64,000 nt of DNA from Flavobacteriales bacterium UBA3364 (GCA_002360495.1 DEQO01000055.1:25645-89644); one strand, 5' to 3'. Positions 1 through 64,000 are shown, numbered from the stretch's first letter. Translations and numbers: made by a program. Notes: generated by a model not told the origin, from the sequence alone.

Positions 1-2747
1 CGCTTGATGGCGCTGAAGGTGGAGCTCAGTTCATCCGTGGCCACGGCACTGATCGGGACCTGGCGGATCTGTCCGTTGAGCATGTCGCGGAACGTGATCT
101 TCATGTCCATGATGGTGCCCACATCGTAGCGCTGGTCGTCCTGCAAACGCACCATGATCTTGTAATCGTCATCGTCCCCCTCGATGCGGTAGGTGCTCAC
201 CTCCTTGCCGAAGAGCGCGCTGCGGATGGCGTCGGCCACAGCATAGGTGCTCACGTTCAAACGGCGGGCTTTCGCACGGTCGATGATGATCGGCATCTCC
301 GGCTTGGCCCGGTCGATGTCGATACGCAAGGCTTCGACACCCGGCACGTTCTTGCTCTCCATGAATGTCTTCAGGCGGTCGGCCTCGGCCAGTAGTGGTT
401 CGATCTCGTCCCCGCTGATCTCGATGTTGATCGGTTTACCGCTCGGCGGACCCGCTGCATCCTTGTCGACGCTGACGATCACACCGGGATAACCGGCGAG
501 CCCCTTCTGCAGCTTGAGCAGTACCTCGTTCGTCTTCAAGCCACGGCGGTCGGCGAATTTCACGAAGTTGAGCTGGATACGGCCCTTGTTCGGCGTGTTG
601 GCCAGGCTCACCCCCTGGGCGGGATCGCTGGTGCCATTGCCCACCTGCGTGATCATGGAGTTGATCAGCCAGTTCACCGTGTCGGTGCGCACCTGTCCGT
701 TGGGGAGCGTGACCTCCTTCATTTCGATGTACGGGGGCACGTTCACGATCGCCTCCACCTGGCGCTCCAAGCGGCGTGTGATCATGTCCGTCTTCTCGAT
801 GTCGGTACCGATCGGCGCCTCAACGAAGACGTTCACATATTTCGGCTCGTTGATCGGGAAGAACTCCACCTTCGGCGGCACCACGATCAGCAACACGATG
901 GCAAGCACCAGCAACCCGAACGTGCCGAGGAGGAAGGTGCGCGGGTGGTGACGATCCAGTGCGTAGCGCAGGAAACGCTCGTAGCGGGCTTCCAACCTCG
1001 GCAGGAACACATCCTGGAACCACCTTGTGCCGGGAACGGCGATCATCAAATTGAGGATGCCGAGGATGCCGGCGAATATGGTGAGGCTGCCGAGGCCGAC
1101 CAGGAAGTCCGCGCCCATGCCTTTGCCCATCACCAGGACCAGTGTGCCGATCACGGCGAAGATGCCAACGAGCTTATAGACCTTCTTCGCGTCCGGGTTC
1201 TCGCGCTCCACCTTCATGAACTGCGTGCTCAACGCCGGATTGACCACCAGGGCCACGAAGAGCGAAGAGCTCAAGGCCACCATGAAGGTGATCGGCATCC
1301 ACTTCATGAATTGGCCCATCATGCCCGGCCAGAAGAGCAGTGGCACGAACACCATCACCGTTGCGGTGGTCGCGGCAACGATCGGCAAGGTCACTTCACC
1401 GACCGCTTTCCGTGTGGCGGCCATGGCCGGTTCGCCGTTGGTCATGTGGCGGTAGATGTTCTCAACGATCACGATGCCGTCATCCACCAAGCGACCGAGC
1501 GCGAGGATCAGCGAGAACAGCACCATGATGTTCAACGTGACACCCGCCGCGTTGAGGATGATGAAGGAGATGAACATGCTCATCGGGATCGCGAGACCCA
1601 CGAACAAGGCGTTGCGCAAACCGAGGAAGAAGAGCAGCGTGCCTACCACGAGGATCACGCCGAAGATGATGTGGTTGAACAGCTCATCCACCTGCACACG
1701 GGTGTCCTCGCTTTGATCTCCCGTAATGGTGATGGTGACATCCTCCGGGATCACCGTACCGCGCGTTTCCTTCAGGATCTCGCTGATCTTGTCACTGGCA
1801 ATGATGAGGTTCTCGCCGGCACGCTTGATCACATCCACCATCACGACGGGTTTGCCGTATTCGCGGGCGTAGCTCTCGGCCTCCTTGTAGTCGAACTCCA
1901 CCGTGGCGATGTCCCGTAAGCGCACCTCCTTCTGGAACTCGTTCTTCACCACGATGTCGCGGATGGTCTCCATATCGGCGAACTCACCGACCACGCGCAC
2001 AGCACGGCGCTGGCCATCGGTGAGCACTTCGCCCCCGCTCATGGTCAGGTTCTCGGTCTGCAACGCCATGGCCACATCCCCGAAGTTCAATTGCAGGGCC
2101 TCCAGCTTGTGCACGTCGATGGCCACCTGCACTTCCTTCTCGGGTACGCCCCGGATGTCCACCTTGTTGATCTCCGGCAGCGCTTCGATACGGTCCTCGA
2201 GGATCTTGGCGTAGTGGTGCAACTGGTCGATGCTGTAATCACCGCTCAAGTTGATGTTCATCACCGGGACCATCTCGGAGAAGTTCATCTCGAAGATGCT
2301 CGGCTCCGCCGGCAGGTCCTTGGGGAAATCGACATCGCCCTGGGCCTTGTCCACCGCGTCCTTCACCTTGCGCAATGCCTCGGTCGGCGTCACGTCGTAG
2401 TTGAACTTCACCTGGATGGTGCTGAAGTTGGGCACGCTCGTGGAGTTGATCTCGTCCACGCCGGTTATGGTGTTGATCTCCTTCTCCAGCGGTTTGGTGA
2501 TGAGCTTCTCGATGTCCACCACCGAACTGCTGTTGTAAGGCGTGGCGACATAGATCTCCGGCGTCACCACCTCCGGGAAGCTCTCCTTCGGCATGGCCGA
2601 ATACGAGTACATGCCGAAGACGGCGATCAGCACACTGATCACGATCACCGTGGTGCGGTTCTTCACCGCCCAGCTGGTGATGGCGAATTGTTTGCCGTGG
2701 CCTTCGCCGTATGCCTCGTTCTCGATGTTGCTGTGGTCCATTGCCAT
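1..2747 (-). CDS. RND efflux transporter permease (AcrB/HAE1-like), 3' end truncated by window edge
   Basis: Minus-strand ATG at 2747 reads MAMDHSNIENEAYGEGHGKQFAITSWAVKNRTTVIVISVLIAVFGMYSY, a typical RND N-terminal TM1, and stays open to position 1. No minus-strand stop in frame; the antisense plus-strand ORFs 945..1919 and 2091..2855 are artefacts. Sits in operon with the adaptor and TolC genes. Confidence 0.85.
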   Translation of the reverse strand, partial: MAMDHSNIENEAYGEGHGKQFAITSWAVKNRTTVIVISVLIAVFGMYSYSAMPKESFPEVVTPEIYVATPYNSSSVVDIEKLITKPLEKEINTITGVDEINSTSVPNFSTIQVKFNYDVTPTEALRKVKDAVDKAQGDVDFPKDLPAEPSIFEMNFSEMVPVMNINLSGDYSIDQLHHYAKILEDRIEALPEINKVDIRGVPEKEVQVAIDVHKLEALQLNFGDVAMALQTENLTMSGGEVLTDGQRRAVRVVGEFADMETIRDIVVKNEFQKEVRLRDIATVEFDYKEAESYAREYGKPVVMVDVIKRAGENLIIASDKISEILKETRGTVIPEDVTITITGDQSEDTRVQVDELFNHIIFGVILVVGTLLFFLGLRNALFVGLAIPMSMFISFIILNAAGVTLNIMVLFSLILALGRLVDDGIVIVENIYRHMTNGEPAMAATRKAVGEVTLPIVAATTATVMVFVPLLFWPGMMGQFMKWMPITFMVALSSSLFVALVVNPALSTQFMKVERENPDAKKVYKLVGIFAVIGTLVLVMGKGMGADFLVGLGSLTIFAGILGILNLMIAVPGTRWFQDVFLPRLEARYERFLRYALDRHHPRTFLLGTFGLLVLAIVLLIVVPPKVEFFPINEPKYVNVFVEAPIGTDIEKTDMITRRLERQVEAIVNVPPYIEMKEVTLPNGQVRTDTVNWLINSMITQVGNGTSDPAQGVSLANTPNKGRIQLNFVKFADRRGLKTNEVLLKLQKGLAGYPGVIVSVDKDAAGPPSGKPINIEISGDEIEPLLAEADRLKTFMESKNVPGVEALRIDIDRAKPEMPIIIDRAKARRLNVSTYAVADAIRSALFGKEVSTYRIEGDDDDYKIMVRLQDDQRYDVGTIMDMKITFRDMLNGQIRQVPISAVATDELSSTFSAIK

Positions 2748-2861
2748 GATACGTTTAACCCCAGAGGCACGGGGGAACGGAGAATACGACGTGCTGGTGT
2801 CGTTCTTGCGTGTGCCCTTGCTTCTGCATTGGATCTGTTTGTGCCTCCGTGGTGAACGACC

Positions 2862-4016
2862 CTAGAGCTTCGTCACTTTCACTTCCTGACCACCCCCGAC
2901 GCTCTTCGCGCCTTCGTCCACCAGGATGGCACCGCCTAGTTCGGAGGCATCACCCTGGGCTGGCACGATCATGGTGCTGCCGCGGTAATCGGCCATACGC
3001 TTCACCATCACCTTGCGGGTCGTCTTCCTTCCGGCGGCATCATCCAGCAGGAAGATGTAGTTGTTGCCGTTCACATCCTCCTGGATGGTCCGGCTCGGCA
3101 CCACCAGCGCCTTCTCCTGTACCTGGTCGCGGATGTGGATCACGCTGAGCAGGTTGGGCCGCAACAGGCCGTTGGCCTCGGGAACACGCACCGTGATGCG
3201 GAAGGTGCGGTTGGCGGGATCGATGTACTTGCTCACGTTGCTCAAAGTGGCCATGATCGTGTCACCCAGGCTCGGGAACTCGACACGAACAGGGTCGCCC
3301 ACCTTGACACGGGTGAGGTAGCTCTCCGGGACATCGGCCTCCAACTGGGCGCCACTGGCATCCACCACACGGGCTACGGGGGACATGCCGGTCATATCAC
3401 CTATGCTCACCATCACCTGGTCCACCGTGCCATCGAACGGCGCGGTGACCTGCGACATACGGCGCTGTTCGCGCAAGGCTGCAAGGCTGGCCTCGGCCTG
3501 TTCCTTCTGGCTCCTGGCCTGCAGGTATTGCATCTCGCTGCCGATCTTCTGTTCCCACAGTTTGCTCTGCTTATCGAACACGTCCTTGGCGAGCGCAGCA
3601 CCCGACTCGGCGGCGGCGATCTGTTTGTCGATCGCATCGTTGTCCAGGTCCACGAGCAACTGGCCGCTGTGTACGCGGTCTCCTTCCTTCACCAACACAC
3701 GGCGCACACGGCCACCACCCATGGCAAAAAGATCCGCGCTCTTGTCCGCCTTCACGGCGCCATGCACCTGCACGAAGTGCTCGAAGGTGCTGGGCTGCAA
3801 CACCAATGTGGTCACGGTAGGAAGGTTCCTGCGTACCGTGGTATCGTGTTCGGCCACCCAGGTCTCGGTCTCCTTGATCTTCAGTCCGAGTTCCTTGTAG
3901 ACGGCCTTCAGGCTGTCGAGCTCCGCACGCTTGCGACCGAGGTCGTCCGTTGGGGTGGTTGCCCCGCACGCGCTCAACAGCACTACAAGGGTGAGAAGGT
4001 GGATCGTGTTCTTCAT
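2862..4016 (-). CDS. Efflux RND periplasmic adaptor subunit (membrane fusion protein, lipoprotein)
   Basis: ORF 2862..4049; preferred start at 4016 is MKNTIHLLTLVVLLSACG, a lipoprotein signal peptide. HlyD/biotin-lipoyl-like adaptor features. Lies between the TolC and RND permease genes. Confidence 0.85.
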   Translation of the reverse strand: MKNTIHLLTLVVLLSACGATTPTDDLGRKRAELDSLKAVYKELGLKIKETETWVAEHDTTVRRNLPTVTTLVLQPSTFEHFVQVHGAVKADKSADLFAMGGGRVRRVLVKEGDRVHSGQLLVDLDNDAIDKQIAAAESGAALAKDVFDKQSKLWEQKIGSEMQYLQARSQKEQAEASLAALREQRRMSQVTAPFDGTVDQVMVSIGDMTGMSPVARVVDASGAQLEADVPESYLTRVKVGDPVRVEFPSLGDTIMATLSNVSKYIDPANRTFRITVRVPEANGLLRPNLLSVIHIRDQVQEKALVVPSRTIQEDVNGNNYIFLLDDAAGRKTTRKVMVKRMADYRGSTMIVPAQGDASELGGAILVDEGAKSVGGGQEVKVTKL

Positions 4017-4035
4017 TGCGTGGTCAGAGGACGGT

Positions 4036-5352
4036 TCAGTAGAGGTCAAGTGCTTTGCGCAGTTCGGCGCGTGCGAGCAGCAGGTCCACCAGGGCGCCGA
4101 TGTATTGCTGTTGCGAAGTGAGGTATTGGGTCTGGTCCTGGTTCAGTTCGAAACTGCCGGAGAGGCCATTGGTGAACTTGATGCTGGTATGATCGAAGAT
4201 CCGCTTGGTCAGTTCCAGGTTCTGTTGTGCAGTGGTATAGCTGTCCATGGTGGTGCGCGCCTTCTGGCTGCGCTCCTGTGCCTCGGCCAGCAGGCGTTGC
4301 TGGGTGGCGGTGAGGTTCACCTGGGTCTGCTGCATGGTGAGCTGCGCCTGCTGCACACGGCTGCTGCGCAGGCCGCTGCTGAAGATGGGCACCTGCAACT
4401 GCAGGCCCCAGAGCGTGGCGGGGAACCAGTCCGTCTCCACGGGTGTGGTGAAACCGAATGCCTGCTGCTGCGTGTTGATGAAGCCAAGGAGCTTGGGCAG
4501 GTAGGCGCTCTTCTGGTTCTTGACCTCGAGCTCCTGCAGGCGCACCATGGTGTTGGCGAGCTGGAAGTCGATGTGACCGTTCAGGTCAAGGGTCATGCTG
4601 GAGAGCGCCACTTCGGCGGGATCGTTCACGATGGTCTCCAGATCGCTCGATAGCGTGACAGGGGTTTCGGCCGGAATGCCGAGGACCAGACGAAGGAAGG
4701 CAAGCGCCACGCTCTCCTGTTGGGTGAACCCGCGCGCGTTGTCGCGGGCATTGGCCAGGGCGATCCGCAGCCGGTCCACATCGGTGGTCTCCATGAAGCC
4801 TTGTGAAAGCATGGCTTCGCCTTCGCTCAGGCTCTTCTCGAGTACCGGAACGCTCTCTGCGCTGAGGCGTCCTCCTTCCCGCGCGGCAAGCACGCCGAGG
4901 TAGGCTTTCGCCGCCTGGTTGCGGGCATCGGCCACTATCCTCTCCAGGTCCTGGGTGCTGCGTGTGCGCAGTTCCCTCGAAGCGCGCAAACCAACGATGT
5001 AGCTGCCGTCGAAAATGAGCTGGTTCAGTTGCAGCACCCCGGTGGTGGTATAGGGCAGGCCGAACTGGATCTGCAGGAATTCAGGGCCGACCTGCGTGAA
5101 GTTGGGGATCACGCTCGTGGGTACCTCCAGGTAGTTGTTGAAGCTCCCGGTGCCTTCGATCTGCGGAAGGCCGAACGCGGTGACCTCCTTGATCTTCTCT
5201 TCCGCCTTCTCGGCATCCAGTACACCAGCCTGTACCGCGTAGCTCTGCTTCGCGGCCAGGTCCATGGCCTGTTGCAGGCTCAGGGTCAACGGCCCTTGGG
5301 CGCTTACCGATAACGAGAGCACGATGGCTGCTATGGTCCAAATGTTCCTCAT
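4036..5352 (-). CDS. TolC-family outer-membrane efflux protein
   Basis: 438 aa with signal peptide MRNIWTIAAIVLSLSVSAQG and TolC-like coiled-coil/beta repeats. ATGA overlap with the upstream TetR stop. Confidence 0.8.
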   Translation of the reverse strand: MRNIWTIAAIVLSLSVSAQGPLTLSLQQAMDLAAKQSYAVQAGVLDAEKAEEKIKEVTAFGLPQIEGTGSFNNYLEVPTSVIPNFTQVGPEFLQIQFGLPYTTTGVLQLNQLIFDGSYIVGLRASRELRTRSTQDLERIVADARNQAAKAYLGVLAAREGGRLSAESVPVLEKSLSEGEAMLSQGFMETTDVDRLRIALANARDNARGFTQQESVALAFLRLVLGIPAETPVTLSSDLETIVNDPAEVALSSMTLDLNGHIDFQLANTMVRLQELEVKNQKSAYLPKLLGFINTQQQAFGFTTPVETDWFPATLWGLQLQVPIFSSGLRSSRVQQAQLTMQQTQVNLTATQQRLLAEAQERSQKARTTMDSYTTAQQNLELTKRIFDHTSIKFTNGLSGSFELNQDQTQYLTSQQQYIGALVDLLLARAELRKALDLY

Positions 5353-6020
5353 GCGTTCACACGTTCCTTGGTCATCTTCTTTTCCAGGTAGTCCAATCCC
5401 TTCTTGCTCGCGATACCACGAACGTGGTAGCGGAAGATCTCCCAGTGCAGGTCGTCCATGCTGAACTGCTCCGGGGGGAACAGTGCGCCGTCGAAGACCA
5501 TGTCGAAGCGCGCGATGTAGATCGTCGCGATCATCGGGATGTTCAGGTCATCGCGGTACAAACCCTCCGTGATCCCGCGCGCCATGTTCTCGCTCATGCA
5601 CGAGAAGATCTCCCGCCGCTTATTGGAGAGCATGTTGTGGAAAGCCGCCGGATGGTACTTCTCCAGGTCGAAATGGATGCTCGGGTGGATGCCTTGCATA
5701 TGCCCGGAGACTGTTGTGGTGATGGCGTACAACTCGTCGATCGCGTTCTGCTTCTCCTTGGCGCGCACCGCGTCGATGTCGCACTTGTAGCAAACGCTCA
5801 AGTGCTTCAACACCCGATCGACCAGATCGTTCTTGTCGCTCACATACTGGTATAGCGTCTTCTTCGAGATGCCCAGTCGGGTGGCCACATCGTCCATGGT
5901 CACGCTCTTGATGCCCAGTTTCCAAAAGACCTTGGCGGTCTCTTCCAGGATGCGGTGGCCGCGCTTATCCATGGGTTCGGCACCGGGCCGATCCATCGAT
6001 ATGTGGTTGTCCTCTGCCAT
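5349..6020 (-). CDS. TetR/AcrR-family transcriptional repressor of the efflux operon
   Basis: Listed ORF 5349..6320 is over-extended. Internal ATG at 6020 gives about 223 aa with an N-terminal HTH: ILEETAKVFWKLGIKSVTMDDVATRLGISKKTLYQYVSDK. First gene of the TetR-TolC-MFP-RND operon. Confidence 0.8.
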   Translation of the reverse strand: MAEDNHISMDRPGAEPMDKRGHRILEETAKVFWKLGIKSVTMDDVATRLGISKKTLYQYVSDKNDLVDRVLKHLSVCYKCDIDAVRAKEKQNAIDELYAITTTVSGHMQGIHPSIHFDLEKYHPAAFHNMLSNKRREIFSCMSENMARGITEGLYRDDLNIPMIATIYIARFDMVFDGALFPPEQFSMDDLHWEIFRYHVRGIASKKGLDYLEKKMTKERVNA

Positions 6021-6053
6021 TTCGGGGCGCAAATCTAGCTGTTGGTGGATACA

Positions 6054-6085
6054 CAGGAAACAATATTCCCAAATTATGTTTCCTG
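6054..6085. promoter_or_regulatory. Perfect 9-bp inverted repeat CAGGAAACA-N14-TGTTTCCTG in the divergent TetR / sensor-kinase promoter region: candidate TetR operator
   Basis: Read directly from the sequence at 6054..6062 and 6077..6085, 34 bp upstream of the TetR start codon. Confidence 0.4.
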
Positions 6086-6217
6086 CGTTCGTCGCCTTCG
6101 ACCAGGAGAACGAGCAGCGCCGCTTTTTACTCTTTCCGCTGCCGCCGCATCGCACCGGTATGCATATCACACCTCCGTGGTATTGGACAACACAACGGGA
6201 ACCATCACCTTTCGACC

Positions 6218-8122
6218 ATGCTGAACATCCGATCGCACCTGCCCAGCATCCGCGCCTACCGGCTCGGGCGTCGGCTCCTCGTTCTCTGGCTGGGCTTGTT
6301 CCCAGGCATCTTCTCGGCACAAACTCCCCTATTGGACAGTTTGCGCGCCGTGCTTCGCAGTACTGTTGCGGAGGGCACGGTCATCGATACCGCACGCTCC
6401 CGTTTGCTCCTGCGCATCAGCGCCGCGCAGTCGAGGTCAGGGGCCTACGATCTGGCGTTCGCCTGTACCAACGAGGCGATCGGCATCCTGGAACGGTTGG
6501 CACCCACCCTTACGGACCCTGCGGTATTGGACCCGCAATTGGCTACTGCCAATAAGCAGCTCGGGCGCCTGTTCACGTACCAAGGGGACCACGAGAACGC
6601 ACTGAAGAGCCTGCAGGAGTCCCATCGTATCGCCGAACGAACGGGGAACGTGAAGGACATCGGTTCGAGCCTGACGCTCATGGCCGGCTGTTTCCGGGAA
6701 ATGGGCGATCCGCAACAAGCCTTGGTGTACGGAAGGCGTTCGATAGGTGTGCTGTCCGCCATCCCCGATGGGAAAGACCTGGGGCTGGCGTACATGGGAC
6801 TGGCCGGCGCTTTCAGCAATGTGGTGGGATCCAAGGATAGCGCGATGTTCTATTTCAAGAAAGCCCGTCACCATTTCGAGCGTACCAAGGACCTTCCGCA
6901 ATTGGCCGCTGTGGACCTCAACCTGGCCGAGCGCTTCCAGGAAATGGGGCAGTTGGATTCGTCGTTGCACTACCTCCAACTAGGCGGCGTCCATGTTGCC
7001 CATTTGAACCCCCAAAGCCAATTGCGTTACCACGGCATGTTGGGACGCGGCATGATCATGCAACATCGGTTCCGGGAAGGTCTCGCGGAACTGCTGATCG
7101 CCGAGCAGATGGCCGATGGCAATCCCGCCGACCTGGGCTTCATCCACCACATACGCGCCCTGGCTCTTGCCGGTATGGGTGAACAGGTGGAAGCGTACCT
7201 TGAATCACGCCGCGGGGATGATGCCATTTTAGCGGACCTGGACATCGAAAGGACCAATGCGATCACCGAAGCGCGGGTCGAATTCGAACACGAAAAGGAA
7301 CAGGTGCTGGCCCAGCGCATGATCGGTGAGCAGCGCATCCGGACACGCTATGCCATCGCCCTGGCCTGCGGTGTTTTCGCGCTCGCCGTGTTGCTCTTTG
7401 CGCGTTTCCGGGCAAGCAAACGATACAGCACGACCCTGGAGGCCAAGAACCAGGAAATACTACGCGCACAGCAAGAGTTGATGGTGAGCGAGAAGCAGCG
7501 CGAAGCCGAACAGGTCCGGACACGCATCGCCAGCGACATTCACGATGAACTGGGGGGGGACCTGACGAAGATCTCCCTGTTGGGCAAGGAAGTGCAACGG
7601 CGATCCATGGAGGACCCAACATCCGTATCCGAGGCTGCGGACCGGCTGGGACGGCTTTCCCGGGAGGTGGTCGGGGCGTTGCGCGACATCGTATGGTCCG
7701 TGGACCCGGAGCAGGATACCTGGCAAGGCCTGGTATCACATGCCTCCGCCTATGCGCAACGCGCACTGGACGGTACCGGCATCCAAGCGGACCTGCATTT
7801 CACGCATCACGGACCCGATGCCCCGATCGACCCGGCGACCAAACGGGACATCTTCCTGTTGCTCAAGGAGGCGCTCAACAATTCCGTCAAACATGCCAAC
7901 GCCTCCGTCATCCACGTAAACTTCACCACGCATGGTGAGGGGTTCCAATTGATCGTAAAGGACAATGGCGATGGATTCGACCCCGTACCGGGCATGCGCG
8001 ATGGGAACGGTTTGCGCAACATGCGCAAACGCAGTGAGCGCCTCGGTGCGCAGTGGGACCTGGCACCCGTTCCCGGCAAAGGCACCACGCTCACTGTACG
8101 ATCGAGCCTTGTTCCTGCATAG
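6218..8122 (+). CDS. TPR-repeat sensor histidine kinase (HisKA_3 + HATPase_c, NarL-partner type)
   Basis: 634 aa with N-terminal signal/TM, TPR-like helical repeats and a second TM (YAIALACGVFALAVLLFA). H-box IHDELGGDL; N-box LKEALNNSVKHANAS; G1 DNGDGFD; G2 GNGLRNMRKR. Confidence 0.85.
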   Translation: MLNIRSHLPSIRAYRLGRRLLVLWLGLFPGIFSAQTPLLDSLRAVLRSTVAEGTVIDTARSRLLLRISAAQSRSGAYDLAFACTNEAIGILERLAPTLTDPAVLDPQLATANKQLGRLFTYQGDHENALKSLQESHRIAERTGNVKDIGSSLTLMAGCFREMGDPQQALVYGRRSIGVLSAIPDGKDLGLAYMGLAGAFSNVVGSKDSAMFYFKKARHHFERTKDLPQLAAVDLNLAERFQEMGQLDSSLHYLQLGGVHVAHLNPQSQLRYHGMLGRGMIMQHRFREGLAELLIAEQMADGNPADLGFIHHIRALALAGMGEQVEAYLESRRGDDAILADLDIERTNAITEARVEFEHEKEQVLAQRMIGEQRIRTRYAIALACGVFALAVLLFARFRASKRYSTTLEAKNQEILRAQQELMVSEKQREAEQVRTRIASDIHDELGGDLTKISLLGKEVQRRSMEDPTSVSEAADRLGRLSREVVGALRDIVWSVDPEQDTWQGLVSHASAYAQRALDGTGIQADLHFTHHGPDAPIDPATKRDIFLLLKEALNNSVKHANASVIHVNFTTHGEGFQLIVKDNGDGFDPVPGMRDGNGLRNMRKRSERLGAQWDLAPVPGKGTTLTVRSSLVPA

Positions 8123-8125
8123 ATC

Positions 8126-10141
8126 ATGATACGCCTGCGGTGTTCCTTGTTCCGTGTATTCGGCTTCGCGATGGCCTATGCCTGCACGCAGATCGGCAAC
8201 GCCCAGGAATCACCGGAACGGTTGGATTCCGTACTGCCGCTCCTGAACACCTCCATCAGGGATACCGCACAGCTGGACCTGCTCATCATGGTGGCCGAGT
8301 CCTGGTACACATCGGACAATGCCTACCCATACCTGGCGCGGATGGACAGCCTCTCCGCAGAACTGCTCAAGAGCCCGAACGCGGATGTACGGCGCAGGGC
8401 ACGCCACGCTCGCGGTGCCTACCACTATTTCATCGGCTACCACGCCAAGTTCGCCCGGAACATCCCCCTGGCGCTGCGATCGCTCCAGCAGGCACTGGCC
8501 GATTTCCAGGTCCACAACGAACGCCATGCGATGGCAGAGACCAATGACGCATTGGGCGTACTGTTCCGCGCAGCGGGGCATCCTGAGCGGTCCATCGCGT
8601 TCTTCCAGGAAGAACTTCGTTTGGGACGCGAATTGCGGCACGACCATGTGACCAACCAGGCCCTTGTCCATCTGGCCGCTGCGCACATCGAGAGCCATCG
8701 GCCGGACATTGCGGCGATATACCTCGATTCATGTGGCAGGGGCACGCCGGCGGACAGTTCCGCGGTACTGTTGGAACGGGCGAAGATCAGCACGCTCCAG
8801 GGCAAGCATTCGGACGCCATCGCACAACTTGAAAAGAGCCTGACGTTCGCCGGGCGATCGGCGAACCCGTGGGACAAGTTGCCCGTTCTTTCCCCCCTGG
8901 CCCGGTCCTTCTACGCCATCGGTAAACATGAGAAAGGTCTTGCGGCCGCTCGCGAATGCGTAGACATCGCCGAGCGCATGGGCGACCAGACCGCGCGTTG
9001 CGCATGCACCATGTTGATCGGCATCGGGGAACTTTCCTTGGGCCGGGACGCCGATGCCGAACGAACGCTTCTCGAAGGATTGCGACTGGCCGAAGCGAAC
9101 CACAACGTGGGCGCGGCCCGCGAACTCGGTGACGAGGGATCCATGGTGCATGCGAGCAAATTGCTCAAGGACCTGTACCGGAAACAAGGACGCCTACCGG
9201 AGGCGCTCGCCATGACCGACCTATGGTCCGGTTTGAAGGACAGTGTTGCACGCATGGACGGGCGGGAAGAGATCCTCTTGTTCGAATTCCAGCGCGAACA
9301 CTACACCGACAGCCTGGCGAACGTGGAACAGGTGCGGTCCCAACAAGCGCTGCACGATCGCCAGATCGCAGCCGAAAAGACCCGGCGCAACATGTTCGCC
9401 CTGTTGGGGATATTACTGCTCGTGGTGGTGGTCGCATTCTGGAGCAGGGCACGCCTGTTGCGCCGCAGCAATGCCGCGATCCTGACGGCACAGGACCAGT
9501 TGCTCGCCAGCGAAAAAGCATTGGAGGCAGAGGCCGTGCGAACACGGATCGCACGCGATATCCACGACGAGCTCGGAAGTGATCTGACCAAGATCGCCAT
9601 GCTCGGCAGTGAAGCGAAACGCCGCATGGCCGATGGGTCGGACCAAGTGGCCCCGGTTCTCGATCGGCTCGGGCGTTTGGCCCGGGAGGCTGGCGGCGCA
9701 TTGAAGGACATCGTCTGGTCCGTGGATCCCGAACAGGACACCTGGCAAGGACTTGTGCATCACGCGCGGGTGTACGCCCAGCGCGTCCTGGATGGAACAG
9801 GGGTCGAAGCCGATCTACAATTCGGGCATTCCGGTCCGGATGCCCCGATCGACCCGGCCACCAAACGCAACATCTTCCTGGTCCTGAAGGAAGCCTTGAA
9901 CAACGCGCTGAAGTATGCGCAAGCCTCCCGGATCAGCGTTCATTTGAACACCTCCATGCACGGCTTCCAGTTGACCGTCTCCGACAACGGTCCTGGGTTC
10001 GACCCGGTGAACGCAAGCCAGGCAGGGAACGGCCTGCGTAACATGCGCACTCGCGCAGAACGCTTGCGGGCGGAACTCCGCATCAGGGCGAACGACCCGC
10101 AGGGAACACGCCTGGAGCTCGTCTCCGTCACCGGTCCGTGA
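8126..10141 (+). CDS. TPR-repeat sensor histidine kinase, tandem paralogue of 6218..8122
   Basis: 671 aa with the same architecture. The C-terminal ~200 aa are near-identical in motif order to the upstream HK (IHDELGSDLTKI, VWSVDPEQDTWQGLV, DAPIDPATKR, GNGLRNMRTR). The N-terminal TPR sensor region is divergent. Starts 4 nt after the upstream HK. Confidence 0.85.
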   Translation: MIRLRCSLFRVFGFAMAYACTQIGNAQESPERLDSVLPLLNTSIRDTAQLDLLIMVAESWYTSDNAYPYLARMDSLSAELLKSPNADVRRRARHARGAYHYFIGYHAKFARNIPLALRSLQQALADFQVHNERHAMAETNDALGVLFRAAGHPERSIAFFQEELRLGRELRHDHVTNQALVHLAAAHIESHRPDIAAIYLDSCGRGTPADSSAVLLERAKISTLQGKHSDAIAQLEKSLTFAGRSANPWDKLPVLSPLARSFYAIGKHEKGLAAARECVDIAERMGDQTARCACTMLIGIGELSLGRDADAERTLLEGLRLAEANHNVGAARELGDEGSMVHASKLLKDLYRKQGRLPEALAMTDLWSGLKDSVARMDGREEILLFEFQREHYTDSLANVEQVRSQQALHDRQIAAEKTRRNMFALLGILLLVVVVAFWSRARLLRRSNAAILTAQDQLLASEKALEAEAVRTRIARDIHDELGSDLTKIAMLGSEAKRRMADGSDQVAPVLDRLGRLAREAGGALKDIVWSVDPEQDTWQGLVHHARVYAQRVLDGTGVEADLQFGHSGPDAPIDPATKRNIFLVLKEALNNALKYAQASRISVHLNTSMHGFQLTVSDNGPGFDPVNASQAGNGLRNMRTRAERLRAELRIRANDPQGTRLELVSVTGP

Positions 10142-10205
10142 CCGCTGCGGTGGGGGCCTGCGGCAGAAGATGGCCCGATCGGAACGCTTCCATTAGTTTA
10201 GTGGC

Positions 10206-10850
10206 ATGGAGGTACGGCCGGTCCGCGTTGCGTTGGTGGAGGATGACAAGGAGATCCGCGAACTGCTGCAGAGCGGTTTGGAACGGGCGGAAGGCATCCA
10301 GGTGGTGCGCTCCTTCCCGAACGCCGAGGATTTCCTGGACGTTTTCGAAGCATTGGCGGTGGATGTGGTGCTTATGGACATCAACCTGCCCGGAAAAAGC
10401 GGGATCGATTGTATCCGTGAGGCCAAACCGACCAAACCTTCCGTGCAGTTCCTGGTGTTGACGGTGTTCGAGAACCCCGCCTACATCTTCCAAGCCCTGT
10501 GTGCTGGAGCCACGGGATATCTGGTCAAGAACGAGGAACCCGAACAGTTGCACGCCGCGATCCACGATATCCATGCCGGTGGCTCGCCCATGGCCCCGGC
10601 CATTGCACGTTTGGTCGTGGCCAGTTTCCAGCGCGAGGTGCAGGTCCGCATCCAGGACCACGCGCTCACCGAACGGGAAAAGAACGTGCTGGACCAGTTG
10701 GCCAATGGACTTATGTACAAGGAGATCGCCGCCAAGGCCGAGATCAGTACCGAGACCGTACGCAAGCACGTACGCAACATCTATGACAAGTTGCAGGTCT
10801 CCTCGCGCATGGAGGCCATCAGAAAGGTGTATCCAGGGGCGTCCCTTTGA
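10206..10850 (+). CDS. NarL/FixJ-family response regulator (REC + LuxR-type HTH)
   Basis: 214 aa. REC domain with VALVEDD, phospho-acceptor D in VLMDINLPG, and conserved K. C-terminal LuxR HTH: REKNVLDQLANGLMYKEIAAKAEISTETVRKHVRNIYDKL. Confidence 0.9.
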   Translation: MEVRPVRVALVEDDKEIRELLQSGLERAEGIQVVRSFPNAEDFLDVFEALAVDVVLMDINLPGKSGIDCIREAKPTKPSVQFLVLTVFENPAYIFQALCAGATGYLVKNEEPEQLHAAIHDIHAGGSPMAPAIARLVVASFQREVQVRIQDHALTEREKNVLDQLANGLMYKEIAAKAEISTETVRKHVRNIYDKLQVSSRMEAIRKVYPGASL

Positions 10851-10891
10851 TACGGATCCCGTCGCTCGGAGGTAACACTAAGTGGGTATTG

Positions 10892-10923
10892 CCGGTCTCC
10901 TTAGGGACCGGTTGCTTTGGTTC
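10892..10923 (+). terminator. Putative intrinsic terminator after the response regulator gene
   Basis: Hairpin CCGGTCTC-CTTA-GGGACCGG (8-bp stem with one G.U pair, 4-nt loop) followed by the U-rich tract GUUGCUUUGGUU. A second overlapping IR GGGACC..GGTCCC extends to 10932. Confidence 0.35.
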
Positions 10924-10937
10924 AGTGGTCCCAAGCC

Positions 10938-12680
10938 ATGCTGCGAACCGTGCACACAGTACCGCGTCGTGTTCCTTCGCCCAGGTGTTGCCGGCCTTCG
11001 GCCGCAGTGCTACTGGTGCTCTTTTCGGTCGGATCGATCCCGGCACAGGACCTTGCGCAGATCGGCAAGACGGAGCCCGTTCGCGTGAACGGCAGTTTAT
11101 CGTTGTTGGGTGGTCCCTACTTCTTCAGTGGTGACGGATCGCCGCGCAACCAACCCTTCTGGTGGAGCGCCAATGGGGCTTTGAACCTGAGCATCTACGG
11201 TATTCAAGCCCCTTTCAGTTTCACGCTCAGTTCACAGCAACGTTCCTATACCCAACCCTTCAACCGCTACGGATTGAGCCCCTACTACAAGTGGGTGCGG
11301 CTCCATGTGGGGTACCGGAGCATGCGGTTCAACCCATACACACTTTCCGGCCTGCAATTCTTCGGCGCTGGTGTGGAACTGGAGCCGAAGGGCTTCCGGT
11401 TCGCCGCATTCTACGGACGCTTCAAGAAGCCGGTGGCACAGGATACGTTGGCTTCCATCACTCCGGCCACCGCCTATCGCCGAACAGGCTTCGGGGTGAA
11501 GGTCGGAGTCGGCAACCCACGCAATTACGTGGACCTCATGTTCTTCCGCGCAGCGGATGATACGACCTCGATACCGGATATCGGGACCACTTCCAATGTC
11601 GCGCCGAAGGAGAATGTGGCACTGGGGATCAGTTCCCGGATCACTGTGACGAAACAGATCACCTGGACGCTCGACCTGGGCACCACGGTATTGAACGAGG
11701 ATATCCGATACCCGGCACGGACGGACGTGGAACTCCCGGATTTCGTCACCGGGATCTTCAACCCGCGCGCTGGCGCCAAGGCACTTTTCGCCGGCAACAC
11801 GGCTATTGGTTACAACGGTCGCACCTTCGGTATCCGCGGACAATACAAGCAGGTGGACCCGGACTATCGCTCGCTCGGGGCCTTCTACCAGCAAAGCGAC
11901 CTACGCGCCATCACACTGGACCCCAGCTTCCGCCTCCTGAAGAACAAGCTGCGTATCGGAGGAAGCATCGGTCGGCAGCAGGACAATCTCTACAAGCGAA
12001 AAAGCTATACCTCCATTCGCAGCATTGGATCGGCGAACATCTCCTACAATCCATCGGCGACCTACGGGATCGACCTGAACTTCTCCAACTACGGTATCGC
12101 ACAAGAAGCCGGCTTGCGCGCTGTGGTCGATACGTTCCGCGTGGCGCAGGTCAACAGAGCCTATTCAGTAAGCCAGCATTTCTCGCGCACGAACAAGATC
12201 CGGACCCTCGCGGTATCATTGGCAGTGGGTCTACAGCAACTGCAAGACCTCAACCCCTACGGCACCTTCGATGCGTCGGAGAACGACGTGCTCTATGGCA
12301 ACCTCTTCGTCAGCCACACACGCCTGAGGGGGAACCTGTCCGTAAGCGGTGGCCTCAACTTCAGTCGCAATACCACCAGCTTCGGGGAGAACATCCTGAT
12401 CGGTCCCACCGCAGGGGTCTCGCAGCAGTTCGCCGGTGACAAGATGATCGCCTCGCTTTCCGCCACCTGGAACAAGGCACTGCAGAACCGCGAGCCGTCG
12501 GGTACCACCATCAACGGTACAGGGACCATCCAGTACCGGTATTCCGCCATGCACCGGTTCCAGATCAGTGTGAACGTATTGCAGAACAGTACTTCGTTCG
12601 TGGCCAACACGCAATTCACCGAGGTGCGGCTCCTAGGGGGCTATGTGTTCGTATTCCAACCGAAAGCCGAGAAAACATGA
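10938..12680 (+). CDS. Predicted outer-membrane beta-barrel-like protein (putative porin-like), function unknown
   Basis: ORF 10917..12680 begins with TTG. ATG at 10938 gives MLRTVHTVPRRVPSPRCCRPSAAVLLVLFSVGSIPAQ, a signal peptide. Remainder is rich in alternating aromatic/polar beta-strand-like segments (GYRSMRFNPYTLSGLQFFGAGVEL, FRFAAFYGRF, RTFGIRGQYKQ) and ends GGYVFVF. Stop overlaps the next start (ATGA). Confidence 0.6.
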   Translation: MLRTVHTVPRRVPSPRCCRPSAAVLLVLFSVGSIPAQDLAQIGKTEPVRVNGSLSLLGGPYFFSGDGSPRNQPFWWSANGALNLSIYGIQAPFSFTLSSQQRSYTQPFNRYGLSPYYKWVRLHVGYRSMRFNPYTLSGLQFFGAGVELEPKGFRFAAFYGRFKKPVAQDTLASITPATAYRRTGFGVKVGVGNPRNYVDLMFFRAADDTTSIPDIGTTSNVAPKENVALGISSRITVTKQITWTLDLGTTVLNEDIRYPARTDVELPDFVTGIFNPRAGAKALFAGNTAIGYNGRTFGIRGQYKQVDPDYRSLGAFYQQSDLRAITLDPSFRLLKNKLRIGGSIGRQQDNLYKRKSYTSIRSIGSANISYNPSATYGIDLNFSNYGIAQEAGLRAVVDTFRVAQVNRAYSVSQHFSRTNKIRTLAVSLAVGLQQLQDLNPYGTFDASENDVLYGNLFVSHTRLRGNLSVSGGLNFSRNTTSFGENILIGPTAGVSQQFAGDKMIASLSATWNKALQNREPSGTTINGTGTIQYRYSAMHRFQISVNVLQNSTSFVANTQFTEVRLLGGYVFVFQPKAEKT

Positions 12681-15600
12681 GCGACCGGCCGATCACCTGT
12701 TTCACGTATGCGCTTGCTCTCCTGCTTGCCCCCCTCGTGACGTTGGGGCAGAACCAACTCACGATCGATGTGCAGGTGACCCCACCGTACAGCGCGAACT
12801 ATGCCGACTACTTCCAAAGCGGGAACCAGGTCTTCATCCGGATCAACAACCTGGCACCCGGAGCCCCAACGTACCAGGTCTATCTCACGGGTTACATCCG
12901 TACGGTCGATGGGTCCGTCTCGGTCGGCATTCCACCGCAGACCCGATGGAACGCGCCACCGCTGACGGTCGTTCCCGGCGTGAACCAACTAACCGGCTCC
13001 GATCTGCAGCCCTTTCTCGCCAGCGGGGGTTCGGAGATCGAATTCATCGGAACGAATGAAACGGACATCCGGACAGGTCTTTTGCCGGAGGGTGAATACC
13101 AGATCTGCCTGCAGGCCTTCGACTACAACACGGACCAACCGCTGTCCATGGAGAACCCATCGGCAGGGTGTTCCAACATATTCAACGTCACGTTCCCACC
13201 ACCGCCGATCCCCACTTCCCCTCTTTGTGATTCGGATGTGCCGGCCATGACCCCACAGACGGTGGTCTTCATGTGGAACCTGCCTCTCGGTCCACCACCC
13301 GGCGCATCACTGGTCTACCATTTCAAACTGGTGCATCTGGGCGACGACGACCTGGGGGCGATCGACGTGGTCTCCGCACTGGAAGCCTCGACCTTCCCCT
13401 GGCACGAAGCGGAACTGACCACGCCGATGCTGCTGTACGACCAGACCAAACCTCCGCTTGAACAGGGACAGCGGTACGGCTGGCGCGTTCAGGTGGAGGA
13501 TGTGGTCGGTGGGACGGTATACCAGAACGACGGCTTTTCCGAACCCTGCATCTTCACCTACTCTGCAAACGTACCCCTGATCGCGGAGAGTCCCTCGCTC
13601 TTCAAGATCGCTTACCCGGCGAACGGTGACACGTTGCCTTGGGACTTCATGCCGATCATACAGCGTTTCGATCCCTATCAGGAGATCCAACACTTCAATA
13701 GTGCCCTGACCATTACCGAGGATGGCGCAACATTCGATGATCAAGCGCGGGACCTGCACTGGAACAGCGGTCCACAACGCTCCCAGCAATTTCTGGTGCG
13801 CGATGGCCTTAACAACGATAACATCAATATCACGCTGGAAGAATCGCAGCATGTGAACATCTACAAGAGTCCGGCCGAACCGCCTGGAAAGCGTTTCATG
13901 CACGGACACACATACAGTTCGGTCGCGACGTTGCGGACAGCGCTCACCTATGACGGGCCATATACCAACTCCGAGCAGGTCTTCAACGCGTTCCGTAGCG
14001 GCATGGCCACCCCCCGACCCCGTGCTCCGGGATACAACGAACGGTTACCAAAGAACGGTGGCGATGCTTCCTTAAGCGGGTTCGCGGGCGTAGCGATCAG
14101 GTTCAAGACCTCCGAGCCCCCTTCGCGCCTCACCCCTCCATTCCCGATCTGGTACATACCGAACGGTGGTACCCCCACACAGATCAGTGGGGCTGTGAAC
14201 GAACGCTGGCGACTGGAGATCTCCAAGGACGAGACCTTCACCACCACCGTTGAAGTGAAGACCGGCCGCATCGGCGTGGGCGTGGAAATGCCCGGCCTCA
14301 ACGCAACATGTACCGAGCAATGCCTGATCGATTCGCTCTACAAGGAAGTCGCCTACACGTTCACACCCACCTCGGAAGGAACCTACTTCTGGCGCGTAAG
14401 CTGGCTCTCCGATGCTGAGGATCCATTGAGCAAACCGTATCTCACCGGCCCCGTATGGAAATTCACCATCGGTGAAGGTGCTGCCGAAGTGGAGCAAGAG
14501 GAAGAGATCGTGCGAGAGACCGACCTCAACTGCCTGGCGGGATGCGCCATGTCACCGATCCCTGCAGCCGAACGCATGCCTGTGAAAACGGCCCAGATAG
14601 GCGATACCATCGACGTAGGGCTCTTCGAGATGCGCCTGACGCAGATCGCGTGGACCGGCGTGGAGGCCACAGGCCAAGGCACGATCGAGGTCCCCTTCAT
14701 GCACGCACCCTTGCGCGTGCGCTTCGAGCGGATCAAGATCAACCAGCGCAAACGACTGTTCGAAGGCGAAGTGAAGGGGGTCCACGACAACGCGGACGTG
14801 ATCCCACCGGCTTGGATACAGGGTGGTGCCATGGCCGCAGGTTTCAATGCGCAGGATGCCGAAGCGATCGAGAACTATGTGAACGCACAAGGGCGGCTGG
14901 TGAGCCAGATGACCATGAGCAACCCCATGGGACTGCCCATCGCCATCGATTCGCCAAACCCGGAGATACCGATGTCCGTGTCGGTGCTGGCCATGCGCTT
15001 TGTGGACACGCTGGCCACGATGAACGCGGTAATGAACTACCGCATCCCTGAAGAAGGCCTCAACCTCGGCCTGGGTAATATGGATATGCCCTTCACCCCG
15101 AGCGGCCCGGGTTGTGTCACGGCGCAGGCCACACTATACCTCGTGAACGATGTGAAAGTGAAGATCACCGAAGACCAGGACAGCCTGCTCTTCAAAGGAA
15201 CCAAGTTCGAGACACACGACTTCCAAGCCGTACGCGACTCGGGCACCTTCGTGGCGTGGGATTGTCACGGCTTCAGGGCGATCACCATCGATGGCGAATA
15301 CCGTTTCAGCCGTGAGACGTTGGTCGAGGACCTGCCCGACGGAACCGATGGTCCCACGAAGATCGCAGCGGCATTCAAGGGAAGAGCCGGACGCCAGGGC
15401 TACCTCCTACGTGCCGACTTCAACAAGCCGTTCCATGTGAAGGGTGGTTCCGGTTGGGGCTTCGATGTGCAGGAGGCGTGGGTCGATCACGCGAGCTACA
15501 CCAACCCGAGCCAGATCAGGTTCCCCAAGGACTACGGCCAGATCACGGGACTTGCACAAGCGGGACAACCGATCCCCACAAGCTGGCATGGATTGTACAT

Positions 15601-18600
15601 CGAACGCGCCATGATGCGGTTGCCGGAAGAGATCGAGGCGTTCGACCAACCCGGTCGTGTCACGGCCGTTGTGGACCACCTGATCGTGGATGGCAATGGC
15701 CTTTCCAGTGAATTGAAAGTGGCCAACCTGCTTGGGCCGGATGAAGGGAACCTCGATGGCTGGGGTTTCTCCATGGACACATTGCAGTTGGATATCATCG
15801 CCAACTCCTTCAGCCAAGCCGGGTTCAAGGGCCGCATCCACCTGCCCATTTCGGACACCTTGCTGACGTACTCCGCGATGCTTCAGCAGAACATCGTCGA
15901 TAACGACTGGCGTGCAGAGTTCCTTGTCCGGCCGGAGAACGACCTGAACGTTCCCATGTTCTTCGCCGAGATGAAGTTGGAGGAAACCAGCTACATCCAG
16001 GCCGTCGTGGGGGACGAACAGGAAGGCACCTATGCGAAAGCCGAGCTCAATGGCCTGATCACGATCAACAAGGACAACATCCCCAAGATCGGCCGGATGA
16101 GTTTCCGTGACATCCGTTTCAACCACCTCACGTTCGAGACGCGTGATCCCTACACCAATGCTGGCCAGTCGGGCGTGTTCTCGCTCGCCAGCCCGCAGAA
16201 GTGGATCGGCGGCACTTCCGCACCGACCGATCCCGCGAACGGCGAAGAAGGGGAACACAAGGCCGGCGGCTTCCCGATCACCATTACCAAGGTGGATATG
16301 GAACGGCGCAACCTCGATGGGAAAAAGATGGTGGGCCTTTGTTTCGATATCAGCTTGAACCTGACCGGAGATGAGAACGTGTTCACCGCCACCACGCGCA
16401 TCGCCGTGCTCGGCGAACTGAACACCGAAGCCATGCACAAGTGGGGACACAACGAAGTGGAGCTCGACTCCATCGGGGTATACGGTGATGTGGGAGTGGT
16501 GAAGGTGAGCGGTGGGTTGCGCTTCTACTACGGCGACGACATCTATGGTGATGGCATAAAAGGTCTGTTACGCGCTGAATTCCTGAAAGGCAAACTGAAG
16601 GTGCAGGCAGCGATGCAATTCGGCAGCAAGGGCACCCTACGCTATTGGTACGCCGATGCCATGGCCGCCATGGAGAATGGCATCGACGTGGCGCCCGGTT
16701 TCACCGTGTATGGTTTTGGCGGCGGCGCCTGGAGGCACATGAGGCGAACATCCGATCCACCCAGTGCCAAGGACATCACCAACCAGATCATCAGCGAGCA
16801 GGATGAGGAGAACCAACCCGTGGGGCTATCGCTTTCCGGGATCACGTTCGTGCCGGATGCAGCGATCAACTATGGATTCCAGGCCACCATGGTATTCGGC
16901 AATCCGGGTGGCGGAACAGCCTACAACGCCGATGTTACCATTGGCGCCGATATCGGGACCACCGGTGGGGTAAGCAGAATGTTCCTGAACGGACATGCGT
17001 ACTTCCTCGGCACCCGCAACGAACGCACCTACACCCCTGTCCACGGCGAGGCGGATATCTACTTCGACTTCCCCAATGATGTGTTCTCCGCGCAATTCGA
17101 TGTGTACGTATCCATTGGCAGCGGTATGGTGACCGGCCTGGGTGCCGGTGACCACGCCGGCCGTGTGGCGCTCTACATCAGCTCGGACACCTGGCACTTG
17201 CATGTTGGTACGCCGGACACCCCCATCGGCCTTGACTTCGTGGGGTTGTTCGATATGGAGTCCTACTTGATGATCGGTGAAGACCTTCCGGCAGCTATGC
17301 CTCCACCGTCCGAGGTAACGGCCAAGTATGGCATCACAGCACAGAACCTTACCTCACAACGGCAGGACTTCTCCAATGGCCTGAACGGGTTCGCCATGGG
17401 TGGCCGAATGTCGGCGGGCGACACCTTGAAATTCGGGTTGCTCCGCTTCCGTTTCGCGGCTGGTATGGGCTTCGACCTTTCTCTACTGGACTATGGGGAT
17501 ACCGAGTGTTCCGGCAGCGGCGAACAGATCGGCGTGAACGGATGGTATGCCGAGGGGCAGCTCTACGGCTACTTTACCGGAGCGGTGAGCTTATACGTGG
17601 ATCTATGGTTCACGGAAGGTGAATTCGAGATCTTCGAAGTTGGTGCTGCCCTGCTGGTCCAAGGAGGTTTGCCGGAGCCCTATTATGCAATGGGCAGTGT
17701 GAGCGGTCACTATAGCATTCTCGGTGGCGCGATCAGTGGGAACGCCAGCTTCCCGTTCGAGTTGGGAGAACAGTGCGACCCCAGCGAAGGCACGCTGGGC
17801 GGACTGGAACCGATCCGGGACCTCAAACCATCGCACGGGGCACTGGCGGTCAGTTGCGGTGTGAATCCCGAGGCCACCTTCGACGTGTCGATGAACGAGG
17901 TCTTCGAGATGTACGAGATCAAGGATGACGGCGGCCGGGTGCGTCACGTGTACCGATTGACGATCGAGAAGTTCGAGGTCAAACAAGGCAGCACCGCACT
18001 TACTGGTACCCAACATTTATCAACGAGCAAGGATCAGGTCACCTTGATCCCCAACGCGTTCCTGGAAGCGAACATGGCGCATACGGTCACCATCCGTGTG
18101 AAGGCGGAGGAAATGAACACCTCCACCATGGAATGGGCCCAGGCGCGCAAGGATGGTAGCCCCGTGTTCTGGGAAAAGACGCACTCCTTCACCACGGGCC
18201 CCGAACCAGATCGGATCGATCCATCGTGGGTGAACTACTCCTACCCCTTCCACGATCAGCGTCGCCTCCTGCAGGACGAGTGTCGCAATGGTTTCATTGA
18301 AGTGAAGTCGGACATGACACAAATGGACCTGTTCGATACCACACCGGCGGAGAACAAGGTGCGCACGTTCCGCGTGGTGTTCACCCCGGTTTCTGGGGGC
18401 GCAACCCTGGAAAGCCCCGTTCAACTTTCGGGCGGCGCACCCATGCACATCTTCTTCGAGATCCCTGTGCTGTCCAATAGCAAGGTGTACCGCGTGCAAT
18501 TGATCGCCAAGGACTCCACCGTAAACACACACACCGGGCCACAAGCCGTCCTTGCCGGGGTCGCTCTCGACCACTCCGCCATGATGTTCTCAACCGGCAG

Positions 18601-19642
18601 CTATACCAACCGGAGCCTCATGGACGGCAGGATCCAGCTACGGCAACGAACCTTGGCAGGGTACTCCTTGCGCTCCAACGAGAAGATGTTGTACAACTTC
18701 TATTTCGGTACCTCGCAACACAACACCCTGGCATCGAAGGTGGCCGCCATGCAACACGTGGTCACGGTGCGCGACCCGGTCACGCCGATCACGGCGGTGA
18801 ACGAGCACCTCTACTCCTACTATACGGGTGAGCGATTCGATCGCGTTGATGTGCGCGGTTTTGCATACGGTCCCGGCGCCGGCCTGAAGATCCCTCCGCT
18901 CGTCGATATCTCCGAGGCGCGAACCGATGCATGGACCACCTCCTGGGCACAACCCATTATCTACGACTTCTACTCGGCAGCAAGAAATCACCCGTACACA
19001 CCCACCTTGCTGAAACTCAACCGAGGACTCATCTACACGGAGGCCGGAGTAATGCAAGGACCCGATACCATCGGGATCCCGCCAACAAACACCATCTGGT
19101 TCGATGTGAACACCCCGACCGCAGCCCTGCTCACGGCTTCTGATAGACGATCGAACTCGCTGTACGGCAACAACGCGATCGTCGCAGATGGATTACCTCT
19201 TGCGGTGGCCGTTGGCGAATCAAGCGGTCCCGTATCGGATGTTCGCCTGAAAACGAGCACGGCGATCTACGTGCGACAGGACTATCTCCGGATGGCCACC
19301 ATTACCGGCGATATCTCTTCGCGGTATGGCTCACCCTATGGCCAGGAGCATTTCATCGGCGAACCGGTCGATGAGTATATGCGCGATTACCTGGAGTCGA
19401 CCTATAAGGTGATGTACAAAGGCACGTATGCAGCCGATCTCGAGTTCCGTCCGCCGTTCACCTGTGTGGAGAACATCATTCTCCGAACCACAGGCGAAGG
19501 AGAGGGACCTGCGCCCAACCCAGTGGGCTCACGTGTGCAGTATGTTCATACCACAGGTCCAAGCGCCCCACGCCGCATCACATTCGGAACTGAGGCGACA
19601 CCACCCACCAAGAGTACCAGTACCACAAGCCCAACCCGATGA
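12677..19642 (+). CDS. Giant secreted/cell-surface protein (2321 aa), uncharacterised
   Basis: Signal peptide MSDRPITCFTYALALLLAPLVTLGQ. N-terminal FN3/Ig-like modules with paired Cys and Y-x-WRV motifs (QRYGWRVQV, GTYFWRVSW), then ~1800 aa of beta-rich Gly/Asp/aromatic sequence with no obvious internal repeats and no T9SS CTD. ATGA overlaps at both ends indicate translational coupling with the flanking genes. Confidence 0.85.
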   Translation: MSDRPITCFTYALALLLAPLVTLGQNQLTIDVQVTPPYSANYADYFQSGNQVFIRINNLAPGAPTYQVYLTGYIRTVDGSVSVGIPPQTRWNAPPLTVVPGVNQLTGSDLQPFLASGGSEIEFIGTNETDIRTGLLPEGEYQICLQAFDYNTDQPLSMENPSAGCSNIFNVTFPPPPIPTSPLCDSDVPAMTPQTVVFMWNLPLGPPPGASLVYHFKLVHLGDDDLGAIDVVSALEASTFPWHEAELTTPMLLYDQTKPPLEQGQRYGWRVQVEDVVGGTVYQNDGFSEPCIFTYSANVPLIAESPSLFKIAYPANGDTLPWDFMPIIQRFDPYQEIQHFNSALTITEDGATFDDQARDLHWNSGPQRSQQFLVRDGLNNDNINITLEESQHVNIYKSPAEPPGKRFMHGHTYSSVATLRTALTYDGPYTNSEQVFNAFRSGMATPRPRAPGYNERLPKNGGDASLSGFAGVAIRFKTSEPPSRLTPPFPIWYIPNGGTPTQISGAVNERWRLEISKDETFTTTVEVKTGRIGVGVEMPGLNATCTEQCLIDSLYKEVAYTFTPTSEGTYFWRVSWLSDAEDPLSKPYLTGPVWKFTIGEGAAEVEQEEEIVRETDLNCLAGCAMSPIPAAERMPVKTAQIGDTIDVGLFEMRLTQIAWTGVEATGQGTIEVPFMHAPLRVRFERIKINQRKRLFEGEVKGVHDNADVIPPAWIQGGAMAAGFNAQDAEAIENYVNAQGRLVSQMTMSNPMGLPIAIDSPNPEIPMSVSVLAMRFVDTLATMNAVMNYRIPEEGLNLGLGNMDMPFTPSGPGCVTAQATLYLVNDVKVKITEDQDSLLFKGTKFETHDFQAVRDSGTFVAWDCHGFRAITIDGEYRFSRETLVEDLPDGTDGPTKIAAAFKGRAGRQGYLLRADFNKPFHVKGGSGWGFDVQEAWVDHASYTNPSQIRFPKDYGQITGLAQAGQPIPTSWHGLYIERAMMRLPEEIEAFDQPGRVTAVVDHLIVDGNGLSSELKVANLLGPDEGNLDGWGFSMDTLQLDIIANSFSQAGFKGRIHLPISDTLLTYSAMLQQNIVDNDWRAEFLVRPENDLNVPMFFAEMKLEETSYIQAVVGDEQEGTYAKAELNGLITINKDNIPKIGRMSFRDIRFNHLTFETRDPYTNAGQSGVFSLASPQKWIGGTSAPTDPANGEEGEHKAGGFPITITKVDMERRNLDGKKMVGLCFDISLNLTGDENVFTATTRIAVLGELNTEAMHKWGHNEVELDSIGVYGDVGVVKVSGGLRFYYGDDIYGDGIKGLLRAEFLKGKLKVQAAMQFGSKGTLRYWYADAMAAMENGIDVAPGFTVYGFGGGAWRHMRRTSDPPSAKDITNQIISEQDEENQPVGLSLSGITFVPDAAINYGFQATMVFGNPGGGTAYNADVTIGADIGTTGGVSRMFLNGHAYFLGTRNERTYTPVHGEADIYFDFPNDVFSAQFDVYVSIGSGMVTGLGAGDHAGRVALYISSDTWHLHVGTPDTPIGLDFVGLFDMESYLMIGEDLPAAMPPPSEVTAKYGITAQNLTSQRQDFSNGLNGFAMGGRMSAGDTLKFGLLRFRFAAGMGFDLSLLDYGDTECSGSGEQIGVNGWYAEGQLYGYFTGAVSLYVDLWFTEGEFEIFEVGAALLVQGGLPEPYYAMGSVSGHYSILGGAISGNASFPFELGEQCDPSEGTLGGLEPIRDLKPSHGALAVSCGVNPEATFDVSMNEVFEMYEIKDDGGRVRHVYRLTIEKFEVKQGSTALTGTQHLSTSKDQVTLIPNAFLEANMAHTVTIRVKAEEMNTSTMEWAQARKDGSPVFWEKTHSFTTGPEPDRIDPSWVNYSYPFHDQRRLLQDECRNGFIEVKSDMTQMDLFDTTPAENKVRTFRVVFTPVSGGATLESPVQLSGGAPMHIFFEIPVLSNSKVYRVQLIAKDSTVNTHTGPQAVLAGVALDHSAMMFSTGSYTNRSLMDGRIQLRQRTLAGYSLRSNEKMLYNFYFGTSQHNTLASKVAAMQHVVTVRDPVTPITAVNEHLYSYYTGERFDRVDVRGFAYGPGAGLKIPPLVDISEARTDAWTTSWAQPIIYDFYSAARNHPYTPTLLKLNRGLIYTEAGVMQGPDTIGIPPTNTIWFDVNTPTAALLTASDRRSNSLYGNNAIVADGLPLAVAVGESSGPVSDVRLKTSTAIYVRQDYLRMATITGDISSRYGSPYGQEHFIGEPVDEYMRDYLESTYKVMYKGTYAADLEFRPPFTCVENIILRTTGEGEGPAPNPVGSRVQYVHTTGPSAPRRITFGTEATPPTKSTSTTSPTR

Positions 19643-21717
19643 ACATGCACGAACCAAGGCATCTCCTGGCCCTGCTCCTGGTACTTGGCTGCGCATTTCC
19701 AACGGCGGCACAGGGGCTGATGGCCATTGCGCGGAACACGAATGACTCGGTGGTGATCCGCTGGTCGCCCACAAATATCCGCACGTGGGAAGGTATCCGA
19801 CGCTACGGCGTCAAGGTGGAACGGCTTACCATTCAACAGGGAATGACGGGCAAGCCCACTGCTGATCGCATCTCGCCCGATACGATCAAGGTATGGTCCA
19901 TGGAACGCTTCCGCGCCAATTTTCCAAAGGACCATGCCTATGCGCCGGCCGTGGTGCAAGCCCTTTACGGTAAAACCTTCGCCGCGCCACCCGGCCAACC
20001 CGATCTGCGCAATGCCATGGACCGGGCCAATGACCAGCAACTGCGTTGGACCTTCTGCATGCTCTTCGCCGATATAGATGCCGGATCAGCGAATGCAATG
20101 GGGCTGCGCTGGGTGGATCGTGACCTGAGCGTGGATGCGCTCTACCTCTATCGGGTCATTGCTCTGGATCCGCTTCAACGAGATACCGCATTGATCGGCG
20201 TGAACCGCAAGAACGGTCCTGATGCAATTGCCGCTGTGCCGCAACCCGTGGCCGAGGAATTGGACGGCGCTGTCCGTTTGCAATGGGATGCTGGCAGGAC
20301 CGGCGAACAGTTCAGCGCCTACTGGATCGAACGCTCCGGCGCCGGAAAACCATGGAGCAGGGTCCACGCACGCCCATTCATCGAATCCATGGGTGTTGCT
20401 CCAGGCCCATTGGAAGTGGTGCACTATACCGACACCACATTGACCGCCAACTACGTGCCCTACCAATACCGGGTCGTTGGCGTAACACCGTTCGGCGAAG
20501 AAAGCCCACCCTCCAGCACCATTGCCGCAATGGGGCGTGATCGCACCGCACCATCCGCACCCGTGCTGAAGGAGGTGAAGGACGTGCGCGGCAAACTCGT
20601 GGTGTATTGGGACCAACCATCAGCCGCTGCGGATCTCAAAGGATTCCGCGTGGAGAAATCCCCGGAACCACAAGTGGGCTTTCTCCCTCTGCACGAAGGT
20701 CTGTTGCCAACAACAGCGCGATCATTCACGGACACCTCGACATTCCTGATCGGCGAGAACCATTTCCGCGTCGTGGCCTTGGACACCGCCAACAACGCAT
20801 CGTTCTCGTTGACCGGTTACGGTTCGCTCATTGATTCGATCGCGCCCTCCACCCCGACCGCATTGACCGGTTCCATTGATACACTCGGCGTGGTGCGCCT
20901 GCATTGGAAAGTGGGGCCGGAGCAGGACCTGCTCGGCTACCGCGTGTTCTTCGCCAACGCAACGGACCACGAATTCACCAATCGGACCGGTGTTCCGGTA
21001 GGCGATACCACGTTCACCGATACGATCCCGTTGAATACCCTGACGAAACGCATCCATTACCGCATCGCGGCAGTCGATCGCAATTTCAACCATAGCGATC
21101 TCGGGCCGATCCTCACTCTTCTTAAACCCGACATCGTTCCGCCGACGGCACCCGTTTTCGCTGGACAACAGGTCTCGGACACCACGGTTACCCTGCGCTT
21201 CGTCCCAAGCTCCAGCGAGGACCTCGCGCACCACCGGCTATTGCGGAAACTGCAGGGCGATACCATTTGGACCGAGCTCTTCATCTGGCCCGCAAGTGAT
21301 GTACGACGGGAGATCACCGATGGGACCGTGAACGGTCCAGCCTACTTCAGCTACTCGATCATCGCGGTGGACAGTGCCGGCAATAGCACCAGTGCCCCGG
21401 GTACGGCGGATGTCCGCGTACACAAGCACCTGCGCAAAGCAGGGCCTTCCGGCCTGCGAGGTTTTCACGACCCGCTGAGCAAGATGGTGCAGTTGAACTG
21501 GTCAGCGCCGTCGGCACAGGTGAAGCACTACATCATCTATCGGAGCAAGGATGGAGGCAACTTGGTTTCGCTCGCTTCAGTAGAGGGATCGCGTACTGGT
21601 TTCGAGGATATGCGATTGACAGGGGTCGGTCGCTACGACTATCAGCTTCAAGCGGTCTATTCCGATGGTGGCGTTTCGGCCATGGTACCCTGCGCGAACC
21701 CCATCGAGGTGAGATGA
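19639..21717 (+). CDS. Secreted multi-FN3-domain protein
   Basis: 692 aa with signal peptide MNMHEPRHLLALLLVLGCAFPTAAQG. Five or more FN3-like units with recurring motifs (VVIRWSP, YGVKVERL, LQWDAG..YWIERS, GFRVEKS, LGYRVFFA, KHYIIYRS). Start overlaps the giant gene stop. Confidence 0.8.
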   Translation: MNMHEPRHLLALLLVLGCAFPTAAQGLMAIARNTNDSVVIRWSPTNIRTWEGIRRYGVKVERLTIQQGMTGKPTADRISPDTIKVWSMERFRANFPKDHAYAPAVVQALYGKTFAAPPGQPDLRNAMDRANDQQLRWTFCMLFADIDAGSANAMGLRWVDRDLSVDALYLYRVIALDPLQRDTALIGVNRKNGPDAIAAVPQPVAEELDGAVRLQWDAGRTGEQFSAYWIERSGAGKPWSRVHARPFIESMGVAPGPLEVVHYTDTTLTANYVPYQYRVVGVTPFGEESPPSSTIAAMGRDRTAPSAPVLKEVKDVRGKLVVYWDQPSAAADLKGFRVEKSPEPQVGFLPLHEGLLPTTARSFTDTSTFLIGENHFRVVALDTANNASFSLTGYGSLIDSIAPSTPTALTGSIDTLGVVRLHWKVGPEQDLLGYRVFFANATDHEFTNRTGVPVGDTTFTDTIPLNTLTKRIHYRIAAVDRNFNHSDLGPILTLLKPDIVPPTAPVFAGQQVSDTTVTLRFVPSSSEDLAHHRLLRKLQGDTIWTELFIWPASDVRREITDGTVNGPAYFSYSIIAVDSAGNSTSAPGTADVRVHKHLRKAGPSGLRGFHDPLSKMVQLNWSAPSAQVKHYIIYRSKDGGNLVSLASVEGSRTGFEDMRLTGVGRYDYQLQAVYSDGGVSAMVPCANPIEVR

Positions 21718-21837
21718 CGCTCTTCTTCGCCCTACCACCTAAGTGTTATTGATATGCCAGCCGCATACCAAGTACTTCGTGTTTGCATGAAGCCCCCACG
21801 GACCCACAATACAAGCGAACCCCAAACGCCGGTACCC

Positions 21838-22329
21838 ATGAACAAACCATCCTTCCGTGGTCCACTGGCCTTGTTGGCCTTCGTCCTGGGAACAGGGTAT
21901 TGCGCCGGACAAAGTGTCCTGTCCGCCGGCGGTGGAACAAACGATACCGGTCCTACGCGCATTACCTACACCATCGGTGAACCCGTGATCACCACGGAGG
22001 GCAATGGAGCGAGCCAACTCACCCAAGGCTTCAACCAACCATGGGTCGACATCAACACCGCCGTGGACGACCCTGGCATCGGCGAGAACACCATCAGTGT
22101 CTACCCCAACCCGGTACGCCATGTGTTGAACATCGCACTTTCGGAAGACCCGGCCGATCATCGGTACGAGTTGTTCGATGCGGTGGGCAAGCGGGTCCTC
22201 GACGGCCGGGTAGAGGGCACGATCACTGAACTGGATATGGAGCCCTATGCCAGCGGGGGTTACTTCCTGCGCGTGTTCGGCCCCGATGATTCCTTCCTCC
22301 GTTCATTCAAGATCAGCGTTACCCACTAG
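21838..22329 (+). CDS. Small secreted protein with T9SS type-A C-terminal sorting domain
   Basis: Listed ORF 21754..22329; internal ATG at 21838 gives signal peptide MNKPSFRGPLALLAFVLGTGYCAGQ. C-terminal ISVYPNPVRHVLNIAL...YFLRVFG...KISV is a Por_Secre_tail-like CTD. Confidence 0.7.
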   Translation: MNKPSFRGPLALLAFVLGTGYCAGQSVLSAGGGTNDTGPTRITYTIGEPVITTEGNGASQLTQGFNQPWVDINTAVDDPGIGENTISVYPNPVRHVLNIALSEDPADHRYELFDAVGKRVLDGRVEGTITELDMEPYASGGYFLRVFGPDDSFLRSFKISVTH

Positions 22330-22332
22330 ACC

Positions 22333-24975
22333 ATGAAACAGCGCATCCTCCTCCTCTTTGCGATCCTGTTCGCAGCAGGACTTCACGCCCAAACACCTCA
22401 ACGCATCAACTACCAGGCTATCCTGCGTGATGCTGGTGGCGCCATCCTGCCGAACAGCAGCAACACGTTGGGTATCGCCATCCTTCAAGGCAGTACTTCC
22501 GGTGCGGTGGTCTACAACGAGAACCACAGTGTGACCACCAATGGTTTTGGATTGGCCAACGTGGCCATCGGTAGCGGGACCATCGTCAGTGGCTCCATGG
22601 CCGCGATCGACTGGAGCGACGGACCCTACTTCGTACGCACAAGCGTGAACGGAACGCCGTTGGGTACTTCGCAATTGCTCAGCGTGCCCTATGCCCTCTT
22701 TGCGGAAACGAGCAATACCCCGGGGCCACAAGGGCCGCAAGGGGAAGATGGACCTGCTGGACCCCAAGGTCTTCAAGGCATCCCAGGAACTGCCGGTGCA
22801 ACTGGGGCACAAGGGCCTCCGGGGGCTACCGGACCACAGGGTCCGGCCGGACCACAAGGACCACAAGGGAACGTAGGACCTGCCGGGGCTGACGGCACCG
22901 GGGTCACCATTTTGGGAACATTGGACGACGAGAGCGAACTACCCCCAACTGGAAACCCCGGTGATGCCTATCTCATCGACGGGAGCCTGTACGTTTGGTC
23001 CACCACCACCAACGACTGGACCAACTCCGGCAATATCCAAGGACCCGAAGGACCGCAAGGACCACAAGGACCGCAAGGACCAGCAGGAGCTACGGGGGCA
23101 GCAGGAGCAACGGGAGCAGCGGGGCCGCAAGGATCACCTGGGCCACAAGGAACGCCTGGTACTCCTGGTGCTGATGGGGCAGATGGACGAACAGTGCTCA
23201 ATGGTGCAACGAACCCAACGGCCGGGACCGGTGCCAATGGAGACTTCTACATCAATACAGCGGCCAATACGCTCTTCGGGCCCAAGACCGGTGGCGCTTG
23301 GGGTACCGGTGTTCCGCTTGTTGGGCCGCAGGGTGCCATGGGAGCACAAGGAACGCCCGGCGCGACCGGACCACAAGGAACGCCCGGCACCAATGGCGCC
23401 CCGGGCGCTCCTGGGTCGCAAGGTCCTCCGGGAACGAACGGCACCAATGGTGTTGACGGCCGGACCGTGCTGAACGGCACAACTGATCCAGCTAACTCCC
23501 TGGGTGAGAATGGCGACTTCTATATCAACACGACCACCTACTTCCTCTTCGGACCGAAGGCCAATGATCTCTGGAACGAACAGACCGCAATTTCCTTGGT
23601 AGGACCCGAAGGACCAGCGGGTGCAGGAGGCTGGGCATTGACCGGGAATGCCGGCACTGTGCCAGGCACCAACTTCCTGGGTACCACGGATGACCAACCG
23701 CTCCAATTCAAGGTGAACAACATCTATTCAGGCTGGATCAGTGGAGCGGGAAGCACAAGCTTCGGGTATCAGGCCTTCGGCCCAACGAACACCACCATTG
23801 ATGCCAATACCGCATTCGGGTTCCGTGCGCTCACGGCAGCGACTGGCGCAGGGATCGCCAATGCTGCTTTCGGTCGGCGTACCCTGAACCAGTTGACAAC
23901 AGGATTGAGCAATTCCGCTTTCGGCGATCAGTGTATGCTGAATACCACAACAGGCGGTTTCAACTGTGCGATCGGCCAGGGAACGCTTGGGGCGAACACC
24001 ACCGGGAACAATAACACCGCTTTGGGCTATCGCGCCATGAACGACAATACCATCGGCTTCTCCAATGTCGCCATCGGTATCAACGCCTTGCGCCGCAACA
24101 CCGAACGGGGAAACCTCGTTGCCATTGGCGACAGCGCGTTGTTCAACAATGGCGTTGGTGCCGTATTCGATCCGATCGAGGGTATCGTGGAGGCCTTTAG
24201 CAATACTGCGGTAGGCTCGAAATCACTCTTCGCGAATACCAAAGGCTCCTTCAACACAGCAATGGGGAACCTGGCCTTACGCAATAACACGATTGGAGAC
24301 AACAACACCGCCGTTGGCGATGGGGCGATCAGCGCTTCAACAGCTGGCGATCGCTCAACGGCCGTAGGCGCTTTGGCACTCGCCAACACCACCGCCTCCT
24401 TCAACACTGCGCTAGGCTACGGCACCGGGCCATCCTCGAACAGCTCGAGCAACACCACCTCTCTAGGCTATCAGGCAACTTGTACTGGAGGCAACATGGT
24501 GCGCTTGGGCAACAGCGCCGTAACGAGCATCGGCGGCTACGCCGGCTGGACGAACATCAGCGATGCACGCGTGAAGGACGATGTTCGCACGGATGTGCCC
24601 GGTCTTGAGTTCATCTCGCGATTGCGTCCGGTGACATACCACCTCAACATCGATCGCATCGCCGCGCATCTGAACGAGGATACGCAGGTGGACAAGCATG
24701 GCAACCGAGTGCCGAGGCTTGCATCGGCTGAGGAGCTCCAAGCCCGTTCCGAGAAAGCCGCACTGCGCTACACGGGCTTCATCGCGCAGGAGGTGGAGGC
24801 CGCAGCCCAAGCCACGGGCTTCGATTTCAGCGGGGTGGACAAGACCGGCGGCGGCGATGACCTCATCGGCCTGCGCTACGCCGAATTCGTCGTGCCCTTG
24901 GTGAAAGCCGTACAGGAGCAACAAGCGATCATCGAAGAGCTGGGCAAGCGGATCGCAGAGCTTGAACGGCGCTAG
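22333..24975 (+). CDS. Collagen-triple-helix / tail-fibre-repeat protein with C-terminal peptidase S74 (intramolecular chaperone auto-processing) domain
   Basis: 880 aa with signal peptide [20 protein letters not shown]. Three G-X-Y collagen blocks ([16 protein letters not shown]...), each followed by a ~45-aa globular module (RTVLNG.T.P...GDFYINT..LFGPK). Long NTA/G tail-fibre-like repeats follow ([33 protein letters not shown]). C-terminal [62 protein letters not shown] matches the phage endosialidase chaperone (S74) domain. Confidence 0.85.
22723..22899 (+). repeat. Collagen-like G-X-Y triplet repeat block 1 (tandem 9-bp ggnccncaa units)
   Basis: Translates to aa 131-189 of the 880-aa protein, [60 protein letters not shown]. 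Direct repetition of ggaccacaagg/ggaccgcaagg is visible in the DNA. Confidence 0.8.
23041..23187 (+). repeat. Collagen-like G-X-Y repeat block 2
   Basis: aa 237-285: [49 protein letters not shown]. Confidence 0.8.
23323..23457 (+). repeat. Collagen-like G-X-Y repeat block 3
   Basis: aa 331-375: [46 protein letters not shown]. Confidence 0.8.
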
Positions 24976-25351
24976 CCTGGACAGGGTATTGATGCCATTT
25001 GCAGCATGAGTTCGATCTGGTCTGCGACGCCCTACAGCCGAGCCGCTGTCCGGGCTCCAAGCCGCTGTTCGCTGCGCCGCTCGCTCTTGTCTGACACGAT
25101 GAGAGCTGCGAGAACAACTCGATCATCAGGGCCCTTGGTCCAGCTGGGTTCCGTCCCTAGGGCGGCCTCATGCCCTATGCACTGATCCTATGCACTGCGT
25201 TCAATCCGCTACCGAAAAGCGACGATTGCCCGTCCCAAGGAATCTGGCTCTAGCGCAAACGTCTTCGATCTTGGCATCTAACGAAAGTTACCCCGTTCAA
25301 AGCCTTGATTTCCTCGCTCGTAGAAGGGTTCTACGCTACTTTCACCCCATC

Positions 25352-26659
25352 ATGTGGCGATGCTTTTGGGTATCGGCGGCGATTGCAGCGCACAGTGCGG
25401 TGCTGGGTCAGAACGTGGGGATCAGCGCGGACGGATCCGCGCCGCATGCCAGCGCCTTGCTCGATGTGGATGCTGCTGCCCTTCCGGCTGCTGATAAGCG
25501 GGGCCTGCTCATACCCCGGGTGACCACTGCTGAGCGGAACGCCATCCCCTCTCCTGCGACCGGCCTGCTGGTGTACGACAGCACGTTGAACGCTTTCTGG
25601 TACTTCGACGGCACAGCATGGGTTCCCATCGGCATAGCCAGCGAAGTGGACCCCACCTGGGGTGGATCCAACTTGGAAACCGCTGCCTCCTGGCGCAGTG
25701 GTGATGTCGGTCTTGGCATGAGCGCTGCGCCCAACTCCAAGTTGCAGGTGGTAGGCCGGGTGTTCATCGATAACAGCACCTTCATCCATGGCCTTGCCGG
25801 CAACCCGGCACTTGTGGCGGACGGCGCCCTGAACGAGGACATCATGCGCATCCGCGATGTGGGGGCCAACAACCGGCTTCTCGTCAACTCCGCCGGGAAT
25901 GTGGGGATCAGCACCTCCGCACCTACCGCGAGGCTGTCGATCGCTACCCCGCTCGGCGAGTATGAATTGACCGGCACGGCAGCATCGACCACCCTCAAGA
26001 CCAATACCGGCGGGCTTGGCACTATCGCCGGCAATACCTTGAAGTTGGCAAGCTTGGGGTTCAGGACCAACGCTCTCGCTGACAATGTCTCATTGGGCGT
26101 CACAGCGCTAAGGACCGCGAACGGCACCACGTCCACCACCACCGCCCTCGGCCTGACGTTCGACGTGAACAATACCTCACCGGTGAACAATGCCGAGATC
26201 TGGTTGACCAACGCGGGGAACATCGGCATCGGCTCGAACGCCCCCACGGCGCGCCTCGACGTGAACGGCAAGGCACGGAGCACCGCCATTTATGGTACTG
26301 GTGGGATCACCGCGGCCATCACCACCACCTCCACAACCCTGGTGAACGCCACTGGCCTGAGCGCCACGGTCGCGGTCCAGAACAACGACATCATCAAAGT
26401 GGATTGTGCGTGCAACCTGCAGAACACCATTGGTACCACCTTCATGACCGTCACGAATTCAGCCGGGACTGGCGTGTGGGTCCAAACGCCCAACCTGATC
26501 CAGGTGCAGGGCCCGGTATGGAGCGGCGGTTACAGCACCGGCATCATGCGCGCCACAGCCGATGGCAACATCACCTTTCAAGCACAGTGGCGCGTGAGCA
26601 CCTCCACGGGTTCCGCCAACAACTGCAATATCACAGCGGTGGTGATCGGCAAGCAATAG
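25352..26659 (+). CDS. Secreted fibre-like / beta-helical hypothetical protein
   Basis: Listed ORF 25190..26659; ATG at 25352 gives signal peptide MWRCFWVSAAIAAHSAVLGQ. N-terminal motif GLLIPRVTTAERNAIPSPATGLLVYDSTLNAFWYFDGTAWVPI, then Gly/Asn/Thr/Ala-rich repeats (NSAGNVGISTSAPTARL, NAGNIGIGSNAPTARL). Function unknown. Confidence 0.65.
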   Translation: MWRCFWVSAAIAAHSAVLGQNVGISADGSAPHASALLDVDAAALPAADKRGLLIPRVTTAERNAIPSPATGLLVYDSTLNAFWYFDGTAWVPIGIASEVDPTWGGSNLETAASWRSGDVGLGMSAAPNSKLQVVGRVFIDNSTFIHGLAGNPALVADGALNEDIMRIRDVGANNRLLVNSAGNVGISTSAPTARLSIATPLGEYELTGTAASTTLKTNTGGLGTIAGNTLKLASLGFRTNALADNVSLGVTALRTANGTTSTTTALGLTFDVNNTSPVNNAEIWLTNAGNIGIGSNAPTARLDVNGKARSTAIYGTGGITAAITTTSTTLVNATGLSATVAVQNNDIIKVDCACNLQNTIGTTFMTVTNSAGTGVWVQTPNLIQVQGPVWSGGYSTGIMRATADGNITFQAQWRVSTSTGSANNCNITAVVIGKQ

Positions 26660-26680
26660 ATCATTCCAAAGGACGACCTG

Positions 26681-28606
26681 ATGATCCGACCGCATCGCGA
26701 CAGTGTCCGGGCCGTGCGCTCTCCATCGATCTTCACGCGGCGCCTGGCATTGTTCAGCGTCCTTTTCATGGGGCACTATTGCGCAGCCATCCAAGCGAAC
26801 TTGGATTCGTTGTTCCAGGTCTGGCAGGACACCACCAGGCACGATACCATTCGACTGGACGCGCTGAACCGGTTCCTCTTCAGCGACTTCCTGCATCAGG
26901 ATCCGGATAGCGCGCTTCGCATCAATGAAGCGCGGCTGGCACTGGCCAAGGCCAAGGGATACCGGCAGGCAGAAGCCGAGGCCTATAACCTGCGAGGGTA
27001 CATCCTGTTCACACGGGGTGACCATGCCAAGGCCATTACGAACTACACCGACTGCCTGCGTATCTACGAGCAGTTGGGCAAGAGAACGGGGATCGGCGCG
27101 GCACTCAGCGGCATCGGAAGCATCTACTACCATCAAGGTGAGCACGCCAAAGCGCTGGACTATTTCGAACGTGGGCTGAAAGCGAATGAGGAAGCGGGCC
27201 ATGAGCCGGGGATCGCGATATGCCTGAACAACATGGGCAACGTCTACGCGGATAAGGGCGAGCCCGAGAAAGCCCTGGAATACTATGAACGCGTGCTCAA
27301 GATCCGCAAGGCACGGAACGACGTTCGTAGCATCGCATCAACACTCAACAACATCGCGCTGGTCCATGCCGACATGGCCTTGGTCGACGACAGAGAAGAA
27401 AGGACAGCCCAAGCGGCAGCGCAGCGCAAGGTGGCGATCGATAAGCTGAACGAGAGCATCGGCTATTACCAGGAGGTTGGCGATCACCAGGGCGAGTGCG
27501 GCGCGTTCGCCAACATCGCGAGCATCTACGCCGACGAAGGCGGCCGGGACCCGGAGATCATCCAATACTCGCTGAAGGCCCTGCCCATCGCAAAGGAACA
27601 TGGGCTTCTGACCGAGGCCCGGGAGATCCATTTCGCCTTGTCCAGGGCCTATCAACGCATGGGCAAGCATGCACTGGCCCTCGATATGTACAAGGAGTAC
27701 ATCCTGATACGCGACAGCATACGCAGCGAGGACAACAAACAGGAGATCCTCCGGCAGCAAATGCAATACGACTTCGACAAGAAGGAGGCCAAGACACTTG
27801 CCGAACAGGAGAAACGGGATGCCGTGGCCAAGCAGGACCTCCGTCGGCAGAAGGTGATCCGGAACGCCTTCATGGGTGGCTTCATGCTTGTTGCACTATT
27901 CGCCGGAGTATTCCTTTCTCAGCGGAACCGCATCAGCAAGGAAAAGGCACGCAGCGAAGAGCTCTTGTTGAATATCCTTCCCGAAGAAGTGGCGGAGGAA
28001 CTCAAGGCCAAGGGTGAAGCCGATGCCCGCTTGATAGACCAGGTCACCGTGCTCTTCACCGACTTCAAGGGTTTTACCGCCATGAGCGAGGTCCTCACTC
28101 CGAAGGATCTGGTCCGCGACCTCCATGAGTGTTTCAGCGCTTTCGATCGCATCTGTGAAAAGCACCATCTGGAGAAGATCAAGACCATCGGCGATGCTTA
28201 CATGGCTGCCGGTGGATTGCCCGTGGCGAACACCACCCATGCGCTGGATGTGATCAATGCCGCACTGGAAATGCGCGACTTCATCGCCGAGGGTAAGGCA
28301 CGGAAGATCGCGACGGGCCAGCCTTACTTCGAGGTCCGCATCGGTGTCCATTCCGGCCCCGTGGTCGCAGGCATCGTGGGCGTGAAGAAATTCAGTTACG
28401 ACATCTGGGGCGACACGGTGAATACAGCGAGCCGCATGGAGAGCAGCGGAGAAGCGGGCCAAGTGAACATCAGCGAGGCGACCCATGATCTCTTGAAGGA
28501 TGGGACGGGGTTGACCTTCGCACCCCGTGGCAAAGTGCAGGCGAAGGGCAAGGGGGAGATGGAGATGTACTTCGTTCGCCGAAGCTCAGAAGAAGCCGGG
28601 GCGTGA
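26681..28606 (+). CDS. TPR-repeat, membrane-anchored class III adenylate/guanylate cyclase
   Basis: 641 aa: N-terminal signal, TPR repeats and a TM (GGFMLVALFAGVFL), then a cyclase catalytic domain: VLFTDFKGFTAMSE, KIKTIGDAYMAAGGLP, RIGVHSGPVVAGIVGVKKFSYDIWGDTVNTASRMES. Confidence 0.85.
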   Translation: MIRPHRDSVRAVRSPSIFTRRLALFSVLFMGHYCAAIQANLDSLFQVWQDTTRHDTIRLDALNRFLFSDFLHQDPDSALRINEARLALAKAKGYRQAEAEAYNLRGYILFTRGDHAKAITNYTDCLRIYEQLGKRTGIGAALSGIGSIYYHQGEHAKALDYFERGLKANEEAGHEPGIAICLNNMGNVYADKGEPEKALEYYERVLKIRKARNDVRSIASTLNNIALVHADMALVDDREERTAQAAAQRKVAIDKLNESIGYYQEVGDHQGECGAFANIASIYADEGGRDPEIIQYSLKALPIAKEHGLLTEAREIHFALSRAYQRMGKHALALDMYKEYILIRDSIRSEDNKQEILRQQMQYDFDKKEAKTLAEQEKRDAVAKQDLRRQKVIRNAFMGGFMLVALFAGVFLSQRNRISKEKARSEELLLNILPEEVAEELKAKGEADARLIDQVTVLFTDFKGFTAMSEVLTPKDLVRDLHECFSAFDRICEKHHLEKIKTIGDAYMAAGGLPVANTTHALDVINAALEMRDFIAEGKARKIATGQPYFEVRIGVHSGPVVAGIVGVKKFSYDIWGDTVNTASRMESSGEAGQVNISEATHDLLKDGTGLTFAPRGKVQAKGKGEMEMYFVRRSSEEAGA

Positions 28607-28703
28607 CTTGGTTCCGCTCGGACAATTGCGGGCACGACCTACACGGCCAGACTCATCAAGCAGTAGTCCCGTTCGGCTCGTAGCACCGTTGCCGACCATA
28701 CAT

Positions 28704-28756
28704 CCCCGCACGGCGGAGCGACAGGTCCATGCGGTCCGTTGCTGCGCCGTGCGGGG
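28704..28756 (+). terminator. GC-rich stem-loop (12-bp perfect stem CCCCGCACGGCG / CGCCGTGCGGGG, 29-nt loop) between the cyclase gene and asnS
   Basis: Read from the sequence. Sits 98 nt after the cyclase stop and 50 nt before the asnS ATG. No clear U-tract follows, so a terminator versus 5'-UTR structure cannot be distinguished. Confidence 0.3.
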
Positions 28757-28805
28757 CATTAGTTCCTCGTGGTTCCATGGGCCTTCGTTCCTTTGCCCAC
28801 CGATC

Positions 28806-30263
28806 ATGGAACCCACCCCCATCAAGTCCGCCCTGGACAACGAATCCCTTACCGGCACCACGCTCACCGTGGCCGGCTGGGTGCGCACCTTCCGCAACGA
28901 CCGTTTCATCGCCCTCAACGACGGCAGCACGATCCGAAACCTGCAGTGCGTGATCGACCAGGAGAAGGTGGATGCCGCAACCCGCGCGCGCTTCACCACC
29001 AGCGCCGCGGTGAAATGCACTGGCCTGATCGTGGAGAGCAAGGGCAGCGGCCAACGCGTGGAGATGCAGGTGACTTCCGTGGAGGTGCTCGGCGACAGCG
29101 ATGCGGAGAAGTACCCCATCCAGCCGAAGAAGCACAGCCTGGAGTTCCTGCGCGAGCAGGCGCACCTGCGCTTCCGCACGAACACCTACAGTGCCATCTT
29201 CCGCATCCGCCACCAGGTGAGCTTCGGCATACACGAGTACTTCGATAAGCAGGGCTACAACTACTTCCATGCGCCGATCATCACCGCGAGCGATGCGGAG
29301 GGAGCTGGCGAGATGTTCCGCGTGAGCGTGCTGGATGCCAAGACACCGCCGCTGAACGAGGATGGCAGCGTTGACTTCAAGGAGGATTTCTTCGGAAGGG
29401 AATCACGCCTCACCGTGAGCGGCCAGTTGCAGGCCGAATTGGCTGCATTGGCGCTGGGCAAGGTCTACACCTTTGGCCCCACCTTCCGCGCGGAGAACAG
29501 CAACACCGCCCGCCACCTCGCTGAGTTCTGGATGATCGAGCCTGAGGCCGCCTTCATGGACCTGAAGGGCGACATGGACCTCGCCGAAGGCCTCTGCAAG
29601 CACCTCATCGCCCGTGTGCTGCGTAACAGCATGGACGACCTCGTTTTCCTCGATGCGCGCTTGAAGGAAGAAGAAGCCACGAAGCCGAAGGAGCAGCGCA
29701 GTGAGATGGGCCTGATCGATCGACTCAAGTTCGTGCTCGACAATCCCTTCGAGCGGATCACCTACACGGACGCGATCGAGATCCTGCTACACAGCAAGCC
29801 CCACCAAAAGAAGCAATTCCAATTCCCCGTGGAATGGGGCATCGACCTGCAGAGCGAGCACGAGCGCTACCTGGTGGAAAAGCACTTCAAGAAACCGGTG
29901 ATCGTCACGGGCTACCCCGGCAAGATCAAGGCGTTCTACATGCGCACCAACGGCCCAGGCGATTTCGGCTACAGCGACAAAGGCACCACCGTGGCCGCCA
30001 TGGACGTGCTCTTCCCCGGCATCGGCGAGATCATCGGTGGAAGTCAGCGCGAGGAGCGCCTCGATGTGCTGGAGGCGCGGATGAAGGAGATGCACGTACC
30101 CGCCGAAGAACTCTGGTGGTACCTGGACACGCGCCGCTTTGGCACCGTGCCGCACGCCGGCTTCGGACTTGGCCTTGAGCGCTTCGTGTTGTTCGTGACG
30201 GGCATGGGGAATATCAGGGATGTGATCCCGTTCCCGCGGACACCGAAGAGTGCGGAGTTCTGA
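28806..30263 (+). CDS. asnS: Asparagine--tRNA ligase
   Basis: Listed ORF 28527..30263; ATG at 28806 gives MEPTPIKSALDNESLTGTTLTVAGWVRTFRN (OB-fold anticodon-binding). Class IIb motifs FRIRHQVSFGIHEYF, GPTFRAENSNTARHLAEFWMIEPE, GFGLGLERFVLFVTG. Confidence 0.9.
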   Translation: MEPTPIKSALDNESLTGTTLTVAGWVRTFRNDRFIALNDGSTIRNLQCVIDQEKVDAATRARFTTSAAVKCTGLIVESKGSGQRVEMQVTSVEVLGDSDAEKYPIQPKKHSLEFLREQAHLRFRTNTYSAIFRIRHQVSFGIHEYFDKQGYNYFHAPIITASDAEGAGEMFRVSVLDAKTPPLNEDGSVDFKEDFFGRESRLTVSGQLQAELAALALGKVYTFGPTFRAENSNTARHLAEFWMIEPEAAFMDLKGDMDLAEGLCKHLIARVLRNSMDDLVFLDARLKEEEATKPKEQRSEMGLIDRLKFVLDNPFERITYTDAIEILLHSKPHQKKQFQFPVEWGIDLQSEHERYLVEKHFKKPVIVTGYPGKIKAFYMRTNGPGDFGYSDKGTTVAAMDVLFPGIGEIIGGSQREERLDVLEARMKEMHVPAEELWWYLDTRRFGTVPHAGFGLGLERFVLFVTGMGNIRDVIPFPRTPKSAEF

Positions 30264-30278
30264 GATGACACGCGCTCG

Positions 30279-32381
30279 CTAGTTCTTCTTCGCTCCTTCC
30301 CCTATATGGCGATCCAGCCAATCGAATACCGTCCTGTGCCATTGCATTGAATTCTGTGGCTTCAGTACCCAGTGGTTCTCGTCCGGGAACCGTAGGAATT
30401 GTGACTCGACACCCTTCGCCTGCAGTGCCGTGAAAAGTCCGATGCCTTGTTCGATCGGGATGCGGTAATCCTTGTCGGAATGGATCACCAGCATAGGCAC
30501 GGACCACTCGTTCACATGTAATGCGGGGTTGAACGTGTCGTACTTCTGCGGGTCATCGTAAACGGAAACACCCTGCTCCCAGTCCTCGAACCACATCTCT
30601 TCCGTGGTGTAACCCATGCTGCGTGCTTCGAATACGCCGTTGTGGGAGACGAGGCATTTCCACGGTGCCTTCCATTGGCTCGCGATCCAGTTGACCATGA
30701 AGCCGCCGTACGAAGCACCCAATGCAGCGGCGCGGTCCGCATCCAGGAACGGATAGGTCTTCAACGCATGTGCCCAGCCTTTCTGGAGATCCTCCAACGG
30801 ACGGTCGCCCCAATGGGTGCTGATGGCATCGCAGAATGCTTGACCGTAACCCGTGCTGCCGTGGAAGTCGATCATCACAACAGCATAGCCCGCGCCGGCA
30901 TACGTCTGTGGGTTCCAACGGAAACTCCACCCATCGCCAAAGCTGCCTTGCGGACCACCATGGATCAGGAACGCGACGGGATACTTCTTGCCCTCCTCAT
31001 AGTTCGCCGGCTTGATCACATAACCATGAACGGTCTCGTTGTTCCACCCGGCGAAATTGAATTGCTCGAATGCGCCGAACTTCTTGCTCGACAGTGAAGC
31101 GTTGACAGCGGTCAAGGTGGTAGCACCCTCGTCGACCATCTTTGCTTTCGGGGCCGACGCGAACAACTGCGAAGGACTGTTGAGGCCGCTCTTCAGGAAC
31201 ACGAACCCTTCGGGCGTTTCCAAGAAGGTGTCCATGTGGCCATCCTGGGAAAGTGGCGTGACGGTATTGCTCTTCACTTCGATCTGGAACAGTCGAGTAC
31301 GACCGACATCAGCGGCAATGGCGTAGATGCTCTTGCCATCGCGGCTCCAAGCGAAATCATCAATGCTCCGATCCCACGACGCCGCAAGTGGTGTCACCTT
31401 GCCTGTCGCGATATCCCGTAGCTGCAGCTCGAAGCGATCCGCCTCGAAGCCCGGTCTTTTCATCGCCTTGAACGCGAGAGTCTTCCCATCCGGCGATATC
31501 CGTGGGCTGGCGTCCCAGGCCTTGTTCTCCTTCGTGTAATTGGTGAGCGCACCACCGCCGATCGGCACGCTGTAGATATCGAAGTTCGTGCTCCATGGTT
31601 CCGTTCTTCCAGCTTCCCGCGCGGCGAAGTACACCGTCTTCGAATCGGGGGAAATGAAGAAGTCCTCGTTGCCGCCGAAGGGTTTGGAAGGCACATCACC
31701 ATCATATCCGGGCGTCAAAGCCACATGCGGACCGTATGGCATTGGCGCGTCCGTGCCGTCCATAGGATAGTAGAACAAGTGGTTGCGCATACCATCGGCC
31801 CAGGTGTCCCAGTGCCGTACGAACACCTTGGTGTACACGGTACCACTGCCTTGGCGCTTCTCAGCTAAACGACTTGAGGTGCAGGCCACCTCATCGCCTT
31901 TGCAATCCGGAAAAACAGCTAGCGAAAGCACCAACCCTTTACCATCAGGCGTGATGCGATAGGCTCCGACATCCAAGGGCAACCTGGTTATCTGTTGGGC
32001 GGAAGCGCCGTCCAAATTCGATTTCCATACTTGTGTCGTTCCACCTTCTCCACGACCGGACAGGAAATAAAAGCTTTTCCCATCAGGGGCCCATTGTGCA
32101 TCCGATGCACCTTCTTCGCTCTCTTTGAGCTTCACTTCCGGGGCGGTAGGGTTACTGAGATCCTTGATCCACAGTGTGGATACTCCCTTGTTCCTCTCCA
32201 TATCCGTTGCGCGCACATTGAAGAGTGCCTTGCTACCGTTCCCATCCACACTTAGCCCGCTGATCCGGTCCAGCATCAACATGTCCTGGTAGGTGAATGC
32301 GGTGCTTTGTGCCGTGGTCGCGCCCAAGGGTAAAAAAGCGAACAGCAGTTGTGCGAAATGAGGTGCCGTCAGGTAGCGCAT
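30279..32381 (-). CDS. S9-family serine peptidase (prolyl oligopeptidase / acylaminoacyl-peptidase-like) with N-terminal beta-propeller
   Basis: Listed ORF starts at TTG 32390; ATG at 32381 gives MRYLTAPHFAQLLFAFLPLGATTAQ, a signal peptide. WD/propeller repeats. Catalytic GASYGGFM (GxSxGG), Asp in HSDKDYRIP, His in PDENHWV. Confidence 0.85.
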   Translation of the reverse strand: MRYLTAPHFAQLLFAFLPLGATTAQSTAFTYQDMLMLDRISGLSVDGNGSKALFNVRATDMERNKGVSTLWIKDLSNPTAPEVKLKESEEGASDAQWAPDGKSFYFLSGRGEGGTTQVWKSNLDGASAQQITRLPLDVGAYRITPDGKGLVLSLAVFPDCKGDEVACTSSRLAEKRQGSGTVYTKVFVRHWDTWADGMRNHLFYYPMDGTDAPMPYGPHVALTPGYDGDVPSKPFGGNEDFFISPDSKTVYFAAREAGRTEPWSTNFDIYSVPIGGGALTNYTKENKAWDASPRISPDGKTLAFKAMKRPGFEADRFELQLRDIATGKVTPLAASWDRSIDDFAWSRDGKSIYAIAADVGRTRLFQIEVKSNTVTPLSQDGHMDTFLETPEGFVFLKSGLNSPSQLFASAPKAKMVDEGATTLTAVNASLSSKKFGAFEQFNFAGWNNETVHGYVIKPANYEEGKKYPVAFLIHGGPQGSFGDGWSFRWNPQTYAGAGYAVVMIDFHGSTGYGQAFCDAISTHWGDRPLEDLQKGWAHALKTYPFLDADRAAALGASYGGFMVNWIASQWKAPWKCLVSHNGVFEARSMGYTTEEMWFEDWEQGVSVYDDPQKYDTFNPALHVNEWSVPMLVIHSDKDYRIPIEQGIGLFTALQAKGVESQFLRFPDENHWVLKPQNSMQWHRTVFDWLDRHIGEGAKKN

Positions 32382-32496
32382 CTGTTCCAAACCAGTGGGG
32401 AAAAGGCACCGGCATGAGGAGCAATGTTACGCTGCCAGCAAGCTCCTTAAGGGATGCCACCGGACGATCCACATGGTTTACCGATCTTGGTCGAGC

Positions 32497-32955
32497 ATGA
32501 AATGGCTCAACATCCTCGGCATGGTGCTGCAGTTCCTTTCCTTCTGGTGCGCCGCGCCAGAGCTGCTCGGGGAAACCACCATGAAGCGTTTGGAGCATGG
32601 CATGACCCGTTTCGTGGCGCGCATCCCGGTGATCATCGTGTTCGGTGGCATGATGGCCTATGCCTTGACGATCGGGCTTTTCGGTGCGTTCGAGGGCCTC
32701 AGTGCAGGGCGCGGTGGTGAACCTCTTGTCGGCATGTGGCAGTACTTCCTGCTCTTGGGGGCGTTGATGGTCCTGTATTTCGCCTTTATGTTCTTCCATA
32801 AGCGCATACTGTCCTTGTTGGAACGCCGCCTGGCCCAACCACTCGTACATCGGTTGGTGGAGAACCCCGATGCTCGCCGCAAGGCGCTGATGCTTGGTGC
32901 GGTGTTGCTCACAGCCGGATTCCTGATGCAACTGATCGTGGCAGTGGTCGATTGA
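32497..32955 (+). CDS. Small hypothetical membrane protein
   Basis: Listed ORF 32395..32955 (GTG); ATG at 32497 gives MKWLNILGMVLQFLSFWCAAP with 3-4 predicted TM helices and high GC3. The competing antisense ORF 32233..33150 is low-complexity. Confidence 0.45.
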   Translation: MKWLNILGMVLQFLSFWCAAPELLGETTMKRLEHGMTRFVARIPVIIVFGGMMAYALTIGLFGAFEGLSAGRGGEPLVGMWQYFLLLGALMVLYFAFMFFHKRILSLLERRLAQPLVHRLVENPDARRKALMLGAVLLTAGFLMQLIVAVVD

Positions 32956-32962
32956 CCGATGC

Positions 32963-33826
32963 CTATGGATTGCAATTGGCGCAATGCTGCGGCTCTTCGG
33001 TGGACTTGCCGTCAGGTCGTGGACCCGTTGCCGTGTGCCCACAGGAATGGCACTCGCGGAGATAGGCGCGGGTGCTCGCCGTGGGCCAGCCGCATTGCTC
33101 GCAGGGCAGGCCTGGTATCGCCTTCGTGATCCGGAACCAGCAGGCGCCACAGGCAGGGCAAAGTGTGGACAGCTCCTGGGAAAAGCGTTCGGCCGCCTCT
33201 CGGATGACCTCCATGCGCGTCGGGTTCATCATGGCACGCATGTCCGTTTCCACCCAACACGACCCGTTCTGCTGGATCAATCGCGTGGTGACCTCATGGA
33301 GCTCAGCCTCCACCCTGATGCCCTTCTTCATGGCATCACCGGCATTCCATGTTTCCCTGCGCCGCACGATCAACCCATGTTCCGGGAACTTCATCCGGTC
33401 AGCAAAGGCACGCACCTGATCCCAACCGGTGCATTCCTCGCCGCCAAAGACCGTCTGCAGGGACACATGCCTGTGCTCGAAGAAGGACCCATCGCGGGCA
33501 TCATACAGCACCATGACCTCTTCATCGCACGGAACGAAGGGTGCAGGCGGATACGGGAAGAACGAACCCTCGCTGGCGATCACCAGATCGAGGCCGCTCA
33601 CCTCGGCGCCATGCTTCGCTTTCGCTTTGCAGGCATCGAGGGCATCGAGCGTGCGCTGGACCTCGCCACTGAACGCGCCGAAGCGGTCCGTGTCCACGTC
33701 ATCGATCGCCGCGAAGCCCGCGATCGGCAGCGCTTCGGCCAACGCAGGGCCGATCACCCGTTCCTTGCCGTGGATGGTGGCCACGCCGAGGGTGCGTCCG
33801 ATGAAGCGGTCTCGGCCGGCGTTCAC
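32963..33826 (-). CDS. Conserved hypothetical protein with C-terminal tandem zinc-ribbon (4x CxxC)
   Basis: 287 aa. C-terminus LCPACGACWF...CEQCGW...CHSCGH...HCANCNP. Start overlaps the stop of the upstream TetR gene by 4 nt, so the two are co-transcribed. Confidence 0.6.
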   Translation of the reverse strand: MNAGRDRFIGRTLGVATIHGKERVIGPALAEALPIAGFAAIDDVDTDRFGAFSGEVQRTLDALDACKAKAKHGAEVSGLDLVIASEGSFFPYPPAPFVPCDEEVMVLYDARDGSFFEHRHVSLQTVFGGEECTGWDQVRAFADRMKFPEHGLIVRRRETWNAGDAMKKGIRVEAELHEVTTRLIQQNGSCWVETDMRAMMNPTRMEVIREAAERFSQELSTLCPACGACWFRITKAIPGLPCEQCGWPTASTRAYLRECHSCGHTATGPRPDGKSTEEPQHCANCNP

Positions 33827-34494
33827 TTCTGCGCCACGTATCGGTTCGCAAGATCAATGAGGTACGCAGCTAACTGCTTGCGGTCCTTCTTCTCGCTCAG
33901 TTCGGTGAGCGCGGGCAAGTGGTGCATGGCGAACTCCAATGAATGCGCCATCTCCACCAAGGTGGTCGCGAAGGACCGCGCGTGCTTCGCTCGTGGAGAG
34001 CAGGCCTTGACCTCTCCTGCGATATGTGCGCACAGGTCCTTGTACGGCTTGAAGAGCTTCAACTCGTTGTCGGAGTCCACGTTCTTGTGCAGGAAGGACT
34101 TCGATCCCTCGTTGATCACCAGCGCGCGCAGATCGTCCGGATCGAAGCGGTTGGCCCGGGCATTCTCAGGCCAGATTCCGCAGATGGCCTTGATATCGCC
34201 TTGCAGCCGCTCCAGTGGATCGGCCAGGTTCCTTCCCTCCTGCTTGCAATGCGTGGCCAGCCACAACCAATACACCTGGAAGTAGTACTGGAGCAAGCGC
34301 TGCTTGTTGGCGAAGTAGTGGTAAACGGTCACCTCGGTGCTGCCCATGCGCTCCGCCAGCTTTTTGAACGTGAAGGCCTCAAGGCCGATCTCGTTCATGA
34401 GCGCCAGCCCCTCGCTCAGGATCCGCGTGCCCATGGCACTGGATAGGTCGCGCAGGGCGAGGCCGGGGTCGGGGTCGATCAGGTACCGGGGCAT
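33823..34494 (-). CDS. TetR-family transcriptional regulator
   Basis: Listed ORF 33823..34659; ATG at 34494 gives MPRYLIDPDPGLALRDLSSAMGTRILSEGLALMNEIGLEAFTFKKLAERMGSTEVTVYHYFANKQ (HTH). Divergent from the ABC exporter operon. Confidence 0.8.
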   Translation of the reverse strand: MPRYLIDPDPGLALRDLSSAMGTRILSEGLALMNEIGLEAFTFKKLAERMGSTEVTVYHYFANKQRLLQYYFQVYWLWLATHCKQEGRNLADPLERLQGDIKAICGIWPENARANRFDPDDLRALVINEGSKSFLHKNVDSDNELKLFKPYKDLCAHIAGEVKACSPRAKHARSFATTLVEMAHSLEFAMHHLPALTELSEKKDRKQLAAYLIDLANRYVAQK

Positions 34495-34514
34495 GACGGC
34501 TGGTGCGATAAAGC

Positions 34515-34539
34515 GAACAAATGTAGCGCCGCTTTGTTC
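34515..34539. promoter_or_regulatory. Inverted repeat GAACAAA-N11-TTTGTTC in the TetR/ABC divergent intergenic region (candidate operator)
   Basis: Read from the sequence; lies within the 97-bp gap between 34494 and 34591. Confidence 0.35.
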
Positions 34540-34563
34540 ACATATGGTAACACACACTTGTAT

Positions 34564-34578
34564 TATAGTATTACTATA
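34564..34578. promoter_or_regulatory. Perfect 15-bp palindrome TATAGTA-T-TACTATA in an AT-rich island immediately upstream of the ABC exporter start
   Basis: Read from the sequence. AT-rich tattatagtattactatact is unusual against ~64% GC. Candidate operator and/or -7 promoter element (TATACTTG follows). Confidence 0.35.
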
Positions 34579-34590
34579 CTTGCAGCCGCG

Positions 34591-36255
34591 ATGAACCCCA
34601 TCACCCCCTGGCAACGCCTCACGCACCTCTTGAAGGTCGACAAGCGCGAGATCAGCCACATCTACCTGTATGCGCTGGTGGGTGGTGCGATCAGCTTGAG
34701 CCTGCCGCTGGGTGTGCAGGCCATCATCAACCTGATCAGCGGCGGCCAGGTGGCTACCAGTTGGGGCGTGCTCATCGCCTTCGTCACCATCGGCGTGGGC
34801 TTCACCGGCGCCTTGCAGGTGATGCAGCTCGCACTGGCCGAGAACATCCAGCAGCGCCTGTTCGCCCGCAGCGCCCTGGAGTTCGCGTACCGCCTTCCGC
34901 GCATCAAGTACGAAGCTGCCGGAGGTCGGTACTTGCCGGAACTGGTCAACCGCTTCTTTGATACGATCAGCGTGCAGAAGGGCCTTGCCAAGCTGCTGCT
35001 GGACCTTCCGCTCGCGCTGCTACAGATCGTGCTCAGCCTGATCCTGCTCGCGGTGTACCACCCGTTCTTCATCGTATTTGGCCTGCTGCTCATGTTGTTG
35101 CTCGTGCTGATCTTCCGGTACAGCGGCAAGCGTGGGTTGGCCACCAGCCTGGAAGAGAGCACCTTCAAGTACAGGGTGGCCTACTGGCTGGAAGAGCTCG
35201 GACGGAACCAGGACACCTTCAAGATGATCGGGCGCACTTCGCTGCCCATCGAACGCACCGATGAACTGGTGGACGGCTACGTGAACGCCCGGCGATCGCA
35301 TTTCCGCGTGCTGCTCGGCCAGTACTCGGCCCTGGTGGTGTTCAAAGTGATCATCACCTTGAGCCTGCTGGCGCTTGGCGGCCTGCTGGTGATGAACGAG
35401 CAGATGAACATCGGCCAGTTCGTGGCGGCGGAGATCGTGATCCTGATCCTGATCAATGCCGTGGAGAAGATCATCCTGAGCATTTCAAGTGTCTATGACG
35501 TGCTCACGGCCCTGGAGAAGATCGGACAGGTCACGGACATCGAACTGGAGAGCGCCGGCGGGCTTTCCCCCTTGTCCACGGATGGCAGCACCGGATTGGA
35601 GGTCCGCCTGAGCGACGTTGGTTTCAGCACCGGCAAGAACGTTCAACGTGTGCTCGAGGGGATCGACCTTCACTTGAAGCCCGGTGAGAAGGTCTGCCTG
35701 AGCGGTACCAACGGCTCGGGCAAGACCACCCTCTTGCGCATCCTGGGTGGTGGCATGCCACCGACCACGGGCGGCATTCAGCTTGACGGCCATCCGATGG
35801 CGAGCCTGGACACGGAGCACGTGCGTTCGTTGATCGGCGACAGCCTCAGCGATGAGGACGTGTTCAGCGGAACGGTGATGGACAACATCGTCGTGGGTCG
35901 AACGTGGATCAGTGAGCATGAGGTGATCGAGGCGTGCAAGGTGACCGGCCTGATGGACCGGCTCGCGATCCTGCCCAACGGGTTGCTCACCGACCTTGAC
36001 CCACAGGGCGCCCGCCTGCCGCGCAGCCTGGTGAAGCGCATCGTGCAAGCACGTACGATCGTGGGTCATCCGCGCATGATCCTCATGGAGGACAGCCTGC
36101 AGGATTGGGAGATGAAGGATCGCGAACAACTGCTGGGCTGGATCACCGCACCGGAGCGTCCATGGACCCTGGTGGTGGTGAGCAACGACCCTTGGGTTCA
36201 ACAGCGCTGCGCGCGGGTGATCCATCTGCGTAACGGACGTATCGAGAACAACTGA
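34591..36255 (+). CDS. ABC transporter permease/ATPase (HlyB/bacteriocin-exporter type, no C39 peptidase domain)
   Basis: Listed ORF 34534..36255; ATG at 34591 gives MNPITPWQRL. Six-TM domain; Walker A GTNGSGKTT; degenerate signature; Walker B MILMED. Confidence 0.85.
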   Translation: MNPITPWQRLTHLLKVDKREISHIYLYALVGGAISLSLPLGVQAIINLISGGQVATSWGVLIAFVTIGVGFTGALQVMQLALAENIQQRLFARSALEFAYRLPRIKYEAAGGRYLPELVNRFFDTISVQKGLAKLLLDLPLALLQIVLSLILLAVYHPFFIVFGLLLMLLLVLIFRYSGKRGLATSLEESTFKYRVAYWLEELGRNQDTFKMIGRTSLPIERTDELVDGYVNARRSHFRVLLGQYSALVVFKVIITLSLLALGGLLVMNEQMNIGQFVAAEIVILILINAVEKIILSISSVYDVLTALEKIGQVTDIELESAGGLSPLSTDGSTGLEVRLSDVGFSTGKNVQRVLEGIDLHLKPGEKVCLSGTNGSGKTTLLRILGGGMPPTTGGIQLDGHPMASLDTEHVRSLIGDSLSDEDVFSGTVMDNIVVGRTWISEHEVIEACKVTGLMDRLAILPNGLLTDLDPQGARLPRSLVKRIVQARTIVGHPRMILMEDSLQDWEMKDREQLLGWITAPERPWTLVVVSNDPWVQQRCARVIHLRNGRIENN

Positions 36256-36257
36256 CC

Positions 36258-37619
36258 ATGCTCAACCTCAGCCCGCACAACCCCGTGCCTGTGCTCGACC
36301 GGAGCACCTTCGGTTGCTTCCGCACCATCGGGAAGTCCAAGGCGACCGATCTATTCGGCAAGTGGCTCATCGCCATCTGTGCCGTGGTGCTTATCGGCTT
36401 GTTCCTCCCATGGACGCAGAACATCCGCGCCCGCGGCACCTTGACCAGCCTCTCGCCCGATCAGCGTCCGCAGACCATCCACGCCATCATACCCGGGCGT
36501 ATCGAGGAATGGTTCGTCCAAGAAGGCCAGCTCGTGCAGAAGGGCGACACCATCCTTCGCTTGAGCGAGGTGAAGCCGGAGTACTTCGACCCGAAGCTGC
36601 TGGACCGCACGCAGGAGCAGATCACCGCCAAGGTACTCACCAGCAGGAGCTACGAGGAGAAGGTGCACGCCCTCGATGCCCAGATCGACGCGCTCTCAGG
36701 CAGCCTTCGGATCAAGCTCGAACAGGCCCAGAACAAGATCCAGCAGGCGCGCTACAAGCTGCAGAGCGACAGCATCCGCGTGGTGGCCGCCGAGCTGGAG
36801 ATCAAGGTGGCCGATGAGCAGCTCTCGCGCGGCGAACAGCAGTTCAAGGAAGGGCTCGTCAGCAAGGTGGAGCTCGAGCGCAGGCAGGTGGCGCAGCAGC
36901 GGGCCAACGCCACGCTCATCGATGCGCGCAACAAGAAGCTCGATGCGCGCAACGAATTGCTCAACGCGCAACTGGAGATCAACGGCATCCGCAACGATTA
37001 CCGCGACAAGCTGAGCAAGGCCGAGAGCGAGAAGTTCGCCAGCATGAGCCAGATGTACACGACCGAGGCCGAGGTGAGCAAGATGCAGGTGGACCTGGCG
37101 AACTACACCGTTCGCGCAGGCAACTACTACGTGACTGCGCCGCAACAGGGCTACATCACCAAGGCGGTGGTCACCGGCGTGGGCGAGACCGTGAAGGAGG
37201 GCGATGATCTGGTTAGCGTGATGCCCGCGCGTTTCGACCTGGCCGTGGAGATGTACGTGCGCCCCATGGACATGCCGTTGATCACCAAGGGCCAGAAGGT
37301 GCGCTTCATGTTCGACGGCTGGCCGAGCATCGTGTTCAGTGGCTGGCCCAACAACAGCTACGGCACCTTCGGCGGCGAGGTGGTGGCCATCGACAACTTC
37401 ATCAGCTCCAATGGCAAGTACCGCATCCTGGTCGGTCCCGACAAGAATGACCAGCCATGGCCTGTGGCCTTGCGCGTGGGCGGCGGCGCGGTGGGCTTCG
37501 CGCTGATGAGCAACGTGCCCATCTGGTACGAGCTGTGGCGGCAGGCCAATGGCTTCCCACCGGACCTGTACACCGATGTGGAACCGGTGAGCACGAAAGA
37601 CGATCAGAAGATCAGATGA
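36258..37619 (+). CDS. HlyD-family secretion (membrane fusion) protein
   Basis: 453 aa with an N-terminal TM (LIAICAVVLIGLFLPW), long coiled-coil and HlyD beta domains. Start is 3 nt after the ABC stop. Confidence 0.85.
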   Translation: MLNLSPHNPVPVLDRSTFGCFRTIGKSKATDLFGKWLIAICAVVLIGLFLPWTQNIRARGTLTSLSPDQRPQTIHAIIPGRIEEWFVQEGQLVQKGDTILRLSEVKPEYFDPKLLDRTQEQITAKVLTSRSYEEKVHALDAQIDALSGSLRIKLEQAQNKIQQARYKLQSDSIRVVAAELEIKVADEQLSRGEQQFKEGLVSKVELERRQVAQQRANATLIDARNKKLDARNELLNAQLEINGIRNDYRDKLSKAESEKFASMSQMYTTEAEVSKMQVDLANYTVRAGNYYVTAPQQGYITKAVVTGVGETVKEGDDLVSVMPARFDLAVEMYVRPMDMPLITKGQKVRFMFDGWPSIVFSGWPNNSYGTFGGEVVAIDNFISSNGKYRILVGPDKNDQPWPVALRVGGGAVGFALMSNVPIWYELWRQANGFPPDLYTDVEPVSTKDDQKIR

Positions 37620-39082
37620 TCAGAGGATCAGAATATGGAATGAATGTGCTGACCAGGAACACTGGTGGCGATCCTGTGAGTGGACTCCTTGCTGCATTCG
37701 CGTTCCTTGTCGCGTCGATCACCAGCGCCCAGCTCCCTCCCACCCTCACGCGCGACGCTTTCGTGCGCATCGTGCTGGACAACCATCCCATGGCCCGCCA
37801 GGCGGCGCTCAGGCCGGAGCTCGGGGAGGCCACGGTGCGCAGCGCGCGTGGCGGCTTTGACCCGGTGGCCAGCGCGAACTATGACGAGAAGAAGTTCGAT
37901 GACAAGAACTACTTCCAGCTCTTCGACGCGGGCCTCAAGGTGCCAACGTGGTACGGCATAGAACTTTTCGCGGGGTTCCAAGAGAATAGCGGTGAGCTGC
38001 TCGATCCACAATCCTTCACACCGGATGACGGCCTCCTGAAGGTGGGCGGGCAGATCAGTTTGGGACAGGGCCTCTTCATCGACCAGCGACGTGCAACGCT
38101 GAAGAGGTCGCAAGCCTACCAGCGTGCGACACAAGCCGAGCAGGAACAGATGCTGAACGACCTTCTGCTGCATGCGCTGAACGACCACACGGATTGGGTG
38201 GCGGCCTACCGCGCGGTGGAAGTAGCCGATGCCGCCGTAGGACTCGCCAGTATCCGCCTCGAGGCGGTGCGCGGATCCTGGCGCGGCGGCGACCGTCCGG
38301 CGATCGATACGTTGGAGGCCTTCCTCCAATTGCAGGATCGCCAGATGCGCCAGCAGCAGGCGGAGCTCAACTTCCGCAATGCGGGACTGCGCCTCAGCAA
38401 CCACTTGTGGAACGCCGCGCAGCAACCGCTCGAACTGCAACCCGATGTGGTGCCCGACCCTCTCGACCTCGTCTCGCCCGCCACATTCCAGCTGCCCGAT
38501 ACCGCCATCGCATTCGCCGTGGCCAACCATCCGCTGCTCGCACAGGCCGGCGCGCGCATCGATCAGCTGGAGATCGACCGGCGCCTGCGAAGCGAGTTCC
38601 TGAAGCCCGAACTGGACCTCAGGTACCAATGGTTGGGTGATGGTGCCGCGATAACGAACGAGGGCAGCACCAGCTTGCTGGGAGAGGGCTACCAGTTCGG
38701 CGTTGGCTTTCAGGTTCCCTTGTTCCTGCGACGGGAGCGGGGCGAGCTGTCCATGGCCAAACTGCGATTGACCGACGCGAACTTCGGGCTGGAGCGCGAC
38801 CGCCTGCGCATCCGCAACCGGATCGGCGAACGGGTGAACGACATCAACGTCTTCGCCGCTCAGGTCCAACTGGGTGCCGACATGGTGGTGAACAACGAGC
38901 GCCTGCTCGCCGGGGAGAACCAGCGCTTCAGCGCCGGGGAAAGCTCCCTTTTCCTGGTGAACGCACGCGAGGTGCCCTTGATCGATGCGCGCATCCGTCA
39001 GGTGGACCTGGAGGCACGCCTGCGCAAGGCGTACTTCAGTCTGGACCATGAAGCGGGAACACTTTGGCGGGTTTGGCGTTAA
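37616..39082 (+). CDS. TolC-like outer-membrane efflux protein
   Basis: Listed ORF 37457..39082 overlaps HlyD. In-frame ATG at 37616 (ATGA overlap with the HlyD stop) gives MIRGSEYGMNVLTRNTGGDPVSGLLAAFAFLVASITSAQ. OEP-family repeats. Confidence 0.75.
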   Translation: MIRGSEYGMNVLTRNTGGDPVSGLLAAFAFLVASITSAQLPPTLTRDAFVRIVLDNHPMARQAALRPELGEATVRSARGGFDPVASANYDEKKFDDKNYFQLFDAGLKVPTWYGIELFAGFQENSGELLDPQSFTPDDGLLKVGGQISLGQGLFIDQRRATLKRSQAYQRATQAEQEQMLNDLLLHALNDHTDWVAAYRAVEVADAAVGLASIRLEAVRGSWRGGDRPAIDTLEAFLQLQDRQMRQQQAELNFRNAGLRLSNHLWNAAQQPLELQPDVVPDPLDLVSPATFQLPDTAIAFAVANHPLLAQAGARIDQLEIDRRLRSEFLKPELDLRYQWLGDGAAITNEGSTSLLGEGYQFGVGFQVPLFLRRERGELSMAKLRLTDANFGLERDRLRIRNRIGERVNDINVFAAQVQLGADMVVNNERLLAGENQRFSAGESSLFLVNAREVPLIDARIRQVDLEARLRKAYFSLDHEAGTLWRVWR

Positions 39083-39087
39083 TGAAT

Positions 39088-39107
39088 AGGAACGAGCAGG
39101 AACGAGC
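39088..39107 (+). repeat. Tandem 10-bp direct repeat AGGAACGAGC x2 immediately 5' of the 39108 start codon
   Basis: Read from the sequence; the second copy supplies an SD-like AGGAA. Confidence 0.6.
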
Positions 39108-39422
39108 ATGATCCACGTCACATTCCAGACCCGCACGGTGGCGGCAGCAGAGAAACTTGCCGCCCACCTGATGGAGAAGCATCTGCTGCTGTTCCCCACG
39201 ATGGACACGGACCATGAGGAACTCCTCTGGGCCGGGGGCAAATTGACCCGCACCAGCCAGTTGCTTCTGCAGGGCATGACCAAGGCGCTGCTCTACCGGG
39301 AACTCGAGCGCGAAGCGATGTCACTTCTGGGCCACGATCTGGTGCGCATGCATGCAGTACCGGTCACCAACATGGACCCCGAGGCGCAGCGCCAGCTGCT
39401 CGAGCAGACCGCCAAAGTGTGA
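39108..39422 (+). CDS. Small cytoplasmic protein, CutA-like (PII-like fold) - tentative
   Basis: 104 aa. MIHVTFQTRTVAAAEKLAAHLMEKHLL...LLWAGGKLTRTSQLLLQGMTK...HAVPVTN resembles CutA1 spacing (Y-W-x-G-K, KTT, HPY..PE..LP) but is diverged. Confidence 0.45.
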   Translation: MIHVTFQTRTVAAAEKLAAHLMEKHLLLFPTMDTDHEELLWAGGKLTRTSQLLLQGMTKALLYRELEREAMSLLGHDLVRMHAVPVTNMDPEAQRQLLEQTAKV

Positions 39423-40663
39423 GATCCATGCAACGCGCAGCCCTTCTGCCGCTCATACTTACGGCCGCGCTTACGGCTGTTGGACAGATCAACAATCGCC
39501 TGGAGTCCATCCAACTGATACAGCAGGGCGACATGCAAGTGCGCCTGGGCAACAGTGAACAGGCGTTGCTCTCGTACACCAATGCCATCCAGAAGGACAT
39601 GGCGTTCGCTGATGCGTACATGAAACGCGGCGCTCTGCTCAGCCGGCTGGGCCAGTACACCCAGGCGTTGTCCGACATGGACCGCGCGCTGGAATTGAAC
39701 CCGTACAGCGAATACATCCACGACCGGAGGGCCAAGGTGAAGATCCTGGCGAATGATGTGAAGGGCGCCGTGGACGATCTCGATCGGGCCGTTTCCATGG
39801 ACCCCTACAACAACCTGCTGCGCGAAAGCCGCATCGATGCGCTCATCGCGCAAGGGGAGACGGACAAGGCGATCGCCGAACTGGATACCCTACTGAAGCG
39901 CTCGCCCGGGGATGTGCTGCTGCTTCTCAAGAAAGGGACCACGTTCCTCGAGAGCGGCGACGCGGTGATGGCGATGGGGATGTTCGATCGCGCGCTCGAG
40001 GTATCTCCCCGACTGGCCATCGTGCATGACCTGCGCGGCGTGTCCCTGATGCGCCAACAGCGCTGGACGGAAGCTCTTTCCGCATTGGACCAGGCCATCA
40101 CCATCGATGAGAGCTTCGACCTGGCCTGGTACAACCGCGGCCTGGTACATCGCAAACTCGGCCACACGGAAGCATCACGGGCGGACATGGACATGGCGCT
40201 ACAACTGGCCCAGGACAAGCCCCACATGTTCTTCCAACGCGCCTTGTGCCGCAAGCGGAACGGCGACCTGTCCGGAGCCAGGGACGACTACGACAAGGCC
40301 TTGGAACTCGCGCCGGATTACCTGGAGGCACAATACAACCGGGCCTTCGTTCGCAAGCAGTTGGGGGACCACGCGGGCGCCTTCGCCGATGTGGACAAGG
40401 CTCTCGCCCTATCGCCGGACGACCCTGATGCCTGGACCATGAAGGGCAGCCTGCACCTGCTGTACGGTGAGTACAATGATGCCATCGAGCACTTCGACCG
40501 GGCCATCGGACTCAGCGCCGATCATGCGAACGCGCTGTACAACCGTGGCCTCTCCTACCACATGACCTACCAGCCTTTGCGCGGGTGCGAGGATATGCGT
40601 CGCGCATCGGAGATGGGGTCGCAGAAAGCGGCCGACGCCTTGACCTACTTCTGTTCGTTCTGA
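39419..40663 (+). CDS. Secreted TPR-repeat protein
   Basis: 414 aa with a signal peptide and ~10 TPR units (AFADAYMKRGALLSRLGQY, AWYNRGLVHRKLGH, ALYNRGLSYHM). Confidence 0.8.
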   Translation: MRSMQRAALLPLILTAALTAVGQINNRLESIQLIQQGDMQVRLGNSEQALLSYTNAIQKDMAFADAYMKRGALLSRLGQYTQALSDMDRALELNPYSEYIHDRRAKVKILANDVKGAVDDLDRAVSMDPYNNLLRESRIDALIAQGETDKAIAELDTLLKRSPGDVLLLLKKGTTFLESGDAVMAMGMFDRALEVSPRLAIVHDLRGVSLMRQQRWTEALSALDQAITIDESFDLAWYNRGLVHRKLGHTEASRADMDMALQLAQDKPHMFFQRALCRKRNGDLSGARDDYDKALELAPDYLEAQYNRAFVRKQLGDHAGAFADVDKALALSPDDPDAWTMKGSLHLLYGEYNDAIEHFDRAIGLSADHANALYNRGLSYHMTYQPLRGCEDMRRASEMGSQKAADALTYFCSF

Positions 40664-40682
40664 ACCGCGGAAGCACTTCAGA

Positions 40683-41204
40683 ATGGAGCACTTCATTTCC
40701 ACGCACGGCCCGCAGATCATTGAGACGGCGATCGCCTTGATCGTCTTCATCGCCATCCGCTATGGCGTGCGATACGCCAAGCAGGCCATGGTGGTGAAGG
40801 CCATGGCCAAGTCCAGCGAATCCAGGGAAGTCGGCCGCATCGTCGATCTGCTATTGATGCTCGTCGCGGGCGTGGTCTTCACTGCGATCTGGGGAGTGAA
40901 GCAGAGCGAGCTGCTGATCTTCGCCACCTCTGTCATCACCGTATTGGGCATCGGCTTCTTCGCCGAGATGTCGATCCTCTCGAACATCACCGCTTTCCTC
41001 GTGCTCTTCTTCCAACACCCCGTGAAGGTCGGCGACCGCATCATGATCAACGACGGCACGGCGGACATCGAGGGTGAACTGGTCGACCTCACTTACTTCT
41101 TCGCGCACATCCGCAAGGACAGCGGCAGCACGGTGACCATCCCGAATGCCGTGCTACTGAAAAGCCCGTTCACGATCACCCCTTCCGGACCACCAGGAAA
41201 ATGA
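40683..41204 (+). CDS. Small-conductance mechanosensitive channel (MscS-family) protein
   Basis: 173 aa with 2-3 TM helices, then VKVGDRIMINDGTADIEGELVDLTYFFAHIRKDSGSTVTIPNAVLL (MscS beta-domain). Confidence 0.65.
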   Translation: MEHFISTHGPQIIETAIALIVFIAIRYGVRYAKQAMVVKAMAKSSESREVGRIVDLLLMLVAGVVFTAIWGVKQSELLIFATSVITVLGIGFFAEMSILSNITAFLVLFFQHPVKVGDRIMINDGTADIEGELVDLTYFFAHIRKDSGSTVTIPNAVLLKSPFTITPSGPPGK

Positions 41205-41265
41205 CCCCTAGCCTACCTCCGGAGCTGACCTGATCACCAGTAAGCACTGGAGCAAATAGAGTATC

Positions 41266-41281
41266 GGGCGGCCGACCGCCC
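41266..41281 (+). terminator. GC hairpin GGGCGG-CCGA-CCGCCC downstream of the MscS-like gene
   Basis: Read from the sequence; no U-tract follows. Confidence 0.25.
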
Positions 41282-41362
41282 CACGGCAAGACCTCCATGA
41301 CGAAGCCCGAGCATGGAGATCATGGTCCGAACATTCGTACCTCGTTGTTCCTTTGAACGGTC

Positions 41363-41716
41363 ATGCGCATCATCTACCACCTCGGTACCTGCACCACCTG
41401 CCAAGCCATCCTCAAGACCATTCCGAACTTGAAGAGTTTCACCTTGCGCGAGATCAAGGGCGACCCGATCACCGCCGAGGAGTTGGACCACATGAAGAAG
41501 CTCGTGGGCAGCTATGGGGCGCTTTTTAGCCGGGTGGCACTGAAATACCGCGCGCTCGGATTGAACACGAAGAAGCTCACCGAGAAAGACTATCGCAAGT
41601 ACATGCTTCAGGAGTACACCTTCCTCAAACGGCCGGTGATGATCGTCGATGAGGTGATCCTGATCGGTAATGCACCGAAGGTGCGGCAGGCCATGGTTGA
41701 GTTAGCGAGTAACTAG
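41363..41716 (+). CDS. ArsC/Spx/YffB-family (arsenate-reductase-like) thioredoxin-fold protein
   Basis: 117 aa: MRIIYHLGTCTTCQ (CxxC near the N-terminus), ..FLKRPVMIVDEVILIGN; family-typical. Confidence 0.7.
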   Translation: MRIIYHLGTCTTCQAILKTIPNLKSFTLREIKGDPITAEELDHMKKLVGSYGALFSRVALKYRALGLNTKKLTEKDYRKYMLQEYTFLKRPVMIVDEVILIGNAPKVRQAMVELASN

Positions 41717-41722
41717 ACCAGC

Positions 41723-42775
41723 CTAGAACTCCTTTCGCGCCGTCATCATCTTGCACTGGCGATACACCCCATTCGCGTTGGTCACAGTAAGCTGATAGAC
41801 GTAGTTGCCAGAAGCGATGTCCAACGCATCCACGTCCACATGCACCGCATGGTCCCCTGCCTGAAGGCCCGGTCGCTGGATCGTGGCCGCCCGTTTCCCC
41901 GATGTGTCGAACAGCTCGATCATTATGTCGGCCGGGTTGGTCAATTTCACCGGTATCGCCGTGCTCCCGTAGTAAGGGTTCGGGTAGTTCTGCCCCAGCT
42001 TGAACTGGCCACCGGTCTCCGGTTCCAGAGCGAGAAGACCGGTATTCACGCTGCCGGAACCCTGTATCGTGGCTTCCAGGAACGAGTCGTACTCGCCGGT
42101 GGCCTCGTTGTAGTTGAGCGAACATTCCTGCAAGGCATAGTTGCTGCCGAAGATGCCGTCTTGCGATGGGCTCAGTGGATCGGCACCCCAAGTGGTGTAT
42201 GGGTCCACTGAGGTGAGTAACGCGTTCTTCGCTGCAGTAGGATAGCAGAACTGGGAGGTCACCTGCAACATGGAGTTGAGGTAGACCTGGAAATGGATAT
42301 GACAAGTGCGGCCAGGATACCAGCCCGGGAACTTGGTGAGGAACTCCACCTCGCCGTTGGCATCTGTCATCTGGATGCCTCGAAGAAAGCGAGCGTTAGT
42401 GTGGTTCTGCTGCCCGGAGTGTGCATTGGTGGTGTAGCCGCTGTAGTAGCCGTCCGCGTTGCAGTGCCAAATGTCGACCCGACAGTTCTGCATGGGCAGG
42501 CAGTTCGAGCTGCCGACGATGCGCAGCCGTACGCGATGATCGGCACCAAGCTGCTCCTCCCGGATGTCCGAACGGAAGTAGGTCTCGTTCCCGCTCAAGT
42601 CCAATGGATATGGGCCGGCCGTTTCCGAGGGGATCAATGCACACCCACCGCCCGGCATTGGCTGCGGTAACGGGCCATCGTCATGCGCCTCCAATGGGTG
42701 GCCGTGCGAAGCGCCGGGCAACATGGTGAGAAGACCGGCGGCGCCGGAGAGTCTGAGGAAGTCCTTGCGTTCCAT
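41723..42775 (-). CDS. Intradiol ring-cleavage dioxygenase-like protein with T9SS C-terminal sorting domain
   Basis: Listed ORF 41723..42958; ATG at 42775 gives MERKDFLRLSGAAGLLTMLPGASHG. Catalytic-core motifs RVDIWHCNADGYYSGY and GRTCHIHFQVY. C-terminal NYPNPYYGSTAIPVKL...YVYQLTV is a T9SS CTD. Confidence 0.75.
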   Translation of the reverse strand: MERKDFLRLSGAAGLLTMLPGASHGHPLEAHDDGPLPQPMPGGGCALIPSETAGPYPLDLSGNETYFRSDIREEQLGADHRVRLRIVGSSNCLPMQNCRVDIWHCNADGYYSGYTTNAHSGQQNHTNARFLRGIQMTDANGEVEFLTKFPGWYPGRTCHIHFQVYLNSMLQVTSQFCYPTAAKNALLTSVDPYTTWGADPLSPSQDGIFGSNYALQECSLNYNEATGEYDSFLEATIQGSGSVNTGLLALEPETGGQFKLGQNYPNPYYGSTAIPVKLTNPADIMIELFDTSGKRAATIQRPGLQAGDHAVHVDVDALDIASGNYVYQLTVTNANGVYRQCKMMTARKEF

Positions 42776-42977
42776 GAGGGTTCTTGTGTTACAGATGACA
42801 CGGGCCGCAGCCACTTGATCTCGTGGGTACAAGTTGCATCCGGTCCGAACCCTTGTCGCAGGAATTCGACGTACCGTAGAATGCCCCCAGCAGACCAGGG
42901 TGGAATGGCGATGGATGGCCCATGTGCGGATCATGGTTCGCAACCTAGCGTCATGCACCCCGTATTTTTACCCCACG

Positions 42978-44441
42978 ATGCTGAAACAAGGCCTTTTCCA
43001 GAAGCTGCAGCAGAAACTGTCACCGCAGCAGATCCAATTGATGAAGCTGTTGCAGGTGCCCACCGTGGAACTGGAGCAACGCATCAAGCAAGAAATGGAG
43101 GAGAATCCTGCCTTGGAAGAGGGGGAAGATCATGCCGAAGAGCAGGAGCCAACGGAAGAGCAAGCCATCTCCGACAGTCAGGAGAGCGAGGGGAACGAGG
43201 AGAATGAGCGGGATGATTTCGATATGAGCGACTATTTCCAGGATGACGACACCCCGGACTACAAGCTGAGCGTGAAGAACAGCGGCCCCGATGAAGAGGA
43301 CCGTGAAATGCCCCTTGCCGGTGGGACCACCTTCCAGGACGCGATGAAGGCACAACTTTCCCTGCGTGACACCGATGATCGCCTGGCCCTGCTTGCGGAA
43401 CACCTGATCGGAAACTTGGACGAGGACGGCTACCTGCGCCGTGATCTTGATTCCATCGTCAACGACCTTGCCTTCACCCAGAACGTGATCTGCGACAAGG
43501 CCGAACTGGCCAAGGCCTTGAAAGAACTGCAATCCCTGGACCCGGCCGGAGTGGCCGCGCGCGACCTGCGGGAATGCCTGCTGCTGCAAGTGGACCGCCT
43601 CCCGCATAGCCTGGAGCAACGCGTGGCGCACGAGATCCTCGACAAGAATTTCGAGGCCTTCAGCAAAAAGCACTACGACCGCATCCTGGACCGCCTGGAG
43701 ATCGATGAGGAAGCACTGAAAGGTGCGATCGATCTGATCGTCCACCTGAACCCGAAACCGGGAAACACGATGCGGGAGACCGACAAGCCCGCGCAGGAGA
43801 TCATCCCTGATTTCGCCGTGATGGCCATAGACGGGCAACTGGAACTGTCCCTGAACGGACGCAATGCTCCCGAGCTCCGCATCAGCCGCACCTACCGCGA
43901 GATGATCCAGGAGTACAGCCGGAACAAGAAGGACAAGGACCAGCGTGAGGCCCTTCAATTCATCAAGCAGAAACTGGACAGCGCCAAGTGGTTCATCGAC
44001 GCCATCAAGCAGCGTCAGAACACCCTGTTGGTGACCATGGAGGCCATCATGGAACACCAGCGCGAGTTCTTCCTTTCCGGCGACGAGACCAAGTTGAAGC
44101 CGATGATCCTGAAGGACATCGCCGAACGCGTGGGGCTTGACATCAGCACGATCAGCCGCGTGGCCAACAGCAAGTACGTGCAAACGAACTACGGCACCTT
44201 CCTGCTGAAGTTCTTCTTCAGCGAGAGCCTCACCAACGATGCCGGTGAGGAAGTGAGTACACGCGAGGTGAAGAAGATCCTGAAGGATGCCATCGAGGCC
44301 GAGGAAAAACGCAAGCCGCTCACCGATGACGAACTCACCGCGCTGCTCACCAGCAAGGGTTACAACATCGCGCGTCGGACCGTGGCGAAATACAGAGAGC
44401 AGCTGAACATCCCTGTGGCACGACTGCGCAAGGAACTCTGA
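42978..44441 (+). CDS. rpoN: RNA polymerase sigma-54 factor
   Basis: Listed ORF 42834..44441; ATG at 42978 gives MLKQGLFQKLQQKLSPQQIQLMKLLQVPTVELEQRIKQEMEENPALEE. Acidic region II; HTH; C-terminal RpoN box ARRTVAKYREQLNIP. Confidence 0.9.
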   Translation: MLKQGLFQKLQQKLSPQQIQLMKLLQVPTVELEQRIKQEMEENPALEEGEDHAEEQEPTEEQAISDSQESEGNEENERDDFDMSDYFQDDDTPDYKLSVKNSGPDEEDREMPLAGGTTFQDAMKAQLSLRDTDDRLALLAEHLIGNLDEDGYLRRDLDSIVNDLAFTQNVICDKAELAKALKELQSLDPAGVAARDLRECLLLQVDRLPHSLEQRVAHEILDKNFEAFSKKHYDRILDRLEIDEEALKGAIDLIVHLNPKPGNTMRETDKPAQEIIPDFAVMAIDGQLELSLNGRNAPELRISRTYREMIQEYSRNKKDKDQREALQFIKQKLDSAKWFIDAIKQRQNTLLVTMEAIMEHQREFFLSGDETKLKPMILKDIAERVGLDISTISRVANSKYVQTNYGTFLLKFFFSESLTNDAGEEVSTREVKKILKDAIEAEEKRKPLTDDELTALLTSKGYNIARRTVAKYREQLNIPVARLRKEL

Positions 44442-44449
44442 GCGGCCGT

Positions 44450-45067
44450 ATGCGCGCACTGGCCCGCTTCCTTTCCATTGTCCTGCATCCCCTGGTGATG
44501 CCCACCTGCACGGTCTGGCTGGCCTTGTACGTGGATCCGCAATTGGGCTATTTCCTGCCTCAGCCCTCCCGCTGGACGCTTATCGGCATGCTGGCCTTGA
44601 TGACCATCCTCTTCCCCATCACCAGCGCCTTCCTTCTGCTGCGCTCAGGATCGATCACGAGCCTGGAAATGCCCACCCGGCAGGAGCGCATCGCCCCCCT
44701 GGTCATGACCTTGGTCTACTATGGCATGGCCTACTACCTCCTGCGCCAAGCACCGCTGCATCCTGCGATCAGCGGCGCGTTCATGGGGATCCTGGCCGCA
44801 CTGCTGCTCACGGTGCTGATCACCCTGCGATGGAAGATCAGCGCACACATGGTGGGCATCGGTGGCCTCATCGGTGCCATCACGGGCATCGCCACCATCC
44901 ACGGGATCCCCCTGCTCATCTTCATCGCTGGGCTCACGCTTCTGGCCGGTCTCCTGGCCACTGCACGCTTGCTGACCAGCGACCACACCCAGGGCCAGGT
45001 CCTCGCCGGGGCTACGCTGGGTTGGTGTTGCACCTATACGTGCATCGTACTGGGTTGGGCGATCTGA
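44450..45067 (+). CDS. Polytopic membrane protein (possible PAP2-like phosphatase fold; weak)
   Basis: 205 aa with 5-6 TM helices and SAH / SDH motifs loosely resembling PAP2 motifs 2-3; function uncertain. 8 nt downstream of rpoN. Confidence 0.55.
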   Translation: MRALARFLSIVLHPLVMPTCTVWLALYVDPQLGYFLPQPSRWTLIGMLALMTILFPITSAFLLLRSGSITSLEMPTRQERIAPLVMTLVYYGMAYYLLRQAPLHPAISGAFMGILAALLLTVLITLRWKISAHMVGIGGLIGAITGIATIHGIPLLIFIAGLTLLAGLLATARLLTSDHTQGQVLAGATLGWCCTYTCIVLGWAI

Positions 45068-45272
45068 GCCCATCACGGGTCATGCGATCGTCCACGCATC
45101 GGCACTTGGGGCAAGATGGTCCCTAAGTCCGGTGAATATGGCTACAGCCCCACTGGTCCGCCTGGCATTGACCGGTCAACTGATAATGATCACCATGCAC
45201 AGCGACGGCTTCTGCATGTTCGACACGAAGTCCACGGAGAACCGCTGACCGTTGCCGCCTTGCAGAAGTTCA

Positions 45273-45383
45273 CACGTGATGGCCGCGATGCGGTGACCTC
45301 GGCGTGCCGTGGGAGAATTGCGTGCCAATGGGCAAGCTGTAGATACCCCGGTGGATGAAGATGCCCAGCTTGGTGTCCTGGAA
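45273..45383 (-). pseudogene. Remnant of a GH29 alpha-L-fucosidase gene (stop-delimited, frameshifted fragment)
   Basis: Minus-strand translation FQDTKLGIFIHRGIYSLPIGTQFSHGT matches the GH29 signature AKFGIFIHWGVYSVPAW (W->R is a single T->C change). It is bounded by stops on both sides. A +1 frame downstream reads RFSVDFVSNMQKP, resembling GH29 FGYKDFIPMFKAE. The 500-bp gap 45067..45571 is otherwise gene-free. Confidence 0.25.
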
Positions 45384-45570
45384 TCAGCGCAGTCCGTGCC
45401 GTGCGGCCTCTTGCGCCTGGAGGGGCGACAAGGCAGAAACCCGACCCGACAACAAGCAGTACCGCATCGCCTTCATGGTCCGTGACGCGGTCCCGGTCGA
45501 TGACCTACCAACCGCAACAAAGTAGGTGCTTCCACATTTCCCGGGCAAAGCGGGATCTTCGTCCCGCTCC

Positions 45571-47367
45571 ATGCATCTACGTCGGTCCCCTTCTTTGTTC
45601 ATCGTATGGGCGATGGTCCTGATCGTCGCCATCGTTTCGATCCGCGGCGCTTGGTACGGCCAGGACGGCGAGGCTTGGAAACAGACCATACGGAGCGATG
45701 CAAAAGGGTACTACGGTTATCTGCAAGCCCTGTTCATTCGCAATGATCTGGGACACGAGGCCTTTGTATCGGAGTACACCCAGTACACCCCGACCGGCAC
45801 GCTCAACAAGTATTTCTGCGGCACCAGCCTGATGATGGCCCCATGGTTCGGCATCGGTCACGCGCTCGCCATGAACGACCCTGCGCAGCCTCAGGACGGC
45901 ACCAGCGCCTACGAGCAGAAGTCGATCGCCGTTGGCGCCTGGTGCTACCTGCTTCTTGGGCTGCTTGCGCTCCGCGCCTTGCTGCGCGGGCTCGGGATCC
46001 GTGACGGTGTTGTGGCCTGGACCCTTCTGGGGCTTTCGCTCGGCACCCCGTTGATCCAATACGCGGCCATGCAACCGGGTTGGTCACACGTCTATTCGTT
46101 CTGCGTGATCAGTGCGTTCCTGCTAGGGGTGCATCGGATCGATACCACTGGTTCCAGGGCCTGGCTTGTTGCCTCTGCGGCCTTGCTGGCCATCGTCATC
46201 ATCATCCGACCGGTGAACGCCATGGTCCTGTTCGCTGTTCCCATTGTCGCAGGCGCGCGTACCCTGTCGATGCTGAAAGCCGTTCTCCTCCGCTGGCGCG
46301 TACTGCTCGTCGCACTGTTCGTGTTCTGCGCCCTCGTCGCACTGCAACCGCTGCTCTGGCACGCGCAAACGGGCAATTGGTTCGAATGGGGCTACCAAGG
46401 CGAGGGATTCCATTGGACCCGGCCCGAGGTCGTGAAGGTCCTGTTCGGTTTCCGACGCGGACTGTTCCTCTGGACACCCTTGATGCTGCTCGTGGCCCTG
46501 GGGACCTTCGCGATCTGGCGATCGGACCATTGGCGCAGTGCGTGGACCATCATCTATTGGACCATCTGCACCTACATCATCAGCAGTTGGTGGATCTGGT
46601 ACTACGGCGGGGGCTTTGCCAGTCGTGTGTACATCGACCACTATCCTGTGTTGGTGATCCCCATGGTATTGATGCTCCAGCACTGGTCCGGTCCGAAGTG
46701 GACCATCGCGCGGGTCTTCATCCTCGGTTGCATCGCATTGAACCTGGCCCAGCTATGGCAGTACCACCATGGCCTCATCCATCACGAGTGCATGGACCGT
46801 GAGAAATATGCCTACACATTCCTCCGGTTCGACGACGCGCGCAAGGACCGGCTTGGTGGCAACTACCAAACGGCACCGTTCAATCCCAATGGTATGGACA
46901 TCGTCCTGGAGGAGTCGTGCGGAATGGATGACACGTGCACGTTCTGGACCGGTGGCAAACGGGTACAATGGGAGTGGGCCTATACTCCGTCAACGGTTTG
47001 CCAGTTCGATCGATCAACGGATTTCGGCATTCTTTTCAAGGCAGGTACCGACACCTTACCAGTTGGGCGGGCACTGTTCCTGGAAGTGGGCCTACAGCGT
47101 TTCGATGCGCGTCTTGAGGGCTCCCTGCACGCGTTGGGCGTCACGCAACTGCGTAACGCCAGGGATTCGGTCTACTTCTACGAGCCCTTCCCCTTGAACC
47201 CATTGCCAGGAACACCGGGGATCTGGGAGCAACTGGAGTACCGTATCCCTGTGCCCCCGCTTTCCGAGGGGGATCAACTGAGCTTCTATTTCTGGAACAA
47301 GGATAAGCGCGCAGAGTTCCTTGTCGATGACGTGTTCATGCGCGTTTCCGCCGTAAGACCCTATTGA
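45571..47367 (+). CDS. Large polytopic membrane protein, possible GT-C-fold glycosyltransferase (tentative)
   Basis: Listed ORF 45526..47367; ATG at 45571 gives MHLRRSPSLFIVWAMVLIVAIV. About 12 TM helices in the N-terminal 400 aa, then a ~200-aa soluble C-terminal domain. No diagnostic motif recognised with certainty. Confidence 0.6.
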   Translation: MHLRRSPSLFIVWAMVLIVAIVSIRGAWYGQDGEAWKQTIRSDAKGYYGYLQALFIRNDLGHEAFVSEYTQYTPTGTLNKYFCGTSLMMAPWFGIGHALAMNDPAQPQDGTSAYEQKSIAVGAWCYLLLGLLALRALLRGLGIRDGVVAWTLLGLSLGTPLIQYAAMQPGWSHVYSFCVISAFLLGVHRIDTTGSRAWLVASAALLAIVIIIRPVNAMVLFAVPIVAGARTLSMLKAVLLRWRVLLVALFVFCALVALQPLLWHAQTGNWFEWGYQGEGFHWTRPEVVKVLFGFRRGLFLWTPLMLLVALGTFAIWRSDHWRSAWTIIYWTICTYIISSWWIWYYGGGFASRVYIDHYPVLVIPMVLMLQHWSGPKWTIARVFILGCIALNLAQLWQYHHGLIHHECMDREKYAYTFLRFDDARKDRLGGNYQTAPFNPNGMDIVLEESCGMDDTCTFWTGGKRVQWEWAYTPSTVCQFDRSTDFGILFKAGTDTLPVGRALFLEVGLQRFDARLEGSLHALGVTQLRNARDSVYFYEPFPLNPLPGTPGIWEQLEYRIPVPPLSEGDQLSFYFWNKDKRAEFLVDDVFMRVSAVRPY

Positions 47368-47452
47368 ACCGGGTACCGGGCCTGGAGCCGTACTGGGAAG
47401 AATGGTGCGCCGTAGCCCGTACGTGTCGGGCTCGCAAGAGCACAGGCGGTAG

Positions 47453-47528
47453 TGGTGGGCCCAGCAGGATTTGAACCTGCGACCAAGGGATTATGAGTCC
47501 CCTGCTCTGACCGCTGAGCTATGGGCCC
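47453..47528 (-). tRNA. tRNA-Met (anticodon CAT), elongator type (could alternatively be tRNA-Ile2 with lysidine)
   Basis: Reverse complement gives GGGCCCATAGCTCAGCGGTCAGAGCAGGGGACTCATAATCCCTTGGTCGCAGGTTCAAATCCTGCTGGGCCCACCA. 7-bp acceptor with G1-C72 (so not an initiator), D stem GCTC/GAGC, anticodon loop CUCAUAA, T-loop TTCAAAT, encoded CCA. Confidence 0.9.
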
Positions 47529-47588
47529 GATGCCCCGCAGATGACCTGCGGGAGCGCGAAAATAGCCCGGCGGACATGAAGCCTAGTT

Positions 47589-48233
47589 TTGCCGACCGTG
47601 CGGAACCACTACGACACCATTCTCCTCGACCTCGGCGGCGTGCTCATTGATGTGGACTATCATGCCACGGCCAAGGCCTTCCGGGATCTCGGGCATCTTG
47701 ATTTCGAACGACTTTACAGCAAGGCCCGGCAAGACCATCTCTTCGATGGTTTCGAGACCGGTGCCCTTTCACCCGCACAATTCCGCGATCGTATCCGGAC
47801 CCTCCTGGACCCTTCGCTGACCGATACCGTCATCGACACGAACTGGAACGCGATGCTGGGTAGCATCCCGCAGGAACGCATCCAAATGATCCATCGGCTG
47901 AAGGAACGGTACCGCGTTTTGCTCCTGAGCAATACCAACGCGATCCATGTGCCTGCGTTCGAGGCGATCATCGCCCACGGGAATGGCATCCCGGACTTCA
48001 AGGCCCTGTTCCATGGGGCTTACTACAGTTGCGAGATCGGCTTGCGGAAACCGGATCCCGGATCGTTCCTCCATGTGCTCGATCGGCACGAAGCCGCCCC
48101 GTCACGCACGCTCTTCATTGACGATAGTATCCAACATGTCATTGGAGCGCGCCAAGCGGGTTTGCACGCCGAGCATCTGGAACTTGCCCGGGAGGATGTG
48201 CTAGGCCTGGCGCAGCGCCTTGCCCTGCTCTGA
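47589..48233 (+). CDS. HAD-superfamily hydrolase (subfamily IA)
   Basis: ORF begins with TTG 47589; GTG at 47598 would give MRNHYDTILLDLGGVLIDVD (HAD motif I DxGGVL). Motif II LLLSNT; motif IV LFIDDS. Confidence 0.75.
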   Translation: MPTVRNHYDTILLDLGGVLIDVDYHATAKAFRDLGHLDFERLYSKARQDHLFDGFETGALSPAQFRDRIRTLLDPSLTDTVIDTNWNAMLGSIPQERIQMIHRLKERYRVLLLSNTNAIHVPAFEAIIAHGNGIPDFKALFHGAYYSCEIGLRKPDPGSFLHVLDRHEAAPSRTLFIDDSIQHVIGARQAGLHAEHLELAREDVLGLAQRLALL

Positions 48234-48237
48234 ACCA

Positions 48238-49377
48238 TCAGCGCTTGATAAAGCGCGCCCGGAACACATCGCCGCCTCGATCCGCGATCAGCACGTACTG
48301 CCCTGGGGCCAGCTCGCCGACCGGTACGCGGCCCGGCGGGACCCCACCAAGCACCATGACCACACGCCCGTGGAGGTCAACGATGCGAAGATCCACGGGA
48401 GCCAAGCCCAGCGATGAGGGCACCACGACATGGTCATCCGCAATGTTCGGGCGGAGGTCGAGCGGATCGGAAGTGCGCTCGCCGATCATCGCACCATCGG
48501 TGATCGTTATGGTACGGTTGGCCGTCCGGCACAATTGGTCCGGTACGAATGCCAGCAGGTATTCGCCGGGCGGGAGGGCTTCCCAGCTCGCAGCACCACC
48601 GGTTTGCAGTTCTCCGACAGGTTCGCCGCTCGCGTTATCGAACAGACGGAAATCACCAAGTACAGGAGCTTCGATGGGCAGTGGCTCGGTGGGATCGGGT
48701 ATCGCTCCAAGCACCGTAATACTGCCTGTGTTCCCACCCCCGATGGCATCGACGACCTCCATCTCCAACTCAAGGTTCGCGCAACTGTGTGCGGTGACCT
48801 CCCCCACCTGCGTGACACCCGCACACGCTTGGTCGTTGATCGACCAGGAGTACTCATGACCGTATGGCAAGCCGCTGACCATGATCAGGTTGTAGGCACA
48901 TTGGATGTTGGAGCAGCCCAAGCATTGCTGGGGTGTATAGAGTACTCCATCCTGTCGCACCTCGAAGCTTGTCTGCGCCGGATCCGGCGTGCAACAGGGA
49001 GCCTCGAAGATGGCCGTCCCGCAATGTGCAACGCTCACAGGGCCGGATAACTGAATTCCATCGAAAAGGGGGAGCACTTGGATCTGCGCATCCCATCCAT
49101 TCGATCCGATCTCCCGTTCCCCCTCCAGCACGACCGCTCCGTTATCGTAGATGGTGAACCCATACATTCCCGGTGGTGCGAACAACGTGGGACCCTCGTC
49201 GCCCGTGGACCAGACCACTTGATCGAAACCACTGCCCAATACGGTGATATCGCCGCCACAAACGCCCGGAAATTCATGATGGACATGCACCTCGAACTGG
49301 GCGGTGGCACGGGCTGGTAAACCAAAGGCCAGCAGCAGGCAATACCAGTAAAGCCCTTTGGGTACGATCGCTCCCAT
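48238..49377 (-). CDS. Secreted hypothetical protein with T9SS C-terminal sorting domain
   Basis: 379 aa with signal peptide MGAIVPKGLYWYCLLLAFGLPARATAQ, a Cys-rich middle region, and a C-terminal LRIVDLHGRVVMVLGGVPPGRVPVGELAPGQYVLIADRGGDVFRARFIKR CTD. Confidence 0.75.
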   Translation of the reverse strand: MGAIVPKGLYWYCLLLAFGLPARATAQFEVHVHHEFPGVCGGDITVLGSGFDQVVWSTGDEGPTLFAPPGMYGFTIYDNGAVVLEGEREIGSNGWDAQIQVLPLFDGIQLSGPVSVAHCGTAIFEAPCCTPDPAQTSFEVRQDGVLYTPQQCLGCSNIQCAYNLIMVSGLPYGHEYSWSINDQACAGVTQVGEVTAHSCANLELEMEVVDAIGGGNTGSITVLGAIPDPTEPLPIEAPVLGDFRLFDNASGEPVGELQTGGAASWEALPPGEYLLAFVPDQLCRTANRTITITDGAMIGERTSDPLDLRPNIADDHVVVPSSLGLAPVDLRIVDLHGRVVMVLGGVPPGRVPVGELAPGQYVLIADRGGDVFRARFIKR

Positions 49378-49600
49378 TGTAACGCTCTTATGCTGGTGAG
49401 ACGCCCCGGTGACTTTGTGGTTGCGTGAACGTCTTTTCCATGGATCACTCCGCCATCAATGGGAAGGTGAACTCCGCGTGGATCCGGAGAAGCACCCACT
49501 CCTTGGAAAATCGGCCGCAGACACTCGCGAGGCCGGAGCTCCAGCGCAGCATTTCGCGTTGTGGATGTGGTCGGCTCTTTGGCCTGAACAGCCAGTAGCC

Positions 49601-51460
49601 CTAACGGGTCAAAACGGGGGGGATGGGCGCTGCGATAACGAGCGGGGGGGCATAATACCACCAGTCATTGAGGAAGCTGCGATCGGATGTGCCCGTTCCG
49701 AAGTACGCAGAGGTACCCGTTCCAACAAGCAGACCTCCAGCCCGGACAATACCCGGGAAGTCGGACAACTTGGACCACGTATTCGCCGTGGGTTCGTAGC
49801 ACCAAGTGTTGGTGGCCGTACCCGCCCCGGTTACCAGGAATCCGCGATCGGACGTGGCGAAACCGAATGAATGAGCGGCAGGTTGGTCCGTTCGGTCCTT
49901 CTTCGCGGTCCACGCATTGGTAGTGGGATCATAGCACCAGAGGTCTTTGAAATAGGCGGGGCGTAGCGATACCGATGAACCACCGGTAAGGTAGCCCTTG
50001 GAAGAAATTGCGAAGCCTGCGGCTCTTGTGCGCGCTGCGCCGACAAGGTCTGCCTTGCGTGTCCAGGTGTTCGTAGCCGGATCGTAGCACCATAGGTCCT
50101 TCAGGGCTGCGGTCCCGCTTCCGGCGCACAGGTACGCCTTGCTCCCGAGCACGAAGGCCGACGCACCCATCCGGCCCTCTCCGTTCAGATCCGCCTTTCT
50201 TGTCCACGTGTTGGCGATGGGATCATATTCCCACAGCTCCTTGCTCACCGCGCCATCATTCCCGCACGCCAGATAGCCTTTCGCGCCGATGGCGAATCCG
50301 GTCGCTCCCTTGCGTGGACTGCCGGCTAGGTCCGCCATCTGCGTCCACGTGTTCGCTGCAGGATCGAACTGCCAGAGATCCTTGCGTAACGTGCCTTTCT
50401 CCCCGCCGCAAACGTGGACCTTGCCGTTCACATGGAAACCGGCCGCATCCACCCGTCCATTGCCCGAGTGGGCGCTTCGCTTGGTCCATTGCACCGACGA
50501 TGGTGACAGTTCCCAAACATCCGCGAATACCAAGGTCGCGTTCATTCCGCCCACGACGTACGCCTTGCCGTTTGCCGCGAAACCGGCGGACCCACAGCGC
50601 GCTTCTGCGGGCATTTCACCACGGGACACCCATACGTTGGTCGCCGGATCGTAGACCCAGAGATCCTTCAACAAGGTGGATGTGGTGCCTACACGTCCTG
50701 TCATCAGATAGGCCTTGTTGGCGATCGCCAATGCGACCGCTGCGTTTCGCGCACCCGCCTGAAGATCCGCCTTCCGTGTCCATGCATTCGCCGTGGCGTC
50801 ATAGGCCCACAGGTCCGCACCACCGGTACCAAGTCCCAGGTATCCCCGTGATCCGATGCTGAACGCAGCGGCCCCGGAGCGGGCGGCACCGCCGAAGTCC
50901 GCTTTCCGCGTCCATGTGTCCGAAGCGGGGTCATAGCACCACAGGTCCTTGGTTTCGCCTCCGGCAGAAATGCCCGTACCCACATAGCCCATCGTTCCCA
51001 AGGCGAAGCCTGCGGCATTGTACCGCGCATCGCCGCCAAGATCCCTCTTGCGCGTCCATGCATTGGCTGCGGGATCGTACATCCACAACTCCTTCACAGC
51101 ATCGAGTGGCGCATCGCCACGGGTAAGGGTGCTGGTGTTGCCGCCACACACATAGCCTTTGTTCGAGAGCATGAAAGCAGCCATGTTCGCCCGGGGAACA
51201 CTCGGAAGGTCGGCCTTCTGCGTCCACACCCTCGTCGCCGGGTCGAACGACCATGTATCGTTCAGTAGCTTCAGTTCCACGACGCCGCCAACGATGTAGC
51301 CGATGTTGTTGACGGAGAACGCAGCAGCGCCGTGGCGAGGGGTATACTCGGGAACGGTGGTCTGCGCGTGACCCACAGCGTTCTTGCGTGTCCATGATCC
51401 ACCGGCCGGGCCCGGTGCGTTTCCGATGATGAGCGGGAGGATCAGTAGCCAGAGAGCCAT
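49601..51460 (-). CDS. Kelch/galactose-oxidase-type beta-propeller repeat protein (secreted)
   Basis: Listed ORF 49601..51580; ATG at 51460 gives MALWLLILPLIIGNAPGPAGG. Eleven or more repeats of WTRKADL..ARxGAAGFAIGxKGYLxGG. Confidence 0.75.
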   Translation of the reverse strand: MALWLLILPLIIGNAPGPAGGSWTRKNAVGHAQTTVPEYTPRHGAAAFSVNNIGYIVGGVVELKLLNDTWSFDPATRVWTQKADLPSVPRANMAAFMLSNKGYVCGGNTSTLTRGDAPLDAVKELWMYDPAANAWTRKRDLGGDARYNAAGFALGTMGYVGTGISAGGETKDLWCYDPASDTWTRKADFGGAARSGAAAFSIGSRGYLGLGTGGADLWAYDATANAWTRKADLQAGARNAAVALAIANKAYLMTGRVGTTSTLLKDLWVYDPATNVWVSRGEMPAEARCGSAGFAANGKAYVVGGMNATLVFADVWELSPSSVQWTKRSAHSGNGRVDAAGFHVNGKVHVCGGEKGTLRKDLWQFDPAANTWTQMADLAGSPRKGATGFAIGAKGYLACGNDGAVSKELWEYDPIANTWTRKADLNGEGRMGASAFVLGSKAYLCAGSGTAALKDLWCYDPATNTWTRKADLVGAARTRAAGFAISSKGYLTGGSSVSLRPAYFKDLWCYDPTTNAWTAKKDRTDQPAAHSFGFATSDRGFLVTGAGTATNTWCYEPTANTWSKLSDFPGIVRAGGLLVGTGTSAYFGTGTSDRSFLNDWWYYAPPLVIAAPIPPVLTR

Positions 51461-51640
51461 GTGCAGGTGGATTTGGTCACAGAACTTGCGAAGTCCGTGC
51501 CATTTACCGCAACTGACGGCGTTAGCGCGGAACATGTGAATGTAGGGCATCGAACGTGATGCCGGACCGTGTGCCGACACCGGGTCCGCGCCAGGGAACT
51601 TGTTCCCCGCCGGTCGATCGGCTCAGCGTACCGGCAAGGT

Positions 51641-51973
51641 TCAGCGCCGCTTCGTCCTCTTCGCCTTTGGATACGGTAACAGCGCCGACATCCGGATCAG
51701 CAGATCCGGGAGCGTTCGATCTCCCGTTATTCCTCCCTCGGGTACGAGGTAGTAGTCCTTTGCCCCGGGGAACGGAGCTGCCCGTTCGCACGTACGTTCC
51801 AACGACCTGGACTCCGGCAGGACCTTCACGTACAACTGATCATCGCAGATCAACCCGACCACCTTGCCATCCGCATATAGCGCGAACTCCCCGAACATGG
51901 GTCGCACATCGAACCGCTCGGGACGGCCCAGTCGATCGAGGATGAATAGCGCTGTGTCCTTGCGCGTGGCCAT
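51641..51973 (-). CDS. TfoX/Sxy N-terminal-domain-like protein
   Basis: ATG at 51973 gives MATRKDTALFILDRLGRPERFDVRPMFGEFALYADGKVVGLICDDQLYVKVLPES, matching the TfoX_N core (MFGeygLY.dGk.f..i.dd.LYlK). Confidence 0.55.
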   Translation of the reverse strand: MATRKDTALFILDRLGRPERFDVRPMFGEFALYADGKVVGLICDDQLYVKVLPESRSLERTCERAAPFPGAKDYYLVPEGGITGDRTLPDLLIRMSALLPYPKAKRTKRR

Positions 51974-51975
51974 GG

Positions 51976-52380
51976 CTAAACGCCGATCTCCTGGCACAAT
52001 TCCACCAGCACGCCGTTCGCGCTCTTGGGATGCACGAAACACACCAGCTTGTTGTCCGCACCGCGCTTCGGCTCATCGTTCAGCAAGCTGAAGCCTTCGG
52101 CCTTCAAACGCGCCATTTCGGCCCGGATATCAGCGACCTCGAAAGCGATATGGTGGATCCCTTCCCCACGCTTCTCGATGGCTTTCGCAATGGGGCCATC
52201 GGGCCGGGTGCTTTCCAGCAATTCGATCTTGTTCGGACCCGTCTTGAAGAACGAGGTGATCACCCCTTCGCTCTCCACGGCCTCGCGTTTGTAGCTGCCC
52301 GTGCCCAACAATCGAGCGTACACTTCCTCCGCCTTCTCCAGGTCCTTCACGGCGATACCGATGTGTTCGATGCGGATCAT
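51976..52380 (-). CDS. mce: Methylmalonyl-CoA epimerase (VOC/glyoxalase-fold)
   Basis: 134 aa: MIRIEHIGIAVKDLEKAEEVY...IELLEST...PIAKAIEKRGEGIHHIAFEVADI...LVCFVHPKSANGVLVELCQ fits the Mce family pattern. Confidence 0.8.
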   Translation of the reverse strand: MIRIEHIGIAVKDLEKAEEVYARLLGTGSYKREAVESEGVITSFFKTGPNKIELLESTRPDGPIAKAIEKRGEGIHHIAFEVADIRAEMARLKAEGFSLLNDEPKRGADNKLVCFVHPKSANGVLVELCQEIGV

Positions 52381-52464
52381 GCGATGATCATTGACTGCGA
52401 AGATGCCACAAAGAAGAAAGCCTCCCGTGGTACGGAAGGCTCTCGAGGTGTTCTCGTCCGTGGA

Positions 52465-53253
52465 TCAGCGCTTGATGAAGGTCTCACCCAGCTTGTTGTC
52501 GTAGTTGAGGTAGTACAGGTCCTTCTTCAAGGAAGCCACCTCCAAACGGTCCGCATAGCCGCGCTTCACGATGTTCCCATACTGGTCGTAGACCTCGAAC
52601 AGCGTCTTGCTGGAGAATACGATCTCCTCCTTCGGTTTGACAGGGCCCCAGGTCACCGGCGCAACACTGGCATCGGTGTAGGTCACTGCTTCGCTGAAGC
52701 GTGCGCGCTTCGTCAGGTCCGTCTGCTTCACCCGGAAGGTGTTCTCCCCACTGTGCGGTGTTACCTTGAAGGTGTACGTGTGTTCTCCTGGCTTTCCGTC
52801 TCCCATGACCTCGCCCACCTTCACCCATTTGTTCCACCGCTTCTGCTCAACGATGTATGGCAACTCGCCGGTCTCGTTGGCCGTTGTCCAGGTGTAGGTG
52901 CCGTCGCTGGAGATGGCTTGTTTCACGATGTCGAACGTGCTCTTCGGCTTCAGCACCTCCGGGTTCAACACGACCGGCGTGCAACCGTCCTTGTGCTTCA
53001 CCTTCACGACCACCTTATCGGACAGTTTCAATCCGAAGTTGTTCATGTCCACCTCGAAAGCACTGCTGTTGATCTCGTCGGTGGCGATCTGGTCGTTCAC
53101 CGTGACTTCGAACACGCAGAAGCCGACACCCGCTTCGGAGAACGGATTCTGGATGAACAGGTTCTTGCCTTGGAAATTCCCTTCGATCACGATCACGCCG
53201 GCAAAGGCGGGAAAGGACAGGGAGGCGGCTAGGAAGAGTGGGACGGAACGCAT
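52465..53253 (-). CDS. Secreted FN3-like hypothetical protein with T9SS C-terminal sorting domain
   Basis: Listed ORF 52465..53337; ATG at 53253 gives MRSVPLFLAASLSFPAFAG. C-terminus LFEVYDQYGNIVKRGYADRLEVASLKKDLYYLNYDNKLGETFIKR is CTD-like. Confidence 0.65.
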   Translation of the reverse strand: MRSVPLFLAASLSFPAFAGVIVIEGNFQGKNLFIQNPFSEAGVGFCVFEVTVNDQIATDEINSSAFEVDMNNFGLKLSDKVVVKVKHKDGCTPVVLNPEVLKPKSTFDIVKQAISSDGTYTWTTANETGELPYIVEQKRWNKWVKVGEVMGDGKPGEHTYTFKVTPHSGENTFRVKQTDLTKRARFSEAVTYTDASVAPVTWGPVKPKEEIVFSSKTLFEVYDQYGNIVKRGYADRLEVASLKKDLYYLNYDNKLGETFIKR

Positions 53254-53385
53254 GACGGTAGGGGGGCCTTTACAAGCTGCAAGGATAAGCGATCCTAGGC
53301 GTTTTTCCGAGGTGTTTTCGACGCCGTGTCTACGCAATTTCGACGTACGGGTTTCGCTTCCCCCGGAACGCCTCGTGCAGTCCTG

Positions 53386-53991
53386 TCAATCGTGGTGCTT
53401 CAGCACGCCGGCCCGGATGGCGACCTCCAGGTGGTTCTCGAGCGGTGGAATGGGGCAGGAATAGGCGCCCCCGTAAGCGCAATAGGGGTTATAGGCCCGG
53501 TTGAAGTCCAAGTCCACCTCGGTGCCCAGGGGGCCTTCAAGGTCCAGATATCGTCCGCCACCGTAGGTCGTCTCCCCATTGGTCAGGTCGGTGAAAGGGA
53601 TGAACAGGTAGTTCACATAGTCCGGCAGGCGGCTAAGGTCGATGTTGCGGTAGACGGTCAATTGCTCCTCCTTCCCGTCCAGAACGAAGCGGAGGGTACC
53701 GATGCTCTGGTACTTCGGCTCCCGCTGGCTCGTGGTCTTCATGCCGAAGACAGGCCCCTCCTGCGCCGTGAAGGTTGCTTTTACACGGAACTTGGGGTCG
53801 GCCGCGAAGCGGTGCAGGGAGACGAACCCTTTGCGCTCTTCCTTCGGCAGCGGCGAATGCAAGCTGTCGCTGTAGGCGGAATCGATCTTCGCCCAGAAAG
53901 CGTCCAGGTCCTTCCTCCAGCCTGCGTCACCGATCTGGGCGCTGCCGTTGGTCCACGTGCAGCACAACGCGGCGAAAATGATCGTCCGCAT
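53386..53991 (-). CDS. DUF1684-domain protein
   Basis: 201 aa with a signal peptide; GGGRYLDLEG...NRAYNPYCAYGGAYSCPIPPLENHLEVAIRAGVLK matches the DUF1684 signature (YNPYCAY..SCP.P.EN.L...I.AGEK). Confidence 0.6.
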   Translation of the reverse strand: MRTIIFAALCCTWTNGSAQIGDAGWRKDLDAFWAKIDSAYSDSLHSPLPKEERKGFVSLHRFAADPKFRVKATFTAQEGPVFGMKTTSQREPKYQSIGTLRFVLDGKEEQLTVYRNIDLSRLPDYVNYLFIPFTDLTNGETTYGGGRYLDLEGPLGTEVDLDFNRAYNPYCAYGGAYSCPIPPLENHLEVAIRAGVLKHHD

Positions 53992-53993
53992 CG

Positions 53994-54515
53994 TCAGCTT
54001 GCCGTGTTGGTTTTCACGGCTGCAGCCATGCGCTTGATGTCCGCTTCGTTGAAACGCCCCTCCGCAGCATCCTCGACCACGAAGGTGCGATCACCCACGG
54101 TGATCACCTGATGGAAATGCACGAACACCAGGTCCGCATCCGGGAACTGGGACCGGTAGATCAGTTGGTCCGGTGTTTCCTCGATCACGGTATGCTTCTG
54201 CAACATATCCCGTTCAAGATCGGCTTTCAACCGAGCGATATCCCCCGGAGCTTCGGAAATGGTGATCGCGAAGTGCTCTCCGGCGTGTACGGCCAGGTGC
54301 CCGAACTCCTCGTTCCATTTCACAATTGCGCTGTCCGCCCCAAGCGTGGCCAGATCACCAAGGTCCGCCAGCAGCGGGAGATCATGAGCCGCCAGGTCCA
54401 CCACATAGGATGGCGCCGCGACGTCCGTTGAGTCGGCCATTTGTTGGGCGGCTTCTTTCTTGCCATCGCCGCAGGAGGCGAACAGCACGACTACGAACGA
54501 GAAAAGGTATTTCAT
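53994..54515 (-). CDS. Hypothetical lipoprotein
   Basis: Listed ORF 53994..54656; ATG at 54515 gives MKYLFSFVVVLFASCGDGKK (lipobox LFASC). Confidence 0.6.
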   Translation of the reverse strand: MKYLFSFVVVLFASCGDGKKEAAQQMADSTDVAAPSYVVDLAAHDLPLLADLGDLATLGADSAIVKWNEEFGHLAVHAGEHFAITISEAPGDIARLKADLERDMLQKHTVIEETPDQLIYRSQFPDADLVFVHFHQVITVGDRTFVVEDAAEGRFNEADIKRMAAAVKTNTAS

Positions 54516-54792
54516 GCTCGCGAAAGTAACTGTTGGTGAAGACCCTCGTGGCCAGGGTGTTCGCATCCAGTACCCTTTCTCATTGAAGGATCGTCCAAAG
54601 AGGCCGTGTTTGCAAGATGTAGTCGAACCCGCAGGTGGATCGGCCGGCTTGCCCACAAGATCCCCCCCCTACTAGCCGACCGCTGATGCCGAATTATCAC
54701 CATGTCAGACCACGTGGTACTGAGAAAATACAAGGTCGTCCGTCACGGTCATGGGAACATCAAGATCACTCGGGGCGTTCGTGCCTTCTTGC

Positions 54793-56904
54793 TCACTGAT
54801 CGATCGCCAAGACCTGGAACAAGTTGCTATAGTCGTCGGTCCACGGGCGGAAGCCGTCCGGCATCTTCGCAGCATAAGGCTCTCCGGCGCTGAAGTCCGG
54901 AGGTCTGTTCGATGCGGGGTCCGGGGTGGCCGCCACCGTTACGCGGAAGGCACGGTCATGGAAGATCGCGGTATCCTCCGTGATGAGCACCCATGTCGAC
55001 GGTGAATACCACGGCGCTGTGCTGGCATCGTCGTCGATCACCATGGCCTCAAGGCCCACCGCCCGTGCGTTTCCCGCGCAAACCGGCACAAGGTCGAGAT
55101 AGCGGTTCGAGATGTGGAACGCCAGGATGCCGTCCGGCGCAAGGTGACGCATGTACAGTTCGGTGGCCTCGTGCGTGAGCAGATGTACCGGAATGGCATC
55201 GCCGGAAAAAGCGTCCACAGCGATCAGATCGAAGTCCTGGTCTTGCTGTGCTTCGAGCGAGAGGCGCCCATCGCCCATGATGATGCGCTGTTCCGCAGCC
55301 GAGCCGGAGTAGAACGTGAACAACGAGCGGGCGATGGTCGCATTCAGCGGATCGAGCTCGTAGAAGGTGAAGTGATCTCCGGCACGCCCATAATGCGCGA
55401 GCACACCGGCGCCGAGGCCGATCACCCCAACGCGCACGGGACCGCGTTTCCGCTTGGCGCGCAGCGCACGGCCCACGCCAGAGAATTCACCGTAATACGA
55501 TGTAGGGCTATTGCGCAAAGCGGTTTCGAGCAATTGCGATCCATGTTCCACCGTGCCGTTCACCAAGGTCCGCACCGCAATGTTCTCCATGAGCGTATCG
55601 TCCTGGACCCGCAGGGCTCCATAGAAATTCCGTACCCGGAGCACCGAGTCCTTGGTGATGGTTCGTTCCTGCTGGAACGTGTATACCGCGAGCAGCACGA
55701 CCGCCAGCACACTACCGAGGCGGAGCATCTGGGCCTTCGGGCCGCTCAGGATCCTCCAGGCCGCAATCAACCCCAGCATTCCGCACATAACGAGCCCCCA
55801 TGGCAGTTCGATGTAGGAAGAGAAGATGCGTGGAGCGACGAGCGCGACGAAGAACCCGCCGAGCGCACCACCGAGCGAGACCATCAGGTAGAACAACGTG
55901 AGGTGCTGCGCCGAAGGCCGGCGCCGCGCTAGTTCGCCATGGCAGACCATGCAGGCGATGAAGAGCCCCGCCGCGAAGACGGGAATGCTCCAAATGATGT
56001 TCAGGTCGTCCTCCGAAGCGTAGATCAGGTAGGCCATGCCACCCAGCGCGACCGGGAGCAGGGGTAGGAATAGCCAGCGCCGATAGAGGCGGTCGCTTTC
56101 GAACGCAACAATGAAGGTGAGCAGATAGAGGGCGAGGGGAAGCACCCATAGAAGCGGTATGGGCGCTACGTTCCGGGTGATGTGGTTGGTCACCGCCATC
56201 AGCAGCACCGAAGCACATGCGGCCAGTAGCACCCAGAAAGCGCGAACGACAAAGCCTGGGACCGTAGGTGTGACAGGCCCAGCGACGTATGCATTAACAT
56301 CTGCGGTGATCACGGATCCCGGCACAGCCGCTCGACCGGCCCAAGCGGTATACGCGCACAACACGGCGAACAAGGCATAGGCGGCGCTCCACACAAGCAC
56401 TTGGGAAGAGGATGCCAGCAGTGGTTCCACGAGAAAGGGAAAACTCACCAGCGCCAGCAAAGAACCGAGGTTCGAAAGCGCGAAAAGGCGGTACGGCATT
56501 CCTGCTCCGGTACGTCGCGCATACCAAGCCTGCAACAAGGGACTGGTCGCCGCAAGAAGGAAGTAGGGTAGCCCCACGGTAGTGCCAAGGATCATCAGGA
56601 TGCGCACCGTGGGATCATCCTCGACCGGCGAACGCCACGACGCGGAAGGCAGGATCGGCAGCATTGCGCAACTGGCCATCAAGAGCGCAACATGTATCCT
56701 CATCTGCGCTCGGCTTCCGAGGAAACGGATGGATAGATGCGCGTACGCGTATCCGGCAAGAAGGAGCAGCTGAAAGAACAGGAGACTGGCGCTCCACACC
56801 GCCGCTGATCCACCTGACCAGGGCAGGATGATCTTGGCGATCAGTGGCTGCACCTGGAACAACAGGAACGCGCTCAGGAAGATCGTGACAGCGTATAGCC
56901 TCAT
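54793..56904 (-). CDS. Fused polytopic membrane (MFS-like) / spermidine-synthase-family methyltransferase-fold protein
   Basis: 703 aa: ~13 TM helices in the N-terminal 450 aa, then VGVIGLGAGVLAHYG (Rossmann GxGxG), DAFSGDAIPVHLLT, and a C-terminal domain typical of spermine/spermidine-synthase-like proteins. Confidence 0.7.
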   Translation of the reverse strand: MRLYAVTIFLSAFLLFQVQPLIAKIILPWSGGSAAVWSASLLFFQLLLLAGYAYAHLSIRFLGSRAQMRIHVALLMASCAMLPILPSASWRSPVEDDPTVRILMILGTTVGLPYFLLAATSPLLQAWYARRTGAGMPYRLFALSNLGSLLALVSFPFLVEPLLASSSQVLVWSAAYALFAVLCAYTAWAGRAAVPGSVITADVNAYVAGPVTPTVPGFVVRAFWVLLAACASVLLMAVTNHITRNVAPIPLLWVLPLALYLLTFIVAFESDRLYRRWLFLPLLPVALGGMAYLIYASEDDLNIIWSIPVFAAGLFIACMVCHGELARRRPSAQHLTLFYLMVSLGGALGGFFVALVAPRIFSSYIELPWGLVMCGMLGLIAAWRILSGPKAQMLRLGSVLAVVLLAVYTFQQERTITKDSVLRVRNFYGALRVQDDTLMENIAVRTLVNGTVEHGSQLLETALRNSPTSYYGEFSGVGRALRAKRKRGPVRVGVIGLGAGVLAHYGRAGDHFTFYELDPLNATIARSLFTFYSGSAAEQRIIMGDGRLSLEAQQDQDFDLIAVDAFSGDAIPVHLLTHEATELYMRHLAPDGILAFHISNRYLDLVPVCAGNARAVGLEAMVIDDDASTAPWYSPSTWVLITEDTAIFHDRAFRVTVAATPDPASNRPPDFSAGEPYAAKMPDGFRPWTDDYSNLFQVLAIDQ

Positions 56905-57208
56905 CTGCAGTTGTCGGTGTGCCGATGGCGAAGGTGGAGAACAAACCGCTGTGGGACGGGTCGACCGTTCTTATCCGGTGATCCCGTTCCGCTGGGCTCC
57001 ACGTGCACGAGGGGCGCAAGTAGATAGGCGTGACCAAGGCCCGTCCCGCAACAAACGGCGTTCACAAGCGAACATGTCCATAGCGGTGATGGGATCCTCC
57101 AACGGAAGCGCACACCCGATATCGACTCCGATAGGTTCAGAGAGCAACTCCTCAGACCTTAGATGCGATTGCCTTGTCTGGTGGTGACCTCCCGGGATGA
57201 AGCTCGAT

Positions 57209-57784
57209 CTACATACCGCCCTGGAATGTCGCATTCCCGGACTTCCAGGTCGTGGTGATCCGCTTGTAGTACAAGGTGGCCCTGATCATATCCGGACTAA
57301 TTATTCCAGAAGGCATGTCCGCCGAATCGAACTGGCTGTTCGGTACACCCGGACCGATCGCGGTTTGGATGCTGCCTATCGTCACGTCGGTCAAATTGAT
57401 CTCGTAGTAGAGCGTTTCAACGCCTCCTGAAGTGGCCGTCTTGAAGCAGTTGATCGACACGGACGGAATGGTCCCGTTCTGGGCAAGGATTGTCAGAAGC
57501 GATGTTGTGGCGGCATCCAGATCGATCACCATGGTCATTGGTTTATGCTGGAGCTTACCTGTGGCGTTACCCGTAGCATCACGCGGGAGCAAGATCTCAT
57601 GGCTCAAACTGTAGCCCTGCGTCCAGCCCTCCCGCCCTTTCTGAATAACACTTCCTCTAAGAGTCATACCCGCAGGAGCGGTCCACTGCACATAGTACTT
57701 CAGGCCCTGGGCAGAAGCACCAGAGGGAGAAAGCATGAAGCAGGACAACAAGGCTGCTCCGAGAAAATGGGCGGTGGTTCTCAT
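57209..57784 (-). CDS. Hcp-family (T6SS tube protein-like) protein with a Sec signal peptide
   Basis: 191 aa with signal MRTTAHFLGAALLSCFMLSPSGASAQ. LRGSVIQKGREGWTQGYSLSHEILLPRDATGNATGKLQHKPMTMVIDLDAATTSLLTILAQNGTIPSVSINCFKT...ETLYYEINLTDVTIGSIQ aligns motif-for-motif with Hcp/EvpC (GS..REG....SH, TG...H.P.....D.A.., Y..i.L.dv.v.s). Confidence 0.5.
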   Translation of the reverse strand: MRTTAHFLGAALLSCFMLSPSGASAQGLKYYVQWTAPAGMTLRGSVIQKGREGWTQGYSLSHEILLPRDATGNATGKLQHKPMTMVIDLDAATTSLLTILAQNGTIPSVSINCFKTATSGGVETLYYEINLTDVTIGSIQTAIGPGVPNSQFDSADMPSGIISPDMIRATLYYKRITTTWKSGNATFQGGM

Positions 57785-57893
57785 GGTGGTGGTTTCGGTC
57801 TATCAAACATAGATCATGCCAGGCAAGCAAACAAGCACAGCGCGTCCCTCTTTGTGGGTACACGAAAGAACCCCTGTTCCGGTGCGCCCAAGG

Positions 57894-60800
57894 TCACTGC
57901 TCCCCAACGACCACACGCACACCTTCACTGTGCGACGAGAACTCAGGCGCATACATGCACATCGCAGTGGTGATACCATTGCTGAAGTCGCCGGCATGGG
58001 CCACCCGCAGATCGTACTCGAACACGTAGGTGCCGGGTGCGATACGATCGAAGAAGAAGTGCATGCCCGCATCGCGGATGCTCTGGTAGTAGCCAAGTCC
58101 ACCCTGCCACTTATAACCGCTGATCGCTTCAACAGGCTCCAGACCCGCCGCGCGCAGGTCCTTCAAATGCACGTAGTCCACGAAGCGGTCTGTGCGTAGT
58201 TCGATGCGGATGGTGAGCTTGTCGCCCGGCTTGAGCGCACGGGACTTGTCCAACGCGATCAGTTGTGCACCGGCATCGCTTTGTGCATGCAACATCACCT
58301 GCTTCTTGATGTTGAACGGACTTTCGTGCGGCGTCACCTTGTCCATGCGCTCCAGGTACTGCCAGTGCAACGCGCCCCACTGCACGCCGTCGCTGGCCGT
58401 GGTTACAGTGACTGCGCCCATCGCGGGCTTCACTTGCTCACCGGTCCACGACCGTACGAAGTAGCCAGTGCCGGCTTCTGCTTTGTCGGCTTTCACGCGA
58501 TCGTTCCCTACCATGATGGTCGGCTCCGCCTTCGGAGCAAGCCAGTCGTCACCCGTTAGCAAAAGCGCGTAGCACGCTTCGGAAGTTGCTTTGGTCGTCT
58601 TCCAATCGGTGGTCTGTTTCAGCTTCAACAAATACTGTCGCAAGGCATCAACACTCGCTTTGTCCTTCCCTACTTCGTGGAATGCTTCGATCATGAGCGC
58701 GTGCGTCTCCGTCGGGAAACTCCACCAATCGGAACCGGCATTGAAGCCTTTCCAATACATGCCGAGCTCTTCACTTCGTGTGGCACGCTCGTTCAACGAC
58801 TTCAGGATGAGATCCGCATTGGGCGTGGCGTCCAGACGAGCGAACGCCAACACCAGCATCGCTTGTTCCTGCAGGCCATTGGTGAGCCATGTCTCCTTTG
58901 CACGGCGCAGATAGAAATCCGTTGCGGTGCGTGTCGCACCATCGATCGGCCAGCGACGGAAGAAACTGCGTGCGTAGAGGAACTGGATGTCCGTTCCGTT
59001 GGGTACGTACTTCTCCAGGTCCTCCTTCTTCGTGTTCCGCTGCAACTCCATGTAGTCCTTCTCCAGTTCACTGTCCAACCAATTGACGGCGTTGCGCAGC
59101 ATTTGTTCGCTGAGGCCGTCGGGGCGTGTGTCGGCCGCCTTCAACGCCTCCAGGTGACCAAAGCCCGCGAGGATGTGCTGTGTGATGTTGCGCGAGGGCT
59201 GCATGCCGCTCCACCATGGCCAAGCACCGTTGGGCAGCTGCATGTCGCGCAGCTTCTTCATCGCAGTAGCTTCTTCAGCGGCCATGCGTTGCAGGTCGAA
59301 GAACAACGCGATGCGGCGTTTGCGTTCACCTTCATCCTTGGCGTTCATCACCCACGGCGTCTCTTCCAACAAGACGCCCTTCAGTTCGGGGTTCTTCTCG
59401 AGAGCGCTTAGAAAGGCTCCCTCTTTCCCTGATCCAGTTCCGGAGGAGGAGGCGCTCCATTCCGCAAAGACCTTCTTTACTGCTGGGCGCTCTTCCACGA
59501 TGTGCGTTGCGAGACGGTTCGCGTAGTAGCGACTGAACGTTTGTTCTGCGCATTCATGTGGGAACTCCATCAGGTAAGGCAATGCTTGCACGGCATACCA
59601 CGCGGGGTTCGGAGTGAATTCGAGCTTGAGGTCCTTATGCCGCAAGGTCGATCCCGCAGCGGCAGAATTCACCAGCTTCGGTAGGGTGAACGTTCTGGTC
59701 CCTGCCTTGGTGATCGATAGCGGAACGCTCTCGGTGACGAGCACTTTGTCCGTGAGGATCGGCAACGGTCTTTCTTCACCGTCGCCAACGCCTGCTGCGT
59801 TCGCGGTGATCCGTACGCTCGCAACCTCGATCCCGGCGGGTACGACGATCGCCCATCCAGCAGTCGCACTCCGGCCCGGCCCAGCCGCAAAGGGCCGTGT
59901 GGTCCTCTCTTTGGTGAAGGCTGTCGTGATGTCCTTGTTCGTGGTCGGATCGTAGAGCGTGAGTTGAGCGGTGCCGGTCACCGCTGGACCTTCGGTGGCA
60001 TTGATCTTCGCGGTGAGCACGATGCGGTCCCCCTCGCGCAGGAAACGCGGTAGGTTGGGAACGACCATCAACGGTTTGCTGGTGACGGTCTCCTTCGAGA
60101 AACTGGCAAGCTTCAGGTCCTTGGTGTGCGCCAAGCCCATCACCTTCCAACGTGTGAGCGCATCGGGAGTGGTGAAACGCAGAAGTAGGCTGCCATCGCG
60201 ATCCGTGAGCAGATCGGGGAAGAAGAACGCCGTTTCGCGGAAGTCGGTGCGGACGGGTTGACCGCCGTTCGGTGATGGTGTTGGTGCTTGTGAAGGCGGT
60301 GGAGCAGGAACCTCTTCCATCTCCCCTCCATTCATGTCCCGTTTGCCTGCACCGGGTGAGAAGGCCACATTGCCGACCTCCGAACGTTGCAGCATTTCCG
60401 CATCACCAGCGAAGCCGGATGCAACGTAAAAGGTCCCTCGTGCTACACGGTAGAGTCTGCTATATCCGAGGCCGAGATCCAATTCCGGATAACTACGCAC
60501 CGTATCCCCAGGAAAGGCAGTGCTGTAGTATATCTGTTGGCCGTGCGATGCTCCGAACGGCTCGTTCCTGTTCCAGCCGCGCTGCGCATAGTTCATGGGC
60601 CACTCGAACATGGACCATTCGTTCGCAATGAAATGATCGAGCGATGCATCATACATCACACCCAGCAGTTGCGCGGCGACCTTCTCCTTCTTAAGGCCTG
60701 TGATGCGCAAGCGCCATTCCTCCTTGGAACCCGGCAACAACTTGTCGCGGAAGGACAACCACTCCACTTGGAGTTGTTTGTTCGTCCACGGCACATCGAT

Positions 60801-63800
60801 CCTCTGTGCCATGTTGTGCACACGCCCACGTTCCACGCATAGGAAATGCACCGTGAACCCGCCGCGATCGGTCTCCACGACAGGCAATTCTATGCGCTGT
60901 TGGCCTTTGTTCAAGGTGAAGCGTCGGCTCGCGGCAATGCGACCATCACGCTCCACTTCCATCAACACACGACCGGTCGGCAATGCACTGCTCAATAGCA
61001 GTACGGCTTTCTCTCCCGGCCCGCATTTCGCCACGATCGGTTCCAGGTGGAAGGCCTCGTTCACAAAGCCCGTGTTCTGGATCGTGGTGTCATAGACCGT
61101 CACCAGTTTGCTGGCCTTCACCTCCTTCCCATCGGCGTCCTTCGCGGAAACTTCGATGCGGTACAGGCCAACGGTCCAATCGGCAATGCCACGCACCGGT
61201 AAGGACTTGCCTTTCGACAAGTGTGCCTTGTTCTCCGATCGCGTCGCATGTGCCAGCCAGCTCATCGGATCATCGCGCCAGCTGGACACTTGGAGTTCGC
61301 CTTCCAGGATGCGGTCCGGGCGCTCCCACAGCCGTTCGCGCTGCGGAGCGTCCATTGGGACGACCAGCTCCACGATACGCACATCCATCGGCACGTCCAT
61401 ATCCTGACCGTTCAGGTTCTTGATGCGCACATCGATGCTGTCCGTTGTGTTCCTATCGATCGCCTCACCCACATTGATGGCGATGTCGATGCTGCGGTAT
61501 CCGACGTTCAGCGAAGTGCTCGCGCTCTGCGTTTCGCCGGTGATGTCCGTTGCTTCTGCATCAACGGTGTAGAAGAAGGTCGGGTCGGCGCTTTCCGGGA
61601 ACGACCGATCAGCGAGCGCTTTGAACGTTACGGTGAACTCGCCCTGTGCATCGCATTGCGCTTCTCCACTGGCGATCTCGGTCTCTTGTCCCCACGGCAA
61701 TCCGCGCCAACCCCAGCCGCACCACCACGGCATGCGCGCACCACGCTTCACGGTCCACTTCACCACGGCTCCATCAAGCGGCACACCAGCATAGCTTTTC
61801 GCAACACCGCTCACGGTCGCATCCTGCTCCAACTTCGCGGCGGATGTGATCGGGTCGAAGACCACCTCGAACGTGGGCCGCTTGTATTCCTCCACCTGGA
61901 AGGATCGCCCACCGTGCTCATCATCGATGCGCATCGATCCCGTGAGACCACCTTGCGGTGCTCTGAAACTTCCGTGGAACGCTCCGAACCCGTCGGTGAT
62001 CACGTTCGCGGTATCCAACTGCTCGCCGTTCACATCGAAGAAGCGGACCGTGGTCTTGAACGAGGGTTTCACCTCGGCCTGTGTGCCATGCTGCACAGTG
62101 ACGATGCCTTTGTAAAAGATCTCCTGACCGGGTCGGTAGATCGCGCGATCCGTAAAGAACCAGGTGCGGATGTTCTCTTCCGGTCCTCCGTTGTTCCCGG
62201 TATACATCCACTTTGACCCGCTGATGAACGCATCTTCCTTGGCGCTCAACGACCAGATCAACTCTCCCTCGTCGCCTTTCAGGTTGGTGCGCACCATACC
62301 CTCCGCATCGGTGACGTATTCCGCCACCCCGATGAAACGACGAATGCCCGTATAGTCCCTGTTCCTGACGTAGGCCCATGCCTTGACCCCCGAAATAGGA
62401 GCTCCGGTCCAGCGATCAAGCACCAACAGGTCCAGATCGGAACCGTTGTTCCGATCGGACAACATGAAGCGCGTGACCCAGAACGGTGCATGCACGATCA
62501 CGTCCTTCTCCGTTGTAAAACCCTCGGATCCGCTGACAATGAGGCTGTATCGACCGAACGAGAGGCCTTGGATGGGCAATTCGATGAGGTGTGCGTTCAG
62601 ATCGCCATCGTCCGGCAGATCCACCTCCCATTCGGCAACTGCGCGCTGTGCCAACAACCATTCCGGGTGGTCGATCCGGGGTTCGGAAACGCCATTGATA
62701 TCAAGGGGGTCCTTCACCACCCGCAGACGAACGTGCTTCGTGTTCGTGTAGGTCAACGCGAGTTGCGAAACCTCGTTCGGGACCACGGCCTCCTCCAGTT
62801 GCACTGCGATGGACGGCATCTCCAATGTCGCTTTCAGCGCGGCAGCGTTCTTCGCCCCGAACGAACCGGGAAAGCGTACGATCGCCTCGTCGCACAGATC
62901 ACGTGCGGTGCGTTTCTCCCACTTCCATTGCTCGCCCGCAAGCCGCTGGTACCTGGCACCTTGCTCTGCATGCCAATGTGCAATGGCCACCGATACCTCA
63001 GCCCAGCACGTATGGTCCGGGATCCGGGAGCGCAGTGCTTCCAACGCCTGCACGTAGAGCGAGTCCTTGTTCGGTAGCGTGCTTGCATCACGCACGTAAT
63101 TCAGCCGCTGCAACACGACATCGGTCAGGGCATCGGGCGTATTGTCGTTCAAGTGTTGACGTTCCAATGCCTGGTACAACCGCATCGCTTGGAACTCCCA
63201 TGCCGCGCTATCGCGGTGCTGCAATTTGCGCGAGGTGAAAGGCTCGAAGAGATCGAAGTCCTTCGCGTCGTCCAACTCGAACCGCCATGATGGTTCGGTC
63301 AACCGTGTTTCCGAATTCGTGAAGACCGCCAATGCACGGTGTGCCAGAACATCGAATACGGTCGGCCGCAATTTCCGGGTTCCTTCATCACCGGTCAGCA
63401 GATCGCCCAATTCCCCGACGGGGATGCGTTTCAATGTATCGTCCGGAGCGAGCGAGGCCGCATACGAATCGATGACCTTTCGCATGTACGTGGCTTGCGA
63501 CCATGTAGCGGGATCGGCACCGTCCTCCTGCATGTTCGTGCGCTCCAGTATGCGCCAGCGGTCCATCTGATAGCGGCTCCACCAACCGTCGGCTGCTGCC
63601 GAGTACAACAACTGTTTCAGCGGCACCGGGCTGGAGAGCGCACGCGCTTCCAACTGTTGCATGCCGCTGTCCACATCCATCCCGATGTAGCCCTGGAACC
63701 TATTGCGGTACATCCAAGCGCGGAATTCCGTACGCCATTCGCCGGAAGCCTGTGCTTCGTTCAAAAGCGCTTCCGTTCGTTCCAGTGCCGTGGCATATTG

Positions 63801-63944
63801 GCCCAGGTCGCTCAACGAATCCACCACGGCCCAACGCGGGTCCTTTGCTGCGGGACCGGTAGTCACGACCGTACGTTTGGAGCGGCAGGTGACGAAAAGT
63901 GTGACAACGGCAAGGAGAAGGAGCGAGGAGCGTACAAGTCGCAT
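57894..63944 (-). CDS. Alpha-2-macroglobulin family protein (bacterial A2M, thioester-containing, lipoprotein)
   Basis: Listed ORF 57894..63980; ATG at 63944 gives MRLVRSSLLLLAVVTLFVTC, ~2016 aa. Thioester motif FPHECAEQTF; TED-like NGAWPWWSG..ITQHILAGFGHL; multiple MG-like beta domains. Confidence 0.8.
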   Translation of the reverse strand: MRLVRSSLLLLAVVTLFVTCRSKRTVVTTGPAAKDPRWAVVDSLSDLGQYATALERTEALLNEAQASGEWRTEFRAWMYRNRFQGYIGMDVDSGMQQLEARALSSPVPLKQLLYSAAADGWWSRYQMDRWRILERTNMQEDGADPATWSQATYMRKVIDSYAASLAPDDTLKRIPVGELGDLLTGDEGTRKLRPTVFDVLAHRALAVFTNSETRLTEPSWRFELDDAKDFDLFEPFTSRKLQHRDSAAWEFQAMRLYQALERQHLNDNTPDALTDVVLQRLNYVRDASTLPNKDSLYVQALEALRSRIPDHTCWAEVSVAIAHWHAEQGARYQRLAGEQWKWEKRTARDLCDEAIVRFPGSFGAKNAAALKATLEMPSIAVQLEEAVVPNEVSQLALTYTNTKHVRLRVVKDPLDINGVSEPRIDHPEWLLAQRAVAEWEVDLPDDGDLNAHLIELPIQGLSFGRYSLIVSGSEGFTTEKDVIVHAPFWVTRFMLSDRNNGSDLDLLVLDRWTGAPISGVKAWAYVRNRDYTGIRRFIGVAEYVTDAEGMVRTNLKGDEGELIWSLSAKEDAFISGSKWMYTGNNGGPEENIRTWFFTDRAIYRPGQEIFYKGIVTVQHGTQAEVKPSFKTTVRFFDVNGEQLDTANVITDGFGAFHGSFRAPQGGLTGSMRIDDEHGGRSFQVEEYKRPTFEVVFDPITSAAKLEQDATVSGVAKSYAGVPLDGAVVKWTVKRGARMPWWCGWGWRGLPWGQETEIASGEAQCDAQGEFTVTFKALADRSFPESADPTFFYTVDAEATDITGETQSASTSLNVGYRSIDIAINVGEAIDRNTTDSIDVRIKNLNGQDMDVPMDVRIVELVVPMDAPQRERLWERPDRILEGELQVSSWRDDPMSWLAHATRSENKAHLSKGKSLPVRGIADWTVGLYRIEVSAKDADGKEVKASKLVTVYDTTIQNTGFVNEAFHLEPIVAKCGPGEKAVLLLSSALPTGRVLMEVERDGRIAASRRFTLNKGQQRIELPVVETDRGGFTVHFLCVERGRVHNMAQRIDVPWTNKQLQVEWLSFRDKLLPGSKEEWRLRITGLKKEKVAAQLLGVMYDASLDHFIANEWSMFEWPMNYAQRGWNRNEPFGASHGQQIYYSTAFPGDTVRSYPELDLGLGYSRLYRVARGTFYVASGFAGDAEMLQRSEVGNVAFSPGAGKRDMNGGEMEEVPAPPPSQAPTPSPNGGQPVRTDFRETAFFFPDLLTDRDGSLLLRFTTPDALTRWKVMGLAHTKDLKLASFSKETVTSKPLMVVPNLPRFLREGDRIVLTAKINATEGPAVTGTAQLTLYDPTTNKDITTAFTKERTTRPFAAGPGRSATAGWAIVVPAGIEVASVRITANAAGVGDGEERPLPILTDKVLVTESVPLSITKAGTRTFTLPKLVNSAAAGSTLRHKDLKLEFTPNPAWYAVQALPYLMEFPHECAEQTFSRYYANRLATHIVEERPAVKKVFAEWSASSSGTGSGKEGAFLSALEKNPELKGVLLEETPWVMNAKDEGERKRRIALFFDLQRMAAEEATAMKKLRDMQLPNGAWPWWSGMQPSRNITQHILAGFGHLEALKAADTRPDGLSEQMLRNAVNWLDSELEKDYMELQRNTKKEDLEKYVPNGTDIQFLYARSFFRRWPIDGATRTATDFYLRRAKETWLTNGLQEQAMLVLAFARLDATPNADLILKSLNERATRSEELGMYWKGFNAGSDWWSFPTETHALMIEAFHEVGKDKASVDALRQYLLKLKQTTDWKTTKATSEACYALLLTGDDWLAPKAEPTIMVGNDRVKADKAEAGTGYFVRSWTGEQVKPAMGAVTVTTASDGVQWGALHWQYLERMDKVTPHESPFNIKKQVMLHAQSDAGAQLIALDKSRALKPGDKLTIRIELRTDRFVDYVHLKDLRAAGLEPVEAISGYKWQGGLGYYQSIRDAGMHFFFDRIAPGTYVFEYDLRVAHAGDFSNGITTAMCMYAPEFSSHSEGVRVVVGEQ

Positions 63945-64000
63945 GCGGGAATTGTGTTCAGGAGCAAAGGTGCGGCGCACGAACGCACATCCAACGACGT

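What the first reader, a model, noticed from the sequence alone, without database searches (positions are those of the whole stretch)
10206..21717. Translationally coupled operon of an OM beta-barrel-like protein, a 2321-aa giant secreted protein and a multi-FN3 protein, downstream of a two-HK/one-RR module: candidate undescribed envelope system
Seen in sequence: genes 10938..12680, 12677..19642 and 19639..21717 overlap by ATGA at both junctions, which indicates obligate co-expression. The first is beta-barrel-like with a signal peptide. The second is among the largest ORFs possible in a 64-kb window, is secreted, has FN3/Ig-like N-terminal modules, and lacks both a T9SS CTD and any recognisable enzymatic motif. 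The third is an all-FN3 secreted protein. Immediately upstream sit two paralogous TPR sensor kinases and a NarL-type regulator; a hairpin at 10892..10923 may separate the regulator from the operon. Inference: this looks like an outer-membrane pore plus a giant substrate or structural partner plus an accessory FN3 protein, an architecture reminiscent of but not matching PorP/SprF-SprB pairs or SprA. I cannot place the giant protein in any named family from the sequence alone.
Basis: partly seen in the sequence, partly recalled or inferred. Interest (0 to 1): 0.7.

Follow-up and report, generated by a model that had tools for sequence, protein, structure and literature searches.

The report
Outer-membrane barrel, giant protein, FN3 partner
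Three tightly linked genes (a large outer-membrane barrel of an unnamed family, a 2321-residue exported protein with a TANFOR-like head, and a multi-FN3 protein) form a module conserved across Bacteroidota and relatives, and it may be the missing export or anchoring route for TANFOR-type giant proteins and toxins.

Summary
Genes 10938..12680, 12677..19642 and 19639..21717 exist, overlap by ATGA, and all carry signal peptides.

- **First protein.** It is predicted to be a 24-26-strand outer-membrane beta-barrel. It has no Pfam or NCBIfam model, and its family holds about 3,200 clusters at 50% identity.
- **Giant protein.** It can be placed. Its head is a sub-threshold TANFOR domain, the mark of a class of large Bacteroidetes proteins described in 2020 as polymorphic toxins with an unknown export route. 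This one has no toxin domain.
- **Synteny.** In 36 of 37 related loci with enough flank, barrel, giant and FN3 genes sit together on one strand, in four different orders. Hosts include Flavobacteriales, Bacteroidales, Chitinophagales, Ignavibacteria, Kapaibacteria and Balneolaceae.
- **Divergent relatives.** Giants that share only the head still keep the barrel and FN3 genes.
- **Strain comparison.** A 99.4%-identical strain carries a replaced allele covering giant residues 781-2321 and FN3 residues 1-420. Across 13 strain pairs the giant's C-terminus is usually its most divergent part.

Best reading, which is inferred: a dedicated barrel exports or anchors the giant by its conserved head, with a polymorphic exposed tail. 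The module is not SprA, PorP/SprF, TamB or two-partner secretion by any tested feature. The HK-HK-RR neighbours are clade-specific.

The parts
6218..8122 (+). Sensor histidine kinase 1 (TPR + HisKA_3 + HATPase_c). It is a clade-specific regulatory neighbour.
   Evidence: Pfam and NCBIfam hits. Conserved upstream only in close Flavobacteriales loci.
8126..10141 (+). Sensor histidine kinase 2, a paralogue of kinase 1.
   Evidence: Pfam and NCBIfam hits. The two kinases cross-hit at about 69% nucleotide identity.
10206..10850 (+). NarL/LuxR-type response regulator (Response_reg + GerE).
   Evidence: It is 63-79% identical in related Flavobacteriales loci, directly upstream of the barrel gene.
10891..10922 (+). 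GC-rich 9-bp hairpin plus T-rich tail between the regulator and the barrel gene. It may be a terminator. The tail holds TTGCTTTG (10912-10919), close to the Bacteroidetes -7 box TAnnTTTG (own knowledge).
   Evidence: Not statistically distinguished from chance.
10938..12680 (+). Outer-membrane beta-barrel of about 24-26 strands, 580 aa, from a family with no Pfam or NCBIfam model. It has a Sec/SPI signal with Gln at +1.
12677..12748 (+). Signal peptide of the giant protein (aa 1-24). Gln25 is invariant in 38 homologues.
12761..13561 (+). Conserved head of the giant: a TANFOR-like domain (aa 29-170) and a second Ig/FN3-like domain (aa about 177-295). It is the only region shared with giants that have unrelated bodies.
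   Evidence: TIGR02542 at 32.8 bits, E 5.6e-8, below the 67-bit cut-off. 37% identity over 280 aa to P0045, whose remainder is unrelated.
13574..14503 (+). Family-specific insert (aa about 300-609). It is absent from distant members in Bacteroidales, Spirosoma and Runella.
   Evidence: Identity profile by block.
14504..17821 (+). Core of the giant (aa 610-1715), a long antiparallel beta-meander with many invariant Gly, Trp and Cys residues.
17822..18121 (+). Big_5-type bacterial Ig-like domain (aa about 1716-1815).
   Evidence: Weak here (15 bits). Above threshold at the same place in the homologue P0031 (28.6 bits) and after the core in the longer L039 giant (28.8 bits).
18122..19642 (+). C-terminal region of the giant (aa 1816-2321), the fastest-evolving part. 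It has no toxin domain and no T9SS CTD.
15000..20900 (+). Allelic island between two about 99.4%-identical strains, covering giant aa 781-2321 and FN3 protein aa 1-420. Nucleotide identity falls to 62-91%, dS is 0.5 to about 2 against 0.02-0.04 in the flanks, and dN/dS is 0.08-0.26.
   Evidence: Window compared with L085.
19639..21717 (+). Exported 692-aa protein of about 6-7 FN3-like modules. It is not a lipoprotein and has no CTD.
   Evidence: Found in 60 of 81 related loci.
21754..22329 (+). Small protein with a T9SS type A C-terminal sorting domain. It is co-conserved downstream of the triad in the Flavobacteriales clade, so its association is possible but unproven.
22333..24975 (+). Exported collagen-repeat trimeric fibre with a tail-spike-like C-terminus and an S74 intramolecular chaperone. 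It is co-conserved with the triad in the Flavobacteriales clade, so its association is possible but unproven.

Best explanation
The three genes encode one envelope machine. The 580-aa protein is a large (24-26-strand) outer-membrane barrel that serves as the dedicated partner of the giant protein. After Sec export and signal-peptidase I cleavage, the giant's conserved N-terminal TANFOR-like head docks to or in this barrel. The beta-meander body and the fast-evolving C-terminal region are then passed to, or held at, the cell surface. The multi-FN3 protein is a third structural subunit. In logic this is a two-partner-like export or anchoring system: a conserved N-terminal delivery domain, a variable passenger, a polymorphic distal end and a cognate barrel encoded alongside. 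It is built from components unrelated to Omp85/TpsB or to the T9SS. In this genome the passenger carries no recognisable toxin, so it most likely acts as a polymorphic surface adhesin or recognition protein. Expression is probably controlled by the adjacent TPR-kinase/NarL system.

Shown: the genes, the signal peptides, the predicted barrel, the conserved synteny with permuted order, retention of barrel, head and FN3 gene when the giant's body is replaced, and the allelic island.

Inferred: physical docking of the head to the barrel, surface exposure, the role of the FN3 protein, and regulation.
For: 1. Functional linkage.
- All-against-all clustering of ORFs from 80 related loci finds only three widely shared families: giant 81, barrel 65 and FN3 60 of the 81 sequences compared, that is the 80 loci plus the window.
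- 36 of 37 loci with at least 2 kb upstream and 4.5 kb downstream have all three. They lie on one strand, usually less than 75 bp apart, in the orders OGF 33, GOF 12, GFO 8 and OFG 1.
- Hosts span Flavobacteriales, Bacteroidales, Chitinophaga, Flammeovirgaceae, Ignavibacteria, Kapaibacteria and Kryptonia.

2. The head goes with the barrel.
- P0045 (L083) and P0052 (L084, Balneolaceae) are CarboxypepD_reg-type giants. For P0045, direct comparison shows that only the first about 280 aa are shared with the window protein. P0052 matches only 7% of the query. Both have a barrel homologue immediately upstream (37% identity; hhalign probability 100) and an FN3-type protein downstream.
- P0044 (L081, Prevotellaceae, 3191 aa) shows the same arrangement.

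3. Barrel.
- AF2 gives about 25 strands with alternating short and long loops.
- Distant family members end in the classical ...Y.F signal.

4. Export. All three proteins have SPI-type signals with Gln at +1, invariant Q25 in the giant and Q37 in the barrel. By own knowledge this is the Bacteroidetes 'Q-rule'.

5. Polymorphic exposed end.
- Against a 99.4%-identical strain, only giant aa 781-2321 and FN3 aa 1-420 are replaced by an old allele. dS is 0.5 to about 2 there against 0.02-0.04 in the flanks.
- In about 8 of 13 other locus pairs the last 1-1.5 kb of the giant gene is its most divergent part. This includes GOF loci, where the next gene (the barrel) is not affected.

6. Published data agree.
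- Supplemental Data 1 of PMC7073777 lists an undescribed 548-593-aa signal-peptide protein upstream of bona fide TANFOR proteins and a 640-725-aa FN3 or unannotated protein within two genes downstream of most of them. These loci include toxin-bearing proteins in Chitinophaga and TANFOR proteins without a listed toxin domain in Tannerella, Runella, Spirosoma and Pedobacter.
- The Tannerella forsythia TANFOR giant was detected in an OMV/EV proteome (PMC10682907).
Against: - There is no experimental or structural evidence that the barrel and the giant touch. No complex prediction was possible.
- The barrel has no POTRA or other periplasmic domain to receive a substrate.
- The mirror-tree signal that the barrel tracks the head (r 0.95, partial 0.82) disappears in loci where the barrel gene is not next to the giant's 5' end (partial 0.35; in GOF loci the barrel tracks the giant's 3' end). 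It can therefore be explained by physical linkage.
- Some published TANFOR loci lack a roughly 560-aa upstream gene. Marine Flavobacteriaceae have a PKD lipoprotein plus a 750-800-aa protein, and F. johnsoniae and Niastella have a SprB-repeat protein upstream (with a T9SS CTD in F. johnsoniae).
- The giant's core resembles barrel walls, so it could itself be membrane-embedded.
- The TANFOR match is below the curated cut-off.
Confidence: 0.45

Rival explanations
1. The giant and the FN3 protein are T9SS cargo, as proposed for TANFOR proteins by Jana et al. 2020. The barrel would then be a cargo-specific outer-membrane anchor, playing the role PorP/SprF plays for SprB.
For: - More than 95% of TANFOR-encoding genomes have a T9SS, and CTD and SprB domains are enriched nearby (PMC7073777).
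- A T9SS CTD protein lies 36 bp downstream of the FN3 gene here.
- CTD proteins flank the module in L039 and L033.
Against: - Neither the giant nor the FN3 protein has a type A or type B CTD.
- The giant's last about 20 residues are unconserved.
- The barrel gives no PorP/SprF hit in Pfam or NCBIfam, even across 42 family members scanned at E<=1. At 580 aa it is much larger than PorP/SprF proteins (own knowledge).
Confidence: 0.15
2. The giant is itself an integral outer-membrane mega-barrel or membrane-wrapping beta-sheet, SprA-like or LptD-like in architecture. The triad would then be a multi-barrel outer-membrane complex that moves some other substrate.
For: - The core is almost entirely long antiparallel hairpins.
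- Foldseek top hits are LptD (E 1e-6), SlpA and the ApoB100 beta-belt.
Against: - Turns are tight at both ends of most hairpins, unlike the alternating short and long loops of the true barrel next door.
- There is no C-terminal aromatic signal.
- The protein has Ig-like head and tail domains and conserved cysteines.
- Relatives carry secreted-toxin C-termini (PMC7073777).
- No SprA_N, TIGR04189, LptD or TamB signatures were found.
Confidence: 0.15
3. The triad is a housekeeping envelope-biogenesis device for lipid, LPS or outer-membrane protein transport, in the manner of TamAB or LptDE.
For: - A large barrel sits next to a giant beta-rich protein, and Foldseek's best hits are LptD.
Against: - Distribution is patchy. 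A single-motif scan of 185,579 species genomes found about 480 matching stretches.
- Several paralogous copies occur per genome (L017+L076, L043+L069).
- Alleles are strain-specific.
- The module sits under a dedicated sensor system.
- The signal peptide is cleavable, not an inner-membrane anchor.
- There are no AsmA, TamB or LptD domains.
Confidence: 0.05
4. This is a polymorphic toxin system. The giant's divergent C-terminus would be an unrecognised toxin, and the co-varying N-terminal half of the FN3 protein would be its periplasmic immunity or neutralising partner.
For: - The giant belongs to the TANFOR superfamily, many of whose members end in nucleases, deaminases or ADP-ribosyltransferases followed by immunity genes (PMC7073777).
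- The island replaced between strains covers exactly the giant's distal part plus the start of the next gene.
Against: - The C-terminal region is homologous across the whole family, not swapped as cassettes, and decays gradually with no sharp boundary.
- No toxin domain is found here or in longer family members.
- The FN3 protein is large, exported and conserved family-wide, unlike known immunity proteins.
- dN/dS of 0.08-0.26 shows ordinary purifying selection within alleles.
Confidence: 0.1

Closest known systems
TANFOR-domain large proteins / polymorphic toxins of Bacteroidetes (Jana, Salomon, Bosis 2020, PMC7073777; TIGR02542)
   Same: - N-terminal signal peptide followed by a TANFOR-type domain and an FN3-like domain.
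- Length of about 1,400-4,000 aa, restricted to Bacteroidota, with an Fn3 (COG3401) gene next door.
- That paper's own supplementary table lists an unannotated roughly 550-590-aa signal-peptide protein upstream of many members. I verified the same arrangement by sequence in L081, L083 and L084.
   Different: - The match to TIGR02542 is below the curated cut-off (32.8 against 67 bits).
- This protein has no C-terminal toxin domain and no immunity gene.
- The barrel partner, the triad and its reach into Ignavibacteria, Kapaibacteria and Balneolaceae are not discussed in that paper, which proposes the T9SS as the export route.
Two-partner secretion / contact-dependent inhibition (TpsB-TpsA, CdiB-CdiA-CdiI; type Vb)
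   Same: - A cognate outer-membrane barrel is encoded beside a giant Sec-dependent exoprotein.
- The exoprotein has a conserved N-terminal domain, a long beta-rich body and a polymorphic C-terminal end that differs between near-identical strains.
- Relatives carry C-terminal toxins with immunity genes.
   Different: - The barrel has about 24-26 strands, no POTRA domains and no Omp85/ShlB signature.
- The giant has no TPS (Haemagg_act) domain and no FHA repeats.
- A third, FN3-rich subunit is always present.
- There is no sequence or specific fold homology.
T9SS translocon SprA/Sov and PorP/SprF-SprB pairs
   Same: - Same phylum.
- A giant beta-rich protein of about 2,300-2,400 aa next to an outer-membrane barrel, with T9SS cargo genes nearby.
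   Different: - No SprA_N, TIGR04189 or PorP/SprF signatures and no CTD.
Plug-and-barrel complexes with 26-strand barrels (LptD-LptE; MtrB-MtrA/MtrC)
   Same: - A very large single-chain barrel without its own plug, encoded beside exported partner proteins that could occupy its lumen.
   Different: - No OstA/LptD or MtrB family signature.
- Partners are unrelated, and the lumen-occupancy idea is untested.

Membership tests
TANFOR-domain polymorphic toxin class (PMC7073777) | N-terminal TANFOR domain (TIGR02542) | tested here: inconclusive
   Aa 29-170 match model positions 5-143 of 145 with E 5.6e-8, but at 32.8 bits against a curated cut-off of 67. Homologues P0023, P0045 and P0040 score 29-40 bits.
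TANFOR-domain polymorphic toxin class (PMC7073777) | N-terminal Sec signal peptide | tested here: met
   A hydrophobic leader is followed by an invariant Gln25.
TANFOR-domain polymorphic toxin class (PMC7073777) | Polymorphic C-terminal toxin domain | tested here: not met
   No toxin domain was found in Pfam, NCBIfam or PDB sequence searches. The C-terminus is homologous across 38 family members. Longer relatives also have none.
TANFOR-domain polymorphic toxin class (PMC7073777) | Downstream cognate immunity gene | tested here: not met
   The next gene is the 692-aa exported FN3 protein. No small immunity-type ORF follows.
Two-partner secretion (type Vb) | TpsB transporter: 16-strand Omp85-type barrel with POTRA domains | tested here: not met
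   No Bac_surface_Ag, ShlB or POTRA hit. The model has about 25 strands starting right after the signal peptide.
Two-partner secretion (type Vb) | TpsA N-terminal TPS (Haemagg_act) domain | tested here: not met
   No hit.
T9SS cargo | C-terminal sorting domain, type A (PF18962/TIGR04183) or type B (TIGR04131) | tested here: not met
   Absent from the giant and the FN3 protein. The same searches detect it in the neighbouring 191-aa protein.
PorP/SprF outer-membrane partners | PorP_SprF family signature | tested here: not met
   No hit for the window protein or for 42 family members at E<=1.
SprA/Sov T9SS translocon | SprA_N / TIGR04189 signature and a 36-strand barrel fold | tested here: not met
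   [not shown]
TamB/AsmA-like proteins | AsmA or DUF490 domains and an uncleaved N-terminal inner-membrane anchor | tested here: not met
   [not shown]
Outer-membrane beta-barrel proteins (generic) | Closed antiparallel barrel, alternating short and long loops, C-terminal aromatic signal | tested here: met
   [not shown]

The most novel reading that the evidence does not exclude
The triad is a previously unrecognised, FCB-wide outer-membrane export and display pathway. Its parts would be a new family of 24-26-strand barrels (over 3,000 sequence clusters, no database model), a TANFOR head that acts as the delivery or anchoring domain, and an FN3 co-subunit. It would carry both polymorphic toxins and toxin-less, allelically diverse surface giants used for cell-cell or cell-surface recognition. 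This would answer how TANFOR toxins leave the cell without a T9SS signal.
Probability: 0.3. Interest if true: 0.85.

Novelty: new variant of a known kind. Interest (0 to 1): 0.68.

Why it matters
TANFOR proteins were proposed in 2020 as a new class of Bacteroidetes polymorphic toxins, but their route across the outer membrane was left open and only guessed to be the T9SS. A dedicated, always-adjacent barrel of an unnamed family turns that question into a direct knockout experiment, possible in cultured hosts such as Chitinophaga pinensis, Tannerella forsythia, Spirosoma and Pedobacter.

The barrel family is large, with about 3,200 clusters at 50% identity, and it is unannotated. The module's strain-level allelic replacement at the giant's tail suggests a surface determinant under long-term diversifying pressure. 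That is relevant to phage or predator resistance, adhesion, or kin discrimination in abundant environmental and host-associated Bacteroidota.

Tried and rejected
- PDB sequence and profile searches for the barrel and the giant found nothing useful.
- A Foldseek search against AFDB could not be run because the library was not installed. The TamB/AsmA and SprA fold tests therefore rest on PDB only.
- The third large homologue search, with a diverse barrel alignment (A4), returned essentially the same set and did not reach cultured organisms.
- Looking up the Runella giant P0041 failed because it is not on record. Homology of the roughly 560-aa upstream proteins listed in the 2020 paper's table is therefore inferred from size, signal peptide and position. 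It was verified by sequence only in L081, L083 and L084.
It was rerun with A3.
- Mirror-tree co-variation looked striking at first: barrel with head, FN3 with core. Its control failed, because in loci with other gene orders the specific signal vanishes. I therefore treat it as linkage, not as evidence of contact.
- The sigma-70 promoter scan is uninformative for Bacteroidota.
- The other giant ORF in the window (57894..63980, minus strand) is an alpha-2-macroglobulin, not a paralogue.
Full report
**1. The observation**

Both junctions read ATGA. Upstream lie two paralogous TPR + HisKA_3 + HATPase kinases and a NarL-type regulator. A 9-bp GC-rich hairpin with a T-rich tail sits at 10891-10922. 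Such sites are no commoner here than in shuffled sequence, and the intergenic RNA is not unusually stable.

The window comes from a Flavobacteriales MAG. A 100%-identical giant (P0001, 'PLB89_02385') and a 100%-identical 580-aa first protein (P0053) are in public data. G+C content is even across the region.

**2. The first protein is a large outer-membrane barrel of an unnamed family**

- It has a signal peptide (...IPA|QD).
- It gives no hit in Pfam or NCBIfam, nor do 42 family members scanned at E<=1. PDB sequence and profile searches are also empty.
- An AlphaFold2 model built on 42 homologues has pLDDT 80.9 and pTM 0.69. It shows about 25 long antiparallel strands starting right after the signal peptide, with alternating short and long loops.
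- Relatives outside this clade end in the classical ...Y.F motif. In this clade the motif is followed by a few extra residues.
- A full HMMER scan of 1.84 billion representatives finds 3,209 clusters at E<=1e-3 and 1,668 at E<=1e-30. Nearly all of the best 150 listed are single-domain proteins of 545-585 aa.

**3. The giant can be placed in a known superfamily**

Pfam gives nothing. NCBIfam matches aa 29-170 to almost the whole TANFOR domain model TIGR02542 (positions 5-143 of 145, E 5.6e-8), but at 32.8 bits against a cut-off of 67. Homologues behave the same way, and one is labelled 'TANFOR domain-containing protein' by JGI.

TANFOR large proteins were described by Jana, Salomon and Bosis (2020, PMC7073777). 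They found 339 proteins, almost all in Bacteroidetes and about 87% with a Sec signal. Many end in nuclease, deaminase or ADP-ribosyltransferase domains followed by immunity genes. Fn3, PKD, SprB and CTD domains are enriched nearby. The export route is unknown and was guessed to be the T9SS. Only nine papers in the library contain the word TANFOR, and none describes an outer-membrane partner.

The architecture of the window protein is as follows.

| Residues | Feature |
|---|---|
| 1-24 | Signal peptide; Gln25 invariant |
| 29-170 | TANFOR-like domain |
| about 177-295 | Second Ig/FN3-like domain |
| about 300-609 | Insert missing from distant members |
| 610-1715 | Core |
| about 1716-1815 | Big_5 Ig-like domain |
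| 1816-2321 | Tail, the least conserved part |

It has no toxin domain and no type A or type B CTD.

**4. The triad is a conserved unit**

A scan of one genome per GTDB species with a single conserved peptide motif found 492 stretches, and 480 of them were confirmed as relatives. For the 80 best loci:

- tblastn and all-against-all clustering show that only three gene families are widely shared: giant 81, barrel 65 and FN3 60 of the 81 sequences compared, that is the 80 loci plus the window.
- Of 37 loci with enough flank, 36 have both partners. They lie on the giant's strand, usually less than 75 bp away.
- The gene order varies. Writing O for the barrel, G for the giant and F for the FN3 gene, the counts are OGF 33, GOF 12, GFO 8 and OFG 1. 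Conserved neighbourhood with permuted order argues for function rather than inertia.
- Hosts include Flavobacteriales, Bacteroidales, Chitinophaga, Flammeovirgaceae, Ignavibacteria, Kapaibacteria and Kryptonia.
- Several MAGs carry two triads (L017+L076, L043+L069, L022+L050).

**5. The barrel and the FN3 gene persist when the giant's body is replaced**

- P0045 (2425 aa, with CarboxypepD_reg domains) shares only its first about 280 aa with the window giant, at 37% identity. Its locus L083 still reads TPR-kinase, GerE regulator, 563-aa barrel homologue (37% identity), giant, 671-aa FN3 protein.
- P0052 from a Balneolaceae MAG (L084) reads ECF sigma factor plus TPR-Ser/Thr kinase, 579-aa barrel (hhalign probability 100), giant, 688-aa Fn3 protein.
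- P0044 from a Prevotellaceae MAG (L081, 3191 aa) reads TPR-AraC regulator, a 940-aa gene with no Pfam hit, 579-aa barrel (hhalign probability 100), giant, 750-aa FN3 homologue.

The 2020 paper's own Supplemental Data 1 shows the same pattern without comment. An unannotated 548-593-aa signal-peptide protein lies upstream of TANFOR proteins in Tannerella forsythia, Runella, Spirosoma, Pedobacter and Chitinophaga. In Chitinophaga these include the deaminase-bearing toxin of C. pinensis and a BaCT toxin. In the non-Chitinophaga loci a 640-725-aa FN3 or unannotated protein follows within two genes downstream, whereas the toxin-bearing Chitinophaga loci have small, immunity-type genes there. Lewinella has the G-F-O order.

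Not every published locus fits. Marine Flavobacteriaceae have a PKD lipoprotein upstream and a 750-800-aa protein downstream. F. johnsoniae and Niastella have a SprB-repeat protein upstream, which in F. johnsoniae carries a T9SS CTD.

**6. Regulators**

HK-HK-RR is conserved only among close Flavobacteriales loci. Still, a TPR-containing regulator recurs elsewhere: one-component TPR + LuxR/GerE proteins in Bacteroidales and Flammeovirgaceae, TPR + AraC in Prevotellaceae, and an ECF sigma factor with a TPR kinase in Balneolaceae. Other loci have none.

**7. Polymorphism**

A second MAG (GCA_016787685.1, L085) is about 99.4% identical to the window over 27 kb, with dS of 0.02-0.04. That stretch covers both kinases, the regulator, the barrel, giant aa 1-780, FN3 aa 421-692, the CTD protein and the collagen-like fibre.

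From about 15,000 to 20,900, identity falls to 62-91%, with the minimum at the giant/FN3 junction. This covers giant aa 781-2321 and FN3 aa 1-420. There dS is 0.5 to about 2 and dN/dS is 0.08-0.26. So an old, divergent allele has been exchanged by recombination, and each allele is under purifying selection.

In about 8 of 13 other pairs of related loci, the last 1-1.5 kb of the giant gene is its most divergent stretch. This includes GOF loci, where the next gene (the barrel) is unaffected. The tail of the giant is therefore the recurrent hot spot. Co-variation with the FN3 N-terminus is seen where the two are adjacent.

**8. A test that failed its control**

Across 45 complete triads, barrel identity tracks the giant's head (r 0.95; partial 0.82 given the core). 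FN3 identity tracks the core (r 0.94; partial 0.79). In the 18 loci where the barrel gene is not next to the giant's 5' end, the specific signal vanishes (partial 0.35). In GOF loci the barrel tracks the giant's 3' end instead. Physical linkage explains the pattern, so I do not count it as evidence of contact.

**9. Mechanism**

The best-supported reading is a dedicated outer-membrane module. All three proteins cross the inner membrane by Sec. Each has the +1 Gln typical of Bacteroidetes signal-peptidase I substrates (own knowledge of the 'Q-rule'). The plug-less 24-26-strand barrel is the constant partner of the constant head. The variable body and the polymorphic tail are the exported or displayed part. 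The FN3 protein is a further subunit.

The logic is that of two-partner secretion and CDI, but no defining feature of that family is present. The detection of the T. forsythia TANFOR giant in an OMV/EV proteome (PMC10682907) fits outer-membrane association.

I put this reading at 0.45. The rivals are:

| Rival | Confidence |
|---|---|
| T9SS cargo with a cargo-specific anchor | 0.15 |
| The giant as an integral mega-barrel or membrane-wrapping sheet in a transport complex | 0.15 |
| An unrecognised toxin with the FN3 protein as neutraliser | 0.10 |
| Envelope biogenesis | 0.05 |

**10. Verdict**

The finding is real, and the 'undescribed envelope system' reading is largely right, with two corrections. 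The giant belongs, distantly, to the published TANFOR class. The kinase pair is a clade-specific neighbour. The new elements are the barrel family, the triad's breadth and permuted synteny, its persistence across unrelated giant bodies, and the allelic island. I rate it a new variant of a known kind, with interest 0.68. The main gap is the lack of any direct evidence of interaction or localisation.

Noticed in passing
window 21754..22329 and 22333..24975 (+): A small T9SS-CTD protein is followed 3 bp later by an 880-aa exported collagen-repeat fibre. The fibre has a tail-spike-like C-terminus (phrog_4636, 188 bits), a Peptidase_S74 chaperone domain and a weak N-terminal match to Bdellovibrio 'mosaic adhesive trimer' fibres. 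The pair is co-conserved directly downstream of the triad in the Flavobacteriales clade, and partly in Bacteroidales locus L054.
   Followed up: partly
window 25190..26659 (+): A 489-aa protein has no Pfam hit in my scan but weak tail-fibre PHROG hits. Its homologue in L085 carries a precomputed PF26696 'PTL_trimer' label. It may be a second trimeric fibre gene.
   Followed up: no
window 26681..28606 (+): A TPR-repeat protein is fused to an adenylate/guanylate cyclase catalytic domain. It is a third TPR-type signalling protein within 20 kb.
   Followed up: no
window 10912..10919 (+): TTGCTTTG lies in the tail of the hairpin, 19 nt before the ATG of the barrel gene. It differs by one base from the Bacteroidetes -7 promoter box TAnnTTTG (own knowledge). 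The 'terminator tail' may therefore double as a promoter element.
   Followed up: no
window 57894..63980 (-): A second very large ORF (2028 aa as listed) is a bacterial alpha-2-macroglobulin (MG2, A2M, bMG10) and is unrelated to the triad.
   Followed up: partly
window 49601..51580 (-): A 659-aa protein is made almost entirely of Kelch repeats, probably forming two beta-propellers.
   Followed up: no
window 2862..5352 (-); L085 1..3344: This is an RND-type efflux cluster. The window holds a HlyD-family adaptor and an OEP outer-membrane factor. L085 also shows a TetR regulator and an ACR_tran pump. The cluster is divergent from the kinase genes.
   Followed up: no
L017 + L076; L043 + L069; L022 + L050: Single MAGs carry two divergent copies of the whole triad, so the module is paralogously expanded in some genomes.
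   Followed up: partly
L071 (Kapaibacterium), 943..9155: This is the only locus with ample flank that has the barrel and the giant but no detectable FN3 partner within 9 kb downstream.
   Followed up: no
P0003 compared with the window giant: This is a second mosaic pattern. Identity is about 71-79% in the head (aa 1-300), 40-54% over aa 300-600, 78-95% over aa 700-1900, and then falls to 33% at the extreme C-terminus. This points to repeated recombination inside the giant gene.
   Followed up: partly
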